A stretch of 64,000 nt of DNA from Eubacteriales bacterium (GCA_045659905.1 JAZRCT010000003.1:26037-90036), one strand, 5' to 3'. Positions 1 through 64,000 are shown, counted from the stretch's first letter. Numbers and translations: made by a program. Notes: a model not told the origin generated them from the sequence alone.

Positions 1-54
1 CGTATAATTCTCTTACCGTCATAGACTACCCTTTCTTGCCTTATTTCGTAAAGC

Positions 55-738
55 TTAAATATATTCCGAAACGAAGCCGATAAGCTCCTCTTCCTCTTTT
101 ACCGATTCGCCACCACGCCTTTTCCCCGCAGCTTTAGACGAAAGAGCCTTGGCTCTTTGGCGAAGATAGCCGAGCCTCTCGGGGGAAACGTCTTCGCTCG
201 CCGCAGGAAGCCTGCCGAAATAAAGCTCCGCACGTGAAAAATCACGTACGACGCCGTCGTAGGACGCAGAAATTACTGCGTAATAGCGGCCAGCGTCAAG
301 GACGTAGCGCTCCTCGTTTATCCTGAAGCCCTCACGCATAAGATACTCACGAAGCGCCTCGGGACGTGTCATAGGCTGAAGCACTAAGGTGACACCCTCG
401 CTTTTCATAGCGGGGGCTTTTGATATTATATCGGCAATAAGCTCGCCGCCCATACCGCATACGGAGTAGGCGTTGGGCTTGAATTTTGCGATAGGATACG
501 CACCGTCGGCAAGGCAGAAATCCACCTTATCGGTAAGCCCTGCCGCATCGACGTTTTCTCTGGCACGCTTAAGCGGTCCTTCATTGATATCCGAGCAGAC
601 GGCACGTCTGATTTTGCCCCTTTTGAGAAGGCTTATCACAAGATATGCGTGGTCCGTGCCGACATCAGCAAGATATGCGCCCTTTGGCACAAGCTCACCG
701 CAGGCAAAAAGCCTTGCCGATAAATCAACGCCCGTCAT
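55..738 (-). CDS. trmK: tRNA (adenine22-N1)-methyltransferase TrmK-like (DUF633 SAM-dependent methyltransferase)
   Basis: 227-aa ORF. The N-terminal segment GAYLADVGTDHAYL and the overall layout are typical of TrmK/YqfN. The start codon overlaps the stop of the upstream ORF by 1 nt (TAATG). Confidence 0.75.
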   Translation of the reverse strand: MTGVDLSARLFACGELVPKGAYLADVGTDHAYLVISLLKRGKIRRAVCSDINEGPLKRARENVDAAGLTDKVDFCLADGAYPIAKFKPNAYSVCGMGGELIADIISKAPAMKSEGVTLVLQPMTRPEALREYLMREGFRINEERYVLDAGRYYAVISASYDGVVRDFSRAELYFGRLPAASEDVSPERLGYLRQRAKALSSKAAGKRRGGESVKEEEELIGFVSEYI

Positions 739-938
739 TATTTAGCTTCGAGAAAATCGTTAATCTTCTTAACCAATGCGTCGGCGTCGGTGCCGTGTAC
801 TGCGCAAGCGTCCTCGATGGACTCGCCTCTCGAATGGGGGCAGCCTAAGCAGTGCATTCCGATTTCGAAGAAGAAGCGTGCAGTCTCTACGTTAAAATCA
901 AGTATATCTCCTATAAGTGTGTCTTTTGTAACCTTCAT
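738..938 (-). CDS. DUF1858 / redox-disulfide-domain small protein
   Basis: 66-aa ORF with the GMHCLGCP motif characteristic of the DUF1858 (hybrid-cluster-protein-associated) domain. Translationally coupled to trmK. Confidence 0.65.
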   Translation of the reverse strand: MKVTKDTLIGDILDFNVETARFFFEIGMHCLGCPHSRGESIEDACAVHGTDADALVKKINDFLEAK

Positions 939-1061
939 TTTTTACTTATCCTTTCATATTTTTACTGATAAAGTATAGCACATAAAAGATAGAATTGTCA
1001 ACAGTTTGCGTGAGTATTTAATATATTCGTAATATATTTTATCAAAGAGAAATATTCCTTA

Positions 1062-1090
1062 TTGACAAAGACGGTGCGATATGGTAAAAT
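1062..1090 (+). promoter_or_regulatory. sigma-A type promoter of prfB
   Basis: TTGACA (1062-1067), 17-nt spacer, TGg-TAAAAT (extended -10, 1085-1090). Confidence 0.6.
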
Positions 1091-1148
1091 TTATGCGGTA
1101 TTTTGTTAATTTGCGCAAAAAGATGCGCCACGAAAACGGAGAATTTCA

Positions 1149-2264
1149 ATGATTATTGCACTTGAAGATGCAAAAAGAAGGCTGGTAGCGCTCGAGGACG
1201 TCCTCGGCGAGCTGAAGAACCAGCTGAGAATAGACGAGGCTAAGGAGCGTGCAAACGACCTTGAGCGTGAGACGCTTGCGCCGAACTTCTGGGACGATGC
1301 CGAAAAATCCTCGAAGAAGCTTCAGGAGATAAAGCAGCTTAAGTTCAAGGCTGAAAGCTACGAGGAGCTGCTCGGCAGGCTTGAGGACGCACTTATGCTC
1401 TGCGAGATGGCTATTGAGGCAGGTGACGAGGATTCGGTTGACGAGGTCGTATCCGAGACCGATTATATCGAGAGCGAGGCAGAAAAGAAGCGCATCGAGG
1501 TGCTGCTTTCAGGTCAGTACGACAAAAATAACGCTATCCTTTCATTCCACCCCGGAGCAGGCGGCACCGAAGCTCAGGACTGGGCATCTATGCTCTACCG
1601 CCTTTACACCAGATGGGGCGAGAAGCACGGCTACAACGTAAAGCTCATAGATTATCTTGACGGCGACGAGGCCGGTCTTAAGTCGGCTACGATTATGATT
1701 GAGGGACTTAACGCCTACGGATATTTAAAGAGCGAAAACGGCGTTCACCGTCTCGTGCGTGTCTCACCCTTTGATTCCTCGGGAAGACGCCACACCTCCT
1801 TTGCTTCGGTAGAGGTTATGCCCGAGTTTGACGACGACGATTCTATCGTTATCCGTGACGAGGATATAGACGTTACGGCGCACCGTTCAAGCGGCGCAGG
1901 CGGTCAGCATATCAACAAGACCGACTCGGCTATCCGTATCGTGCATAAGCCGACGGGTATCGTAGTAGGCTGTCAGACCGAGCGCAGCCAGCTTCAAAAT
2001 AAGGAAACCGCCCTTAAGATGCTTAAGGCAAAGCTTATGGAAATAAAAATCCGCGAGAAGCTTGACCGCATCGAGGACATTCAGGGAAATAAGGCAAACA
2101 TCGAATGGGGAAGCCAGATACGAAGCTACGTATTTATGCCCTACACGCTTGCCAAGGATACAAGAACAGGCTTTGAGGACGGAAATATCGACGCCGTGAT
2201 GGACGGCGAAATCGACGGCTTTATAAACGCCTACCTTAAGCACATTTCGGCAGGCGAGCAGTAA
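1149..2264 (+). CDS. prfB: peptide chain release factor 2
   Basis: SPF tripeptide context (RVSPFDSSGRRHTSF) and GGQ motif (SGAGGQHINKTDSA). GGAG RBS lies 7 nt upstream. The frame is uninterrupted, with no CTTTGAC frameshift site. Confidence 0.95.
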   Translation: MIIALEDAKRRLVALEDVLGELKNQLRIDEAKERANDLERETLAPNFWDDAEKSSKKLQEIKQLKFKAESYEELLGRLEDALMLCEMAIEAGDEDSVDEVVSETDYIESEAEKKRIEVLLSGQYDKNNAILSFHPGAGGTEAQDWASMLYRLYTRWGEKHGYNVKLIDYLDGDEAGLKSATIMIEGLNAYGYLKSENGVHRLVRVSPFDSSGRRHTSFASVEVMPEFDDDDSIVIRDEDIDVTAHRSSGAGGQHINKTDSAIRIVHKPTGIVVGCQTERSQLQNKETALKMLKAKLMEIKIREKLDRIEDIQGNKANIEWGSQIRSYVFMPYTLAKDTRTGFEDGNIDAVMDGEIDGFINAYLKHISAGEQ

Positions 2265-2362
2265 TATTAATGAGGTGCTATTTTACTAAAAAGCGCACCT
2301 TCACACAAAAAAGCATTTATAGGATTATCCGTTCGCTATTCAAAATCAGCTACTTCAATAAA

Positions 2363-2419
2363 AACAGCGGCTTTAACGTGCTTATCCGACGAGGATAACA
2401 CCTTAAAGTCGCTGTTTTG
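2363..2419. terminator. bidirectional hairpin terminator between convergent prfB and the M16 peptidase gene
   Basis: 14-nt arms AACAGCGGCTTTAA / TTAAAGTCGCTGTT (1 mismatch) with an inner TTATCC/GGATAA stem. A-run upstream and T-run downstream. Confidence 0.6.
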
Positions 2420-2446
2420 TCTATAATTGTTTGCATCTTACCCGAA

Positions 2447-3718
2447 TCAAAGCGTTTTTGATACAATTTCGGCTAGCTTTTGAGTATCTATTTTTTTAGG
2501 ATTTCCTTTAATCGCAAGAGTAAGATTTTCCCTTATGAATATTTCTCTTGCCGCCTCTCTTATGGCTTCGGGGGCAAGCGATGCGTAGAGCGCTCGGCGC
2601 TCCTCTATCGTCTTATAGCCTCGGTTCAGGATATGGTTGTCGTAGGCGAAGGTGAAATTCAGCTCGCTTTTGTCATCGTACAGCATCATAGCGTTGTCAA
2701 CAAAGCCTGCACGCATACATTCGTCGGGGGAAAGCAGGTCACGCTTTAAGTCGGCTATAAGTCCCAGAGCAACCTCTACCGCCTCGTAAAGCTTATTGCC
2801 CGCAACCTCGAAGCTGAAATAAAAGCTTCCTATATTAAGGAAATGGTCTACGCCGCCAAAGGTGTCGTAAAAAAGTCCCCGCTTCTCGCTAAGCTCCACA
2901 AAAAGCTTGGAATTGTAGCCGCCGAGCAGGATATCGTATATAAGGTCAAGGCACTCAACCGAGCTATGCGAGAGGTCAACGTCGAAGCTGAAGCGAGCCA
3001 TAGTATAGTCGGCACGCTTTATATGGATTGCGTTTTCACGCTTGAAGAAGTCCTGCGGCAAGATAGCCTCGGCAGGATAGCGCTCACCGTCAGAGAAAAG
3101 CTCTGCGTCCGAGAAAATCCCGGAAATTCTGTCAAGGTCAATTTCGTCAACGTTACCCGTGACGTAAATAAAAACGTTGTCGGGGTGAAGAATACGTCTT
3201 CGGTAGTCTGCGAGCGATTTTAAGGTAATTTTATCAAGCGTCGAATTTTTGCCGAGAATAGAATTCATAAGCGGCGTGCCCGAATAAACCTTGCTTTGAG
3301 CAAAACCGGATAGCGAGCTTTTATCGTCGCATTCACGGATTTCCGCCTTGATTCTCATTCGCTCGCTGTCGATATCCGACTTCGTAAGGAAAAACGGCTC
3401 CAGAATTTTACGAAGATACTCAGCCCCCGCTACGGTATGCTCCTTAGCTCCGCTTACGTAAAACTGAATAGCCTCCGAGAAGGTCGAGGCGTTAAATTCA
3501 AGTCCAAGCTTATCAAGCTCGGAATAAAGCTTGTAGGAGTAAAGCTTATTTACGTTTCTTATCGCTGCGTGCTCGAAAAAATGCGTAATTCCCGCTTCGG
3601 TTTCAAGCTCGTGCATATTGCCCGACTTAATAAAAAGCGAGATAAAAAATCCGTGCTGGCTTGGATTCGTATAGCTATATAGCGACATACCGTTTTTTAG
3701 TTTACGGCTTTTCTCCAC
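2447..3718 (-). CDS. M16 (pitrilysin/insulinase) family zinc peptidase
   Basis: HxxEH zinc motif (HFFEH). The start is moved to GTG 3718 because a promoter lies inside the longer ORF and a GGGGAGG RBS precedes the GTG. Confidence 0.8.
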   Translation of the reverse strand: MEKSRKLKNGMSLYSYTNPSQHGFFISLFIKSGNMHELETEAGITHFFEHAAIRNVNKLYSYKLYSELDKLGLEFNASTFSEAIQFYVSGAKEHTVAGAEYLRKILEPFFLTKSDIDSERMRIKAEIRECDDKSSLSGFAQSKVYSGTPLMNSILGKNSTLDKITLKSLADYRRRILHPDNVFIYVTGNVDEIDLDRISGIFSDAELFSDGERYPAEAILPQDFFKRENAIHIKRADYTMARFSFDVDLSHSSVECLDLIYDILLGGYNSKLFVELSEKRGLFYDTFGGVDHFLNIGSFYFSFEVAGNKLYEAVEVALGLIADLKRDLLSPDECMRAGFVDNAMMLYDDKSELNFTFAYDNHILNRGYKTIEERRALYASLAPEAIREAAREIFIRENLTLAIKGNPKKIDTQKLAEIVSKTL

Positions 3719-3745
3719 TTTTATCGCCTCCCCTCTTTTTTTATT

Positions 3746-3774
3746 ATTGTAGCACAAGAATTAAATATTTGCAA
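3746..3774 (-). promoter_or_regulatory. sigma-A type promoter of the M16 peptidase gene
   Basis: On the minus strand: TTGCAA, 17-nt spacer, TGc-TACAAT. Confidence 0.55.
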
Positions 3775-3819
3775 GCGAAAGCTAAAATATAGGTCTGCGT
3801 CCTTCAGGCGTAACCGAGC

Positions 3820-3860
3820 AAAAAGAGCGAAGATACTTTTAAGATAGGTATCTTCGCTCT
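3820..3860 (-). terminator. rho-independent terminator of the giant lipoprotein gene
   Basis: 12-bp stem AGAGCGAAGATA / TATCTTCGCTCT, followed by a T-run on the minus strand. It lies 70 nt downstream of the stop codon. Confidence 0.6.
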
Positions 3861-3929
3861 AAAATTATGCGTATTTTTGTTTTTTAATTTTTCTTTGCTT
3901 TTACTTTAATAAATCAGGGGGTAGGCGTA

Positions 3930-6900
3930 TTATCTCTCAATACCGAAAAGCAACGGTACTTCGCCTGCGTGATTTTCATTTATGTGGCTTACCTTAAGGG
4001 TATATACCTCGCCTGCCTTAAGCTCGTAAACGATTCTGAAATTGCCGTTTACACCGCCATAGGAGTCGGAGGCAAGCTCTGCGCCGTTTTCGTCGCAAAG
4101 ATAAGCCACGGTGCTGCAATCACCGTAATTCACGAAGGAGGTGAAAATCCAATTAGCGTCCTCGGTGGGAGCTATGGTATAGATTTTAACCTCGCCCTCG
4201 GCAATATAATCAACGAAGGATACGTTACCTACGATATTCTCGGTGTCAACCGTAGACTCGGCAAAGGTTAAGCCGTAATCAAAGCTTCCGTCTGCTCCGT
4301 AAGGCACAAATGAGAATCTTACGTCGTAGTCGGCATAGCCGTTCTCACTTGCCCAGGCGTCAATAGCCGCCTTGCTGAACGCAAACGCACGTACGCCGTC
4401 AACCGTAATAAATTCGATATCCATAAGTACTACAACCTCGGTATTATCGGAAAGAATGAGGCTTACGTACTTGTCGAACTCTACGAACTCTACGCTGTTG
4501 TATACGCAATAGCCGACGACGTAATATTCACCGTTGCCGTACTGCGCAGTCAAATCCTCCATAACTATCTCGCCGCTTACGCCGTTTGCGTTTTCAAGTC
4601 CGCAGGTGTAGCAGTAATACCAGTTGCCGGATACCTGTACCCAGTTGTGGCCGTGAGGTGAATTGAAGTAGCTTTCGGAACGGTTGCCGCAGAATATGCA
4701 TTCCCAGCACGTCTCGCCATCCTGAGTGCAGGTAGGCTCTTTTACCGTCACGTGTCTGTCGAATCTGCAAATTTTCTCGCTGAACGTATCGGTATAATCG
4801 TCGCTGTCGGCATATACGGTAGTCTTTACGCAAGGACCGTCAAAGGTATAGGAATAATCGCTTCTGCACCAGAAGTCGCCCTGGGTTCTTTCTTCGTAAA
4901 TTCTGAATTCATATCCCTGATAGTTGACGAACGCATATTCCTCTTCGTAGGAGTAATCCTGAGAGTCGATGCGAACCTTAGTTACCTTATATCCCGGACA
5001 TTCAACACCGTCAAGCGTATAGGTGTAATCCTCGGTATTTTCAAGGCTTCTGTACCAATACTCGCTGCCGTCGCAGTAAACGAACTTTTCGTACTCGCTA
5101 TTGTCGTAAACGGTGCAGTCCTCTGCTTCATAGTTGTTTTCAAGAATTCTTATATATTCACGGTTGCTGCCGTCGTCTAAGGTATTCTTTACGTGCTTTT
5201 CGTACTTATTGCTATTGCCCTCGCCGTCAACGTAGTAGGTCTCGTAATAGTAGCTGCCGCAATCGGGGCAATCGAGCTTCACGTTGCCGTCGGCGCTTGA
5301 GTCTACGTAATTATGATATACTCTCCTGCCGCCCGTTTTAAAGGTAAGCTCGTATTCGCACTCGCCGCTTTCCTTATCGTATCCGAACTGATAGGTCACG
5401 TACTCGTCGGCGTAGCAGCCGTCGCCGGACTTAAGCCAATAGCTTGCATATCTTATCTTGAATCCGCAAGCCGCTTCGGCGGGGTCGGTTACGGCGCAGA
5501 TTTTAATACCTGCATTATAGCCGAAGTAGGTCTCGCCGTTAATGGTATAATGAATTCCGATAATAGCGTCGTCAATCCAAAGCTCGCACCATTCCTCGCC
5601 AAAGTCGCAAAGGCTATGCTCAAGCGAAAGCGAGCTATTAAGTCCGCAGGCGCAGCTGTTAAGGGTTGCATATCCGCCGCAAACGCTTCCGTATTCGGAG
5701 AGGTCTATGCGCTCAAGCTGGAAGCTTTCGTGCCAATAGGTGTCGTAGCTATATTCGTAATCGCAATCCTTGCAGATGTAGGTCACTCTTACACCGCCGC
5801 TGCAATCCGTACCGCCTATAAGCGTGCCGCTCACGGTGCAGTTATGGTCTTCGTCAATCTCCGTATATTCTTTTTCAAAGACGGTTGCATCCTCGGTATT
5901 AATCAGCACTGTAAAATGCTTAATTAATTCGCAACCGCTCTTTTCGGTATAATAGGAGCGGGTATAGCGGATATTGCAGCTGTCGCAGGTGTAAACGTCA
6001 ACGTGCACGAGCCTGCCCTCGCCGTCGTAGTACTCGTTTTCGGAGCTATGCCTCATACAGCCGTTGATTTCAAGGCTTTCTAACTCGCCGCAAACGCAGG
6101 AGTAATACCAGACACCGCCGTAGCAAGCGCCCTGTTCGCTAAGGTCTACGTAATCGGTAAGATTATCCCAGTGCTCATAGTTAATTTCGGGAGAGAATAC
6201 GAATCCGCATTCGGTGCAAAGATATACCGTAAGTGCGCCGTCAGTGCAGGACTCCGAATCGGGAAGAAGCGCACCGCATCTGTGACCGCTGTGCGAGGTG
6301 AAGGAGTAATCGCCCTTAGCAAGAGCAAGAACCGCAGTATCCGCCGAATCGCCGTACATACGGAATACGTACGTATTTCCTGCCTCAAGTCTTACTGCGT
6401 CCATTCCCTCCTGTGGTATCCATTTAAGCTCGCCGTCTAAAAGTATATACACATCGGCACGGTAGCAAACGCTACTGTCTAACCTATACGTATATATAGA
6501 AGACTCGCTCGGTGTAAAGGTGTAATCGCCGTAATATTCGCCGTCGTGATATTCAAGCTCTGCTACTACAAATTCGGTAACCGTCTCGGCTGAGCAGCCC
6601 TCACAGGTTGCGGTAAGGACTATCTTGCCGTCGACAAGCGTAAATTGCTTGCCTGTGAAGTTATGCATCTCGACTACGACCTCGTCGGTGTAGCTGTAAA
6701 GAGTCTCGCCAAATAGGGTTATCTGAACGTTAATGCTTCTGGTTTCGGCGCAGCCAACCTTTTCGGTAGTGATACTGTCAAGGATTGTAAGACCGCACTC
6801 GTCGCAAACGTAGGTCTTGCTTTCCTCGTCAAATCTAAAGCTGTCCTCATTAAATTTAACGTAGACGTTCTCGCCGCAGGCGCACCTCTCAACCACAGCG

Positions 6901-9900
6901 CCGTGATCGTCGCAACAAGGCTCGCCATACCAGAATACGGTATAGGTGCTGTGACCGCTCGTGTCCCATTCGTCGTAGTGGTCGCAATCCTTGCAGGATT
7001 CAAATACCGTGTAGCCGTCGTTGCAGGAGTCACCCGTAAGCTCAAAGCGGTACTCGTATCTGTGAGAGGTGGAGGAGTAGGTCGTTTCGTAACGGTAAAT
7101 CTCCTCGCCGTCTTTCATATATACCGAAATCTCGGTAGTAACGAAATTACAGCTTTCATCCTTCTCGCTGCTTTCGGAAAAATTGAGCTTGGTTGCTCCG
7201 CAGCGCAGGCAATTAAATACCTGATAGCCGTCTTCGGTGATTTCTACAAAGTTCCAATCGCAGCCGTAGTCGTTAATCTCCGAATGAGTTACCTTACCGC
7301 AAACGGTACACTGACGCTGGCTAATCCAACCGTCGCAAAGACCAAGCTCGCTAAGCTTGATTTCCTTCTCCTCGGTCGTATGACCGTAGGTGAAATAAGC
7401 GTTTCTTACAGTTCCGCAATTATTACAGAAGCTTATGCGCATTACGCCATCCTCGCAGGAGGTAGCGCCGTCGGGACGAATATTGAAGGTTTCGCTCGAT
7501 TGGTGATTGCATTCCGCTTCGCCCTCGCCGAGTGCGATAGAGAAGCAGAATTTAGCGTTCGGAGAAACAGATTGTCTATATTCAATGCGGTAAACGTAGG
7601 TAGCTCCCTCAGTAAGCTCGGCGCTCATAAGAAGCTGATTGTTATCGCCCTTGGCGTTAAAGCCCTCCTGAACGAGCACAAGCTCGCCATCTACAAGCCT
7701 ATAAAGATATATGGAGCTTGGAACGATAGGAGACAATATCATCATTTTGCTGTCTACAATCGGTTTTGCTATTCCATCAAGTATCATACCGTACATAGAC
7801 TGCGTTGCAAGCGTATATACGGCAGATTTATCGGGAACGAAGGTATAATCGGCGCTGAATCCTTCCGAGGTAAGCTCGCTCGGCGCAGTAACCGAGAATA
7901 CCTCGGTATCGCTTTCCGCACCGCACTTATCGCAGCTTGACTTGACGGATACTACTCCGTCAGCCTCGGTCACGGCGGTATCGGTGAAATTGTGGTTAGC
8001 CACGGTGCTGGACTCGGTATCGCTGTAAAGAGTTATATCGAGAAGCTTTACCGAGATTGAGTTGGTATAGGTTGCAAGGCAGCCGTTCTCTGCTACTTCA
8101 TAGGTAAAGACGAGCATAAGACCGCACTCCTCACAGTAGAAGGCTTCACTAGCTTCGTCGTACAAGAAGCTGTCCTGATTAAATTCATAGCCGCAATACT
8201 CACCGCACAGACAGCTTGAAAAGTTAACGCAGTGATACTCGCAGACGTCGTAGCCATCGCTTGTAAAGTGCGTGTATTCTCTGTGACCCGAGTACTGATA
8301 CTGCTCTACCTTGCCACAGGTAAGGCAGGTAGATATTTCAACACAGCCGTCATAGCAGGAGTCGCCCTCAAGCTTGTATTCGTATTCAAACGAATGCTGT
8401 GAGTCGTTTGCGTATTCCTCAAGCGCTGCGTTATAGAAGTACTGTATATCAACGGTAGTTGCGTAGCCCTCGGGATTATCGAATATAGCAAGGTACATAT
8501 CGTAATAGAACTTAACCATATCCGAAGGCTGATTCTGGGTATCAACCTCAATTTCCTTTGTGCTTCCGTCCTCGTATACCGCAACGAAGCCTGTCTCGGT
8601 GGGAACAAGCTCTACCATTTCACGGACACCTATAATTTTGCCGTCCGAGTGATACTCCTCTGGAGCAAGCTCGTCGATAAACAGCATAACCGAATTTCCG
8701 TCAACCGTAATCGATGCAAGCGTGAACCTGTAACAATTCGCAGAGAAGGTTGCGTAATATCTCATAAAGCCCGTGCAATCGGAATAAATGCTTATCTCTT
8801 GAAGATTATCCTTTAATGTCTTGTCTACGAGAATCTGCATTCCCTGATACTCGTATATTTCGCCCTTGTACTCTACGTATCCGCTCGCATTATAGAAATA
8901 TCTGCGCTCGGTAGCTTCTATCATTTCGTCGGTGGGAAGCACGATGCTCTCCTCGATTTCCTCAATGATATCGCCCCAGGTTACCTCTATCGTAGCATTG
9001 ATTGCAAAGCTGATGCCAAAATCAAGGGTTACCTTCTGATTTTCGTCCTCATAAACGAAGCCCGAAACGCCGAGGTTTATATCGGTAAGCATACCCTCGC
9101 TGTCAGTAGCAAAGGATACGGTAAGGAATTCGGATATCATATTGATAGTATCTGCTACCATATCCTTAGCGTCCTCTGCGGAGGGAGCGATAAGGCTGTA
9201 AAGCGAGCTGCCTCTGAGCATATCGGCAAAGCCGTCAATCTCATCGACGTAGGAATCATCCTCGCTGCCGAAGATTAACATTCCAAGAGTAACGCCATTC
9301 ATAGAGGAATCGGTAAGCATAGCGTCAAGGTCAAAGCCCTCGGGTGCGCCTACCTGCGAAGCAAATGCGTTGATTTGCTCGACGAGCGCCTCGTAATTAA
9401 GTCCTATCGCATCTATATATTCGGGAATCTCGGGAAGCTCGAGAGCAAGAATCTCAAGCACGAGGTCGTATACCTTGTCGAATGCTCCCTCGCCAAAGTA
9501 GATATCTATAACCTCGGAAATAGTCTTGGTTGCAAGATTTTCGTTAAGCGCCAAAAACTTTTCAAAATCAAGCACCGCAACTACCGAGCCGTCCTCCTGC
9601 TCCTCAAAGGTAAAGAGCATATTGAAGGCGTCCTCAAAGATTTCGTTTGCGGTAGCAAAGTTCAGCTCAACGATAGTATCGATAGCTGGAATTACCGTAT
9701 CTCCGACGAACTCAAGCGCGCTCATTACAGCGGCAACGACTCCTGTCGGTGTGCCCATAGAGCCAAATACGGAGTCGAGCGGAATCTTCGTGCTTGATTC
9801 CCAATCTGCCTCCTCCTTGCCTAAATAGGTGGAAAGATAGATAACGCCGTCGTGAATAACAGCCTTGAATTCGTATATAGCGTCAGCCTGGTAGAAAGGA

Positions 9901-12900
9901 CCGTTATATACTACAAGCTTACCCGTAGCGGCTCCCTTGATTTCACCGTCCTCTACCGAGAAGTAAAGCTCGGTTACGTCAAGCTTCTTTACGCTTCCTA
10001 TAAGCTTAAGGGAATTAAGGAGTCCCTTGTCCTTTTCGCTCATTTCAAAGGAAAGATTTTCAAGCTTGATGGCAACTCCGTTTATATTCTTCCAGGAATT
10101 TACGAGGTTGAAGTAATAGGTGTCTGCCTCCTCGCCGCCGCACTTGCTGCATACGCCGTCAACGTAGGTATGCTCTGCCGTTGCAGGAACGGTCGTCACC
10201 TCGGTCTTACCGCATTCGCAGTAGGAGGTGCTTTCGCCTGACTCACCGCAGGTAGGAATTTTCGTTACCGTAGCGTTTTCAAAGCTGTGCTCGGCAACGT
10301 CTGCCCTCTCGCCGCAAATACATGCGTGCCAATGCTCCTCGCCGTCGCTGCTCCACTCGGTGGAGAATACGTGACCGGGAGTGCCTATTTCAACAACCTT
10401 TACGTCGCTGTAATCCTCACTACCGTAGGTAAGATATGCCGTGTAGGTGGTTCTCGTGAAATCCGAGCAGGTGCCGTTTACGACGTCCTTGTCTACGGTG
10501 GCGCTGATAACTACCGTGTGAGAAGCCTCGTTTTCACAGGTGAAGGTAAGGGTAGCCGAGCTGTAATCGACAGCCCAGCTCCATACGGTAGGCTGGTATG
10601 CGTGACCGAGAGCCTCTACAAAGGCGTCGGTATAGCTGTAATCGCAATTCTTACAGTCGTGAAGGGTGTAGCCGTCAGCCGTGCAGGTGGCGGGGACTAC
10701 GGTGCTTTCGTAATCGTGCGCAAGCTTCTTATAAATTATCGTATACTCTGCGTCGCAATTTTGGCAGTCGTATTTCGTAAATCCGTCAGCAGCGCAGTCT
10801 GCCTCCTGCGACTCTGTGACGCTGTATACGTGGCCGATAGCGGCAAGCTTAGTGGAGTAGCTGTGTCCGCAATCGCCGCAGGTATGTACGATATATCCGC
10901 TTTCCGTGCAGCTTGCTTCGTGAGTTACGGAGGCGTAATCGTGACCGTCTGCTATTACGAGGCTATCCTCGTCTACGTACTTATCGTGGCAGCGTACGCA
11001 TACGTAAAGGTCGTAAGCGTCCTTGGTGCAGCTGCCCTCTACGTGCTGAGGAAGATATCCGTGTCCGTAAAGAGCGCATCTTTCCTCGGGTGTCAATCTC
11101 GTTACGGTGTAGTAAGAGAAGTGGTTGGTCTTAAAGGTGACGTAGCCGTTATTGTAGGTCGCCTCGATTGAGACAAGCCTGTGAGTGCTATCCTCACAGT
11201 TTTCAATTTCGCATTCCTCAAGGGCGCACTCGCCGCTGATAAACCAGATAGCGATGCTGTCTACGTCCTCGCCCTCATCAAGCTTGTAAGGAAGGGTTAT
11301 GGTTACCCAGTTGTCCTCGCCAAACTTGGAAATATTAGAAGTTCCGTCGCTTATGGTGAAATTGTAAATCGGGTTATCTCCGACCTGATTTTCAAGCTGT
11401 TCTTCGGTAAGTCCGAGATCGGTGCGGTCGTCGCCCTCAAGCTTATCGGCAGAAACGGTAACGTTCTTATCGCCGATAGTGTCTATAACGCCACTGTCAA
11501 GGCTTATATTCGCATCCTTAAGCTCGATTTCCTTATTTGCGAGGTCGCTTGCGTTTACGCTATCGGTGGTCGTACCCGTGTATACCGTTACGGTCTTGGT
11601 TGCAGAGCATACCGAGCAGGTATCGGTTCTTACGCCGTCTGCTGCCTCGCCCTTAGTCCAGCTGTGTCCCGTTGCGTTTGCGTAAATGGTCTCGGGAGTC
11701 TTTCCCGTGTCGCCGCACTTGCTGCACGTGAAGGTCTTTACACCGTCCGTAACGCAGGTTGCGGGTGTCGTTATAGTAGCAACGTAATCGTGCTTATATA
11801 CAGGCTCGTCGCCTACGACCTCTTCGCCGCAGCCGCTGCGCTGGCAAACGTATACAAGCTCGTACTTGCAGCCGCTGACGTGTCTTTCGGTCGGGGTTAC
11901 ACCCGTAATATCGTGTCCCAGCGCATCCTTATCCTCGTCGGTATAGGAATCGCCGCAGTTACATACGTAGGAATTAACAGCTGCGCTCTCGCAGGTTGCA
12001 GCCGTGGAATTTTCAGAATCAAGAACGTAGACGTGTGAGCTTACGTCGGTCTTCGCACATACGTCGCAGGCGTGGTCGCCGTCGGTATCAACGTCGGAGC
12101 AATTCTCAAGCACCGCCTGACAGCCGTAGTCGCAGACGTGGTCGCCGTCGGTATCCGAGTCTGAGCAGTTACCCATATCGTTCTTTCCGCAGCCGTTATC
12201 GCAAAGGTGGTTAAAGTCCTTGTCCTCGTGGCTTAAGGTGCTACCCGTAGTAGCTCCGCACTCAGAGCAGGTTGCGGGAGCGGCGCAGGTTGCGCTGCTG
12301 AAGCTACATTCGGTTATATCCGCGCTTCCGCATACGTCGCAATCGTGATCGCCGTCGTCCTCCTCGTCGGAGCAGCTCTCAAGCACCGCCTGACAGCCGT
12401 AGTCGCAGACGTGATCGGTATCATCCTCGGAATCGGCGTGGTTACCGAAGCTCACGGAGCAGCCGTAATCGCAAGCGTGGTCATAATTACCGTCGGCGCA
12501 GGTGCCAAAGACCTCGTCGCAGCCGTGGTCACAGGCGTGGTCCTTATCTGCGTCCTCGCACTTACCGATTGCAACAGTACAGCCATAGTCGCAGACGTGG
12601 TCTGTATTTGCGTCTTCGTGGTCGCCTATTGCTGTGTTACAGCCGTAGTCACAGACGTGGTCCTTGCCTATATCGGTATGGTCGCCGATTGAAACCGAGC
12701 AGCCGTAGTCACAGCCATGGTCCTTGTTTACGTCTTCGTGGTCGCCCATATCATCAGAGCAGATATCGCAGGCGTGATTCCTATTTGCGTCTGTGCAATC
12801 GTGCGCTATTTTCTCATTGCACTCGTCGCACTTGCCGTCTACGACCGTGTCGTAGCAGCCACCGTCTGCGCTCCTGCCGCAGCCGTAGTCGCAAAGGTGG

Positions 12901-13973
12901 TTAGCGTCGTCGCCGTCGCCATGCTCACCGAACACCTCGTCGCAGCCGTGGTCGCAGTCGTGATCCTTATCTGCGTCCTCGCACTTACCGATTGCAACGG
13001 TACAGCCATAGTCGCAGACGTGATCGGTATTTGCGTCTTCGTGGTCACCTATTACAGTGGAACAGCCGTAGTCACAGGCGTGGTCGTAGTTTACGTCGAC
13101 GTGATTGCCTATCGCATTTGTGCAGCCGTAGTCGCAGACGTGGTCCTTGTTTGCGTCTTCGTGGTCGCCCATATCGTCAGAGCAGATATCGCAGGCGTGA
13201 TTCTTATTTTCGTCTACGCAATCGTGCTCTATGTCAGCGTCGCACTCGTCGCACTTGCCGTTTACTACCGTGTCGTAGCAGCCGCTGTCGGCGCTTCTGC
13301 CGCAGCCGTAATCGCAAAGGTGGTTGGCGTCGTCGCCGTCGGTATGCTCACCAAGTACCTCGTCACATCCGTAGTCACAATCGTGGTCCTTATCTGCGTC
13401 GGCGCATACGCCGATTGCGGTGGTACAGCCGTAGTCGCAGGCGTGGTCCTTATCCGCATCGGTGTGATTACCGACGGGAGCGCTGCAGTCTCGGTCGCAG
13501 GTATGGTCCTTATTTTCGTCAATATGCTCGAGTACAAGGCCGCTTAAGAAGGTGTCCTCTGCGCTCGTGCTGATAGCTCCGCAGGGGCAGGACTTATAGT
13601 ATACAGCCGCACTCGCACAGGTTGCAGCGGATTTCAGTGTCTGTGTCTTTACAGCCTCTACTGTGTAACTGTGAGGCAGAGCAGCTCCGTCCTTAGCCGA
13701 ACAGTTTTTACAGGATTTGGGTGAAGTGCAGGTTGCCTCGCCCCAATCGTGGCCGAGTGCCTCCACCGTGCCGGTCTCGGGTGTGGAGCACTTTACGCAT
13801 TTGCGCTCCTTCACTCCTGCTGTCGTGCAGGTTGCGTCCTTCGTCGTTTCCCATTCGCCCCATTCGTGGGTGCAGTAGTTCAGATCGCAGGCAGATAAGC
13901 CTAAGATGCAAACGACAACTAAGAGAAGACAAAGCAGGCTTGCTAAAATCTTTCCTTTTGCTTTCATTTTCAA
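3930..13973 (-). CDS. giant (3347 aa) Cys-rich repeat lipoprotein, probably cell-surface; function unknown
   Basis: Single uninterrupted ORF with a GGAGG RBS. Lipoprotein signal MKMKAKGK...LGLSAC (lipobox Cys29). Many Cys-pair modules ending in G-H-x-[WYF], an Asp/His/Cys tandem array, a Cys-free acidic segment of about 450 aa, duplicated super-modules and PPC-like beta domains, including one at the C-terminus. Confidence 0.85.
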   Translation of the reverse strand: MKMKAKGKILASLLCLLLVVVCILGLSACDLNYCTHEWGEWETTKDATCTTAGVKERKCVKCSTPETGTVEALGHDWGEATCTSPKSCKNCSAKDGAALPHSYTVEAVKTQTLKSAATCASAAVYYKSCPCGAISTSAEDTFLSGLVLEHIDENKDHTCDRDCSAPVGNHTDADKDHACDYGCTTAIGVCADADKDHDCDYGCDEVLGEHTDGDDANHLCDYGCGRSADSGCYDTVVNGKCDECDADIEHDCVDENKNHACDICSDDMGDHEDANKDHVCDYGCTNAIGNHVDVNYDHACDYGCSTVIGDHEDANTDHVCDYGCTVAIGKCEDADKDHDCDHGCDEVFGEHGDGDDANHLCDYGCGRSADGGCYDTVVDGKCDECNEKIAHDCTDANRNHACDICSDDMGDHEDVNKDHGCDYGCSVSIGDHTDIGKDHVCDYGCNTAIGDHEDANTDHVCDYGCTVAIGKCEDADKDHACDHGCDEVFGTCADGNYDHACDYGCSVSFGNHADSEDDTDHVCDYGCQAVLESCSDEEDDGDHDCDVCGSADITECSFSSATCAAPATCSECGATTGSTLSHEDKDFNHLCDNGCGKNDMGNCSDSDTDGDHVCDYGCQAVLENCSDVDTDGDHACDVCAKTDVSSHVYVLDSENSTAATCESAAVNSYVCNCGDSYTDEDKDALGHDITGVTPTERHVSGCKYELVYVCQRSGCGEEVVGDEPVYKHDYVATITTPATCVTDGVKTFTCSKCGDTGKTPETIYANATGHSWTKGEAADGVRTDTCSVCSATKTVTVYTGTTTDSVNASDLANKEIELKDANISLDSGVIDTIGDKNVTVSADKLEGDDRTDLGLTEEQLENQVGDNPIYNFTISDGTSNISKFGEDNWVTITLPYKLDEGEDVDSIAIWFISGECALEECEIENCEDSTHRLVSIEATYNNGYVTFKTNHFSYYTVTRLTPEERCALYGHGYLPQHVEGSCTKDAYDLYVCVRCHDKYVDEDSLVIADGHDYASVTHEASCTESGYIVHTCGDCGHSYSTKLAAIGHVYSVTESQEADCAADGFTKYDCQNCDAEYTIIYKKLAHDYESTVVPATCTADGYTLHDCKNCDYSYTDAFVEALGHAYQPTVWSWAVDYSSATLTFTCENEASHTVVISATVDKDVVNGTCSDFTRTTYTAYLTYGSEDYSDVKVVEIGTPGHVFSTEWSSDGEEHWHACICGERADVAEHSFENATVTKIPTCGESGESTSYCECGKTEVTTVPATAEHTYVDGVCSKCGGEEADTYYFNLVNSWKNINGVAIKLENLSFEMSEKDKGLLNSLKLIGSVKKLDVTELYFSVEDGEIKGAATGKLVVYNGPFYQADAIYEFKAVIHDGVIYLSTYLGKEEADWESSTKIPLDSVFGSMGTPTGVVAAVMSALEFVGDTVIPAIDTIVELNFATANEIFEDAFNMLFTFEEQEDGSVVAVLDFEKFLALNENLATKTISEVIDIYFGEGAFDKVYDLVLEILALELPEIPEYIDAIGLNYEALVEQINAFASQVGAPEGFDLDAMLTDSSMNGVTLGMLIFGSEDDSYVDEIDGFADMLRGSSLYSLIAPSAEDAKDMVADTINMISEFLTVSFATDSEGMLTDINLGVSGFVYEDENQKVTLDFGISFAINATIEVTWGDIIEEIEESIVLPTDEMIEATERRYFYNASGYVEYKGEIYEYQGMQILVDKTLKDNLQEISIYSDCTGFMRYYATFSANCYRFTLASITVDGNSVMLFIDELAPEEYHSDGKIIGVREMVELVPTETGFVAVYEDGSTKEIEVDTQNQPSDMVKFYYDMYLAIFDNPEGYATTVDIQYFYNAALEEYANDSQHSFEYEYKLEGDSCYDGCVEISTCLTCGKVEQYQYSGHREYTHFTSDGYDVCEYHCVNFSSCLCGEYCGYEFNQDSFLYDEASEAFYCEECGLMLVFTYEVAENGCLATYTNSISVKLLDITLYSDTESSTVANHNFTDTAVTEADGVVSVKSSCDKCGAESDTEVFSVTAPSELTSEGFSADYTFVPDKSAVYTLATQSMYGMILDGIAKPIVDSKMMILSPIVPSSIYLYRLVDGELVLVQEGFNAKGDNNQLLMSAELTEGATYVYRIEYRQSVSPNAKFCFSIALGEGEAECNHQSSETFNIRPDGATSCEDGVMRISFCNNCGTVRNAYFTYGHTTEEKEIKLSELGLCDGWISQRQCTVCGKVTHSEINDYGCDWNFVEITEDGYQVFNCLRCGATKLNFSESSEKDESCNFVTTEISVYMKDGEEIYRYETTYSSTSHRYEYRFELTGDSCNDGYTVFESCKDCDHYDEWDTSGHSTYTVFWYGEPCCDDHGAVVERCACGENVYVKFNEDSFRFDEESKTYVCDECGLTILDSITTEKVGCAETRSINVQITLFGETLYSYTDEVVVEMHNFTGKQFTLVDGKIVLTATCEGCSAETVTEFVVAELEYHDGEYYGDYTFTPSESSIYTYRLDSSVCYRADVYILLDGELKWIPQEGMDAVRLEAGNTYVFRMYGDSADTAVLALAKGDYSFTSHSGHRCGALLPDSESCTDGALTVYLCTECGFVFSPEINYEHWDNLTDYVDLSEQGACYGGVWYYSCVCGELESLEINGCMRHSSENEYYDGEGRLVHVDVYTCDSCNIRYTRSYYTEKSGCELIKHFTVLINTEDATVFEKEYTEIDEDHNCTVSGTLIGGTDCSGGVRVTYICKDCDYEYSYDTYWHESFQLERIDLSEYGSVCGGYATLNSCACGLNSSLSLEHSLCDFGEEWCELWIDDAIIGIHYTINGETYFGYNAGIKICAVTDPAEAACGFKIRYASYWLKSGDGCYADEYVTYQFGYDKESGECEYELTFKTGGRRVYHNYVDSSADGNVKLDCPDCGSYYYETYYVDGEGNSNKYEKHVKNTLDDGSNREYIRILENNYEAEDCTVYDNSEYEKFVYCDGSEYWYRSLENTEDYTYTLDGVECPGYKVTKVRIDSQDYSYEEEYAFVNYQGYEFRIYEERTQGDFWCRSDYSYTFDGPCVKTTVYADSDDYTDTFSEKICRFDRHVTVKEPTCTQDGETCWECIFCGNRSESYFNSPHGHNWVQVSGNWYYCYTCGLENANGVSGEIVMEDLTAQYGNGEYYVVGYCVYNSVEFVEFDKYVSLILSDNTEVVVLMDIEFITVDGVRAFAFSKAAIDAWASENGYADYDVRFSFVPYGADGSFDYGLTFAESTVDTENIVGNVSFVDYIAEGEVKIYTIAPTEDANWIFTSFVNYGDCSTVAYLCDENGAELASDSYGGVNGNFRIVYELKAGEVYTLKVSHINENHAGEVPLLFGIER
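12039..13526 (-). repeat. in-frame tandem array of about 20 Asp/His/Cys-rich units (about 19-22 aa) inside the giant gene, including a 423-bp tandem duplication
   Basis: Repeated peptide pattern D-x-[DN]-H-x-C-D-[YH]-G-C-x4-G-x-[HC] over roughly aa 150-645. Blocks at about 12561-12983 and 12984-13406 align nucleotide-for-nucleotide with scattered substitutions. Confidence 0.85.
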
Positions 13974-14058
13974 CGCCTCCGTTTTATATTATTTATTTGA
14001 GTATCGAAATTCAGTATTCCCTTTGTTCATATACTATTCATTATAAGGAAACAATTTC

Positions 14059-14087
14059 ATTCTACCACCGCAAATCCGATAAGTCAA
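14059..14087 (-). promoter_or_regulatory. sigma-A type promoter of the giant lipoprotein gene
   Basis: On the minus strand: TTGACT (14087-14082), 17-nt spacer, TGg-TAGAAT (14064-14059). This leaves a 5' UTR of about 80 nt. Confidence 0.6.
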
Positions 14088-14211
14088 CGCTTTTTCTATT
14101 TTTATATAATAAAAATATTTTTAATGGAACATTTCTTATAGTTTGTGCGCTTATCGCAGTAACAATCATATTCAAGAAAGCTCGGGGGAATAACCGAAAA
14201 GCAAAGCAAAA

Positions 14212-14251
14212 GAAAAAAGGCGGCAGCCGCCGCATCGCTGCGGTGGCTGCC
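14212..14251 (-). terminator. rho-independent terminator of the acyl-CoA ligase gene
   Basis: On the minus strand: GGCAGCCACCGC-agcgat-GCGGCGGCTGCC hairpin (one A/C mismatch), followed by TTTTTT. Confidence 0.6.
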
Positions 14252-14271
14252 ACTGAGCTACAAATGTAATC

Positions 14272-16005
14272 CTAGTCTATAGTCTTATCAAGCTTAAATC
14301 TCGTGATTTTACGGGAGGTGTTCTTCGGGAATTCCTCCTGTCTGATTTTCACCCTACCTATTGCCTTGTAGGGTGCGTTCTTTGCGTTTATCTTCTTAAT
14401 TTCGTCCTCAAAATATTTCTGAGCGTCCTCTATATTGTGAAGCTTCAGCGCATCGGAATCGGGGAAGATTTCGGCGACTATTACGTCGGTCGAATGCATA
14501 TTGGCGGAAAGTCCCTCGTATACTACGACCTCATTTACTCCGTAGATGCCCTGAATGTCGGTCTCAAGCTCCTCGGGGTAGACGTTCTTGCCGTTAGAAA
14601 GGATAATAAGATTCTTGCTTCTGCCCGTGATATAAATCCACTGGTCGCCGTCGATAAGCTCCACTCTTCCAAGGTCGCCCGTGTGGAAGTAGCCCTCCTC
14701 GTCGATAACGGCACGGGTAGCCTCCTCCTCGCCGAAGTAGCCAAGCATTACGTTAGGTCCTGCGTAGCAGATTTCGCCCTCGCCGGCCTCGTTGGGATTG
14801 GCGATTTTTACCTTACCGCCTATGATAGGCATACCGACAGAGCCCTGTCTTCTGCACTCGTTGCGGTTGCAGGAAATAAGGGGTGCGCACTCGGTGATTC
14901 CGTAGCCGTTAAGAATTACGACGCCGATAGATTCAAAGAAGTCTATGATGCTTTGATTCAGCGCAGCTCCACCGCAGATAATCATTTCAAGCTCTCCGCC
15001 AAAGTTGGAAAGAACACTTGCTCCAAAGAGTTTTTTCCTTAGGTCAATGCCAACTTTTCTTAGCATATTTGAGATTTTAATGCCTTTTTTGAGAGTATCA
15101 AGCTTGCCGGTCTTTTCGGCGGTAGCCATAATTCTCTTATAGAAGGTTTCAACAAAAAGAGGAACCAAGATAAGATGCGTAGGCTTAAATTCCTTAAGTT
15201 CGTTCAGTATATATCTTATACCCGACGAGATATACACCTCGCAGCCCTGCGCAAAGTGACCGACGAAATTGACCGTCGAACCGAATGTATGATGCGGAGG
15301 AAGCACGAACATAGTCTTCGGGGTAATGTTGAAATTATACATACCCTGTTCCATATCCGAGCAAATATTCTTAAGCGAGAGCATAACGCCCTTGCCCTTG
15401 CCTGTCGTACCTGAGGTAAAGACTATCGAAGCCAAGCCCTCACGGTCGATTTCATAATCAAAATACGCTCTGTCGCCTGCCGCAAGCTTCTCCTTACCTG
15501 CCGCAATAATCTCATAAAGCGGACGAGCGCCCTCTACGGGATTATTGCCCATAGAAACGATAAGCGACACCGAAGCGCAGGCGTCATTTATCTCACGGAT
15601 TTTGTCGCACAGCGCATCCGAGAAGAATATAGCCTCAGCGCCCGAGGTGCTGATAATAGACACAGTATCAGCTATGGGAAGCTCCTTATCGATAGGAACG
15701 GTAACCACTCCCACCGTCATAAGAGCGGTATAGGAGAAGAACCAATCGGTAGAAGCGCCGCCTATGATAGCGACCTTTTTACCGGGAAGTCCCATACGGT
15801 AGCACTCGGTAGCTATTGCGCGAATGGTATCACGGCTTTCCTTGAAGGTAACCGTCCTCGTATTCTTATCGCTTGGCGCATCCTTCCACCTGAAGGCGAC
15901 CTTGTCGGGATATTTCTCGGCTACATTCTCGGTCATTTCACGAAAATCGCTGAAATGAGTAGTTTCGTAAAGCTTGTAATTTTTCTTTCTGTTTTTAATA
16001 GGCAT
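14272..16005 (-). CDS. long-chain fatty acid-CoA ligase (AMP-binding enzyme family)
   Basis: AMP-binding motif FTSGTTGKGKGV. The start is set to ATG 16005 (MPIKNRKK...), downstream of a consensus promoter that lies inside the longer ORF. Confidence 0.85.
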   Translation of the reverse strand: MPIKNRKKNYKLYETTHFSDFREMTENVAEKYPDKVAFRWKDAPSDKNTRTVTFKESRDTIRAIATECYRMGLPGKKVAIIGGASTDWFFSYTALMTVGVVTVPIDKELPIADTVSIISTSGAEAIFFSDALCDKIREINDACASVSLIVSMGNNPVEGARPLYEIIAAGKEKLAAGDRAYFDYEIDREGLASIVFTSGTTGKGKGVMLSLKNICSDMEQGMYNFNITPKTMFVLPPHHTFGSTVNFVGHFAQGCEVYISSGIRYILNELKEFKPTHLILVPLFVETFYKRIMATAEKTGKLDTLKKGIKISNMLRKVGIDLRKKLFGASVLSNFGGELEMIICGGAALNQSIIDFFESIGVVILNGYGITECAPLISCNRNECRRQGSVGMPIIGGKVKIANPNEAGEGEICYAGPNVMLGYFGEEEATRAVIDEEGYFHTGDLGRVELIDGDQWIYITGRSKNLIILSNGKNVYPEELETDIQGIYGVNEVVVYEGLSANMHSTDVIVAEIFPDSDALKLHNIEDAQKYFEDEIKKINAKNAPYKAIGRVKIRQEEFPKNTSRKITRFKLDKTID

Positions 16006-16042
16006 ATAAGATACCTCACGTTTGGATTCCACACCGAAAAAT

Positions 16043-16071
16043 ATTTTAGCACAAATCGGCAATTTTGTCAA
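16043..16071 (-). promoter_or_regulatory. sigma-A type promoter of the acyl-CoA ligase gene
   Basis: On the minus strand: TTGACA, 17-nt spacer, TGc-TAAAAT. Confidence 0.6.
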
Positions 16072-16165
16072 GTAATTCACCTTTGTAAAAAAATCGCAGA
16101 CAAAGGCATTAGTGATAAATCCCTCCGCTTCTATCAAAATTCGGGGCGATAATTGCAATTTCGTG

Positions 16166-16194
16166 TTGACTAACGGCGGATTTTATAGTACAAT
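16166..16194 (+). promoter_or_regulatory. sigma-A type promoter of the rsmF-like gene
   Basis: TTGACT (16166-16171), 17-nt spacer, TACAAT (16189-16194). Confidence 0.6.
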
Positions 16195-16272
16195 ATGTCT
16201 TGTGTTATTTTAGGATTTCAGCCGACAAAGAGAGCCTGAGAGCGCTTTTCGGCAGGGAGGGAGGAACAGCGA

Positions 16273-17646
16273 ATGCTTGACGGTGCATTCTTAGACAGAA
16301 TGAAGCTTTTGCTTGGCGAGAGCTTCGAGGATTTTTCGCTTGCACTCAGCAGGAGCGCCCAGCGTGCATTCAGGGTAAATCCGATAAAGGCTTTGCCAAG
16401 CGACCTACTGCTTCCCGAAAATATAAAGGTAGAGAAAATCCCCTACGCCAAGGATGCTTACACCGTTACCGAGGGAGGCGAGGGGCTTGGAAATTCGCCT
16501 ATGCACCACGCAGGGCAGATATATATTCAGGACGGCGGCGCTATGTCTGCGATATGCGCTCTGCCAAGGCTTGCCCCAGACGCTAAGATAGCCGACCTAT
16601 GCGCAGCGCCGGGCGGAAAAAGCTCACAGCTTGCCGCACTTATCGGCAAAGGTGGCGCTTTGCTCTCAAACGAGATAGTCCACAAGCGAGCGGTAATTCT
16701 CGTCGAAAATCTTACCAGAATGGGGATAAGAAACGCCGTCGTGACCTCAGCAGACACGGCAAGGCTTGCCGAGCTTTACGAAGGATTTTTCGACCTTGTG
16801 ACGGTTGACGCTCCCTGCTCGGGAGAGGGTATGTTCAGAAAGGGCGAGATTGCCGTTTCCGAGTGGAGCGAGGACGGCGTAAGGCTTTGCGCCGAGCGGC
16901 AGAGCGAGATACTGAAGAACGCCTCGAAAATGCTGAAGTCGGGCGGATATCTTCTCTACTCAACCTGCACCTATTCGCTCGAAGAAAACGAGCTTCAGGT
17001 AGATAAATTTCTTAAAGAAAATCCAGACTTTTCGCTGGAAGAAATCGACAATCCCGAGCTTATAAAATGCACCGCAGACGGAATACAGCCCGAGGGCGCA
17101 TACTGTAAGACGCTGAGTTATTGCCGAAGATTTTATCCGCATTTAGCTAAGGGCGAGGGGCAGTTTTTCGCGCTCCTTAAGCTCAGCTCCGACGAGGTAA
17201 GAACGGAGGTAACTCGTGACAAGGCTGCGAAGCCCGCCAAGGACGAGGAGCGTATTGCCCTTGAATTTCTCAAAGCGAATTTAAAGACTGTGCCCAAAGG
17301 TCGAATTGCAAAGCGAGGCGGCAACCTTGAAATTATAGCGCACGAAATCCCGATAGACCCGTCGGTCACAGTGACCGGCGGCGTTACGCTCGGCGAGATA
17401 AGAGGCAAAATTCTCTTTCCGCACCACCACTTTTTCTCTGCGTACGGCAGCGACTTTTTAAGGCAGGAGGAGCTTTCGTCGGAGGAGGAAGCGATAAAAT
17501 ATCTTCGGGGCGAGGAGCTTACGCAAAAGTCGGAGGGCTCGGGGTATATTGCCGTAAAATATCACGGCAGCACGCTTGGCGGAGGCAAGGCTTCAAGCGG
17601 AAAAATCAAAAATCATTACCCAAAGTTTTTAAGAATAAAGAGATAA
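16273..17646 (+). CDS. RsmB/RsmF-family rRNA cytosine-C5 methyltransferase (NOL1/NOP2/Sun) with C-terminal extension
   Basis: Motifs DLCAAPGGKS, DAPCSGEGMFRK and YSTCT. Strong GGGAGGGAGG RBS. Confidence 0.85.
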   Translation: MLDGAFLDRMKLLLGESFEDFSLALSRSAQRAFRVNPIKALPSDLLLPENIKVEKIPYAKDAYTVTEGGEGLGNSPMHHAGQIYIQDGGAMSAICALPRLAPDAKIADLCAAPGGKSSQLAALIGKGGALLSNEIVHKRAVILVENLTRMGIRNAVVTSADTARLAELYEGFFDLVTVDAPCSGEGMFRKGEIAVSEWSEDGVRLCAERQSEILKNASKMLKSGGYLLYSTCTYSLEENELQVDKFLKENPDFSLEEIDNPELIKCTADGIQPEGAYCKTLSYCRRFYPHLAKGEGQFFALLKLSSDEVRTEVTRDKAAKPAKDEERIALEFLKANLKTVPKGRIAKRGGNLEIIAHEIPIDPSVTVTGGVTLGEIRGKILFPHHHFFSAYGSDFLRQEELSSEEEAIKYLRGEELTQKSEGSGYIAVKYHGSTLGGGKASSGKIKNHYPKFLRIKR

Positions 17647-17720
17647 TTTAAACCTAAATTTACGCAAGTTTTATTGCGTAATTGTCTACAATTGATTACA
17701 AAATACAGGAGATATATACA

Positions 17721-18473
17721 ATGGAAAACAAAATTTTAGCTACCGTAGGCGGTATCGCAATCACCGAGGCAGAGGTCAACGAATTTATTATCGGCTTAGG
17801 TCAGAGAGGACAGGGGTATAATTCCCCCGAGGGAAGAAAGATGGTCCTTGAGCAGCTCGTTTCCTCAAGGCTTCTTCTGCTTGATGCAAGACGCAATCTT
17901 ATTGAGGCAGAGGCAGAATTCAAGGCAAGACTTAATAAGGCTAAGGAGAATCTATTGGTAAGCTACGCTGCGGAAAAAGTGCTTGCCGGCGCGCCCGCAG
18001 CTACCGAGAGCGAGGCTCGCAAATATTACGACGAGAACCCCGAGCAGTTCAAGAGTGGCGAGAGCGTAAACGCAAGCCACATTCTCGTAGACACCGAGGA
18101 TACAGCAATTAAAATTCTTGAAGAAATCAAGGCTGGTAAAATTTCATTCGAGGATGCTGCGAAGGAATATTCGACCTGCCCCTCCAAGGAAAACGGCGGC
18201 TCGCTCGGCGATTTCACAAGAGGACAGATGGTGCCTGAATTTGATGCGGCAGCATTCTCTATGGAGGCAGGTACAATCAGCGAGAGCCCCGTCAAGACAC
18301 AGTTCGGCTACCACTTAATCAAGCTTAACTCAAAGACCGAAAGCACCGTAGTTGCCTTTGACGAGATAAAGGAGGGCGTTAAGAATATGCTTAGCGAGGA
18401 CAAAAAGCGCCGCGCGCTCGATTCCAAGCTCAATCAGCTTAAAATCCTCTACCCCGTTGACTACACGCTTTAA
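17721..18473 (+). CDS. parvulin-type peptidyl-prolyl cis-trans isomerase (PrsA/SurA-like, no obvious signal peptide)
   Basis: Parvulin motifs ASHILV and FGYHLIK. The start is set at ATG 17721, preceded by an AGGAGA RBS. Confidence 0.75.
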   Translation: MENKILATVGGIAITEAEVNEFIIGLGQRGQGYNSPEGRKMVLEQLVSSRLLLLDARRNLIEAEAEFKARLNKAKENLLVSYAAEKVLAGAPAATESEARKYYDENPEQFKSGESVNASHILVDTEDTAIKILEEIKAGKISFEDAAKEYSTCPSKENGGSLGDFTRGQMVPEFDAAAFSMEAGTISESPVKTQFGYHLIKLNSKTESTVVAFDEIKEGVKNMLSEDKKRRALDSKLNQLKILYPVDYTL

Positions 18474-19219
18474 TGACGGATACGGAGCCTCTTGCAAAGC
18501 GCTTCCGTGAGCTGGCTAATAAAGGGGAAAATTATTTCACCTTCACCGACTTTCTCGGTCTTAGCGAGCAATCGGTATTAAAATCGGCGCTTTCGGATTT
18601 TTCTCAGAGCTACACGCTTTTCGGCGGCGCTTTGGGCTGTGAGCGTGTTATGGCACGCTTCGGCTCGCAAAAAGAGCTTGGATATGAGGAAAATTTCCCG
18701 ATAAGAATCATAGAAATATCACCGAAGAGCGAAAAATTCGCAGAGCGGCTGACACACCGTGATTATCTCGGCGCAATACTCAATCTCGGTATTGAAAGGG
18801 ATATTCTCGGAGACATTATCATTCGTGAATACAAGGCTTACCTATTTATAAAAGAGGATATGCTTGACTTCGTGATAGACTCACTTACGAGAATAAGGCA
18901 CACCGAGGTCATCCTTAAGGAAGTAACCGAGCTTCCCGAAGGCGAGCTTTTCAGGACTAAGCGTATAAAAATTCAGGCAAACGGCGAAAGAGTTGACGCC
19001 GTAGTGGCAAAAGTATTCTCGCTCTCAAGAGAGGATTCGTCACTGCTCTTCAAGCGTGGACTTATATTTATAAACGGCACTGAGTGCCTGTCGGTATCAA
19101 AGACGCTACGTCCCTCGGATATTGTGTCTGTGAGAGGCTATGGAAGATTCATATACTGCGGCTACGAATCGCTCTCAAGAAAGGGCAAGCTGAATATAGA
19201 TATAGACCTTTATATATAG
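18473..19219 (+). CDS. YlmH-like RNA-binding (S4 domain) protein
   Basis: 248-aa ORF with YlmH-like N-terminal region and a C-terminal S4-like segment. The start overlaps the upstream stop (TAATG). Confidence 0.55.
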   Translation: MTDTEPLAKRFRELANKGENYFTFTDFLGLSEQSVLKSALSDFSQSYTLFGGALGCERVMARFGSQKELGYEENFPIRIIEISPKSEKFAERLTHRDYLGAILNLGIERDILGDIIIREYKAYLFIKEDMLDFVIDSLTRIRHTEVILKEVTELPEGELFRTKRIKIQANGERVDAVVAKVFSLSREDSSLLFKRGLIFINGTECLSVSKTLRPSDIVSVRGYGRFIYCGYESLSRKGKLNIDIDLYI

Positions 19220-19393
19220 AATCGAGCTAAAAGGCTTATTTTTTCAAAAATGGTAGTTTTCGTGCCGTTTTTGGCAAAATAAGCCTTGTTTAATATAATA
19301 TTTCAAATAACGAACCGTTTTAAAGACTTCATTTACAAAAAAGCTGGTCGTTCGGTAAGCTCGGCTAAAAATGGTATTTATCAAAGAAAAAAA

Positions 19394-19424
19394 GCAGAAA
19401 ACAATAGAGTTTTCTGCCTTTTAC
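19394..19424. terminator. bidirectional terminator between convergent ylmH-like and HAD genes
   Basis: GCAGAAAAC / GTTTTCTGC hairpin, with an A-run before and a T-rich tract after. Confidence 0.55.
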
Positions 19425-19469
19425 TTATTTTAGGTCGCTTCTTTGGCATTCGCTTCAAAAATGCCTTTT

Positions 19470-20126
19470 TTATAAGAGATTTATAATTTCTGAGGGATGG
19501 GCTATCAGTACGGAAGCTCCCGCCGAGGAAAGCTCCTCCCCATCACGGAAGCCCCAGAGGACACCGACGTTAAGTCCTGCTCCGTAATTTTTAGCAGTGG
19601 CGGCGTCGACGGCGGTATCACCGAAATATGCGCTCTCACTCGCACTGACTCCGAGTATGCTCAAAATTTCGTTTACTGCATCGACACTCGGCTTAAGCGC
19701 TACACCCTCTCTTGCGCCGAATACCAAATCGAAGGTATCGGGAAAGAATTTGTCGCAAAGCTGCTTTACGGTAGCGTCGGGCTTATTCGAAAGCACCGCA
19801 AGCTTAATTCCCCGAGCCTTAAGCGCAAGAAGCGCCTCGGTAATTCCACCGTAGGGTACTGTAAGCTCGTAGGGATTTGAGTTGTAGCCGTCGACGTAAG
19901 TCTTAGTGATTTCGCCAAGTAATGCATCGCCGTAGGAAAAGCCGCCGTCGGCGTCAAGCGCACGCTTGACGAGCATTTTTGCGCCGTCTCCGACGAAGCT
20001 TCTCGTCTCCTCCCTCGTCACACGGCGCACGCCGTAGAAGGAAAGCACCTCGCAAAGCCTCGCCTCTATCGAGCCTAGGGTATCAAGGAGTGTGCCGTCA
20101 AGGTCGAATATACAAGCCTTTATCAT
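19470..20126 (-). CDS. HAD-IA family hydrolase (phosphoglycolate phosphatase-like)
   Basis: N-terminal DxDGT motif (IFDLDGTLLDT) and 218-aa HAD layout. Confidence 0.8.
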   Translation of the reverse strand: MIKACIFDLDGTLLDTLGSIEARLCEVLSFYGVRRVTREETRSFVGDGAKMLVKRALDADGGFSYGDALLGEITKTYVDGYNSNPYELTVPYGGITEALLALKARGIKLAVLSNKPDATVKQLCDKFFPDTFDLVFGAREGVALKPSVDAVNEILSILGVSASESAYFGDTAVDAATAKNYGAGLNVGVLWGFRDGEELSSAGASVLIAHPSEIINLL

Positions 20127-20140
20127 AATATTCTCCGAAT

Positions 20141-22606
20141 TTAAATCTTAGTAAGTCTAGCATAGGTAGCCATAAGCTTCTTCACGCCCACGCTCGCAAA
20201 TTTAACCTCGTAAAGCACGTCACCGCCCAAATCTCTTGCCGAGAGAATTACTCCCTCGCCAAAAGCGGTATGGCGCACTCTCGTGCCCGCCTCAAATTTC
20301 TTTACGCCGAAGCTCGACGCCGTGGCGTTCTTGGGCTTTGATGCGCCTATGCCTGCGGGGGAACGGGAAAGCTCACTTTTTTTATAATTATTGCCGTATC
20401 CGAAGCCTCCGTTATATCCGCCCGATTTGTTATAGCCGCTATTATATCCGCCACTGCCGTAGCTTCTCTGATATCCCGAAGACGAGGTGCGGTAACCGCC
20501 CTCTTTGACAAGCAGCTTCTCAGGGACTTCCTTTCTTATAAAGGAGGAAAGCATATTGTAGCTGGTTCTTCCGTACATAGTACGGTTCTTCGTGTAGGTG
20601 ATATAAAGCTTATTTTTGGCACGGGTTATGGCGACGTAGCAGAGCCTGCGCTCCTCGCCCATCTCCACCTCGCTCATAATATTCTGCTCGGAGGGGAAAA
20701 TTCCGTCCTCCATACCCGCAATAAACACCGTCGGGAATTCAAGTCCCTTTGCCGAGTGGATAGTCATCATAACCACGGCGTCGGCTTTCTCGTCGTATTT
20801 ATCTATATCGCTGACGAGCGAAATTTCCTCAAGGAAGCCTGCTAGCGTAGCTCCTCTGCCGTCGTCGACGTCCTCCATTCTTACCTCGTACTCGATAGCG
20901 CCCGCTATAAGCTCGTTGATATTATCAATCTTGCCCTCGCCCTCGAAGCCCTCGTTCTTTAGCATTTCTCGGTAACCCGAGCGCTCAAAGAGGTCGCCTA
21001 TAAGCTGTGCGGGCGAATGAACGAGCGGCTTTAAGCCCTCTATAAGCTCGTAAAACGCACGAAGCTTCGGCGCACTCTTTGCAAGCGCCGTATACTGCTC
21101 CGCTCTGCCGAGAATATCGTACATACACACGCCCTCGGATAGAGCTATGCGTTCGACCGCCTCTACCGTAGCGTCTCCGATTTTTCTTTTCGGCTCGTTG
21201 ATAATTCTTTTCAGCCTGAGGTTGTCCTGCTTTGAATTTATAAGCGAAAGGTAAGCCACCATATCCTTGATTTCCTTGCGGTCGTAGAAGCGCTGACCGC
21301 CCAGGATACGGTATGGCACGCCGCTTTTTGCGAAGACCGTCTCAAGCGACCTTGCAAGCTCGTTTATGCGGTAGAGGATAGCAAAATCCGAATATTTTGC
21401 GCCATCGTTCCTTACGCTTTTCGTAATAGTATCAATTATATATTTACCCTCGGAGATAGCGTCCTCGCACTCTCTCAGGGTTATTTTTTCGCCCTCGCCT
21501 CTCTCGCACCAGAGCCTTTTATCGTGACGGATTTGATTATGGCTTATCACCGAATTCGCCGCCGAAAGAATATTCTCGGTCGAGCGGTAGTTCTGCTCGA
21601 GCTTTATTACGGTAGCGTCGGGATAGGTAGTGTCAAAGCCGAGTATATTCTCGACCGTAGCACCTCTGAAGCGGTAAATGCTCTGGTCGTCGTCGCCTAC
21701 AACCATTATATTTCTGTACTTTTCGCAAAGTAACTCGGTGAGGACAAACTGAGCGTAGTTGGTATCCTGATATTCGTCCACTAAAACGTGGAAAAACTTA
21801 TTCTGATAATAATCTCTTACCTCGACGTCACGCTGTAAAAGGTCGACGGTCTTCATTATAAGGTCGTCAAAGTCAAGTGCGGCGCTATCCATCATTTTCT
21901 TCTCGTAAAGCTCGAATACCCGCTTGATATCCTTGCTTCTCGGGTCGCTCGTAATCTCAAAATCCGAAGCGCCGACGAGCTTATCCTTGCTCATACTGAT
22001 TGCGTTGGCGCACACTCTTGGGTTAAGCCGCTTCTCGTCTATTCCGAGCTCCTTCATACAGCTTACAATCATTCGCCTTTTGTCGTCGGTATCGTATATA
22101 GAAAAGCCGTCGATATAGCCAAGCCTTGAGCCGAATTTTCTTAAAATTCTGACGCATACCGAGTGAAACGTGCCAGCCCAGATAGCGTCTGATACCGCTC
22201 TGTCGTTGAAGGTTCTGTCAAGACGGTCCTTGATTTCCTTTGCCGCCTTATTGGTAAAGGTGATAGCAAGCACCGAGTGTGGCTTGCAAGCGCCCGTGGC
22301 GAAGCCCGAAAGCACGGGCTCAATATCGGTAGGCGAAAGAGGCAAAAGCGCCTCAAGAGCCGCTACGGTATCCTCGGTGACGGTGTTGGCAATATATTCG
22401 GAATTATAAGCGTTACCGTACTTGATAAGGTATGCAATGCGGTTGACAAGCACCGTGGTCTTGCCGCTTCCCGCACCCGCAAGCACGAGCAGAGGACCTC
22501 TTGCGCAAAAGACTGCACGCATCTGCTCAGGGTTTAAGTATTGAGAATATACCTTATCAAATAACGCTCTTTTAATTTTTGTGTATTTCGTAGATAAATC
22601 GGGCAT
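20141..22606 (-). CDS. pcrA: ATP-dependent DNA helicase PcrA/UvrD
   Basis: Walker A AGAGSGKTTVL, motif II VDEYQDTN, and a C-terminal Tudor-like domain preceded by a Gly/Tyr/Ser-rich linker. Confidence 0.9.
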   Translation of the reverse strand: MPDLSTKYTKIKRALFDKVYSQYLNPEQMRAVFCARGPLLVLAGAGSGKTTVLVNRIAYLIKYGNAYNSEYIANTVTEDTVAALEALLPLSPTDIEPVLSGFATGACKPHSVLAITFTNKAAKEIKDRLDRTFNDRAVSDAIWAGTFHSVCVRILRKFGSRLGYIDGFSIYDTDDKRRMIVSCMKELGIDEKRLNPRVCANAISMSKDKLVGASDFEITSDPRSKDIKRVFELYEKKMMDSAALDFDDLIMKTVDLLQRDVEVRDYYQNKFFHVLVDEYQDTNYAQFVLTELLCEKYRNIMVVGDDDQSIYRFRGATVENILGFDTTYPDATVIKLEQNYRSTENILSAANSVISHNQIRHDKRLWCERGEGEKITLRECEDAISEGKYIIDTITKSVRNDGAKYSDFAILYRINELARSLETVFAKSGVPYRILGGQRFYDRKEIKDMVAYLSLINSKQDNLRLKRIINEPKRKIGDATVEAVERIALSEGVCMYDILGRAEQYTALAKSAPKLRAFYELIEGLKPLVHSPAQLIGDLFERSGYREMLKNEGFEGEGKIDNINELIAGAIEYEVRMEDVDDGRGATLAGFLEEISLVSDIDKYDEKADAVVMMTIHSAKGLEFPTVFIAGMEDGIFPSEQNIMSEVEMGEERRLCYVAITRAKNKLYITYTKNRTMYGRTSYNMLSSFIRKEVPEKLLVKEGGYRTSSSGYQRSYGSGGYNSGYNKSGGYNGGFGYGNNYKKSELSRSPAGIGASKPKNATASSFGVKKFEAGTRVRHTAFGEGVILSARDLGGDVLYEVKFASVGVKKLMATYARLTKI

Positions 22607-22789
22607 AAAATCCGCCGTCCTTATATGTTTTTTACAATTCGTTGATTTTTTCGTATTTTTTACGACTGTGAAAATTGAATCCTGATTTTACCGCCCTCGC
22701 AAAATCCGCCGTCGGTAAATTTAAAAGCAAGATTTTTTCTTCCGTTTTCAGCCTTTTTCGGTGCTTACGTCGAACTTGATAAAATCGGG

Positions 22790-22921
22790 TTTTCCACGGT
22801 TTTGCAGGTGGAAAAGGTGGAAAACCAAAAGCCGAAAAAGCCGACTTTCAGGCTATGTTGGAAATTTGTTGGTAGTTTTCCCACGGTTATCCACCGTTTC
22901 TTCTATTTACGCTGTGGAAAA
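22790..22921. promoter_or_regulatory. cluster of DnaA-box-like 9-mers
   Basis: TTTTCCACG (22790-22798, +), TTTTCCACC (22807-22815, -), TTTTCCACC (22816-22824, -), TTATCCACC (22887-22895, +), TTTTCCACA (22913-22921, -), plus the weaker TTTTCCCAC (22876-22884). The consensus is TTATCCACA. Confidence 0.5.
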
Positions 22922-23066
22922 CTCATTTTGGGAAGAAACCACCATTTTCCGCTTTTTGACCGATAAAAATGCATTTGTGCGACAAGGCTCGACTTTTTTC
23001 GCCGTTTGGAATTCTGCCTGTAATTTTAAGCATATTTGTTCGTAAAAAATACGCTTAACTTTGTCC

Positions 23067-25130
23067 TTATTTGCGTTTTTTTGACTTTGGAGCTGATTTT
23101 TTGACAGAGCTTCTGCGCTTCGACATTGCATCAGCCTCACGCATAATTCTTGACGCATCCTCGCCGAATATCCGTGAGAGCGCAGAGGAGGTCCGCCTTG
23201 CCGAGCTTCCTCCGTTACCCTTTCCGCCCTTTGTATATCCATTGGATTTTTGCGAGCGTGTGCCGCCTGTCCCTCGGGAAGAATTCTTGCCCTTGGCTCT
23301 CGGCTTGTATTCGTTGCTTTTGCCTTCACCGAAGCCCTGACGCACGAGGCAGTCGGGTGAATTTCCTATCAGGTCCTCACGGCCCGCCAGACGAAGCGCC
23401 TCTCTTACGAGATTTGCATTCTCGGGCTTACCAAACTGAAGCAGCGCACGCTGGAGCTGCTTTTCGTGATAATCCGTCGAGGTGTAAACCTTTCTTTTCG
23501 TAAGCGGGTGAATGCCGGTATAATACATTACGGTAGAAATAGTGCCGGGCGTAGGATAGAAGTCCTGCACCTGCTCGGGCGAATAGCCCCACTTCTTAAG
23601 CCATACCGCCATCTCAACCGCATCGCTTAGCGTTGTGCCCGGGTGGCTTGACATAAGATAAGGTACTAAATACTGCTCAAGATTTGCCTCACGGCAGAGC
23701 TTGAAATACTTTTTGCGGAAGGCTTCAAAGACCTCGACGGGCGGCTTGCCCATCATATTGAGGGCATTTGCGGCGCAATGCTCGGGTGCGACCTTAAGCT
23801 GTCCTGAGGTGTGGTGCGTTACAAGACGGCGGAAAAAGCTGTCGTCCTTATCAAGCATAAGATAGTCAAACCTTATACCCGAGCGGATAAACACCTTTTT
23901 GACGCCCTTGATTTTCTCTATTTTTTCGAGCATATTCATATACTCGGTGTGGTCAACCTTCAAATTTTTGCAGGGGGTTGGCGCAAGGCACTTTCTTGAT
24001 GCGCACACTCCCGATTTCAGCTGCTTATCGCAAGCAGGCGCACGAAAGTTGGCGGTAGGTCCGCCGACGTCGTTTATGTACCCCTTGAAATCCGGCATTG
24101 CCGCAACAAGCTCGGCTTCACGAAGCACGCTTTCCTCGCTTCTTGAGCGCACGGCTCTGCCCTGATGAAAGGCAAGAGCGCAGAAGTTGCAAGCGCCGAA
24201 GCAGCCTCTGTTATGCGTGATGGAAAATCTGACCTCGGTTATAGCCGGTACGCCGCCAAGAGGCTCGTAATCGGGGTGATAGGTCCTTGCGTAGGGCAAG
24301 GAATATACGAAATCCAGCTCCTCCCTCGTAAGCGGCGGCATAGGCGGATTCTGCACTAAAAGCTTATCTCCGTAGCTCTCTACTATCGCCTTACCGCTTA
24401 TCGAATCGGTGTTCTTATACTGCACGGCGAAGGCGTTGGCGTAAGCCTCCTTATCGGATTTAAGCCTGTCGTAATCTCCGACCTCGACCGCCTCGTAATG
24501 AAGCTTCTCGCCTCGGGGCGCAAGATATACCGTACCCCTGACGTCACGTATTTTGCGGATTGGTACACCCTTATCAAGCAGTGCCGCTATACGCCTTAAA
24601 ATGTTCTCACCCATACCGTAGGTTAGCAAATCTGCTCTTGAATCGACCAAAATGCTGCGTCTCACCTTATCGTCCCAATAGTCGTAATGCGCAAAGCGGC
24701 GAAGCGACGCCTCAAGTCCGCCTATTATAATCGGCACGTCGCCGAACGCCTCTCTTATTCTGTTGCAATATACTATAACCGCACGGTCAGGACGAAGTCC
24801 CGCCTTGCCGCCCGGGCTGTAATAATCGTAGGAGCGCTTCTTCTTTGAAACGGTGTAGTGAGCCACCATTGAATCTATATTTCCCGCACTCACAAGGAAG
24901 CCGAGCCTCGGTCTTCCGAACTCACGGAAGGCGTCGCAGCTGCGATAATCCGGCTGGGAAAGTATACCGATGCGATAGCCCTCAGCCTCAAGCACTCTTG
25001 AAATTATGGCAGTACCAAAAGACGGGTGGTCCACGTAGGCATCACCCGTCACGTATACGAAATCGCAGGAATCAAATCCCCGAGCACGCAGGTCCTCTTT
25101 GCATACAGGCAAAAAGTCTTCTCTAGTCAT
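23067..25130 (-). CDS. ygiQ: YgiQ-family radical SAM protein (UPF0313) with basic C-terminal tail
   Basis: N-terminal [14 protein letters not shown] and radical SAM CxxxCxxC (CFGACNFC). The start is set at ATG 25130, preceded by a GGAGGAG RBS. Confidence 0.85.
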
Positions 25131-25145
25131 TAGCTCCTCCAAAAA

Positions 25146-26387
25146 TCAAAGCGTAAAACCGTCTATTTCCACCTCGGTCTGCTCACCCGTGGTCATATCA
25201 CGTAGCATAGCACGTCCCGAATCTATCTCGCTGTCGCCTATGATAAGCGTGCGCTTTGCGCCGATTTTGTTGGCGTATTTCATCTGCGCCTTAAGGCTTC
25301 TTGATACGATATCGCACTCGCAAATCATACCCGAGGCTCGCAGTCTTTCTACGATACCGAGCGCCTTTATCTGCGCCCTCTCGCCAAGCGCCGCTACGTA
25401 AAGCTCGGGAAGCGCCCTCTCGACCTCGGCAACGCCTGCCTCCTTCATAGCGAGAATTACTCTGGTAATGCCCATACCGAAGCCGATTCCGGGAAGCGCA
25501 GGACCGCCAAGTCCCTCAACGAGACCGTCATATCTTCCACCGCCGCATACGGTGGACTGAGCGCCGATACCCTCGGCAATAAATTCAAACACCGCACCCG
25601 TATAATAGTCAAGTCCTCTTACTATCGAGGAATCAACCTCGTACTCAATGCCCATAGAATCAAGAGATGCCTTAAGCATTTCAAAGTCCTTAGCGCAGGC
25701 GTCGCAAAGGTGCGAAACCGTCCTCGGCGCATCCTTGGCAATATTATGACAGTCGGGATTCTTGCAGTCAAGAAGACGCAGAGGGTTCTTTAAAAGACGG
25801 CTCTTGCAGTTGTCGCAAAGCTTGTCCTTACGTCCGTCAAAATAAGAAACGAGTGCCGAGCGGTACTGCGGTCTGCATTCCTTGCAGCCTATTGAATTTA
25901 TGTGAAGCTTAACGTTCTTAAGTCCAAGTCTCTTAAGCACCGAATTCGCAAGCGCTATCGCCGTTGCATCAGCAGCGGGGCTTTTCGAGCCGAACATCTC
26001 CGTGCCGAACTGGAAGAACTCACGGCTTCTGCCCGCCTGAGGTTTCTCGTGGCGGAAGCAGGAAATTATATAATAAAACTTAAGCGGCATAGTGTCGGAG
26101 CACTTACCGTTCTCAATAATAGCTCTCGCTACCGACGCCGTACCCTCGGGGCGCAAAGAAATCGAGCGGTCCTCCTCCTTGTCAACGAAGGTATACATTT
26201 CCTTTTGCACGACGTCGGTGGTGTCGCCAACGCCTCTTACGAAAAGATCGGTGCTCTCAAAGGTAGGAGTCCTTATCTCGCCGTAGCCGTATTTCTCCGC
26301 CTCCTCACGCATAACTCCCTCAATATAACGAAAAAGCGGAGTCTCGTCGGGAAGTATATCCATAGTGCCTCTAATTTTCTGTATCAT
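25146..26387 (-). CDS. hisS: histidine--tRNA ligase
   Basis: Class II aaRS motifs (RGTMDILP, LRPEGTA). The start at ATG 26387 has a GGGAGA RBS and overlaps the end of mrnC. Confidence 0.9.
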   Translation of the reverse strand: MIQKIRGTMDILPDETPLFRYIEGVMREEAEKYGYGEIRTPTFESTDLFVRGVGDTTDVVQKEMYTFVDKEEDRSISLRPEGTASVARAIIENGKCSDTMPLKFYYIISCFRHEKPQAGRSREFFQFGTEMFGSKSPAADATAIALANSVLKRLGLKNVKLHINSIGCKECRPQYRSALVSYFDGRKDKLCDNCKSRLLKNPLRLLDCKNPDCHNIAKDAPRTVSHLCDACAKDFEMLKASLDSMGIEYEVDSSIVRGLDYYTGAVFEFIAEGIGAQSTVCGGGRYDGLVEGLGGPALPGIGFGMGITRVILAMKEAGVAEVERALPELYVAALGERAQIKALGIVERLRASGMICECDIVSRSLKAQMKYANKIGAKRTLIIGDSEIDSGRAMLRDMTTGEQTEVEIDGFTL

Positions 26388-26784
26388 CTTCTTTATCTCC
26401 CTTATTTTCACATGCGACCGAAAGCAATTCCTCAATCCGTCCCTCGTCGCCAAGATATTCAAGCATTCCAATAATCGCCTCAAAGCCCGTAGCCACTCTG
26501 TAATCCTTGCCCGATGCGTGCTTTGGCTTATTTAAGTGGGTGGAATTAAAGGCTCGTCTATATACCTCACGCTCACTCTCGGTAAGCATATTTTCAATGC
26601 GAAGATAGGCTCTTGCCTGAGCCTCTGCCGTGACGAAATCAAGCGAAAGTCTATTAAGCTCACCCGAGCGCACCGCTCCGTAAGAGAGCAGAAGCTTACG
26701 CACGAAAAGCGAATGTCTTGCATCGCCTATATACGCCAGCGCCAAAACCGGCGGCAAGGACGCCTGATTGATTATATCTGCCAT
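26371..26784 (-). CDS. mrnC: Mini-ribonuclease III
   Basis: LAYIGDA signature and size (about 137 aa). GGGGGA RBS lies 5 nt before ATG 26784. Confidence 0.8.
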   Translation of the reverse strand: MADIINQASLPPVLALAYIGDARHSLFVRKLLLSYGAVRSGELNRLSLDFVTAEAQARAYLRIENMLTESEREVYRRAFNSTHLNKPKHASGKDYRVATGFEAIIGMLEYLGDEGRIEELLSVACENKGDKEDDTEN

Positions 26785-26836
26785 CAAATCCCCCATAAAA
26801 GTCGTCGGTTACCCCCGACGCTCATTCGACTATATA

Positions 26837-26865
26837 ATTATATCAAAGCTTTATCCTAAAATCAA
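26837..26865 (-). promoter_or_regulatory. sigma-A type promoter of mrnC-hisS
   Basis: On the minus strand: TTGATT, 17-nt spacer, TGa-TATAAT. Confidence 0.6.
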
Positions 26866-27190
26866 GAGATATATCTAAATTAAGATTTAAGATTTACAAT
26901 CTAAAACATTTGTTTATAGCTGTTTGTGGCGATGCCACAAGCTCAAGTCCTGTCAATCCGCCCCAAAATTCCGCAGAAATTGCCCATTGGCGAGCGAGAG
27001 ATATACGAGGGTACGCCGAGCGAGGAAACGGCAACAAAACAGAGCGCCTATAAAAAAGAGAAAACCGCAGGCTTGACCTTTGATTTTCTCTTATGAGCTT
27101 TGTATTTTTGGCAGAGGCGCTTTGTTCTTGCCTCTGCTATATTTGTTTTACTCAGTAAATACTAAATGCAGTATCCCCTTCGTACTGTTT

Positions 27191-29140
27191 TCAAATATTT
27201 ATTTTACCTGTCAATCGAATATCCTCGCAGGATGCGCCTATGATGATTTCATAGTCACCCTTTTCTATTTCCCAATTATCGGTAGCGGTAGAATAGTACG
27301 CAAGGTACTCTTTAGGAACAGTTACAGTGTAATGCTCGCTCTCTCCCGCCTTAACGAGCTTCTTTTCAAAGCCGCAAAGCTCCTTGTAAGGACGGAATAC
27401 AGATGAAACAGGCTTTCTGTAATAGACCTGCGCACACTCCTTGCCGTCTACTTCAGAAGCATTCTTTACGTCAAACTCAACGAGTACATTATCTCCATCA
27501 TCTGTCAGCTTTAAGCCCGAATACTCAAATGAGGAATACGAAAGTCCAAAACCAAAGGGATATCTTACCCTAGCCTCATTCTCCTTGCCCATATACTTCG
27601 CTGTATCATACCAACGGTAGCCAACGAGAAGTCCGTCGGAATATACGCTGTGACAGAAATTTCTGAGGCAATGATTTGCAAGGCAATCTTCCAACGTCAT
27701 AGGATAGGTCTCGGTGGTCTTACCCGAGGGATTTACCTTGCCCGAGAGAATTCTTGCAACGGCAGCGTTTCCTCTCTCGCCGGGGTAACCTGCAGCAACA
27801 ATCGCAGCAACCTTATCCTCCCAGGCGGTTACGTCAACGACCGAGCCGCAGTAAAGAATAACCACGGTGTTGGGATTAAGTCTTGCGGTCTCGATAATCT
27901 GCGCCTCGGCGGATTTGTCAAGACGGATGCAAGGACGGTCCCATCCCTCTCCGTCAACCTGGCTCACGCACACGATAGCTACGTCCTTGCCATAGGCGTT
28001 TATAATGTTCTTTGAAATCTTGCCGCCGGGATACCGTGAACAGGAAATATCCGACGCGGGCAGCTCTGCCTGAAGCTCGTCGGCAAGGTTTGATACGTCG
28101 TGGTCAAGCTGAACTCTTGACGAACCGCCGCCGGAAATATTTTTTACGGCAGCATCGCCCATAATAGAAACGCTTGCTCCGTTTGCAATAGGTAAAACTC
28201 CGTTGTTTTTAAGAAGGACTATTCCCTCCTCGGCAACACGCTGCGCTTCTTCTCTGCGCTCTTCGACTTTAGTTTCTATCTTACGGAGCTTTTTCTCGTT
28301 TTCGCATTTATCCGCAAGCCACAAAACCTTCTCGCACCTTGCATCAAGCTCCTCTTCGGTAACCTCTCCGCTCTGCACCGCTGCAAGAAGCGCTTCATAG
28401 TCTTCTTTTTTGTAGGGCATTTCAAGGTCAAGACCGCTCTTTACCGAGGCGACATGGTCATCGACAGCGCCCCAGTCTGACATAAGAAGTCCCTCGAAGC
28501 CGAGGTCATCTTTCAGCATATCGTTAAGCTTCTTATGCTGAGAGACCTTAACGCCGTTTACCGCATTGTAAGACGACATAACGGTCCAAGGCTCAGCCTC
28601 AAGTGCGATTTTGAAGTTATAGGTATAAATTTCTCTTAGCGTTCTCTCGTCAAGCTCCGAGGACTGAGAATAACGTGAATTTTCCTGGTTATTCACGCAG
28701 TAGTGCTTTAACGACGTACCGACGTGGTGGTCCTGAACACCTTTTATGTATTCTCTGCCTAAGATTCCCGAAAGGTAAGGGTCTTCGGAGAAATATTCAA
28801 AGTTTCTTCCGCACTGCGGCAAACGCTTAACATTTACACCCGGAGCAAGCAACACGTCAACCTCCCGCTCTATACACTCGTCGGCGAGAAGCTCACCTGT
28901 ACGGTAAGCAAGTGATGTTGACCACGTCTGTGAAAGCACCTGAGTTGAAGCGAAAGCGGTAGCCGGTATAGTTTTTCCTGCCCACTCGCCTCCAAGATTA
29001 GGCGTTCTGAGTCCTATAGGACCGTCGGAAACCTTTACCTTATAAACCTTACCGTCAAGGTCATCGATATGCCAGGTATCCTTACCTGCAACAAGGCGAA
29101 CCTTTTCTTCTAATGTAAATTTTTTCAAATCGTATTTCAT
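27191..29140 (-). CDS. glycoside hydrolase family 3 (beta-glucosidase/beta-xylosidase-like)
   Basis: GH3 nucleophile context LMSDWGAV and a typical N-terminus (LEEKVRLVAG). The start is set at ATG 29140 with a GGAGG RBS. Confidence 0.85.
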   Translation of the reverse strand: MKYDLKKFTLEEKVRLVAGKDTWHIDDLDGKVYKVKVSDGPIGLRTPNLGGEWAGKTIPATAFASTQVLSQTWSTSLAYRTGELLADECIEREVDVLLAPGVNVKRLPQCGRNFEYFSEDPYLSGILGREYIKGVQDHHVGTSLKHYCVNNQENSRYSQSSELDERTLREIYTYNFKIALEAEPWTVMSSYNAVNGVKVSQHKKLNDMLKDDLGFEGLLMSDWGAVDDHVASVKSGLDLEMPYKKEDYEALLAAVQSGEVTEEELDARCEKVLWLADKCENEKKLRKIETKVEERREEAQRVAEEGIVLLKNNGVLPIANGASVSIMGDAAVKNISGGGSSRVQLDHDVSNLADELQAELPASDISCSRYPGGKISKNIINAYGKDVAIVCVSQVDGEGWDRPCIRLDKSAEAQIIETARLNPNTVVILYCGSVVDVTAWEDKVAAIVAAGYPGERGNAAVARILSGKVNPSGKTTETYPMTLEDCLANHCLRNFCHSVYSDGLLVGYRWYDTAKYMGKENEARVRYPFGFGLSYSSFEYSGLKLTDDGDNVLVEFDVKNASEVDGKECAQVYYRKPVSSVFRPYKELCGFEKKLVKAGESEHYTVTVPKEYLAYYSTATDNWEIEKGDYEIIIGASCEDIRLTGKINI

Positions 29141-29264
29141 AAGACCTCCAAAAAATGCTTTTTGTTTTATCATACAAAATATTCTTATCTTTGTCAATAG
29201 TTTAAAAGCAAAAACCGAAAAAGAATTTTCAAAAACGTAAAGAAAATATTTTGCAAATTTGGGG

Positions 29265-29293
29265 TTGATTTAGCTTTGCATTTATGCTACAAT
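29265..29293 (+). promoter_or_regulatory. sigma-A type promoter of yggS-sepF
   Basis: TTGATT, 17-nt spacer, TGc-TACAAT. Confidence 0.6.
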
Positions 29294-29322
29294 AATTGAT
29301 ATAACGCTATCGGAGCATCGGT

Positions 29323-30015
29323 ATGAACGGATACGAATATATCAAAAGAAATTACGACAGCCTGATATCGGAGCTTAAGGAATACTCGGACGCACTCGGA
29401 GTGCCGACGCCAAAGCTGGTTTCGGTCACCAAGAGCGGCACTGACGAGGAGCTTCTTGCACTTTTCTCAATCGGCGCATCCGCCTGCGGAGAAAACCGTC
29501 CTCAGGAATTAAAGCGCAGAGGCGAGCTTCTTCGGGCAAACGGACTTTTCCCCGAGCTTCACGAAATAGGCTCGCTTCAGACCAATAAGGTTAAAATGAT
29601 AGCCGAGGGTGTCACGCTTATTCATTCGCTCGACAGACTTGCCCTAGCCGAGGAAATAGACAAGCAGGCAAGAAAAATAGGACGCAAAATTCCCGTGCTT
29701 ATCGAGATTAACAGCGCCGAGGAGCAAAGCAAGGGCGGAATTATGCCAAAGGACGCCGAGCGCTTTTACGAGAGCGTAGCGGGACTTGAGGGAATTTCGG
29801 TCAAGGGTCTTATGACTATGGGCCCGGTATGTGATAATCCCGAGGATATAAGAAAATATTTCAGAAGCACGAAGGCACTATTTGATAAAATGAATGATAA
29901 ATACGGCTTTGGCGACGGAGCGGTGCTGTCTATGGGAATGTCAGACAGCTACCGTATCGCAATCGAGGAGGGCTCTTCCCTCGTCAGAGTCGGCAGAAGA
30001 CTTTTTGTAAGGTAA
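29323..30015 (+). CDS. yggS: YggS/YlmE-family pyridoxal-phosphate homeostasis protein
   Basis: 230-aa ORF with the PLP-lysine context (VSVTKS) and the conserved C-terminal VRVGRRLF. Confidence 0.85.
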   Translation: MNGYEYIKRNYDSLISELKEYSDALGVPTPKLVSVTKSGTDEELLALFSIGASACGENRPQELKRRGELLRANGLFPELHEIGSLQTNKVKMIAEGVTLIHSLDRLALAEEIDKQARKIGRKIPVLIEINSAEEQSKGGIMPKDAERFYESVAGLEGISVKGLMTMGPVCDNPEDIRKYFRSTKALFDKMNDKYGFGDGAVLSMGMSDSYRIAIEEGSSLVRVGRRLFVR

Positions 30016-30025
30016 GGAGAATAAA

Positions 30026-30436
30026 ATGTCGTTTTTTGAGAAATTTGCCAACAAGGTAAACGAAAGAGTAAAGCAATCCGAGGAGGAAATCAAGTTCAGA
30101 AATTTCGAGGAGGTAGTCGCCGAGGAAAGAGGCGTTAAGGAAGCCGAGGAAGCTCCCGCTACCGAAATTTCGGCAAGCGCAGCATCGGGAAATGCAGGCG
30201 TAAATCTTAAGTTTGCCAAGCCCTCGTCCTACGACGGCGATGAGGTAAGCGAGATTGCAGAATTTCTGCTTTCGGGCTACATAGTCGTCCTTGACGTATC
30301 CGATATGGCACGTGGCGACGTTATCAGGCTTCTTGATTTCTTAAACGGCGTGACCTACGTCACCGACGGCACTATCACCCAGAGAAACCAGAAGACCTTT
30401 GTCATCACACCCGAGAACGTCAACATTACAGACTGA
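30026..30436 (+). CDS. sepF: cell division protein SepF
   Basis: C-terminal SepF domain (VVLDVSDM...LLDFLNGVTYV...TFVITPENV). Synteny with ylmE. Confidence 0.85.
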   Translation: MSFFEKFANKVNERVKQSEEEIKFRNFEEVVAEERGVKEAEEAPATEISASAASGNAGVNLKFAKPSSYDGDEVSEIAEFLLSGYIVVLDVSDMARGDVIRLLDFLNGVTYVTDGTITQRNQKTFVITPENVNITD

Positions 30437-30573
30437 CAGAATTAGGACTGCTTTGCGATACGGTAATTTATCGGCGGCAGTCCTTTAATTTGATATTAAA
30501 TGCGGCGATAAATCTCGAATATGCAAGCTTTTGTTTGCATATTACCTATGAATTGCCGCTTTCGGAGGAATAA

Positions 30574-31104
30574 ATGCTAAAAATAAGAAAGCGCACTCCG
30601 CTGTATTATTTAGTATACAGCGCCATAATAGCGCTCGGAATTTTTCTTGACCAAATCACGAAATGGCTTTCGGTAAAGTACCTGAAGCCGATTGGTAAAA
30701 TCCCAATTATAGAGGGCTTTTTGCATCTCGATTACGACACGAATACGGGTATGGCATTCAGTATGCTTGACGGCGCTGACGAGCGCTGGATATTCATTAC
30801 GGTATCTAGCCTGCTCATAATAGCAATGTCGCTCTACCTTTATTTCGGTATGCCCTCAAACACGCTTTACGCCGTATCGGTAAGTATGGTTATTTCGGGC
30901 GGCATCGGCAATATGATTGACCGACTTTTCCTTGGCTACGTTCACGATTTTATTTATCTGCGACTTATAAATGCAACCTTTAACGGCGCCGATTCCTTCG
31001 TCTGCGTCGGTGCGGGACTTCTTATATTTGCGCTAATTCGAGACACGGTAATCGAGTATAAGCGTGAAAAGGCAAAAAAGCAGGAAAAGGACAAAGAGGA
31101 CTGA
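30574..31104 (+). CDS. lspA: lipoprotein signal peptidase II
   Basis: Motifs GGIGNMIDR and FNGADSF, and four hydrophobic segments. Confidence 0.9.
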   Translation: MLKIRKRTPLYYLVYSAIIALGIFLDQITKWLSVKYLKPIGKIPIIEGFLHLDYDTNTGMAFSMLDGADERWIFITVSSLLIIAMSLYLYFGMPSNTLYAVSVSMVISGGIGNMIDRLFLGYVHDFIYLRLINATFNGADSFVCVGAGLLIFALIRDTVIEYKREKAKKQEKDKED

Positions 31105-31105
31105 T

Positions 31106-32059
31106 ATGCTTTACACTACGACGAGCGAGGATGCAGGCATCCGTCTTGACACGCTCCTTTCAAAAGCCTTTGATATTTCAAGAAGCGCAGCGGCACGTGC
31201 CTGCCTTGAGGGGCGGGTGCTTGTAAACGGCGTCAGGCGTGAAAAGAAATATCAGGTGACGGCAGGCGAGGATATTGAATTTACCGAGCTTCCCGCCAAG
31301 GAATATTCGGTATGTGCCGAGAATATTCCTCTTGATATAGTATTTGAGGACGGGGATATTATTGTAATAAATAAGCCTAAGGGAATGGTCGTTCACCCTG
31401 CGGCAGGCAATCCCGACGGAACGCTGGTAAATGCTCTGCTCTACCACTGCGGCGAATCGCTTTCGGGAATAGGCGGCGTGCTTCGCCCGGGAATCGTGCA
31501 TAGAATAGACAAGGATACGACGGGACTTCTCGTCGTTGCTAAAAACGATTTTTCGCATCTCGCACTCTCCCGTGAGCTTGAGGTTCACGGCATAACCCGT
31601 GAGTACCACGCCTTAGTATCGGGACTTCTCGACGAGGGCTGTACCACGGTAAATCTGCCGATAGGGCGTCATCCGAAGGACAGAAAGCTTATGGCAGTAC
31701 ACCCCCACGGCTCTGCTGCGGCAAAGGAAGCAATCACTCACTGCGAGCGGCTTTCTGCGTATGCGGTGACGGGCGGCAAGATAAGCTACGCTAAAGTAAA
31801 TCTTGAAACAGGCAGAACGCATCAGATAAGAGTACATATGTCGCATCTTCATCACCCGCTGCTCGGCGACGAGGTCTACGGCGGCGGACGAAGCGCATTT
31901 GAAAAGGCGCACGCAAAGCTGCTTTCGGGACAGACTCTCCACGCAAAGAAGCTTTCACTTACTCACCCGAGGACGGGCGAGAGGTTGACCTTTGAATGCG
32001 AGCTTCCCGATTATTTTAAAAGGCTTCTTTACATTCTTGAACCATATAAAATTACATAA
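31106..32059 (+). CDS. rluD: RluA-family 23S rRNA pseudouridine synthase (RluD-like)
   Basis: N-terminal S4-like region and catalytic motif HRIDKDTTGLLVVAK. ATG 31106 lies 1 nt after the lspA stop. Confidence 0.85.
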   Translation: MLYTTTSEDAGIRLDTLLSKAFDISRSAAARACLEGRVLVNGVRREKKYQVTAGEDIEFTELPAKEYSVCAENIPLDIVFEDGDIIVINKPKGMVVHPAAGNPDGTLVNALLYHCGESLSGIGGVLRPGIVHRIDKDTTGLLVVAKNDFSHLALSRELEVHGITREYHALVSGLLDEGCTTVNLPIGRHPKDRKLMAVHPHGSAAAKEAITHCERLSAYAVTGGKISYAKVNLETGRTHQIRVHMSHLHHPLLGDEVYGGGRSAFEKAHAKLLSGQTLHAKKLSLTHPRTGERLTFECELPDYFKRLLYILEPYKIT

Positions 32060-32062
32060 AAA

Positions 32063-32102
32063 AAGAGGATAATGCAAACAAACCGTTGCATTATCCTCTT
32101 TT
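32063..32102. terminator. bidirectional terminator between convergent rluD and the ABC ATPase gene
   Basis: 15-bp stem AAGAGGATAATGCAA / TTGCATTATCCTCTT, flanked by an A-run and a T-run. Confidence 0.65.
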
Positions 32103-32156
32103 AATAGTCAAAAGCCTTGCGCCTTTTATATTTATACTTCGCCAAGGAACTTATAA

Positions 32157-33089
32157 TTACAGCACCTTGCTTAAAAATTCCTTAAGTCTGTCGTGCTTCG
32201 GGGTATCGAAAACCTCGGCGGGCGTTCCTTCCTCGGCGATATCGCCGTCCACCAAGAACAGCACTCGGCTTGCGACCTCTCTTGCGAAGCCCATCTCGTG
32301 AGTGACTATAACCATAGTCATACCGTCGTCGGCAAGCGACTTCATAAGCTCAAGCACCTCGCCTACCATTTCGGGGTCGAGTGCGCTCGTCGGCTCGTCA
32401 AAGAGCAGAATTTCGGGTTCCATAGCAAGCGCTCTTACTATCGCCACTCTCTGCTTTTGTCCGCCTGAAAGCTTCGAGGGATATTCGTCGCACTTGTCGG
32501 CAAGTCCTATTTTCGTAAGCAGCTCCATAGCCCTCGCCTCTGCCTCCTCGGCGCTCTTAAGCCCGAGCTTGACGGGGGCTAGCGTGAGATTTTCAAGCAC
32601 GGTCTTGTTGGCAAAGAGATTGAAATGCTGGAATACCATTCCCATTCTGCGCCTTGCAAGATTTATGTCAAGCGCCTCGTCTGCAAGCTGTGAAAGCGCC
32701 GCCTTGAATTCCCTGCCCTCTCTGCGGCAAAGAAGCCTTTTCTCGCAGATTTCTCTGATTATATCCGAATCGTCAAAATCCGTAGGCTTTTCCTCTGCCA
32801 GCGCAGCCTCATCGCCGAAGGCGGCTATGCAAAGTTTTTTATAGGTCTTAGAGAGCCTTATGATATCGGGATAGAGATATGCATCGGGCTTCGAGATAAG
32901 CTCATCGCCGAGCCACACCTCGCCAAAGTCGGGGGTAGCCAGCAGATTCATACAGCGTATAAGCGTGCTTTTTCCGCTTCCCGACGGGCCTATTATGACG
33001 ACCTTTTCGCCACGCTTGATTTCGCAGCTTACGTTGCCAAGGACGCATTTGCCGCCAAATGATTTCGTAACCGATTTAACGCCTATCAC
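32157..33089 (-). CDS. amino-acid ABC transporter ATP-binding protein (GlnQ/ArtP-like) with an extra internal segment of about 65 aa
   Basis: Walker [10 protein letters not shown], signature LSGGQKQR, Walker [15 protein letters not shown] start overlaps the end of the permease gene. Confidence 0.85.
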
Positions 33090-33768
33090 TTCTGCGAAGC
33101 CTCCTTTCGATAGCCTTTATGCCAAAGGTAAGAAGATATACTATGCCAAGATAAAAGAGTGCTACGACCGTCATTGGCACGAAATATCCTGCCATATTAG
33201 TACCTGCGCCGATAACCTTCGCCGCCTGCGTCAGGTCGAACATTCCTATCATACTTACGATAGAGGTCTCCTTGATAAGAGCTATAAGCTCGTTACCTAT
33301 TGCGGGGATAACGTTCTTTATCGCCTGAGGAATGACTATATTCGACATAGTAGCTCCCGAGGTAAGTCCAAGCGCACGTCCCGCCTCGGTCTGACCGATA
33401 TCAACCGATAAAATACCCGCTCTTATATTCTCTGCGACGTACGCTCCCGAATTTATACCGAAGGCTATTATCGCCGTAACTTCCGGCGGAAAGCCTCTTA
33501 TGGCAAATACCACGTAAGCCATAATAAAGAGCTGAAGCGCCATAGGCGTGCCTCGGATTACCGTGACGTACACCCTGCAGATTGCCTTTGGAATTTTCAT
33601 AAAGCCCGATTTCTCGGACATTCCGACGAGCGCAACGATAGTACCGAGTATAAGTCCGAGGATAGCCGCAAAAACCGAAATTAAGATGGTCCTTCCAAGT
33701 CCCTCGAATACCATCTTCATATACTTAGCTGTCGAAAAAAGCTCGCCTATTTCAGCAAAAAAATTCAT
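33076..33768 (-). CDS. amino-acid ABC transporter permease (His/Glu/Gln/Arg/opine family)
   Basis: Polytopic membrane protein with the loop [12 protein letters not shown]. The start choice (ATG 33768 versus 33822) is uncertain; an intercistronic hairpin at about 33782-33812 favours 33768. Confidence 0.75.
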
Positions 33769-33839
33769 TTTTAGTCCGTTTCCAGAAAAAGAACCGTGTA
33801 TATCACAGTTCTTTTTCCTCATTTATTTGAATTTAAGAG

Positions 33840-34682
33840 TTACTCGCCCATACCCATATGAGCCATAACCATCTTTTCGATTTCGGTCTTGCCGTCAGCG
33901 CCCTTTACCAGAAGCTCGTCAAGAACCTCGTTTATAGCGTTAAGAAGCGTAGTGTTGCCCTTGGTAACGGCAATTGCGTACTGCTCCTCTACGGGTGCGT
34001 CAGCCTCGCCGTCTGCGCCCGAGTAGTAGAGAGGATAGCAACGAAGGTACTTATCGCTGTTCTTTACAAGATACTGAGCAGGAAGCTCGTCTACGATTAC
34101 GGCGTCAATGGTAAGTCCGAGAGCCTCGGTAGCGATGTTGGCGGAATCCATAGCGGTGTGGGTAGTGCCCGTGCCATGGAGAACGCCTTCGTTCGAGTCA
34201 ATCTCGATGTCTGCGTAAATCCAGCCCGTAGTATCGGTCTGAGTAGCGACCGCCTTCCCTGCAAGCGCCTCCCATACAACGTAAGAAACGCCGTCTACTT
34301 CCTTGGTAGCAACGTCGGAATTAAGGGGGAGAACTACGTACTGAACCGAGGTGTAGTAGGGCTTTGAGAAATCAACCTTCTCTTCACGAGCGGGGGTGAT
34401 AGTAAGTCCTGCAGCGCCGCAGTCTGCGGTCTGTCCCTTCTCAACGGTGTCGATAATAATACCGAAATCTCCGTCCTGCCATACGATTTCACGGCCGAGC
34501 TTTTTGCCGACACGCTCCATAATTTCAACGTCAACGCCTACGATTTCCGTTCCATCGTAATATTCAAAGGGAGCGAAGAATGCGTTGGTCTGAACATAGA
34601 TTTTCTCACCGCAGGAGGTGAGAGCAACAGCGCAGGTAGCAAACATTGCTACTGCAAGAATAAGTGCGAAAATCTTTTTCAT
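33840..34682 (-). CDS. amino-acid ABC transporter substrate-binding lipoprotein
   Basis: Signal peptide with lipobox LTSC, and the size and layout of a family 3 solute-binding protein. Confidence 0.8.
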   Translation of the reverse strand: MKKIFALILAVAMFATCAVALTSCGEKIYVQTNAFFAPFEYYDGTEIVGVDVEIMERVGKKLGREIVWQDGDFGIIIDTVEKGQTADCGAAGLTITPAREEKVDFSKPYYTSVQYVVLPLNSDVATKEVDGVSYVVWEALAGKAVATQTDTTGWIYADIEIDSNEGVLHGTGTTHTAMDSANIATEALGLTIDAVIVDELPAQYLVKNSDKYLRCYPLYYSGADGEADAPVEEQYAIAVTKGNTTLLNAINEVLDELLVKGADGKTEIEKMVMAHMGMGE

Positions 34683-34773
34683 TCTCTTTACCTCTTTTTA
34701 TTTTTAATGAACAAGTTACATTATACTCGCAATCCCCGCCTATGTCAATACTAAATTATATTTTACTTAAATA

Positions 34774-34802
34774 TTGTATTTATATTTTATTTATGCTAAA
34801 AT
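34774..34802 (+). promoter_or_regulatory. sigma-A type promoter of the ABC-F gene
   Basis: TTGTAT, 17-nt spacer, TGc-TAAAAT. Confidence 0.5.
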
Positions 34803-34833
34803 ATATTAGTTTGTTTTAGAAAAGGAGCTTTCT

Positions 34834-36768
34834 ATGATAGCCTTATCGGTATCCGACCTCTCGCTTTCCTTTGGCGACAGGGATATTTTAAATAACGTTA
34901 GCTTCGCAATAGAAGCAGGTGACAAGGTCGGCGTTATCGGTGTCAACGGCGCAGGAAAGACCTCGCTTTTTAAAATTATTTCGGGCGAGTACGAGGCAAG
35001 CTTTGGCGCTGTATATACCGCAAAGGGCTTTACCGTCGGTACGCTCTCGCAAAATCCCGATTTGTCGGCGCTGCCCTCAGAGCTTACGGCGCTTGAATAT
35101 ATGTATACCGCCCACCCCGAGCTTATCTCGCTTGAAGAAAGAATAAAGGCGTGCGAATATGAAATTAATCGCTATGCAGACCTCGGCGACGGCGATACGG
35201 CTATGCGTAAGACGAGCGAGCTTATAGAGCTTAATTCGGAATTTCAGAATAAGGGCGGTATGGAATTCCGTCAACGCTGCCGAAGTATGCTTTTGCGTCT
35301 CGGCTTCGAGGAGGAGCTTATAGAAAGGAAGATTTCCACGCTTTCCGGAGGTCAGTACACAAGGCTTGCGCTTGCAAGGCTGCTTACCACCGAGCCTGAT
35401 ATTCTTATGCTCGACGAGCCGACGAATCACCTTGACATTGACGCTCTTAACTGGCTTGAAGGCTTCATATCAAATTATAAAAAGACCGTAATAATCATTT
35501 CACACGACAGATATTTTCTCGACAGGACGACGAAAAAGACGCTTTATATTCAATACGCAAGGGCGAGGCTTTATCTCGGAAATTACTCCGAGACCAAGGA
35601 GCTTCAGCTTGCGGAGGCGGCTTCTCTTGAAAAAAGATACAAGGAGCAGCAAAAGGAGATAGCCAGAATAAGGGCTAATATCGAATTCCAGAGAAGATGT
35701 AACCGAGAGCATAATTTCGTCACCATAAGGTCAAAGGAAAAGCAGCTTCAGCGAATGGAAAAGGTCGAGCTTGCGCCGAAGGACGAGCGGTCTATCCGTA
35801 TGAAATTTGCGGAGGAGAGCGAGAGCGCAGGCGACGTGCTTATAGCAAAAGAGCTGTCATTCTCCTACGGGAAAAGAGATATATTAAAGAGCCTTAATTT
35901 TATTATAAGGAAGAACGAGCGAGTGCTTTTCCTCGGCAAAAACGGCTGCGGAAAGTCTACGCTTATGAAGCTTATAAATTCGTATCTTACCCCAACGTCG
36001 GGAAAAATCACGCTCGGTTACAATATCGTAATCGGCTACTACGACCAGGAAAACAGAGGTCTTACCCTCACCAATACCGTTTTTTCAGAGCTGCGGGAGG
36101 AATATCCCGACAAAACCGACCTTGAGCTGCGAAGCACGCTTGCGCTCTTTCTTTTCGGCGCTGACGATATGGACAAGCCTATAAGCACGCTTTCGGGCGG
36201 CGAGCGAGCAAGGCTTACGCTTGCGAAGCTTATACTTAAAAGAGTAAATCTGCTCGTTATGGACGAGCCGACGAACCATCTCGATATAAATTCCACCGAG
36301 GCGCTTGAAAATGCGCTCTTGGCGTTTTCGGGCACTATAATCGCCGTATCGCACGACAGATATTTTATCAATAGGATAGCCACGAGAATTATCGAAATAG
36401 ATACGGAAAGCGAAAGAGGGCTTGTCGATTACAGTCTTGAGGAGTACGACGACGCTTTCTCGGAATATATGCGTATACGGGAGGCAGCTAAGCAAAGAAA
36501 GGCTGAAGCAAAGGCACAATCGGCTGCCGTAAGCGCAGGCAAGGTCGACTTTGAGGCAAGAAAAAAGGAGGCCGCAAGGAAGCGAAGCGAGGAGCGCAAA
36601 ATCGAAAAGGCGAAGGCGAGGATTTCAGAGCTTGAGGCAGAGCTTGAGGCGCTTGACACCGAGCTTTTCGGCGAAGCAGCGACGAATTACCAAAGAGCCG
36701 CCGAAATCGAGGAAAGAAAGTGCGAAATCGAGGATGAGCTGCTCTCGCTTTATGAGCTTGTGATGTAA
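34834..36768 (+). CDS. ABC-F family ATPase (two ABC cassettes, no membrane domain, C-terminal coiled coil)
   Basis: Two Walker A sites (GVNGAGKTS, GKNGCGKST), two signatures (LSGGQ, LSGGE) and a Lys/Glu/Ala-rich C-terminal helix. Confidence 0.9.
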   Translation: MIALSVSDLSLSFGDRDILNNVSFAIEAGDKVGVIGVNGAGKTSLFKIISGEYEASFGAVYTAKGFTVGTLSQNPDLSALPSELTALEYMYTAHPELISLEERIKACEYEINRYADLGDGDTAMRKTSELIELNSEFQNKGGMEFRQRCRSMLLRLGFEEELIERKISTLSGGQYTRLALARLLTTEPDILMLDEPTNHLDIDALNWLEGFISNYKKTVIIISHDRYFLDRTTKKTLYIQYARARLYLGNYSETKELQLAEAASLEKRYKEQQKEIARIRANIEFQRRCNREHNFVTIRSKEKQLQRMEKVELAPKDERSIRMKFAEESESAGDVLIAKELSFSYGKRDILKSLNFIIRKNERVLFLGKNGCGKSTLMKLINSYLTPTSGKITLGYNIVIGYYDQENRGLTLTNTVFSELREEYPDKTDLELRSTLALFLFGADDMDKPISTLSGGERARLTLAKLILKRVNLLVMDEPTNHLDINSTEALENALLAFSGTIIAVSHDRYFINRIATRIIEIDTESERGLVDYSLEEYDDAFSEYMRIREAAKQRKAEAKAQSAAVSAGKVDFEARKKEAARKRSEERKIEKAKARISELEAELEALDTELFGEAATNYQRAAEIEERKCEIEDELLSLYELVM

Positions 36769-36788
36769 AGGCAGACGAAGAATTTAAA

Positions 36789-37020
36789 AAGGGAGACTTT
36801 GTAGCCAAAGTCTCCCCTTACCCCCCGAAAGCATTTTGGGGTGTATTTTTTTGCTGTAAGGCTTTCTCAACCCAAAGCGCAAGCTTTGGATATCACTCTT
36901 TGCGTAAGCAAAGAATATCACTCCTTGCATATGCGAGGAATATCACTGCCACGTAAGTGGCAATATCACCCGAGCGTAAGCGAGGATATACCCCTCCCCT
37001 AAAGCGGGAGGCTAAGCTTT
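36789..37020 (+). repeat. intergenic GNRA-hairpin array element, copy A
   Basis: Hairpins GGGAGACTTTG-tagc-CAAAGTCTCCC, CCCCGAAA-gca-TTTTGGGG, CCAAAGC-GCAA-GCTTTGG, CTTTGC-GTAA-GCAAAG, CCTTGC-atat-GCGAGG and GCCAC-GTAA-GTGGC, separated by the linker AATATCAC(T). A second copy lies at 57242-57417. Confidence 0.8.
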
Positions 37021-37060
37021 GGGACGATTTCTTTTATATATATTAAATATTTTAAATATA

Positions 37061-37083
37061 GGAAGCTTCGGCTTCCTTTTTTT
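37061..37083 (+). terminator. rho-independent terminator
   Basis: GGAAGC-TTCG-GCTTCC hairpin followed by seven T residues. Confidence 0.7.
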
Positions 37084-37303
37084 GTTGTCGCTTTTTATGC
37101 AACCTGCATAAGTTTTAAGTCACATTTCGGGTTACTTTTGGAAGGCAAGTGTACTTACTTTGGCAAAAATCTCGGCTATAATTGAGCTACCGAGGAAAAA
37201 GCGGCGGCGCAGCTGCGGCTTCTTCGGCAAATAATGCCGAGAGCTTTTCGGCCTTGCTCGGTGCACAGGGCATAGCTGAAATTCTGCGGCGAACAGGAGA
37301 TTT

Positions 37304-37633
37304 TTGAATTTGAACAAAAGGAAAAAGAGGTATGACGGTGAGCTGCCCCGAAAAATGTATTCCTATTTCGCAGGCTACGACGACCCTAAGGGGTTGCCAA
37401 GCTTCTCGAAATTTGCAAGACTTTCGGGGGTGACGCTTGAGGAGCTGTCGGACTTTCGCAAGCATAAGGAATTTGAACGAGCTTGGCGCGAATGCATTGA
37501 AATCAGGAGGGATTACCTTATAGACTTAGCAATTACCAAGCGTGCCGATGCATCAATGGCAAAATTTCTGCTCAGCGAATCCGAGGTGAGCGACGATGGC
37601 TCGCTTAATTTCTCACTTACGGTGATAGAATAG
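37304..37633 (+). CDS. putative terminase small subunit
   Basis: 109-aa ORF (TTG start) immediately upstream of TerL, overlapping it by 1 nt. Basic N-terminus and HTH-like middle. The call is mainly positional. Confidence 0.5.
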   Translation: MNLNKRKKRYDGELPRKMYSYFAGYDDPKGLPSFSKFARLSGVTLEELSDFRKHKEFERAWRECIEIRRDYLIDLAITKRADASMAKFLLSESEVSDDGSLNFSLTVIE

Positions 37634-38997
37634 TGCAGCTTTCATTATCGGTGACGAAAAAGCAAAGGAAATTTATAGAGGCTGATTGCCAGGAGGTGCT
37701 TTTTGGCGGTGCGGCAGGCGGCGGAAAATCCTACGGTCAGATGGTGGATGCTCTGCTTTTTGCCCTTAAGTATCCCAAATCGAAGCAGCTGGTATTAAGA
37801 CGCACATTTACCGAGCTTGACAAGTCGCTGATACGAACCTCGCTTGCGTTATTTCCTAAAAGCATTTACACCTTTAATTCCTCAACCCATACGGGAAAAT
37901 TCAAAAACGGCTCGGTCATAGATTTCGGCTACTGCGCCACCGAAAACGACGTGTATCAGTATCAGAGCGCCGAATACGACGTCATTCGCTTTGACGAGCT
38001 TACCCATTTTACCGAGGCGCAATACGTATATCTCATCTCAAGAGTAAGGGGAGCTAACAGCTTCCCTAAGCAAATCAAATCCTCTACCAACCCCGGCGGA
38101 ATAGGGCACGGTTGGGTGAAGGCTCGCTTCGTGGACCCATCGCCGCCCGACACGGCGTTTATCGGCAAGGACGGTATGAAAAGAATTTTTATTCCGTCTC
38201 TTATAGACGACAATATCTTTCTTATGCAAAGCGACCCCGAGTATAAATCCCGTCTTATGACGCTCCCCGACTCTCAAAGGCGGGCGCTCCTCTACGGCGA
38301 CTGGGATATTTTTGAGGGACAGTATTTTACGGAATTTGACCGAGAAAAGCATATTTGCCAGCCCTTTGAAATACCGCCCCATTGGCGCAGGTACAGAACG
38401 GTGGACTACGGTCTTGACCGTCTTGCCTGCCTTTGGATTGCGGTATCCGAGGAGCGTGTGGCATACGTATACAGAGAATACTGCGAATCGAATCTTCCCA
38501 TCAGTGAGGCGGCTGCGGCTATCACCGAGAGAACCGTCAAGGGCGAGGATATCTACGCCACTCTTGCTCCCCCCGACCTTTTTTCACGAAGTCAGGAGAC
38601 GGGAAAGACGAAAGCGTCGCTCTTTTCGGAGCGAGGGGTGACCTTTACTAAAACCTCAAACGACCGTGAGGCAGGCTGGCTTGCCATAAAGGAGCTTTTG
38701 CTTCCCCGCGGCGGCAGAGTCGGACTTCAGATTTTCTCGAACTGCACCGAGCTTATAAGGTGTCTTCCCTCGCTTTGCGTGGACAAAATCCGTCCTACCG
38801 ACTGTGCGACGGAGCCGCACGACATAACCCACGCACCCGATGCTTTAAGAGGCTTTGCGATATTCCATTCTCGACCGAACGAGCCAACATACTCACCCAA
38901 GCGCAGAAGCTGGAGCTTCGATATGTGGGAGGATTACGAGAACGCCTCCTGTGATGAGAAAAAATACCTATTAGACAAATACGGAGAACCACAGTGA
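37633..38997 (+). CDS. phage terminase large subunit
   Basis: Walker A FGGAAGGGKSYG, Walker B-like YDVIRFDELTHF, then STNPGGIGHGWVK and a C-terminal nuclease-sized region. Confidence 0.85.
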   Translation: MQLSLSVTKKQRKFIEADCQEVLFGGAAGGGKSYGQMVDALLFALKYPKSKQLVLRRTFTELDKSLIRTSLALFPKSIYTFNSSTHTGKFKNGSVIDFGYCATENDVYQYQSAEYDVIRFDELTHFTEAQYVYLISRVRGANSFPKQIKSSTNPGGIGHGWVKARFVDPSPPDTAFIGKDGMKRIFIPSLIDDNIFLMQSDPEYKSRLMTLPDSQRRALLYGDWDIFEGQYFTEFDREKHICQPFEIPPHWRRYRTVDYGLDRLACLWIAVSEERVAYVYREYCESNLPISEAAAAITERTVKGEDIYATLAPPDLFSRSQETGKTKASLFSERGVTFTKTSNDREAGWLAIKELLLPRGGRVGLQIFSNCTELIRCLPSLCVDKIRPTDCATEPHDITHAPDALRGFAIFHSRPNEPTYSPKRRSWSFDMWEDYENASCDEKKYLLDKYGEPQ

Positions 38998-40724
38998 AAA
39001 TCGAATTAAAAAGCAAAAAGGAGCGGCTTGACTTTTTCAAATCGCTCTATGAAAACGCTAAATCCGCCTACGAGGACTGTCGTGAGGGCTTCCGTAGAAA
39101 TATGCGCCAATATAAAGGAAGCACCGAAATCGACGGAAGCTCCGAGCGCGCCCTCACCGTGCGGAATATCACCTATGAAATAGTCGAAAGCCAGGTAAAT
39201 TCGCAAATTCCCGCCCCCAAGGCAGACCCGCCCTCGTACAGCGAGAGCAAGGCAAGGCTTGCCGAAACCATTGAGCGTCTTTGCCGTGCCACCAGAGATA
39301 GGCTTCCGTTCGGGAAGCTGAACGACCTTGACGAAAGGTACACCTATATCTTCGGCGGTAGCGTATGGTACGCAGAATGGAACAACGAAAGCAAAATCGG
39401 AAACGAAATCGGCACGGTCGAGGTCCACTGTCTTCCGCCCGAGGATTTTATTCCCGAGCCTTGCGTCTTTGAGGTCGAGGATATGGAATACTGCTTCTTA
39501 AGATTCACGACCACAAGAGGCGCGCTCATAAGAAAATACGGAATAAGCCTCGAGGAGGCTTCGCTTGCCGAGTGCGAAAGCGAGCTTGGTGAGGACGGAC
39601 TCGCCGATACGGTCAGCGTGACGGTATGCTTCTACAAGGACGAGTACGGTCATGTATCGCAGTTCGTCTTCTCGGGACTTACTACACTCTCGGATATCGA
39701 AGGCTATTATAAAAGGAAGATTAAGGTTTGCAAGAAATGCTCGCAGAGAGAGGACCTTTGCAGCTGTGAAAAGCCAACCTTTGTTGTCAAAAACGAGGAT
39801 ACTGAGCTTGTTAGCGACCCCAAGGGCGTTTATCCGGATGCAAGCGTAAATTATTATCTTCCACGTCGCTTCCCGATAGTAATAAGGAAGAATACCTCAA
39901 CACACGCCTCGCTTTTCGGTCAGAGCGACTGCGACTATATAAGACCTGAGCAGCAGGCTATCAATAAGGTAGAAAGCCGAATTTTGCAAAAGCTTCTGCG
40001 CTCGGGAGTAACGCCCGTAGTCCCTGAGGATTCAAGCGTTGCCGTAAACAACTCCATCTTCGGTCAGGTGATAAAAATGAAGCCCGGCGAGAGTATGGCT
40101 CAGTACGGAAAGGTTGACACCACGCCCGATATTTCGGCAGACATTGCCGAGGCGGAAAGGCTGTACGAGCACGCAAAGCGAGTAATCGGAATTTCCGACG
40201 CTTACCTTGGAATATCCCAGAACAGAAACGAATCGGGCTACGCAAGACAGCTCCAGATTTCGCAGGCGTCAGGCCGTCTTGAATCAAAGCGGCAGATGAA
40301 AAATACCGCCTACGCCGAGCTTTACAGAATTATCTTCGAGCATTATCTCGCCTTTGCAGACGAGCCTCGTATGCTTGCCTACAAGGACGGCTTCGGCAGA
40401 ATTCATAACGAGCGCTTCAACAGGTACGATTTTCTAGACTACGATGCCGAGGCAGGCGAGTATTTTTATGACGACGCCTACCTTTTCTCGGTTGACGAAA
40501 ACGGCGGCGCTGAATACCAGCGAGAGGCGCTGTGGGAAAGAAACCTTGAAAACCTGAAATCGGGAACGCTTGGCGACCCTACGCACCCCTCTACTCTGCT
40601 TCGCTACTGGCAGACGCAGGAGCGTGCCCACTACCCCTTTGCAAGGGAGAACGTGGAATACTTTACCGAGCTTATAAGAAAGGAGGGCGATAACCCCTAT
40701 GGCAGCGAGACTGAAAAGCTTTAA
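38994..40724 (+). CDS. putative portal protein
   Basis: 576-aa ORF directly after TerL (4-nt overlap), so portal-typical in size and position. It contains a CxxC...CxC insert (CKKCSQREDLCSC). No motif-level confirmation. Confidence 0.55.
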   Translation: MKIELKSKKERLDFFKSLYENAKSAYEDCREGFRRNMRQYKGSTEIDGSSERALTVRNITYEIVESQVNSQIPAPKADPPSYSESKARLAETIERLCRATRDRLPFGKLNDLDERYTYIFGGSVWYAEWNNESKIGNEIGTVEVHCLPPEDFIPEPCVFEVEDMEYCFLRFTTTRGALIRKYGISLEEASLAECESELGEDGLADTVSVTVCFYKDEYGHVSQFVFSGLTTLSDIEGYYKRKIKVCKKCSQREDLCSCEKPTFVVKNEDTELVSDPKGVYPDASVNYYLPRRFPIVIRKNTSTHASLFGQSDCDYIRPEQQAINKVESRILQKLLRSGVTPVVPEDSSVAVNNSIFGQVIKMKPGESMAQYGKVDTTPDISADIAEAERLYEHAKRVIGISDAYLGISQNRNESGYARQLQISQASGRLESKRQMKNTAYAELYRIIFEHYLAFADEPRMLAYKDGFGRIHNERFNRYDFLDYDAEAGEYFYDDAYLFSVDENGGAEYQREALWERNLENLKSGTLGDPTHPSTLLRYWQTQERAHYPFARENVEYFTELIRKEGDNPYGSETEKL

Positions 40725-41364
40725 GGAATATATAGAAAAAGAAAAGCAGGCTTACGGCTCCGAATATAACGACGCACTCGCCAAAATATCCGTAAGCAAG
40801 CTTAAGGACGAGGTCACCGATACCGCCTTTAAGGAGAAGCTCTCCCGTGAGGGCTTATCCCGCTCGGGGTACGCAGAATATCTGAGAGGCGAAAGTGCGG
40901 CAGAGACAAAGGACGGAATAACTCTTGCCAAAAGAGAGCTTTTAGAGGCGGAAGCAAACGCCTACTCGGGATACGCCGAGTACCTTAACAATTACGAGAC
41001 CGTCCAGAGCGCCTTAAACAAAAGATTCATAGACTCACTTATCACCGACGGCGTATTCGATTCGGAGGAGGCAGAAAGAAAGGCTATCCTTATCGGTATC
41101 CCTAAGGAGAGAGCGGGAGATATCGCCGAGCTCGGAGTGCTTATTTCAAGAAAGCGCACCATAAGCTCTGCTGTAAAATACGCCAAGGAGAAAAATTATT
41201 CCTACCGAGGAGCTAAATACTACGCACTTTCTCTGGGACTTTCACAGCTTGACGCAAAAAGAGTAGCTGAAGAGGTATCCCGCATAACCGAGGAGGAGGC
41301 AGAGTGGTACGAATCGCTCGACAAGGACGCTTATTTTGACGAGATAAAGGGACAGCAGAATTAA
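40699..41364 (+). CDS. hypothetical protein (head-module position)
   Basis: 221-aa helical, charged ORF that overlaps the end of the portal gene. Confidence 0.5.
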   Translation: MAARLKSFKEYIEKEKQAYGSEYNDALAKISVSKLKDEVTDTAFKEKLSREGLSRSGYAEYLRGESAAETKDGITLAKRELLEAEANAYSGYAEYLNNYETVQSALNKRFIDSLITDGVFDSEEAERKAILIGIPKERAGDIAELGVLISRKRTISSAVKYAKEKNYSYRGAKYYALSLGLSQLDAKRVAEEVSRITEEEAEWYESLDKDAYFDEIKGQQN

Positions 41365-41390
41365 ATCTAACTTAAGAAAGGATAAACTAT

Positions 41391-41534
41391 ATGAAGGATA
41401 AGAAATATTCACCCTACGCCACCAATAAGGGCGGAAGAATCGAAAGTCCGAGAGTGATTTCCGACTCCGAGCCTAAGGCTAGCGTAACCAGAGGTGACGA
41501 CCTCAGAATCAGCAAAGCAAAGAAGTCTAAGTAA
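41391..41534 (+). CDS. small basic hypothetical protein (47 aa)
   Basis: ATG 41391 preceded by AAAGGA. Sequence MKDKKYSPYATNKGGRIESPRVISDSEPKASVTRGDDLRISKAKKSK. Not in the supplied ORF track because it is under 60 aa. Confidence 0.35.
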   Translation: MKDKKYSPYATNKGGRIESPRVISDSEPKASVTRGDDLRISKAKKSK

Positions 41535-41594
41535 TAATTAAAGACTTGATTTGAAAATAATTATTTACAAAATTCTTGAGAATGGAGATAAAGT

Positions 41595-42113
41595 ATGAAC
41601 GAAGCACTTAAGGAATCAGACCTCGAAATTGAAGCTTCAGTAGAGGATACGGCGGTATCCCGCACGGAGGATACGGCTGTGCAATCGGCAGAGAATGTGC
41701 CAGCGCCCCTCACAGAGGACAGCGAAGGCGGTGCCGAGCCTTCAGCCGAGACTGATAGCGACAGCGAGACCTCCGACGACACCGACTATGCGGCGCTTGC
41801 GGCAGAGGATATAGCTAAAATCAGGGAGCTTTTCCCCGAATGCCGCTCACTAAGGTCTGTAACCGAGCTTGAAAATCCCTTAAGGTATGCAACACTGCGT
41901 GACCTCGGGCTTAGCGTTAAGGAGGCGTTCCTCGCAACGCAAAAAAGGAGCGCAAGATACGACAACCGCGCTCACTTAAAAAGCTCCGTGCCGAGGGGCG
42001 CTGTGAGTGACGGAGCTTCTATGAGTGCCGAGGCACTAAGGGAAGCAAGAGAGCTTTTCTCGGGACTTTCGGACACTGAAATTCAAAAGCTCTACAAAAG
42101 CGTTATAAAATAA
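41595..42113 (+). CDS. putative scaffolding protein
   Basis: 172-aa ORF upstream of the coat candidate, with a very acidic N-terminal half and a helical C-terminus. GGAGA RBS. The call is positional and compositional. Confidence 0.4.
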   Translation: MNEALKESDLEIEASVEDTAVSRTEDTAVQSAENVPAPLTEDSEGGAEPSAETDSDSETSDDTDYAALAAEDIAKIRELFPECRSLRSVTELENPLRYATLRDLGLSVKEAFLATQKRSARYDNRAHLKSSVPRGAVSDGASMSAEALREARELFSGLSDTEIQKLYKSVIK

Positions 42114-42152
42114 CGCAAATTTTTTCACCTGTAAAATAAGAAAGGAAAAGAA

Positions 42153-42536
42153 ATGTTTAAATTACTTAAAATCAACGATTCACCCAGCAACACCCCCGAA
42201 ATCGTAAAGCTTAAAAAGGCTTCCACGGTTGCCTTTACGGTAGGTGAAGCATTAATTTTCGAAAAGGACAATACGACTCGCTGCGGCCCTAGCATGCGTC
42301 CTACTCATATTTCCGCCGCAGCCAGCGACGTCGGCGAGACCACCGTTCTTGCCTACAAGGTTACCAGCGATATGGTGTTTGAGACCAAGCTTATGACAGA
42401 CGGATTCGTATACCCCGGTGAGAAGCTTATAATTTCAGGAGGTGTCGGCGTCGCACAGCCCGACGAGGACGACATTGAAACCGTAGCCTCCGTAATCGTA
42501 TCCAGAGACGGAACCGCAATCGTATTTTTTGAATGA
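42153..42536 (+). CDS. hypothetical protein (possible head decoration or accessory protein)
   Basis: 127-aa ORF with an RBS, located between the scaffold-like and coat-like ORFs. Confidence 0.45.
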   Translation: MFKLLKINDSPSNTPEIVKLKKASTVAFTVGEALIFEKDNTTRCGPSMRPTHISAAASDVGETTVLAYKVTSDMVFETKLMTDGFVYPGEKLIISGGVGVAQPDEDDIETVASVIVSRDGTAIVFFE

Positions 42537-42553
42537 AAGGAAAATAGTTTAAA

Positions 42554-43603
42554 ATGATTGTTTACGCAAAATCAACCAATTTGAATAATTCTGCTATCGG
42601 AAAGCTTGAAACACCAATCAAGATGGTTATCGAGCACGAAAGCAATATGCAAACAAAGCGCGGAGGCATCTGCGACTGGCTCTTCAACGTTGAGAGGAGC
42701 AATAAATTCGGCGAGACCATCATAGGTCAGAACGAATTTGACATATTCCAGTCGGTAAACGAGGGCGGCAGAGGTGAAAACGACTCTATCGTCGAAACCT
42801 ACCGTAAGTTTATCGAGCACATACAGTTTATGAAGGAGTTTACCATCACGGCTGAAATGATGGAGGACGCAAACTACGGCGTTGCTCAGGATGCAAAGCG
42901 CCGTGCAGAAAACTTCACCCGTGCATACTATAAGACTATGCACAAGATTTGCGAATACGCTCTTTCAAATGCATATGCCCCTCTCGGATACTTTGCGAGA
43001 GCGACGCTCGACCTAACCGCACCCGACGGTCTTCCGCTTTTCTCGTCATCGCACAAGTACGGCGCCGGTACGCAAAACGGCACTCAGTCAAACTACTATT
43101 ACGGAAACATATTCTCCTCGGGCGGCAGCTACAGCACCACTGCATTTGAAAATGCGCTCGCCGACCTTTCGGTAAAAATCAGAAATATGAAGGACGAAAA
43201 CGGTGAGCCTCTCGGCTACACCGCAGATACGATTATCCTTCCCGGCAACCGTCCTATGGCGGAATCAATCGCCAAGAAGGTATGCGGCTCTGAGGGTGCG
43301 CTCGGCAACGGCTACAACGATATCAACCTTCAGTACGGCAACTGGAATATCGTAATTATGCCCAACTGGCAGACAGAGGACGACAGAGTTATGATTATGT
43401 CAAGCGAGGCGAATAAGAATCTTTCGGGAAATATGTTCTTCAACAGAGTTCCCCTTACCGTAACCAACTGGGTTGACCATCACACGGGCAACTACATCTG
43501 GGGCGGCAGATGCCGTTTCGGCGTTGGCTTCGGAAATTACAAGCACATTCTCCTTGCGGTACAGGCAGGAGATGAGGAGCTCAGCGGCGCTACTGCGCTT
43601 TAA
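42554..43603 (+). CDS. putative major capsid protein
   Basis: 349-aa ORF in the canonical position after the scaffold. No transmembrane or enzymatic motifs. The call is positional. Confidence 0.5.
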   Translation: MIVYAKSTNLNNSAIGKLETPIKMVIEHESNMQTKRGGICDWLFNVERSNKFGETIIGQNEFDIFQSVNEGGRGENDSIVETYRKFIEHIQFMKEFTITAEMMEDANYGVAQDAKRRAENFTRAYYKTMHKICEYALSNAYAPLGYFARATLDLTAPDGLPLFSSSHKYGAGTQNGTQSNYYYGNIFSSGGSYSTTAFENALADLSVKIRNMKDENGEPLGYTADTIILPGNRPMAESIAKKVCGSEGALGNGYNDINLQYGNWNIVIMPNWQTEDDRVMIMSSEANKNLSGNMFFNRVPLTVTNWVDHHTGNYIWGGRCRFGVGFGNYKHILLAVQAGDEELSGATAL

Positions 43604-43709
43604 GATAATCTCGGCCTTGAGCTGAATATTCTTTTTTGGAGCGCCGTGCCACATAAAGTCGGTGCGGCGCTTCTTTGAAAATTAACTTCTTAATAATGAA
43701 GGAGCATTT

Positions 43710-44549
43710 ATGAACTTAAAAGAATTAACGAAAGAGGTCTTCGCACTCGGCTTTGACGAGGGGGCGGAGGTGACCGACGCCTTCTATTCCTGCGCAAACC
43801 GTGCGCTGAGGCTGATTTACACCGAATACCCCTCCGAGCGAATGATAAAGAGCTTTGTAACGAGGCTTATTCCTTCCTCGACCTACGGAGTGTTTCGGCA
43901 TATCGGAGGCGAAGAAGAAAAAATCAGCGTAGTCGGCAAAGCGTTAAGCTTCACCGTAAGCGGAGCAGGTGAGGCCGTCTTAAGTGACCGAAGCGGAGAG
44001 CATACTATCCCTTTTAATTCACCGTTTTCACCCGTGCGCCGGCTTATAGCGGGAAGCGGCGAAATAACCTTCAAGGGGGATTTTTGCTATACCGTATCGG
44101 ATTTTGCGGTGTTCTCCGAGCTGTCAGGCCCCAACGAGGAGGATATCCCCTCGCTGTCGCTTGAAAGGACGCTTTCGATAGAGAATGCCGCAGCGGATTT
44201 TCTCTCACTCTCTAGGCTTCCCGAGGACGGAAACGGAGCTATTATCAGCGAGGCTAAAATAAGCGGTGGAGAGCTGTTTCTTCCCTCGGATTTCGAGGGC
44301 GAAATCAGGATATATTACAACCGCCGCCCAAGAGAGATAGTTAAGGGCGACGAGAACGGGAAAATCGACGTTCCCGAGGAGGTTTCGCATCTCGTGGCAC
44401 TCCTTACCTCTTCATATCTCTGGCTTGAAGACGAGCCCGAGCGTGCGGCGTACTATCTCACTCTCTACCGTGACGCTATGTCTAAGGCAAAGGAGCTTAG
44501 AGGGCGCACGGTCGGCACTCCGTTTACTGACGTTCTGAGGTGGGCGTGA
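43710..44549 (+). CDS. hypothetical protein (possible head-tail adaptor)
   Basis: 279-aa ORF with a GAAGGAG RBS. Its stop overlaps the next start (TGATG). Confidence 0.45.
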   Translation: MNLKELTKEVFALGFDEGAEVTDAFYSCANRALRLIYTEYPSERMIKSFVTRLIPSSTYGVFRHIGGEEEKISVVGKALSFTVSGAGEAVLSDRSGEHTIPFNSPFSPVRRLIAGSGEITFKGDFCYTVSDFAVFSELSGPNEEDIPSLSLERTLSIENAAADFLSLSRLPEDGNGAIISEAKISGGELFLPSDFEGEIRIYYNRRPREIVKGDENGKIDVPEEVSHLVALLTSSYLWLEDEPERAAYYLTLYRDAMSKAKELRGRTVGTPFTDVLRWA

Positions 44550-47263
44550 TGGCGGGAATTAAAAAAGGTGGGCTTTCCCACTCTGCGAGCAGCGAATACA
44601 GCGTAATTTATTCCTCTATGAGAGGAATAGACCTTTCGGGCGATGCAAGCTCGGTCGACCGCTTTCGCTTCGCTTACGCCGAGAATATGTATAAGGATTA
44701 CGACGGCGAGGGTGGCGATGCGGTAGAGAGCATTCCCGGTTTTAGGAAATTAGCCTCGCTCGGTGAAAAAATCAAAAAAATATTTATTTATAAGCCCGAT
44801 TCAGACAGCGAATATATAGTGATTCAGGCAGGGGCGGAGCTTTATATATCCGAAAGAGAGGCGCTTTTGCGAGGAGATGCCCCCGCCTTGGTTATGAGCG
44901 ACCTCGACGGCGATATTACCGCCGTAAGCTTTGGAGGTGAAATGCTCTTTTTCGGCGGAATGAGGCTTGCGGTGCTCGGCAAGGATGGCGCTTTTAGCGA
45001 AATCGTCGACGAAAGCAGCAGAATTTATATTCCCTACACCTATATCAACGGAAAGGAAGCCGAGGGACGCAATATGCTGACACGCCTCTCTTACGAAAGC
45101 TATACGATAGGCTCTGCCTACAAGCACACCTACGGCACGGAATCGCTCACCTACCAGATAACCGATATAGAGAATAAAACCTGCCGTGTCACGGGAATTA
45201 CCGACGCTAAGGAGCGCAGAATATATATCCCCAACAGGATAAAGCTCGCCGACGAATACTATACGGTAACCGAAATCGCTCCGCACGCCTTTGCGGGAAA
45301 CACTGCGCTCACGGCGGTGATTATAACCGAGGGCGTAAAAACTCTCGGCAAGTTTGCCTTTGCGGACTGTACCTCGCTTAACACGGTAGTACTCTCGGAT
45401 TCGGTAGAACTTATCGACAACGCCTGCTTTGCTAGATGCACGGGGCTAATGACGCTGCATATAGGACTTGGGCTTACCAAGGTTGGCTCTTCTCCGCTCT
45501 CGCAATGCCTTTCGCTAAGCGAAATCAGCTACGCCTCGGACGAAAGTGATTTTAACAAAATAGAAAACGTATCCTATATATCCGGCTATCAAATGGTATA
45601 CGGCAAAAAGCTTCTGTCGGGGTATATTTCAATTCCGATTTTCGGTCCCGTCACCGAAATTATCAGCGTGACGGCAGGCGGTGAGGAGCTTGACTTCAGC
45701 GTGACTTATAGAGAAAACGGGCTTTCAAGGTCGGTAAAAATTTACGCCGCTGACTTAAGCACTCTCGACGGAAAGGAATTTCTGGTTAAGGCAAAGCTAT
45801 CTAACAGCCGCCTTGATTATACCGAATACAGCGGCTTTATGAACAGCTCCTATTCGGTATTCTTCGACACCTTCAGGCTGATAGGTCTTTCAACGGTCGC
45901 CGCCGTTTACGACGGCAGAATTTTCCTCGGCGGCAACGTAAGACACCCCTCGCTATTGTTCTTCAGCTCTCGTGACAGAAAGGGAAACATAAATCCCTTT
46001 TATTTCAGCGAATACGATTATCTTGACGTAACGAGGGGTAGAGTAACCAACCTTTTACCCACGCAAAGCTCGCTTGCAGTATACACCGACGACGGCGGTG
46101 AATGCTCCATTTCCTACCTTTCGGCAAGGGATACGGGCATAGACCTCGTGCCGAGGATATATCCTACCGAATATATACACTCAGGGCTTTCCCTTGCGCA
46201 CTCTGCGATAAGCTTTCTCGACGAACAGCTTTTCCTTTCAAGTCAAGGGCTTATCCGACTTGGAAAGCTTGGGACTAATCTTGAGAGAAACGTGTCAATA
46301 ATTTCGAATAAAGTAAATAAAGTTTTACTTTCTTTGGATTTAAGTGATGCTGATATGACGGTTTGGCTAGGCTATCTTGTGATTGGAGCTTGCGGAAAAA
46401 TATTTCTTGCTGACCCAAGACAGAGCTATTATGAGAACGGAATTCAGGAGTACGAATGGTATCTTCTTTCGGATATCGGCACATACGAAAACGACCTGCC
46501 AAAATACCGCTATGCCTCGGTTGGAGACGGATATTCCAATGCTAAAGCGGAGCTTTGCGACCTTGAAGTGCCAAGCGACAAGACCGTATATTCCGCAGTA
46601 CGCTCGGACGGAGCTACCGTCTACTACACCGAGGAGGGCGGCGAGCATATATGCGTATATAAGACTGAGGAGCGCTACGGCGGCGAATTCTCTACCCTCA
46701 CTGCGCTTTCCTCTGACGGCACGCTGCTCTTTTTCGGTACGGGGAGCGGAGATATCTGCGTTTTCAACAACGACAAGAGAGGGCTTCCTCCCGACTCATA
46801 CTATCTTGAGGACGGCTTTGACGCCGAGGAATACAGACGCCGCTTTGGAAAAAGCATAGCCAAGGAATTTTACTCCTTTGCAGGGCACAGACCGAAATAT
46901 ATCCTGAAAACCAAACGGGACGACTGCGGAATCCCGCATCTGACGAAATCCACCGTCAAGCACTCTATGACCTTAAAGCTTCGCTCCCTTTCGGGCGGAA
47001 AGCTGAGCTGTGAAATAAAGACCGACCGCGGTACGGTAAAGGAAGCTCTATTCACTACCTCAGGCACGCTTTGCTTTGACGGGCTTGACTTTTCACAGCT
47101 TTCCTTTGACTGCGAGGACAGCTTCACAAGACCGCTTAACGCAAAGGAAAAAAGCTGGGTGGAAAAGCAGATAACCGTAACCTCCGCTGAATTCAACTCC
47201 CCGATATCGGTCTACAATATTGCCTACCGATTCCGAGTAAAGGGCAGAATAAAGAAATCATAA
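44549..47263 (+). CDS. large virion/tail-associated protein with an internal BspA-type leucine-rich repeat segment
   Basis: 904-aa ORF. LRR_5-like repeats (IAPHAFAGNTALTAVIITEGVKTLGKFAFADCTSLNTVVLSDSVELIDNACFARCTGL) at about nt 45220-45560. Recurring beta-propeller-like LFFGG / IFLGG / LLFFGTGSG strands elsewhere. Confidence 0.6.
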   Translation: MAGIKKGGLSHSASSEYSVIYSSMRGIDLSGDASSVDRFRFAYAENMYKDYDGEGGDAVESIPGFRKLASLGEKIKKIFIYKPDSDSEYIVIQAGAELYISEREALLRGDAPALVMSDLDGDITAVSFGGEMLFFGGMRLAVLGKDGAFSEIVDESSRIYIPYTYINGKEAEGRNMLTRLSYESYTIGSAYKHTYGTESLTYQITDIENKTCRVTGITDAKERRIYIPNRIKLADEYYTVTEIAPHAFAGNTALTAVIITEGVKTLGKFAFADCTSLNTVVLSDSVELIDNACFARCTGLMTLHIGLGLTKVGSSPLSQCLSLSEISYASDESDFNKIENVSYISGYQMVYGKKLLSGYISIPIFGPVTEIISVTAGGEELDFSVTYRENGLSRSVKIYAADLSTLDGKEFLVKAKLSNSRLDYTEYSGFMNSSYSVFFDTFRLIGLSTVAAVYDGRIFLGGNVRHPSLLFFSSRDRKGNINPFYFSEYDYLDVTRGRVTNLLPTQSSLAVYTDDGGECSISYLSARDTGIDLVPRIYPTEYIHSGLSLAHSAISFLDEQLFLSSQGLIRLGKLGTNLERNVSIISNKVNKVLLSLDLSDADMTVWLGYLVIGACGKIFLADPRQSYYENGIQEYEWYLLSDIGTYENDLPKYRYASVGDGYSNAKAELCDLEVPSDKTVYSAVRSDGATVYYTEEGGEHICVYKTEERYGGEFSTLTALSSDGTLLFFGTGSGDICVFNNDKRGLPPDSYYLEDGFDAEEYRRRFGKSIAKEFYSFAGHRPKYILKTKRDDCGIPHLTKSTVKHSMTLKLRSLSGGKLSCEIKTDRGTVKEALFTTSGTLCFDGLDFSQLSFDCEDSFTRPLNAKEKSWVEKQITVTSAEFNSPISVYNIAYRFRVKGRIKKS

Positions 47264-47277
47264 AGAAAGGAATAAAA

Positions 47278-47643
47278 ATGAAAACAGAAAAAATCACCGA
47301 AAATGAAATCTCCGAGCTTAAGGTTTCCTCCTTGCCAACACGTCCTACCTCACCCGTCACCTACGGCGGACGAGGCTTTACCGCAAGCGATATGAAGGCG
47401 GCGTTTGACCGGCTTCCGCTCTTTATAATCGAGCGTCTTAATTCGCTTATAGAGGATATCAAGGCACTCCCCGAGGAATCCGTTGCCGCCGACATTAGGA
47501 CGGGGATTCGTGAGGAGCATAGCCTGTCGGAGCTTTTTTCGGACATAGTAAGCGGTATTTTCTGCGAGTATCTCTCGGTAGGAGACGAAAGCTTATCCGA
47601 GTGGAAGTCAAGAGTTGACGCTTATATCTTAAGTCAGGAATAA
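47278..47643 (+). CDS. hypothetical protein
   Basis: 121-aa ORF with an RBS, within the cluster. Confidence 0.5.
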   Translation: MKTEKITENEISELKVSSLPTRPTSPVTYGGRGFTASDMKAAFDRLPLFIIERLNSLIEDIKALPEESVAADIRTGIREEHSLSELFSDIVSGIFCEYLSVGDESLSEWKSRVDAYILSQE

Positions 47644-47697
47644 AACGCTCGCTACTTACAAAATAATAACCATAATACCAGAAGAAAGGAACAATAT

Positions 47698-48120
47698 ATG
47701 ACAAGGATTGTTTACAAAAAGCGATTTGCTTCACTTCCTACGGAGGAGGGCGCAATAATCCTTAGGGAGGTTTCAGGCGCAGGTCTTGAGGAGGTTATAA
47801 TCGAGCTTTGCGACCTACCGTCGGGACATATACGCATCGGCGACGAGCGTTTTGAGGTAAAGAGCGGTGTAGCAAGAGTGAACCTCTGTGCGCTTACCGA
47901 CGGACTTTACACTCCTATTTACACAGTAGGCGCACGCTCGCTCGTATGCTCGCCCTTTATCAAGCGTCAGGGAGTAATATTAAGGCCGATCCCCGACGGT
48001 AGGGATATATCCCGCCTTGAGCTTCTTATCTCAAACCTTGAGGAGCGCATCAGCTCGCTTGAGGGGGAGCTTTCGGCTTTAAAAGTAAAAAGTGAATCTC
48101 AAAATTCTATTACTCTTTAA
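47698..48120 (+). CDS. hypothetical protein with C-terminal coiled coil
   Basis: 140-aa ORF with an RBS. C-terminal heptad-like segment LELLISNLEERISSLEGELSALK. Confidence 0.5.
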   Translation: MTRIVYKKRFASLPTEEGAIILREVSGAGLEEVIIELCDLPSGHIRIGDERFEVKSGVARVNLCALTDGLYTPIYTVGARSLVCSPFIKRQGVILRPIPDGRDISRLELLISNLEERISSLEGELSALKVKSESQNSITL

Positions 48121-48136
48121 CTAAAGGAAGGAAAAA

Positions 48137-48790
48137 ATGAAAAAGCTAATATTTATACCTATTATTATCGCTCTGCTCCTTGCGCTCACAGTCACCTCGG
48201 CGTTTGCGCTTGAGAGTGACACAAATACGATAGCGTCAGGTGCAGAGGGAAGCCAGAGCACAGAGTCCTCCGAAAATACAGAGGAGGCAGCCGAGGGTGA
48301 GGAAGCAAATATCTTCTCTACCGCATTTTCTGCTATATGCAACCACTCGGGCGAAATTCTTTCAGCAATTACCGCACTGCTTTCGGGTATCGTAATTTTC
48401 GTATACAAGCGTGGCATACTGCCTATTCTCTCGGGCGGGATTTCGGTAGTAAAGGGCGAGGTCGCAGAAATTGAAAAGCACTCAAAGGCGCAAAAGGAAA
48501 CCAGCCTTGCCCTATCATCGACGGTAAGCGACGGCCTTGCCTCGGCAAACGAGCGCCTTACCTCGCTTCAGGAAAATCTGACCTTGCTATCCGAGAGGCT
48601 TATTCTCGCCGAACATACATATAAGGGCACGGACGAGCTGTTCTCAGTGCTCTCCTCTCAGCTTGAAATGCTCTACGAGATATTTATGTCCTCCTCGCTT
48701 CCCGCTTATGAAAAGGAGCGTGTTGCCGAAAGGATTGCGGCTATGAAAGACTGCTTCACCAAAAAGACAGAGGAGCGAGAAAATGTATGA
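48137..48790 (+). CDS. membrane-associated protein (signal/anchor, acidic region, second TM, coiled coil)
   Basis: N-terminal MKKLIFIPIIIALLLALTVTSAFA. A second hydrophobic segment ILSAITALLSGIVIFVY. GGAAGGA RBS. Confidence 0.6.
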   Translation: MKKLIFIPIIIALLLALTVTSAFALESDTNTIASGAEGSQSTESSENTEEAAEGEEANIFSTAFSAICNHSGEILSAITALLSGIVIFVYKRGILPILSGGISVVKGEVAEIEKHSKAQKETSLALSSTVSDGLASANERLTSLQENLTLLSERLILAEHTYKGTDELFSVLSSQLEMLYEIFMSSSLPAYEKERVAERIAAMKDCFTKKTEERENV

Positions 48791-49148
48791 TAAAAGAAGA
48801 CTTATTTTCGGAATTATCGGGCTTCTGATATCAACCGTTCCCACCGCTCTTTGCGTGCTTTCCTATTTTCCGCTCTGGCAGGAGCGTGGAAGCGATTGCG
48901 TGCTGAGCGGCGTGGCGCTTATCCTTTTGCTGCTCTCGCTTATTCCGCTTATAAGAATAATCAAAGGCAAGCTTAAGACGCCTGCCGCCTATATGGTATG
49001 GCTTATAATCTTTGTTTTGTTTTTCTCGCTCTCAAAAATTGCCGACGAAATGACGGTAATTTCCTTCGTAGGCTTTACTACCAACCTTTTAGGCTCGGTA
49101 TTCTTTAAGCTATCGAAGAAAAAGGGAGGAGCAAATGAAGAGGATTAA
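48783..49148 (+). CDS. small polytopic membrane protein (about 4 TM)
   Basis: Four hydrophobic segments. Overlaps the upstream ORF by 8 nt, with a GAGGAG RBS. Confidence 0.6.
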   Translation: MYDKRRLIFGIIGLLISTVPTALCVLSYFPLWQERGSDCVLSGVALILLLLSLIPLIRIIKGKLKTPAAYMVWLIIFVLFFSLSKIADEMTVISFVGFTTNLLGSVFFKLSKKKGGANEED

Positions 49149-49983
49149 CGAGCTTGAAAGCAAAATCCTCGATTTCGGTGACACGCTGAAGCCGTCGCTT
49201 GAGAGCGTTATCAACAATATCGGCAAAATCGTAGCGCTGATATGCATAGCCGTGACGCTTCTCGTCACCTTTACTGAGGTTAGCTTTGCAAGCCTTGATA
49301 TAGGAAATACTCTGCCGACTCTTATTTTGCTCTTAGTGTCCTCTTATATAATTTACTTTTCCCTTGAGGACGCAGGCGAAAGGCTTGGGCAGAAAAGCGG
49401 CGAGTACATAGCGGCAAAGGAGCGCTTTGATATACAGAGGCAGAAAATCCGAGGCGAGCAAATAGGCGAGCTTCGGGACTTTCTTGAAGACTACACAAGG
49501 CGTGAGCTTGATTACCGAAGACGAAGCCTTTTATTCTCGCACGGGCTTACAGAGGAAGAGCTGAACGCATATATGAACGGCGAGAGTTTCTCCAGAAAAA
49601 AGCAACGCATACTTTACAAAATAGCCAAGAAAAAGCCAATCTCACTCACGCCTGAAAAGCTACTTGGCGGACTGCGCCCCTCGGAATCTCAAGGGCTTGA
49701 AGCGCCTTTTCGCAAAAAGCTTTTCAGCCTTATTACGAAGCTTTTGCCCTCTACTCTTTGTATGTGCGTAACGGTGTCGGTAATCCTACGTGTAAAATCG
49801 GATATGAGCGCCTCCGACGTGCTTACCGCACTGCTTAAGCTGAGCGCACTTCCGATAGTCGGCTTCAAGGGCTATTCGGCAGGCTACGCCTATGCAAAGT
49901 GCAGTCTCAGCGTATGGCTTAATACCAAAGCCGATTTGCTCGAAAGCTTCCTTGCCGAGCGCTCGGTGACAAGCAGCGAATAA
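49135..49983 (+). CDS. polytopic membrane protein
   Basis: Two N-terminal and two C-terminal hydrophobic segments around a charged central region. GGGAGGAG RBS. Overlaps the upstream ORF. Confidence 0.6.
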   Translation: MKRINELESKILDFGDTLKPSLESVINNIGKIVALICIAVTLLVTFTEVSFASLDIGNTLPTLILLLVSSYIIYFSLEDAGERLGQKSGEYIAAKERFDIQRQKIRGEQIGELRDFLEDYTRRELDYRRRSLLFSHGLTEEELNAYMNGESFSRKKQRILYKIAKKKPISLTPEKLLGGLRPSESQGLEAPFRKKLFSLITKLLPSTLCMCVTVSVILRVKSDMSASDVLTALLKLSALPIVGFKGYSAGYAYAKCSLSVWLNTKADLLESFLAERSVTSSE

Positions 49984-50019
49984 GCGCACCTTCTTTATTT
50001 ATATTTTTATAAATACCGC

Positions 50020-50048
50020 TTGCTAAGACGGCAAGAATATGCTAAAAT
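50020..50048 (+). promoter_or_regulatory. sigma-A type promoter upstream of the helicase gene
   Basis: TTGCTA, 17-nt spacer, TGc-TAAAAT. This leaves a leader of about 150 nt before ATG 50202. Confidence 0.55.
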
Positions 50049-50201
50049 ATTTATAAATGAAATGCACAGAATCTGCGCTAAGCTTAAGTCAGGGCTTGGC
50101 GCAGGCGTATAAAGGGACAGAGGGCAAGCCTTTGGGTAAAAAGCTCAAAAAGCAGCGCTCTCCTTTATGCCCTTAAAAATCAAAAGAGAGGGGGATATTC
50201 T

Positions 50202-52562
50202 ATGAGATACGATAGCACACAAGACAAAATTTACATTGGCGTATCCGAGCTTGTGGCTACCGCAAGGCGTGGAATTTCCCCCGCCCATAATGGCTATACC
50301 GACGAACCTGCCGTGCGATGCGAGGGAGGCGGAGAGCGCTTCAGCTACGATTTTCAGGACGGCGATATAAGCTTCTCTCTGTATTCCGATATTGACGCTA
50401 CGGACGAAGGTCTGCGCCTTATATTTCTCCGTGAGAGCCACGAAAAAAAGCCAACCAAGGAGGAATCTGAGCTTGCACGGGGCGAAGCGTATCTTTCGGC
50501 AAAGCTTCTTTTTGAAGCAGGAAGAAAAAGCACCGATAAAATCAAAGCAGAAATCAAATATACCCCTCTTTACTCGGGCGACGAGCACAGCGAGGTCGAA
50601 TATATCACGGCAGAGCGTGCCGAGAGCTTCCTCCAAAGATGCCTGACGGGCTTAAGAAAAAAGGCACGAGCCGAAATCGAGCGTGTCACACTGCGTCTTC
50701 CTACTATGAAATCGGCAGCATTCCCCTACCGCAGCGTGCGTGAGGGACAAAGAGAGTTTATAAGACAGACCTATAAGACCATAGCCAAGGGCGGCGAGCT
50801 GTTCAGCGAAGCGCCGACGGGTACGGGCAAGACGGTATCGGCGCTCTTTCCCGCCATTCGTGCGCTCGGCGAGGAAAAATGCGAAAAGGTATTCTACTTC
50901 ACCCCAAAGACGACTATCGCCAAGGCGGCAAAAGACTGCCTTACGCTATTTGAAGCTCAAGGGGTAAAAATACGAGCGGTGATACTTATATCAAAGGAGC
51001 GGCTTTGCCAAAGGGGTACGGTATGCCGCCGTGACCGTGACCTCTGCGACGCCTCCTTCGGCAAGCGGCTTACCGAGGCTACCTTTGCGCTTTTCGACAA
51101 GGCGCTTACGGTGGTGGATTTTCAGGAAATCAGGAGAACGGCAAAGGACTTCGGAGTATGTCCGCACGAGCTTTCGCTTTCATATAGCGAGCTTTGCGAT
51201 ATAATTATCTGCGATTTCAATTATCTTTTCGACCCGCAGGTCTATATCAAGCGCTTTTTCTCGAAGCGAGGCGAATACGCCTTTCTTATAGACGAGGCGC
51301 ACAATCTTCAGGACAGAGCACGGGAAATGTACAGTGCCGCATTATCGACCGATAAGCTTTGTGAGGTTCTGGCGTCGCCGCTTCTTCAGGACGGCTCGGA
51401 GCTTAAGACGGAAATCAAGCGTGCCCACTCTGCGCTTAAAGAAATTTTATATCCCTTAGTCAAGGACGAAATCAGGACTGACAGTGAGGGCAAGGCGTAC
51501 GCCGCCTACCACACAAAAGCTCATCCTGCGGAGCTTTATTTGATAATAGGCTCGCTGCTTCACACTGCGGAAAAATCCCTTCAAAGAGAATACACCGCAA
51601 AGGATTCAGATAAGAAGCCCAGGATTTCGCTTATCAGAGATTTCCTTTCCGAGATTAAGAAATTCAATACGGCTCTGTCGAGGTACGACGACGGCTTTGA
51701 GACCTTCGTTTTTCTGGACGGCGACAATATAGAAATCAAGCTTTTCTGCATTGACACGGGCAGGGTGATACGAGAGCGCCTTGCGCTCGGCAAAAGCTCC
51801 GTATTCTTCTCGGGCACGCTTACGCCGCTGTCTTATTACCGCTCGGTGCTTGGCGGCGACCGCTCCTCAAATCAGCTGACGCTTCCCTCCCCATTCGTAA
51901 AGGAGCAGCTTTCGGTCTTCGTTATGGACAAAATAAGCACGAGATATATAGAAAGAGAGGACACCCTCCTTGCTGTATGCCGTGCGGTGGCGGCGACGCT
52001 TTCGGCAAAGCGCGGAAATTATATGATTTTCTCGCCCTCGTTTGCTTATTCAGAGGCACTCTACAAGCTCTTTTGTGCTAAGTACCCCAAGCTTAAGGCG
52101 TTACTCCAGACGCCACGTATGACCGAAAAGGAAAAGCGGGATTTCATAGAAAGCTTCGCCAAAGAGGATAAAGGCTACCTCGTCGGATTTTGCGTGATGG
52201 GCGGCATCTTCTCCGAGGGAATCGACCTTTCGGGCGATAAGCTTATCGGAGCCGTGGTGGTCGGAATAGGTATGCCGACACCGACCTTTGAGCGTGAGGC
52301 AATCAGATCCTACTACGACGAGCTGCTTGAGGAGGGTATGCAGTACGCCTATATTTACCCCGGTATGAACCGTGTATTTCAGGCGGCAGGCAGAGTAATA
52401 AGAAGCGAGATGGACCGTGGAATAGTCGTGCTTATAGACGACCGTTTCTCAGACCCGATATATAAAAATACCGCCCCTACGCTCTTTTCGGATATGAGAT
52501 TTATATCCGATGCAAACGAGCTGAAAAGAGAGGCGGAAGCCTTCTGGCAGGACGGCGAATAG
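50202..52562 (+). CDS. Rad3/XPD/DinG-family (DEAD_2) helicase with Fe-S cysteine cluster and an N-terminal nuclease-like domain of about 170 aa
   Basis: Walker A EAPTGTGKT and DEAH box LIDEAHNL. Four Cys between them (LCQRGTVCRRDRDLCDA...GVCPHE). The N-terminal IYIGVSELV... segment resembles PD-(D/E)xK-helicase fusions. Confidence 0.75.
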   Translation: MRYDSTQDKIYIGVSELVATARRGISPAHNGYTDEPAVRCEGGGERFSYDFQDGDISFSLYSDIDATDEGLRLIFLRESHEKKPTKEESELARGEAYLSAKLLFEAGRKSTDKIKAEIKYTPLYSGDEHSEVEYITAERAESFLQRCLTGLRKKARAEIERVTLRLPTMKSAAFPYRSVREGQREFIRQTYKTIAKGGELFSEAPTGTGKTVSALFPAIRALGEEKCEKVFYFTPKTTIAKAAKDCLTLFEAQGVKIRAVILISKERLCQRGTVCRRDRDLCDASFGKRLTEATFALFDKALTVVDFQEIRRTAKDFGVCPHELSLSYSELCDIIICDFNYLFDPQVYIKRFFSKRGEYAFLIDEAHNLQDRAREMYSAALSTDKLCEVLASPLLQDGSELKTEIKRAHSALKEILYPLVKDEIRTDSEGKAYAAYHTKAHPAELYLIIGSLLHTAEKSLQREYTAKDSDKKPRISLIRDFLSEIKKFNTALSRYDDGFETFVFLDGDNIEIKLFCIDTGRVIRERLALGKSSVFFSGTLTPLSYYRSVLGGDRSSNQLTLPSPFVKEQLSVFVMDKISTRYIEREDTLLAVCRAVAATLSAKRGNYMIFSPSFAYSEALYKLFCAKYPKLKALLQTPRMTEKEKRDFIESFAKEDKGYLVGFCVMGGIFSEGIDLSGDKLIGAVVVGIGMPTPTFEREAIRSYYDELLEEGMQYAYIYPGMNRVFQAAGRVIRSEMDRGIVVLIDDRFSDPIYKNTAPTLFSDMRFISDANELKREAEAFWQDGE

Positions 52563-52612
52563 GGGCAAATTGACTAGTTGTATTTACATTTATGGAATAA
52601 AAAACAAACAAA

Positions 52613-52644
52613 AAGGCTATCTCAGAATTTAGCGAGATAGCCTT
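52613..52644. terminator. bidirectional terminator between the helicase gene and mtnN
   Basis: AAGGCTATCTC / GAGATAGCCTT hairpin, with an A-rich tract before and a T-rich tract after. Confidence 0.65.
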
Positions 52645-52652
52645 GATTTTTA

Positions 52653-53348
52653 TTAGTAATGCTCAATTAAAGCGAGCGTAAGATTTGCCGAGCGCTCTGC
52701 GGCGATAGGTAAAAATCTCGCATAGTCCATATTCGAGCTGTCGTCAGCCGAGTCGGAAATCGCTCTTATTACCGCAAAGGGAACTCTGTTCACAAACGCC
52801 GTCTGAGCTATTGCGCCGCCCTCCATTTCGCAGGCGTCGGCATCAAACAGCGCTCTTATCCCAGCCTTATCCTCGGCGCTTGCAACGAACCTGTCGCCCG
52901 TAGCAACGATACCTATTCTGTATGAATAGCCAAGCTCCTCGGCCGAATGGGAGAGAATATGAAGTGCTCTGTTGTCTGCACTGAAGAACACCTTATTGAT
53001 ACCCGAAATCAATCCCTTCGGGTCGCCGAGCGGCGAGGTGTCCATATCGTGCTGGACAAGGCTTCCCGCTATAACTATGTCGGTGGGCTTAAGCCCCGAC
53101 TTCAATGCGCCGCCTACGCCCGTGTTTATAATAAGCGATGGCGAAAAGGTCATTATCATAGCCGTAGCACATATGGCGGCAAATACCTTGCCAACACCGC
53201 ATTTGGCTATGCATACGCTCTTGCCGAGAAGCTCGCCGCAGTAAAAATCTATACCGCAGACACGCTCCACCTTAGGCGAGGTAAGCATTGATATAAGCTT
53301 ATCAACCTCAGGCTTCATAGCGCCTATAATTCCGATATCGGCTTTCAT
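52653..53348 (-). CDS. mtnN: 5'-methylthioadenosine/S-adenosylhomocysteine nucleosidase
   Basis: 231-aa ORF with IGIIGAM...GVGKV...TGVGGAL...CEMEG motifs typical of Pfs/MtnN. Confidence 0.9.
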   Translation of the reverse strand: MKADIGIIGAMKPEVDKLISMLTSPKVERVCGIDFYCGELLGKSVCIAKCGVGKVFAAICATAMIMTFSPSLIINTGVGGALKSGLKPTDIVIAGSLVQHDMDTSPLGDPKGLISGINKVFFSADNRALHILSHSAEELGYSYRIGIVATGDRFVASAEDKAGIRALFDADACEMEGGAIAQTAFVNRVPFAVIRAISDSADDSSNMDYARFLPIAAERSANLTLALIEHY

Positions 53349-53375
53349 TTTAAAGCTCCTTTTTAAGAAAATATT

Positions 53376-53846
53376 TCAGGCTTTATTCGGATAGTCGAAA
53401 TGCGTCTTGCATCTGTTAAGCTCGTTAAGGTATCTTTTGCACTCACGCTTAGCAAAGTCGAGGTCAAGCTCACGGTAGTTGCCGCACTCCACTCTCGTTG
53501 CGCCGAAAATCTCGGAATCGTGCTCTATTACCTTTTTTAAAGCGTCCTTAACTGCAAGAAGCACACGCTCATGGTCGCTCGTTCTTACGAGAAGATAAAA
53601 TCCCGTGCGGCATCCCATAGGTCCGAAATATAAAACCTCACTGCCGATATCACCCGAGCGGATATAGGTAGCGAGCATATGCTCGACCGAGTGCATAGTG
53701 ATATTATCCATATAATCACCCGCATTAGGCACACGGGTACGAAGGTCGTAGGTGGTAACGTCGCCGTCTATGCGTGAAATATAGATGTTCGGAGTGATAT
53801 AATCGTGATTTACCGTAAATGAGGCAATTTTCTCAGGAGTATTCAT
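53376..53846 (-). CDS. luxS: S-ribosylhomocysteine lyase
   Basis: Metal motif HSVEHMLAT and MGCRTGFY. ATG 53846 lies 1 nt after the glyQS stop. Confidence 0.9.
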   Translation of the reverse strand: MNTPEKIASFTVNHDYITPNIYISRIDGDVTTYDLRTRVPNAGDYMDNITMHSVEHMLATYIRSGDIGSEVLYFGPMGCRTGFYLLVRTSDHERVLLAVKDALKKVIEHDSEIFGATRVECGNYRELDLDFAKRECKRYLNELNRCKTHFDYPNKA

Positions 53847-53847
53847 A

Positions 53848-55239
53848 TCAGAACTCAAGCTTAGCCTCGATATAAGCCGCAACCTCTGCTATGGGAAGTC
53901 TTACCTGCTCCATAGTATCTCTGTCACGGACGGTAACGCAGCCGTCGTTCTCGCTCTCGAAATCGTAGGTAACGCAGAAGGGTGTGCCTATCTCGTCCTC
54001 ACGGCGGTATCTCTTACCGATAGAGCCCGTTTCGTCAAAGTCAACCGCAAATCTCTTAGCAAGAAGGTCGTATACCTCGAGCGCACGCTCAGAGAGCTTC
54101 TTTGAAAGAGGAAGCACTGCGCACTTATAGGGTGCTAATGCAGGGTGAAGTCTTAAAACTACTCTCGAATCGCCCTCGGAGAGCTGCTCCTCGTCGTATG
54201 CGTCAACTAAGAATGCAAGCGCAACTCTGTCAGCGCCGAGCGAGGGCTCGACAACGTAAGGAGTATATCTTTCGTTGGTCTCGGGGTCAAAGTAGGTCAT
54301 ATCCTTGCCAGAGAACTTTTCGTGCTGACCGAGGTCGTAATCGGTTCTGTCGGCGATACCCCAAAGCTCACCCCAGCCAAACGGGAACAGGAATTCAAAG
54401 TCGGTAGTAGCCTTGGAATAGAAGCAAAGCTCCTCGGGGTCGTGGTCACGAAGCCTCAAATTCTCGTCACGCATACCAAGGTCGAGAAGCCACTTATGGC
54501 AAAAGTCCTTCCAATACTTGAACCATTCAAGGTCGGTGCCGGGCTTGCAGAAAAATTCAAGCTCCATCTGCTCAAACTCACGGGTACGGAAGGTGAAGTT
54601 ACCGGGGGTAATCTCGTTACGGAAGGACTTACCTATCTGGCATACGCCAAAGGGAAGCTTTCTTCTCGTCGCTCTTTGGGTTGATGCAAAGTTGACGAAT
54701 ATACCCTGCGCCGTCTCGGGGCGAAGATATACGGTGCTCGAGGAATCCTCGGTAACGCCTATAAAGGTCTTGAACATAAGATTGAATTTCTTAATATCGG
54801 TGAATTCCTTACCGCCGCAGATGGGGCAGACTATTCCCTTGTCCGCAATAAACTTAGCCATCTCCTCGAAGCTCCAGGCAGCGGGGTTATCGTCTGTGCC
54901 GTTCTGAAATGCGTAGTCCTCGATAAGCTTGTCCGCTCTGTGGCGTGCCTTACAGCCCTTGCAGTCCATAAGGGGGTCGGAAAATCCGCCTACGTGTCCA
55001 GAAGCTACCCAAGCCTGAGGGTTCATTATAATAGCCGAGTCAAGTCCCACGTTGTAGCGTGATTCCTGAACGAACTTTTTCCACCAGGCACGCTTTACGT
55101 TGTTCTTAAACTCAACGCCGAGAGGGCCGTAATCCCAGCTGTTAGCAAGTCCACCGTATATTTCCGAGCCGGGGAATATAAAGCCTCTTGTCTTGCAAAG
55201 AGCTACGATTTTGTCCATTGTCTTTTTGCTGTTTTCCAT
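53848..55239 (-). CDS. glyQS: glycine--tRNA ligase (homodimeric alpha2 type)
   Basis: 463-aa class II aaRS with [24 protein letters not shown] and a C-terminal anticodon-binding domain. Confidence 0.9.
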
Positions 55240-55283
55240 AATAAATCTCCGTGTATTTAAATAATTATTTACAAAATGTATGC

Positions 55284-56591
55284 TTAAATAATTTCGACTA
55301 TCAGCATTTCATCCTTGATGCCGACAGGTCTGCACTCCCGTATCTCGCCTCTTAAATCGTCAGCTGTCGGCAGACACTCAACCTCGATAAAGCTATCAGA
55401 ATGTCCGACGAAGCCGCCGGAGTCCGCTCTCGTTTCAAATATGCACGAAAGAGTCTCTCCGCTAAGAAGCAGCGCCGAAAGCGCTTTTTGCTTCGCCTCT
55501 CTTACCTTGGCTATCAGCCGCTCGCTGCGCTCGTGCTTTACAGATTCCGAAATCTGCTCTTTGTATAAGGCGGCGTCGGTGCCGTGCCTTTTTGAATATG
55601 CAAACACGTGGGCGTCGAAAAGCCTCGCCTCGTCGACTATCGACAGAGTATCAAGGAAGTCCTCCTCGCTCTCACCGGGGAAGCCTACCATAAGGTCGGT
55701 AGTAAACTTCGCTTTCGGAAAATATTCTCTGAGCCTTGCGATATTCTCTAAAAGCTGCGCTCTTGAATAGCGCCTGCGCATTTTGCGAAGCACTCCGTCA
55801 GAGCCTGACTGAATTGATATATGAAAATGCGGCGCAAGCCTTTTTGCGTCCTTTATTTTGTCGGCAAAGTCACGCCCCACAAGCTCGGGCGCTAACGAGC
55901 CGAGCCTTATTCGCTCGGGGAAGCCAAGCAATTCAAGCTCCATAATCAAATCCGCAAGACGGTATTCTTTATCAAAATCCTTGCCGTAAGAGCCGGTTTC
56001 AATACCCGTAAGCACGATTTCACGCACGCCCGAATCACAAAGCGCTCTTATTTCCTCAATCAAAGCCTCACGGGGCTTGCTTCTCACATTACCTCTCGCC
56101 GAGGGGATTGCGCAGTAGGAGCATTTAGCCTCGCAGCCGTCCTCTATTTTAACGTACACTCTCGTCCTCGGAGCGCCCTTTACGGTCATAGGCTCAAAGG
56201 CAGCGCCATTAAGGTCGCCGACCGATATATACCTCTCGCCCGCTCTTAGGGAAAGCGCTATATCGGGGAGCTTCATTTTGCCCTCCGTGCCTATCACGGC
56301 ATCGACCTCGGGCATAGAAAATACCTCCTCGGGTGAGCGCTGGGAATAGCAGCCGCACACAAGCACGAAGGCTTCGGGATTCTTCCGCTTCAGCCGTCTT
56401 ATTATCTGCCTCGACTTGCGGTCGCCCTCAGCGGTAACCGTGCAAGTGTTTATCACGTAAAAATCGCAGGGCAATGAGGAATCAGACACCGAAAAGCCTC
56501 GGCGCATAAATTCCTCTGCAATAGCCTCGCTCTCGTATTGCGACACCTTGCAGCCAAGAGTGTAAAAGCCTACCGTAGGTCCTTTAATCAC
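55284..56591 (-). CDS. mtaB: tRNA (t6A37) methylthiotransferase MtaB
   Basis: N-terminal [13 protein letters not shown] and radical SAM CxxxCxxC (CEAKCSYC). Size of 435 aa. Confidence 0.8.
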
Positions 56592-57145
56592 TTCTCGTAA
56601 ACCTCGGGCTTAAGCACGCCCACGTAAGGAAGCGCACGGTACATTTCGGCATAGTCAAGTCCGTAGCCAACCACGAACTCGTCGGGAATTTCCTTGCCGC
56701 AGTAGTCGGGCTTGAACTCTACCTTTCTTCTGGACGGCTTGTCAATCAGGGTGCAGGTTCTGACGCTCTTTGCGCCCTTGAAGGCAAGATATTTAGTAAG
56801 ATGCGAAAGCGTAACGCCGCTGTCTACGATATCCTCTACTATCAGCAAATCGCAGCTCGCAATATCAGGTCTTATAAGGTCAAGCGCTATATGTATCTGT
56901 CCCGTGCTCTCCGTGCCGTTGCCGTAAGAGGATACCTTCATACAGTCTATCTCCACAGGTACGGTAACTCGCTTCATAAGGTCGCCCATAAATGGAAGCG
57001 AGCCCTTGAGTATGCAAAGCAAAACAAGCTTCTTGTCCTCGCCCGCATAGTCACGGTCTATTTCCGCAGCAATTCTGTCTACGATTGCGTTGATTTCCTC
57101 CTCGGATACAAGCACCTTCGCTATGTCACTTCTGATTTCCTTCAT
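56588..57145 (-). CDS. hpt: hypoxanthine phosphoribosyltransferase
   Basis: PRPP-binding motif LLIVEDIVDSGVT. 185 aa. 4-nt overlap with mtaB. Confidence 0.9.
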   Translation of the reverse strand: MKEIRSDIAKVLVSEEEINAIVDRIAAEIDRDYAGEDKKLVLLCILKGSLPFMGDLMKRVTVPVEIDCMKVSSYGNGTESTGQIHIALDLIRPDIASCDLLIVEDIVDSGVTLSHLTKYLAFKGAKSVRTCTLIDKPSRRKVEFKPDYCGKEIPDEFVVGYGLDYAEMYRALPYVGVLKPEVYEK

Positions 57146-57183
57146 AGGACTAACCTCTCAATAGAAAATATTTTCACCCTTAT

Positions 57184-57212
57184 ATTGTAGCACAAAGCAA
57201 ATGCTTTGTCAA
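57184..57212 (-). promoter_or_regulatory. sigma-A type promoter of the hpt-mtaB-glyQS-luxS-mtnN operon
   Basis: On the minus strand: TTGACA, 17-nt spacer, TGc-TACAAT. Confidence 0.65.
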
Positions 57213-57241
57213 TACGCGCGTGCGAGTTGTTTAGGTTTTTA

Positions 57242-57417
57242 GGGGGTGCTTTGCAGCCAAAGCGTCCCAGGATATTTTAAAGGGAGACTTTGCAGGCAAA
57301 GTCCCCCTTACACCCCGAAAGCGTTTTGGGAGTATTTTTCGACCCAAAGCGTGAGCTTTGGATATCACTGCCACGCAAGTGGCAATATCACTCTTTGCGT
57401 GAGCAAAGAATATCACT
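57242..57417 (+). repeat. intergenic GNRA-hairpin array element, copy B
   Basis: Same orientation and hairpin set as copy A: GGGAGACTTTG-cagg-CAAAGTCCCCC, CCCCGAAA-gcg-TTTTGGG, CCAAAGC-GTGA-GCTTTGG, GCCAC-GCAA-GTGGC and CTTTGC-GTGA-GCAAAG, with AATATCACT linkers. An extra upstream hairpin GCTTTG-cagc-CAAAGC is present. Confidence 0.8.
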
Positions 57418-57500
57418 CCCCAAAAATGTGCATTGTGAGTTTTTTACTTTGCGCCGAAAGGTTTATCAAATTAAGTGCTAAAAATTTTTATTAGTGCTAG

Positions 57501-57535
57501 AAAATGTAAAGGACGCTTTGCAAAAAGCGTCCTTT
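57501..57535 (-). terminator. terminator of the GT2 gene
   Basis: 12-bp stem AAAGGACGCTTT / AAAGCGTCCTTT with a 4-nt loop, 18 nt after the stop codon. Confidence 0.65.
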
Positions 57536-57552
57536 AATCGTTGAATTTGATT

Positions 57553-58938
57553 TTATGCGTTTATCGATTCAGCCACAGGCTCAGCTTCGATAGCGGCATT
57601 GCTATCTGCAGGAGCGGCTGCCTCTATTGCGGTAGCCTCCGCCTTATTGAGCGCATCGAAATCGGTAGTGTTCTTGTGAGGAATAGGCTTCCAGCCAAGG
57701 TTGCGCCAGAAAAGAGCCACAAGCTCGCAAGGTCCCGATAGCGCAAGGAAGATAGGCCATACGATGGCAGCAAGTATCTTCAAGAACGGATTTACGTTCT
57801 TTATGCGCTTATGCTCTGCTATAAACAGCACGATAGTAGCAAGCAGCACCGTCGCATAGGATATAATCCAGCCGGGTATTTGCTGCTTAAGATATCCGAG
57901 CATCACGTCGCTAAAGCTGTAATCTCCGAAAAAAGGAGCAAGCATAAGGCAAACTATCTGAAGCAAGGTAGCAACCGCAAGAATTACGAATACAGGAAGA
58001 ATATTGACCGATATGTCGTATGCCGAGCCCTTATTCTTGACGCCGCCCTTGCTCTTGGGTGTGAAAAGTCCCTTCATCATATCACGGAATCGGGTAAGGA
58101 ATACAAGCAGGTGTCCCTTTGCCCATCTTGTCCTCTGACGGAACATTACTCTGAAGCTCGTAGGCTGCTCGTCGTAGAACACCGCCTCGTCGCAGTAGTA
58201 AATCTTCTCGCCCTTAAGCACTCTGTCTGCGGTAAATTCCCAGTCCTCGGTAAGCGTAACGTACTGCCAGCCGTCCTTGACTATCTCGGAATTGATTACG
58301 TAGCCCGTACCCTGCACTCTCGTAGAGCAGCCAAGCACGCTTCTTCCTCGGCTCTCAAAGTGACAGCCGTACATAAAGTAAAGTCCGTAGCAGGCGGAAA
58401 TAAGATTCTCGCCAAAGTTCTTGGAATTTCTGAACGAGGTAATAACGCTCTTTCTATCACGAGCGACGAATGCGTCGTTCATTTTATCAAAGTAATTTAC
58501 GTCAAGAATATTGTCGGCGTTAAAGAGGAAATATCCGTCGTAGGAAAGAATACCGTAATCCTCCTTAATGCGCTCAAAGAGATATTTGAATGCATATCCC
58601 ATAGTATTCTCGGCAGGATTATTGTACTCGTACACGATAGCGCCGTGCTCTCTTGCCACGTTTGCGGTATTGTCGGAGCAATTGTGCGCTATAACGAATA
58701 TATCAAGCTTGTCCTGAGGGTAATTATTCTTTCTTACGCTGTCGATAAGATTGCCGACGACAGACTCCTCGTTTCTTGCAGGGATTATAATGCCGTACTT
58801 AAGCTTTGTATCGGTGTGAGGGAACTTCTTTTTGGTAAACAATCCCACGATAGCAAACACCACGAAATGCACGACTATTAACGAAAACACGGTAAATATC
58901 GCACCAAAGACGATATTGATAATATCAAGATATCCCAT
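57553..58938 (-). CDS. processive family-2 glycosyltransferase (membrane-embedded, cellulose/PNAG/hyaluronan synthase-like)
   Basis: N-terminal TM, GT2 core (IIPARNEE..., NADN) and QxxRW motif (FRQRTRWAKG), followed by several C-terminal TM segments. Confidence 0.8.
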   Translation of the reverse strand: MGYLDIINIVFGAIFTVFSLIVVHFVVFAIVGLFTKKKFPHTDTKLKYGIIIPARNEESVVGNLIDSVRKNNYPQDKLDIFVIAHNCSDNTANVAREHGAIVYEYNNPAENTMGYAFKYLFERIKEDYGILSYDGYFLFNADNILDVNYFDKMNDAFVARDRKSVITSFRNSKNFGENLISACYGLYFMYGCHFESRGRSVLGCSTRVQGTGYVINSEIVKDGWQYVTLTEDWEFTADRVLKGEKIYYCDEAVFYDEQPTSFRVMFRQRTRWAKGHLLVFLTRFRDMMKGLFTPKSKGGVKNKGSAYDISVNILPVFVILAVATLLQIVCLMLAPFFGDYSFSDVMLGYLKQQIPGWIISYATVLLATIVLFIAEHKRIKNVNPFLKILAAIVWPIFLALSGPCELVALFWRNLGWKPIPHKNTTDFDALNKAEATAIEAAAPADSNAAIEAEPVAESINA

Positions 58939-59125
58939 AGTCAGTCCTTTTCTTTGATTTCATTTTTTCACGCATACATTCTAGCATTTAAAAATGAACG
59001 AATTGTGAACAAAACTATCCCCCCGGCTATATTTAAGAATGTTTAATATTCTCGTCCCGACGTCTCTATTTTTGCGGCGGTCTATAATATGTACAGGAAA
59101 TAAAAAGAAAAAATATAAAAAACAC

Positions 59126-59154
59126 TTGACTTTTTTTAAGCTTTGATATATAAT
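59126..59154 (+). promoter_or_regulatory. sigma-A type promoter of rpmH
   Basis: TTGACT (59126-59131), 17-nt spacer, TATAAT (59149-59154). Confidence 0.65.
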
Positions 59155-59228
59155 ATAAACTGCTTTCGTATGGGTTATCTTTTGATACGCCAAAAAAAAC
59201 GTCAATATCATATTAAGGAGGTGCAATC

Positions 59229-59363
59229 ATGAAGAGAACATATCAGCCTAAGAAAAGACAGAGAAAAAAGGAACACGGCTTCAGAAAGAGAATGGCAACC
59301 GCCAACGGCAGAAAAGTTCTTAAAAGAAGACGCGCCAAGGGTAGAGCTCGTCTGACCTACTAA
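59229..59363 (+). CDS. rpmH: 50S ribosomal protein L34
   Basis: 44-aa [44 protein letters not shown] with an AGGAGG RBS. Not in the ORF track because it is under 60 aa. Confidence 0.95.
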
Positions 59364-59393
59364 TCGGTCGCCAAAGAGCGACGTACAAAACCT

Positions 59394-59436
59394 CCCGATA
59401 AATCGGCGCTAAGCTTTGAGTTTATCGGGGTTTTTG
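59394..59436 (+). terminator. hairpin terminator/attenuator between rpmH and rnpA
   Basis: CCCGATAAA / TTTATCGGG stem followed by TTTTT. Confidence 0.6.
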
Positions 59437-59475
59437 TTTAAATGCGGATAATCCGCAGAAAATAGGGGATTTTTT

Positions 59476-59877
59476 ATGAAATTCAGAGCAATTACGGAAA
59501 ATCACTTATACAAGAAGGCGTACGCTAAGGGCAAAAGAGCCGTGACGTCGGCTCTGGCAGTTTATATGCTGCCCGATTACGCTGCAAAGCGACTTATGAA
59601 ATCCGATACGAGAAGCAGATTTACCAACCGTTACGGAATTACGGTTTCAACCAAAATTGGCGGCGCAGTAACGAGAAGCAGATGCCGACGCATTATCAGG
59701 GCGGCACTTTATTCAATTGAGCAGAGAGGAAATTTAAAAATGGGCTTCCTCATCGTTATTTCAGCACGCCACAGCTCCGTCAGCAAAAAGAGCACGGAGA
59801 TTGAAAAGGAGCTTATCACCGCCTTTTCAAAGCTGGGACTTATCAAGGACGGTGTGCCATCGCACGGGGATATATAA
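59476..59877 (+). CDS. rnpA: ribonuclease P protein component
   Basis: Position after rpmH. Basic RNR-like motif (GGAVTRSRCRRIIR). 133 aa. Confidence 0.85.
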   Translation: MKFRAITENHLYKKAYAKGKRAVTSALAVYMLPDYAAKRLMKSDTRSRFTNRYGITVSTKIGGAVTRSRCRRIIRAALYSIEQRGNLKMGFLIVISARHSSVSKKSTEIEKELITAFSKLGLIKDGVPSHGDI

Positions 59878-60249
59878 ATGAAGCATTTAATGATAGGTAT
59901 AATTAAGCTATACCGCAAATTTATATCTCCCCTGAAGCCACCCTGCTGCAGATTTACTCCCTCCTGCTCGCAGTATGCGCTCGACGCATTTATGAAGCGT
60001 GGCTTTTTCGTAGGCTTTGGGCTTACGGTATACAGGATTCTGAGGTGCAACCCCTTCTCTAAGGGCGGTGAGGATCCGGTGCCGGAAAAGCCTGACCGCA
60101 AAAGAAAGAAGGCAAGGAAAGAGTTTAAGGACCTACCCTTAGCTCTTGAGGAAAAGCCGTCTGTCAGCGGCACCGAAGAAGGCACTAAAGACGAATCCGT
60201 CAGCAATTTTATCAGTACCGGCAAAGGTGACTCTTTGCCAAGCGACTGA
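59878..60249 (+). CDS. yidD: membrane protein insertion efficiency factor YidD with a charged C-terminal extension of about 45 aa
   Basis: Conserved [11 protein letters not shown]...RCNPF core. The start abuts the rnpA stop. Confidence 0.85.
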
Positions 60250-60298
60250 CAGGGTGATTGAATCTAACCAAGAAAATAACCTAAAGAGGATTTAAAAA

Positions 60299-61402
60299 AT
60301 GTTTGATTGGCTATTAAGAGGCTTGGGCATCGTGCTCGCCTGGATAGAGGGCTGGTCGGGAAGCTACGTAGTGGCGCTTATTTTCTATGCGCTCATATTC
60401 AAGCTTCTCTTTTCGTTCTTCTCTATCAAGCAGCACAAGAACCAGATAAAAATGGCAAAGCTCGCGCCCAAAATCGCAGTTATAAGAGAAAAGTACAAGG
60501 GCAGAAACGACCAGGCTACGCTCCGCAAACAGCAGGAAGAAATTATGGAGCTTCAGCGCAAGGAGGGATACAGTCCCCTCTCGGGTTGTCTTCCGCTTCT
60601 TATTCAGCTTCCTATCATTATCGTGCTTTACAACGTTATCAGAGAGCCGCTTTACTGGCTTATGGGAATGAGTGGCGAGACCGTTCAAGGTCTTTTTGAT
60701 TTCGTTGAGGCTATGAAGGACACGGCAGGAAATCAGCTTTACGCTCCCCAGGACCAGATAGCGCTTATCGGTGTACTGAAAAGCCTTATGTCAGGCGAGC
60801 TTGGCGGCGCTTATGCGGTAGAGATAGAGGCTATCTGCGGCACGTCGGTATTCCCCAACTTCCATTTGTGGGGTATGGACCTAGCGCAGACACCGAATAT
60901 TACGAACTTCAATCTTCTCGTTATAATTCCCGTGCTTGCCGCTGCATTCCAGTGGTTCACTATGTTTATCACGAGAAAGCTTCAGGGCAACACGCAGATG
61001 GCTGCGGCAGGCGGCGACAGCGAGCAATCTCAGCTTTCGCTTAAGATTATGGACCTTATGATGCCGCTTATGACGCTCTTTATTGCGTTTGGCTTCTCGG
61101 CTATGCTCGGTCTTTACTGGATTATTCAGTCCATCTTCGGTATTGCGCAGACGGTGATTCTTCACCTCGTTATGCCTATTCCGAAATACACCGACGAGGA
61201 AATCAAGGCAATAAGAAAGGCTCAGCGTCAGGCGGAAAAGACTCAGAAGAATATTATTAAGACTCAGCCCAAGTACAAATCGCTCCACTACATTGACGAC
61301 GACGATTACGAGGAGCTTCCCACGATAAATAACGATTCTCCCGATAGCAAGTCTACGGGCAAGACTCTGGCGGGACAGGACAAACCCGAAATAAAAGACT
61401 AA
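60299..61402 (+). CDS. yidC: YidC/Oxa1-family membrane protein insertase
   Basis: Synteny. Multiple TM segments with the conserved SGCLPLLIQLPI helix-loop. Basic C-terminal tail. Confidence 0.85.
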   Translation: MFDWLLRGLGIVLAWIEGWSGSYVVALIFYALIFKLLFSFFSIKQHKNQIKMAKLAPKIAVIREKYKGRNDQATLRKQQEEIMELQRKEGYSPLSGCLPLLIQLPIIIVLYNVIREPLYWLMGMSGETVQGLFDFVEAMKDTAGNQLYAPQDQIALIGVLKSLMSGELGGAYAVEIEAICGTSVFPNFHLWGMDLAQTPNITNFNLLVIIPVLAAAFQWFTMFITRKLQGNTQMAAAGGDSEQSQLSLKIMDLMMPLMTLFIAFGFSAMLGLYWIIQSIFGIAQTVILHLVMPIPKYTDEEIKAIRKAQRQAEKTQKNIIKTQPKYKSLHYIDDDDYEELPTINNDSPDSKSTGKTLAGQDKPEIKD

Positions 61403-61419
61403 AGGAAAGAGGCATTACG

Positions 61420-62466
61420 ATGTTAAGAGAAATAGAAGCGTCAGGCAAGGACATCGAGGAAGCAAAGGAAAATGCCAGAGCTGCCCTCGGCGCAGGTCCT
61501 CTTGACGACGTTAATTTTGAAATAGTGGCTCTCGGAAGCCGCGGAATATTCGGTATCATAGGCGTTAAGCCCGCAAGAGTAAAGGCTACTATGGAGGTGC
61601 CCGACGCACCCCAGCCCAAGCGTGAGCGTCCCCGCCGTGAAAGAAATGAAAATCAGGAGAAGAAGGATTCTCCCCGCAAAAGCGCAAATAAGAAGAACAA
61701 TAATAAAAAGCCTGCCGCAAAGCAGGAAAGAGCAACGGACAACACCCCCCGTGAGGCTGTAATTCCCGAATGCTCGCTTAAGATGGAGCGCCGTGAGGTT
61801 AAGGACGGCGAGGACACCTCCTTTGATTTCGTTAAGACGCTCGTTAAGAATATAGGTCTTGACGCATCGGCAGAGCTTTACGCCTGCGAGGACGGCACGA
61901 GAAGAATTACCATCGTAGGCAACGACGCATCAAGCCTTATCGGTCACCACGGCGATACACTCGATGCGCTTCAGTATCTTGCAAACCTTGCTTCTGCAAA
62001 GAAGAATATCAACGGCGAGCGTGACAAGAGCCGTGTTACCATCGATATCGAGGGCTACCGTCAGAAGAGAGAGGAAACCCTCCGTGCGCTTGCACGCCGT
62101 ATGGCGCAGAAGGCGCTTCGCAACAGAAGAAGCGTTATGCTTGAGCCTATGAGCGCTTACGAAAGAAGAATTATTCACTCCGAGATTCAGGGAATCGAGG
62201 GTGTAAGCACCAATTCTATCGGCTCTGACAACAACAGAAAGATAGTAATTTATCTTACCGACAAGAAGCCTCAGGGCATCTTTGAGGCAGACGAGGAGAG
62301 ACGCACCTCTCTTAAGGAGGAATTCGCTCCCGACGCTGACGACGTAACCTATGAGCTTGCAGCTCACCCCGCCGTTACCTCAGACCTTGACGGCGACGGA
62401 GAGACCGTTACGGTAGTCGAGACTCATCCTGCCGACGATATCGCCGAGGATGACGATATTAAGTAA
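61420..62466 (+). CDS. jag: Jag/KhpB RNA-binding protein (Jag_N, KH, R3H)
   Basis: Synteny. R3H motif region YERRIIHSEIQ. A Lys-rich linker and an acidic C-terminal tail. Confidence 0.85.
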   Translation: MLREIEASGKDIEEAKENARAALGAGPLDDVNFEIVALGSRGIFGIIGVKPARVKATMEVPDAPQPKRERPRRERNENQEKKDSPRKSANKKNNNKKPAAKQERATDNTPREAVIPECSLKMERREVKDGEDTSFDFVKTLVKNIGLDASAELYACEDGTRRITIVGNDASSLIGHHGDTLDALQYLANLASAKKNINGERDKSRVTIDIEGYRQKREETLRALARRMAQKALRNRRSVMLEPMSAYERRIIHSEIQGIEGVSTNSIGSDNNRKIVIYLTDKKPQGIFEADEERRTSLKEEFAPDADDVTYELAAHPAVTSDLDGDGETVTVVETHPADDIAEDDDIK

Positions 62467-63860
62467 TGAAAGAGCTATTTTCAACGGTAGCCGCAATTTC
62501 AACCCCACCCGGCAAGGGTGGGGTTGCGATTATCCGCATAAGCGGTGAGGATACGGCGGCGGTCATAGGCAAATGCTTTTCGCCTATGGGACGGAGGACG
62601 CCTAGTGAAAATCCGAGAGCTGCGATTTGGGGCAGAGTTATCAAGGGGGGCGTTGCTATCGACGATGCGCTTTGCACCTATTTTCCCGCCCCTCACTCCT
62701 ACACCGGCGAGGATATGGCGGAAATAAGCTGTCACGGCGGCGTGCTTATCACAGGACGGGTGCTTGAAGCGGTGCTTTCCTCGGGCGCTGTCGCTGCGCT
62801 TGGCGGAGAATTCACAAGGCGTGCCTTTATTAACGGCAAGCTTTCGCTTACCGACGCCGAGGCAATAGGTATGCTGCTTGAAGCAAAGAGCGACCAACAG
62901 CTTGAGCTTTACTCAAAGGACTCAAGAGATGCACTCACAAGAAGCATTTCGGAAATTCGCAGCGATTTAACCTCGCTTATGTCCTCTATTTACGCAAGGA
63001 TAGATTATCCCGATGAGGACCTAGGCGAGCTTAGCGACGAAGAATGTGTCGCAATAATCGACCTTGCGCTCTCTAAGCTTAAGCGCCTTAAGGAAAGCTA
63101 CCGCACAGGGCGTGCTATCAGCGAGGGTATTGAATGCTCGATAGTGGGACTTCCTAATGCGGGCAAGAGCACTCTTTACAATGCGCTCCTCGGCGACGAG
63201 TACGCAATAGTTACCGATATTGCGGGCACTACCCGTGACCTGCTTACCCGTGACGCTACGCTCGGAGGCGTGCTGCTTCACCTCACCGATACTGCGGGTG
63301 TCAGAAGCGACACTTACGACAAGGTAGAAAAAATCGGCGTCGAGCGCTCTCTGAATATGCTTGATAAAAGCGAGCTTGTGCTTGCGCTTTTCGATGCCAA
63401 TACACCGCTTTGCGATGAAGAAAGCTTCCTTATTAATATAATAAAGGAAAAGGGCAAGCAGGTAATCGCACTGCTTACTAAAAGCGATTGCGGCGCACCA
63501 GACGAAGAAAAGCTTGCCTATATCAAGGAAAGCTTCGGCACGGCGCTCACGGTAAGCGCAAAGGACGAGCCCGAGGCAACTGCCGACAAGCTTTCAAGCA
63601 TTATAGGACGCCTTTTCCTAAACGAGGAAATCAGAATAAGGGACGATGCGGTAATATCCTCTGCAAGACAGAATTCGGCGGTAAGCGTTGCTATTGAGCG
63701 GCTTTTATGCGCTAAGGATGCGTTTTTGTCAGGACTTCCGGCGGATATATCCTCCTCAGATATTTCGCTTGCGCTCTCGGCTATATCCGAGCTTGACGGC
63801 AGAAGCGTAAACGAGGAAATCGTGAAGGATATCTTTTCGAAATTCTGCGTAGGAAAGTAG
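62466..63860 (+). CDS. mnmE: tRNA modification GTPase MnmE
   Basis: G domain GLPNAGKST / DTAG and the C-terminal FCVGK motif. The start overlaps the jag stop (TAATG). Confidence 0.9.
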   Translation: MKELFSTVAAISTPPGKGGVAIIRISGEDTAAVIGKCFSPMGRRTPSENPRAAIWGRVIKGGVAIDDALCTYFPAPHSYTGEDMAEISCHGGVLITGRVLEAVLSSGAVAALGGEFTRRAFINGKLSLTDAEAIGMLLEAKSDQQLELYSKDSRDALTRSISEIRSDLTSLMSSIYARIDYPDEDLGELSDEECVAIIDLALSKLKRLKESYRTGRAISEGIECSIVGLPNAGKSTLYNALLGDEYAIVTDIAGTTRDLLTRDATLGGVLLHLTDTAGVRSDTYDKVEKIGVERSLNMLDKSELVLALFDANTPLCDEESFLINIIKEKGKQVIALLTKSDCGAPDEEKLAYIKESFGTALTVSAKDEPEATADKLSSIIGRLFLNEEIRIRDDAVISSARQNSAVSVAIERLLCAKDAFLSGLPADISSSDISLALSAISELDGRSVNEEIVKDIFSKFCVGK

Positions 63861-63950
63861 TTTTTCAGCCTATGAGCACGGGCGCTGCAAAGGACGGTCT
63901 TTACCAAAATTTCTTATGAGCTTATATCGGCAAAAAGGCTTAATATAATA

Positions 63951-63979
63951 TTGACAATTTTTTTCAATATTGCTATAAT
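63951..63979 (+). promoter_or_regulatory. sigma-A type promoter for the next gene downstream (off window)
   Basis: TTGACA, 17-nt spacer, TGc-TATAAT. Confidence 0.55.
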
Positions 63980-64000
63980 GTAATCAGTAAATATATGAAA

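Follow-up and report, generated by a model that had tools for sequence, protein, structure and literature searches.

Our analysis of a 64,000-nt stretch of DNA from a Eubacteriales bacterium (GCA_045659905.1 JAZRCT010000003.1:26037-90036; hereafter the window) suggests that the 12.7 kb at positions 37304-49983 are a phage morphogenesis operon, domesticated and vertically inherited in an uncultured clade of gut Clostridia, that most likely makes particles resembling gene transfer agents (GTAs); we put the probability of this reading at about 0.65. The cluster is most likely a new GTA-like element because it encodes a full set of particle genes without replication, integration or lysis genes, and because this set has been inherited at one spot by dozens of species. 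A domesticated, GTA-like cluster of podovirus type, restricted to morphogenesis, had been proposed in the initial annotation of this DNA, and chromosomal position, selection and protein folds now support that proposal.

Architecture of the cluster

Fifteen co-oriented and tightly packed ORFs, all on the plus strand, make up the cluster, and they alone occupy the interval between an ABC-F gene (ending at 36768) and a gene for a DinG-like helicase (starting at 50202). Coordinates, strand and overlaps are as first annotated: the TerS and TerL genes share 1 nt (TAGTG), TerL and portal 4 nt (GTGA), portal and p221 26 nt and, in the 3' part, adaptor and nozzle 10 nt, p217 and p121b 8 nt, and p121b and p282 14 nt. 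The remainder of the window consists of housekeeping genes, and the GC content, GC3 and codon usage of the cluster resemble those of the host genes in the window (r 0.95). Profile and structure searches confirm that the TerS-like, TerL, portal and coat candidates named earlier belong to phage folds or families, and the same holds for an adaptor and a nozzle.

Packaging and head genes

The first ORF (37304-37633) encodes, from a TTG start, a 109-residue small terminase-like (TerS-like) protein whose residues 30-97 align with positions 80-147 of the 175 positions of the 'terminase' profile phrog_3064 (E 8e-8), and which is kept in 36 loci. We read its residues 30-60 as an HTH-like segment, so that packaging may still be sequence-specific. 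The large terminase TerL (37633-38997, 454 residues; PF03237; phrog_979, E 1.5e-49) is 67-78% identical to its counterparts, and most of the 41 loci that gave a match encode a protein of 450-462 residues. The 576-residue portal protein (38994-40724) is assigned by phrog_156 (E 2e-32) and by weak matches to the P22_portal model (24.6 bits, below the cut-off of 26.1) and the SU10_portal model (similar, and also below its curated cut-off). Portal homologues are numerous, with 2187 in 90% identity clusters and 594 representatives at E<=1e-3 in the 50% library.

The protein that follows, p221 (40699-41364), is a charged, helical head-module protein of 221 residues without a family match; it is conserved in position, is 23-38% identical in 25 loci, and is possibly a scaffold or an internal head protein. 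The fifteenth ORF of the set is basic and 47 residues long (41391-41534); gene calling in the related locus L131 places an ORF of equal size here. A 172-residue acidic protein (41595-42113; 36 acidic against 20 basic residues), for which we infer a scaffold role, is encoded just 5' of the capsid gene, and the C-terminal 60% of its sequence is 38-60% identical in 34 loci. Directly before the capsid gene lies a small head protein of 127 residues (42153-42536), with a similar-sized protein at the same position in phages L044, L046 and L133 and a weak tblastn match in L045. The major capsid protein itself (42554-43603, 349 residues) is of the Mu-gpT or Phage_capsid_4 type. The family was settled by an hhalign comparison with the major head protein of Bacillus phage PK1 (probability 98.65%, E 5e-16); phrog_371 and tblastn, which had annotated capsid genes among its matches, point the same way, and the capsid profile gave a marginal Mu-gpT match in the PDB (E 0.05).

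Tail and membrane protein genes

A head-to-tail adaptor of 279 residues (43710-44549) matches PF24175, SU10_adaptor, at E 1.2e-5, as do 17 of 30 adaptor orthologues (best E 7e-8). The gene after it (44540-47263) encodes p907, the tail nozzle. The initial annotation had described a 904-residue structural protein; its structural nature is borne out by a nozzle fold, and its length is more likely 907 residues, from a GTG start at 44540, since its orthologues share the N-terminus MGVMA. The AlphaFold model of p907 (pLDDT 85.9) finds podovirus nozzles as its top Foldseek matches, namely those of cyanophage A4 (E 5e-19), T7 (gp12), SU10 and P22 (gp10, 8eap; E 4e-11 against chain 8eap_D). Inserted into this fold, at about residues 215-350, is a BspA-type leucine-rich repeat (LRR) domain (LRR_5, E 8e-17), which suggests that cell binding is under selection.

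Two small ORFs follow the nozzle gene. The first encodes a tail accessory protein, p121a (47278-47643, 121 residues), which consists of an N-terminal domain, with 60 residues conserved in 25 loci, and a coiled coil; profiles of p121a and of the adaptor found nothing in the PDB. In one locus (L033) the p121a homologue forms a fusion with an N-terminal motif of tail fibres, and in other loci a fibre module is inserted immediately 3' of p121a, so that fibre genes, in the relatives that have them, sit within the operon. Judged from these arrangements, p121a is probably the attachment point for fibres. The second ORF encodes a 140-residue protein with a C-terminal coiled coil (47698-48120), which is 26-39% identical in 17 loci, has no significant family match, and may be a tail plug or a needle-like protein.

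The last three genes encode membrane proteins, as judged by hydropathy scans. The first, p217 (48137-48790, 217 residues), has an N-terminal signal or transmembrane segment, an acidic stretch, a second transmembrane segment and a coiled coil; it is present in 29 loci (dN/dS 0.11 for the one pair measured) and stays with the tail genes in a rearranged locus, L036. The second, p121b (48783-49148, 121 residues; 25 orthologues, dN/dS 0.08-0.15), has three to four transmembrane segments and a charged C-terminus, a topology that makes it a putative holin-like protein. The last gene of the cluster encodes p282 (49135-49983, 282 residues; 23 orthologues, dN/dS 0.09-0.17), with transmembrane regions at about residues 22-78 and 196-218. 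The earlier suggestion that ejection proteins occupy this place, in P22-type order, was not upheld for these three proteins, and no homology to tailspikes, needles or ejection proteins was detected in the cluster.

Functions absent from the locus

A search of the cluster proteins against Pfam revealed no integrase, repressor, replication, protease, tape-measure, tube, sheath or lysin domains, in agreement with the initial annotation, and the cluster contains no primase or regulatory switch genes. Neither an endolysin nor a clear holin was found in the cluster or the window, and a second locus with fibre, receptor-binding protein, holin and endolysin genes is not present within the window. The flanks are likewise bare, as had been noted before: the window contains no tRNA gene, and no exact repeat of at least 10 nt occurs in both of the intergenic regions that border the cluster. 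Neither the cluster nor any of the related loci examined has the modules of a complete prophage (integrase, immunity, replication and lysis).

A helper-dependent, capsid-forming satellite similar to the cf-PICIs, which would package itself and borrow a helper phage for induction, tails or lysis, might also be compact and head-centred, have its own terminase, lack lysis genes and fall in a size range that the 12.7 kb would fit. The satellite had been offered as an alternative from the start; such an island should carry an integrase, att repeats, replication or primase genes and a regulatory switch, none of which is present, and the cluster encodes an adaptor and a nozzle of its own. It also occupies a fixed chromosomal site, with dS and GC3 that track the host over about 40 species (see below), unlike a mobile island. 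We regard a satellite as very improbable.

Conservation of the cluster in gut Clostridia

The cluster was found at 43 loci in different species-level genomes of gut Clostridia, from ruminant, horse and human guts, and it is collinear in about 40 of them. ABC-F lies upstream in about 25 loci and DinG downstream in about 18, the others ending before that flank; in L131, synteny with the window extends over about 8 kb of flanking sequence. A second clade has other upstream neighbours, which are conserved within that clade. The check on position that had been called for thus finds the same chromosomal context in about 40 species. All host genomes are metagenome-assembled, so binning errors are possible; cluster and flanks were assembled on shared contigs. 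In L036 the two halves of the cluster are permuted and the flanks differ, and this copy could be a separate integration.

Every cluster gene is under purifying selection, the second check that had been proposed, with dN/dS between 0.02 and 0.20 in unsaturated pairs (0.02-0.09 for the capsid gene and 0.04-0.08 for TerL). Constraint on TerS and TerL (0.04-0.2) is among the strongest in the cluster, which argues that DNA packaging itself is under selection. Divergence matches that of the flanking host gene: in two pairs of loci the dS of core cluster genes is 0.06-0.29 and 1.2-1.8, similar to the 0.35 and 1.30 of ABC-F, pairwise distances for TerL and portal correlate with those of ABC-F (r 0.85), and the GC3 of the cluster follows that of the host gene over the range 0.48-0.75 (r 0.87-0.95). 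For the capsid protein, the correlation of distances with those of the host gene is poor (Pearson 0.32, Spearman -0.18), so recombination between lineages is possible.

These data bear on whether the cluster is a non-functional prophage remnant that survives because it is recent or lies next to essential genes, a reading for which the missing lysogeny, replication and lysis modules and a split portal gene in one IMG/VR contig (L052) could be cited. All cluster genes are full length in nearly all loci, as the earlier view of an intact cluster without decay had it, and fourteen of them are full length in about 40 species whose ABC-F proteins are only 65-73% identical to that of the window, a flank divergence that excludes near-identical strains posing as species. 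The range of dN/dS, a fully ameliorated composition, and a promoter and leader that are kept despite saturated synonymous sites between most pairs (see below) also speak against decay, and a remnant is the least probable of the explanations considered here. The comparative data argue instead that the cluster is vertically inherited and host-integrated, neither a decaying prophage nor a mobile satellite.

A predicted promoter and structured leader

The operon is preceded by a predicted promoter, identified by motif conservation, with TACTTAC at 37152-37158, an 18-nt spacer and TATAAT at 37177-37182; its -35 region is non-canonical. The motif matches the window once, where 0.01 matches are expected. 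Together with a structured leader it precedes TerS in 33 of 41 related loci, lying 90-240 nt 5' of this gene and almost nowhere else in those loci, and it is also kept in the second clade with its different upstream neighbours. Promoter and leader are conserved although synonymous sites are saturated between most pairs. A scan of IMG/VR with the motif gave at least 120 matches, dominated by chance matches in AT-rich viral contigs.

The leader (37183-37303) ends in an AGGAG ribosome-binding site (37294-37298) and has in the window a folding energy of -47.9 kcal/mol (z -2.5). Its 5' arm pairs, in relatives, with a segment just before the ribosome-binding site; in a duplex test, used together with constrained folds, cognate arms had an advantage of 2.9 kcal/mol over non-cognate ones in 88% of loci. 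The stems of an inner hairpin covary, and the apical loop carries a self-complementary hexamer. Leader length varies from 59 to 207 nt across loci, lengths that were misaligned by MAFFT, and RNAalifold on that alignment returned no structure; Rfam gave no match for the leader.

Three other interpretations of this region were rejected. The promoters of TcdR/UviA-type sigma factors (-35 TTTACA, -10 GTTATA) bear a loose likeness to CTTAC(A/T), but the -10 element here is TATAAT-like. The TTGCCGA at the start of the leader could be taken for a Spo0A box; the sequence varies with compensating changes, and RNA pairing is preferred. Finally, hairpin-plus-ATATCAC repeats upstream of the cluster are not part of the element, and a second array of them lies at 57362-57410.

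Relationship to phages and to known gene transfer agents

The cluster shares with the phages P22, SU10 and T7 the order terminase, portal, scaffold, coat, adaptor, nozzle, and small or membrane proteins, the absence of a prohead protease, and the nozzle fold. The label 'P22-like' given at first thus holds for gene order and nozzle fold and fails for the coat, which is of the Mu-gpT type and of another family than that of P22, and for portal and adaptor, which agree best with SU10-type models. Related proteins occur in gut phages of the L044/L046/L049/L133 type (human faecal contigs MT836833 and MT837280 and relatives), which have portal and capsid proteins 28-31% and 26-27% identical to those of the cluster, the small protein before the capsid gene, the same gene order and, in L044, a match to p907. 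These are ordinary prophages, and they differ in having a DNA methylase, many small early genes, a collagen-like fibre, an M23/GH25 endolysin and a holin, and so show what a complete phage relative carries and the cluster lacks.

The nearest precedent for the cluster is FpGTA of Faecalibacterium prausnitzii, a podovirus-type operon whose 40-nm particles contain about 9 kb of random DNA, published as a preprint in 2024 and as a paper in 2026 (bioRxiv 2024.11.15.623857; PMC12946183). A podovirus-like GTA was therefore already known in gut Bacillota, and the novelty for this kind of Bacillota genome that had been suggested for the cluster no longer holds (PMC12946183). Both systems belong to gut Clostridia commensals and consist of a chromosomal operon of about 10-13 kb with the order TerS-TerL-portal, capsid and nozzle, genes for a podovirus-type tail, and no integrase, replication or lysis genes. 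PDB 8eap was reported as a match of the FpGTA nozzle and recurs among the matches of p907, and a coiled-coil 'TolA-like' protein near the end of the FpGTA operon is comparable to p217 by position. There are also differences. The FpGTA capsid is annotated as N4-gp56 family, and neither the Mu-gpT-type capsid of the window nor any of 32 members of its family matched the NCBIfam N4-gp56 model; FpGTA has a Prp-like protein between portal and capsid, where the cluster has four unrelated ORFs, and no Prp or peptidase match was found among the cluster proteins. In addition, FpGTA operon I has ten genes against the 15 ORFs here, its fibre genes lie in a second locus rather than inside the operon as in some relatives of the cluster, and the cluster is further distinguished by its three membrane proteins and by the LRR domain within its nozzle. 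Set against the published description of FpGTA, the cluster does not look like a close homologue.

The classical GTAs (RcGTA and its relatives in Alphaproteobacteria, BaGTA, VSH-1, Dd1 and VTA) resemble the cluster in being structural and terminase genes of phage origin without autonomy genes, in clade-wide vertical inheritance, purifying selection and host-like composition, and perhaps in regulatory elements under host control, with lysis and accessory genes expected elsewhere. No sequence relation to them was seen. Particles of the RcGTA type are siphovirus-like whereas the cluster is podovirus-like, the cluster resides in a Gram-positive-type gut anaerobe, and random packaging of short DNA followed by transfer has been demonstrated for classical GTAs, a GTA being defined by packaged pieces shorter than the locus that encodes it. 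The GTA hallmarks seen in the cluster are head, tail and terminase genes of phage origin, the lack of autonomy genes, and vertical inheritance with purifying selection. From these comparisons, the cluster is probably a new member of the GTA type with an independent origin.

Defective prophages of the PBSX type in Bacillus are also chromosomal, non-replicating phage-like elements of Bacillota, and PBSX packages host DNA. They differ in having a contractile tail and their own repressor, lysis and regulatory genes within the element, none of which the cluster has. Transcription of the PBSX late operon depends on a dedicated sigma-like factor, a form of control that possibly parallels the non-canonical promoter of the cluster. 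The cluster might instead encode DNA-filled, short-tailed particles domesticated for a use other than productive delivery, such as killing or competition, the release of extracellular DNA or a role as decoys; uses of this kind have been proposed for PBSX of Bacillus subtilis. The evidence for domestication fits such a use equally well, the cell binding suggested by the nozzle LRR domain is compatible with either use, and the authors of the FpGTA study left the same question open for FpGTA. Selection on packaging through TerS and TerL, a podovirus tail without a contractile killing device and a search of the cluster proteins that detected no toxin domain tell against it, and we consider a non-transfer particle unlikely, if more plausible than a satellite or a remnant.

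A model for particle production

If the cluster is a GTA-like element, its dedicated promoter (ATACTTAC-N17/18-TATAAT) and structured leader would place the 15-gene operon under host control, and a specialised sigma factor or activator encoded elsewhere would probably be required. Proheads would be built from the portal, the scaffold-like proteins and the Mu-gpT-type capsid protein, and would be filled with DNA by TerS and TerL. The packaged DNA should be essentially chromosomal, because the element cannot excise or replicate. The SU10-type adaptor and the T7/P22-type nozzle would then seal the head and make a short tail, and recipient cells may be bound by the LRR domain of the nozzle and, in some species, by the added fibre module. 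The three membrane proteins may act in release from the producer or in the passage of DNA into the recipient. Functions for cell lysis, absent from the operon, would be encoded elsewhere, as in FpGTA and RcGTA. Such an element could move host DNA between gut bacteria.

A fuller proposal, which we hold tentatively and at somewhat less than even odds, is that the cluster represents an independently domesticated, clade-wide GTA of Clostridia from herbivore and human guts. An undescribed regulatory unit, made up of the non-canonical promoter and the leader with its self-complementary hexamer, would turn it on, and an LRR domain grafted into the nozzle would direct it to cells. It might be the genetic source, so far missing, of part of the GTA-like packaging that gut viromes show for bacteria other than Faecalibacterium.

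Implications

GTAs are known from few lineages, and FpGTA is the single one tied to genes in gut commensals. To judge from long-read virome data, many gut Clostridia may package host DNA in a GTA-like manner, and the FpGTA study reported such packaging in other Clostridia families, with no genes assigned outside Faecalibacterium (PMC12946183; bioRxiv 2024.11.15.623857). Prophage-prediction tools will label loci of this kind as viruses, and several copies are already in IMG/VR. The cluster is a concrete candidate for a second, apparently independent family of gut GTAs. Its TerL, portal, capsid and nozzle genes, together with the promoter motif, can be used as markers for producers and for the rest of the regulon, including lysis genes and a regulator, and may help to interpret 'bacterial contamination' in viromes.

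Organization and gene content of the cluster

The phage particle genes occupy positions 37304-49983 of the + strand, where 14 ORFs of 109-907 aa lie in one orientation and a conserved 47-aa ORF (41391-41534, + strand) makes the fifteenth. The start/stop overlaps between these ORFs described in the initial annotation are present. The cluster is bounded by the end of an ABC-F gene at 36768 and the start of a DinG-like helicase gene at 50202, and this interval holds no credible gene besides the cluster ORFs. GC content is level throughout the region. The initial annotation had also seen no tRNA or att-like repeats at the cluster, and this holds: a tRNA search of the 64-kb window found none, and no exact repeat of at least 10 nt is common to the two flanking intergenic regions.

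Most of the proteins expected of a short-tailed phage particle can be assigned. The small terminase (TerS)-like protein matches phrog_3064 (E 8e-8), the large terminase (TerL) matches PF03237 and phrog_979 (E 1.5e-49), and the portal matches phrog_156 (E 2e-32), with weak matches to the SU10 and P22 portals. The capsid protein, as a single sequence, gives weak matches only (phrog_371 and, by tblastn, annotated capsid genes); its family profile matches the Mu-gpT-type major head protein of Bacillus phage PK1 with a probability of 98.65% (E 5e-16, 286 columns). The SU10 adaptor model is matched by the 279-aa adaptor and by 17 of 30 orthologues. The structure of the 907-aa nozzle, predicted with 16 homologues (pLDDT 85.9), has podovirus tail nozzles as its best structural matches, namely those of cyanophage A4 (E 5e-19), T7 gp12, SU10 and P22 gp10 (8eap), and carries a BspA-type LRR domain inserted at about residues 215-350. 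Profile, hhalign and structure-model comparisons thus confirm phage folds or families for terminase, portal, capsid, adaptor and nozzle. Three proteins between portal and capsid, of 221, 172 and 127 aa, have no family match; the charge and position of the acidic 172-aa protein suggest that it is a scaffold. The 217-aa protein, the second 121-aa protein (p121b) and the 282-aa protein near the end of the cluster are predicted membrane proteins. Domain and profile searches of the cluster found no protease, integrase, repressor, replication, tube, sheath, tape-measure or lysin domains, in agreement with what had been noticed from the sequence.

The first 121-aa protein (p121a) has a conserved N-terminal domain, and in some relatives a tail-fibre module is fused to it or directly follows it. 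Seven loci in other species (L001, L002, L005, L028, L033, L039 and L041) have an additional module of 2-2.5 kb between the orthologues of p121a and the 140-aa protein, consisting of a 156-aa protein bearing a tail-fibre N-terminal motif (phrog_6049), another protein, about 385-460 aa long, for which no match was found, and a third ORF of about 80 aa. L033 has p121a and the fibre motif joined in one protein; the window is without the fibre module.

Chromosomal surroundings

All other genes examined in the window are housekeeping genes. They encode TrmK, RF-2, PcrA, HisRS, YggS, SepF, LspA, RluD, an amino-acid ABC transporter, the ABC-F protein, the DinG-like helicase, a nucleosidase, LuxS, an aminoacyl-tRNA synthetase and a MiaB-like protein; luxS lies at 53376-53882, 3.4 kb beyond the cluster on its downstream side. 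About 10 kb downstream of the cluster comes the origin-proximal set rnpA-yidD-yidC-jag-mnmE (59476-63860), which puts the cluster near the region of the replication origin. Within the 64-kb window, no other phage-like locus and no lysin or regulator was found.

Two intergenic arrays (36859-36995 and 57362-57410) each comprise four to five tandem units of about 24-25 nt, in which a short hairpin is followed by ATATCAC. The first is flanked by terminator-like hairpins (36823-36841 and 37060-37077) and gives a sub-threshold minus-strand match to the Rfam Gut-1 RNA (33 bits against a gathering score of 50, E 1e-4). These arrays appear to be a dispersed intergenic repeat outside the cluster. A 3347-aa ORF on the - strand (3930-13973), in a stretch with GC up to 0.55, has no Pfam match at E<=1e-4.

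Relationship to gut phages

Among genuine phages, those most closely related in head and tail genes are of the L044, L046, L049 and L133 type (human-gut contigs and prophages), whose portals are 28-31% and capsid proteins 26-27% identical to those of the window. These phages share with the cluster the order of portal, small proteins, capsid, adaptor-sized gene and nozzle-sized gene, but differ from it in having a collagen-like fibre, an M23/GH25 endolysin and a holin after the nozzle-sized gene, as well as early genes and a methylase upstream. Their gene content thus shows what the cluster has lost or had relocated. The portal family is small, with 594 representatives at E<=1e-3 among 1.84 billion. 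IMG/VR contains fragments of the domesticated cluster itself (L051-L057 and L063), and phage-like contigs that have in common with it TerL alone (55-68%) or TerL plus portal (46%). One phage-like contig of 41.8 kb (L062, IMGVR_UViG_3300029705_000297) has a TerL 67-68% and a portal 46-47% identical to the window's, and is almost without long ORFs past about 15 kb of the locus; its late genes may use stop-codon reassignment.

Distribution and inheritance across species

A scan with one genome per species, based on near-full-length portal matches, found 43 loci with portals 53-66% identical to that of the window. All come from MAGs of ruminant, horse and human guts, which are labelled Clostridia, Eubacteriales or 'uncultured Ruminococcus'. 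The initial annotation had proposed that a conserved chromosomal position and purifying selection would indicate domestication, and both are found. The entire cluster is collinear in about 40 of the 43 species-level loci, and the flanks recur: about 25 have ABC-F upstream in the same orientation and about 18 have DinG immediately downstream, the remaining loci ending too early. One sub-clade has different upstream neighbours, constant within the sub-clade, and the same downstream gene. A closer relative (L131, portal 75% identical) has about 8 kb of extended synteny with the window. Genes are full length in nearly all loci (TerL 450-462 aa, capsid 347-354 aa, nozzle 882-919 aa), and in the two pairs with the least saturation every cluster gene has a dN/dS of 0.02-0.20, compared with 0.03-0.04 for ABC-F.

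The cluster also diverges together with the host genes. Between L008 and L014, dS is 0.06-0.29 for cluster genes versus 0.35 for ABC-F; between L008 and L025 it is 1.2-1.8 in core genes (0.47-2.7 in all genes) versus 1.30. Protein distances between pairs of loci correlate with the ABC-F distances for TerL and portal (Pearson 0.85), adaptor (0.86) and nozzle (0.72), but poorly for the capsid protein (Pearson 0.32, Spearman -0.18), a pattern that may stem from recombination of the capsid gene among lineages, or from saturation in a protein under strong constraint. Between species, GC3 of the cluster tracks that of ABC-F (range 0.48-0.75, r 0.87-0.95), and in the window cluster and host genes are alike in GC (0.490 versus 0.493), GC3 (0.549 versus 0.554) and codon usage (r 0.95).

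Taken together, synteny, intactness, selection, co-divergence and composition rule out both a remnant in decay and an island that moves horizontally. A dead prophage would hardly keep full-length genes under such dN/dS values, and we give this explanation almost no weight. A satellite, the alternative raised in the initial annotation, is very improbable, since the locus is syntenic, under selection, host-like in composition and co-divergent with host genes. On these comparisons, the cluster is inherited with the chromosome under selection, except in L036 (JAXEKG010000003.1).

Of all copies, L036 diverges most (portal 53% identical). The two halves are permuted, with adaptor to 282-aa protein upstream of TerS to 221-aa protein, and no capsid gene was found within reach of the locus. 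It is flanked by ABC transporter-like ORFs (tblastn matches), not by ABC-F and DinG, and may represent a separate integration or a rearrangement.

A putative promoter and structured leader

In 33 of 41 loci, TerS is preceded at a distance of 90-240 nt by the motif A(C)TATACTTAC-N17/18-TA(T/G/A)AAT. In the window this motif has its sole match in the 64 kb at 37152-37182, versus 0.01 expected, and in related loci it is found essentially only upstream of TerS. Since synonymous sites are saturated between most species, this conservation is not mere inherited similarity. The -35 part is not sigma-A-like, which suggests that a dedicated sigma factor or activator drives the putative promoter. Xpf of PBSX and GafA of RcGTA are precedents for such a regulator.

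The predicted transcript leader is 59-207 nt long (up to 37303 in the window) and starts with a UUGCCGA-like sequence. Its 5' arm pairs with the segment directly before the ribosome-binding site, and cognate arms pair 2.9 kcal/mol better than non-cognate ones in 88% of loci (Wilcoxon p 7e-7, loci not being phylogenetically independent). A TC[CA][TG]GA hexamer (UCAUGA or UCCGGA) is present in 17 of 34 leaders at a constant distance from the promoter, and lies in the hairpin loop in 15 of the 16 hairpins folded, on stems whose sequence varies among loci; at the corresponding site the window reads CAGCUG. Closing stem and inner hairpin both covary, and the inner loop hexamer is self-complementary. 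An Rfam search of the leader gave no family match.

A probable new family of GTA-like elements

As far as can be judged from the sequence, the cluster would work like a gene transfer agent (GTA), with three of the six defining GTA features found. The intact particle gene cluster of the initial annotation is real, and synteny, selection, co-divergence and fold evidence support its reading as a domesticated GTA-like operon. We consider it probable (roughly 65%) that the cluster encodes a host-regulated, vertically inherited, podovirus-like DNA-packaging particle that joins the GTA kind as a new and probably independent member. The chief rival, in which the same domesticated particle serves a function other than transfer, is unlikely.

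A GTA of Faecalibacterium prausnitzii, FpGTA, was described in a 2026 paper (preprint 2024; PMC12946183). Its 10-ORF operon encodes TerS, TerL, portal, a Prp-like protein, an N4-gp56-type capsid protein, nozzle and a TolA-like protein, and a second locus carries fibre, receptor-binding, holin and endolysin genes; the 40-nm particles contain 8.4-8.9 kb of random DNA (PMC12946183). The window cluster is like FpGTA in concept and in its predicted tail type. Compared with the published description, it has another capsid family, no Prp and a larger gene content, and for these reasons we place it outside the FpGTA family. The literature search found no other paper describing the cluster. The concept is not new since FpGTA, but the family and its regulatory unit are.

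GTA-like packaging with no genes identified has been reported in Gemmiger, CAG-115, Ruminococcus callidus, Onthomonas and Christensenellaceae (PMC12946183). The cluster is a widely distributed new family with clear markers, and through it the genes behind GTA-like packaging in gut Clostridia can be tested directly.
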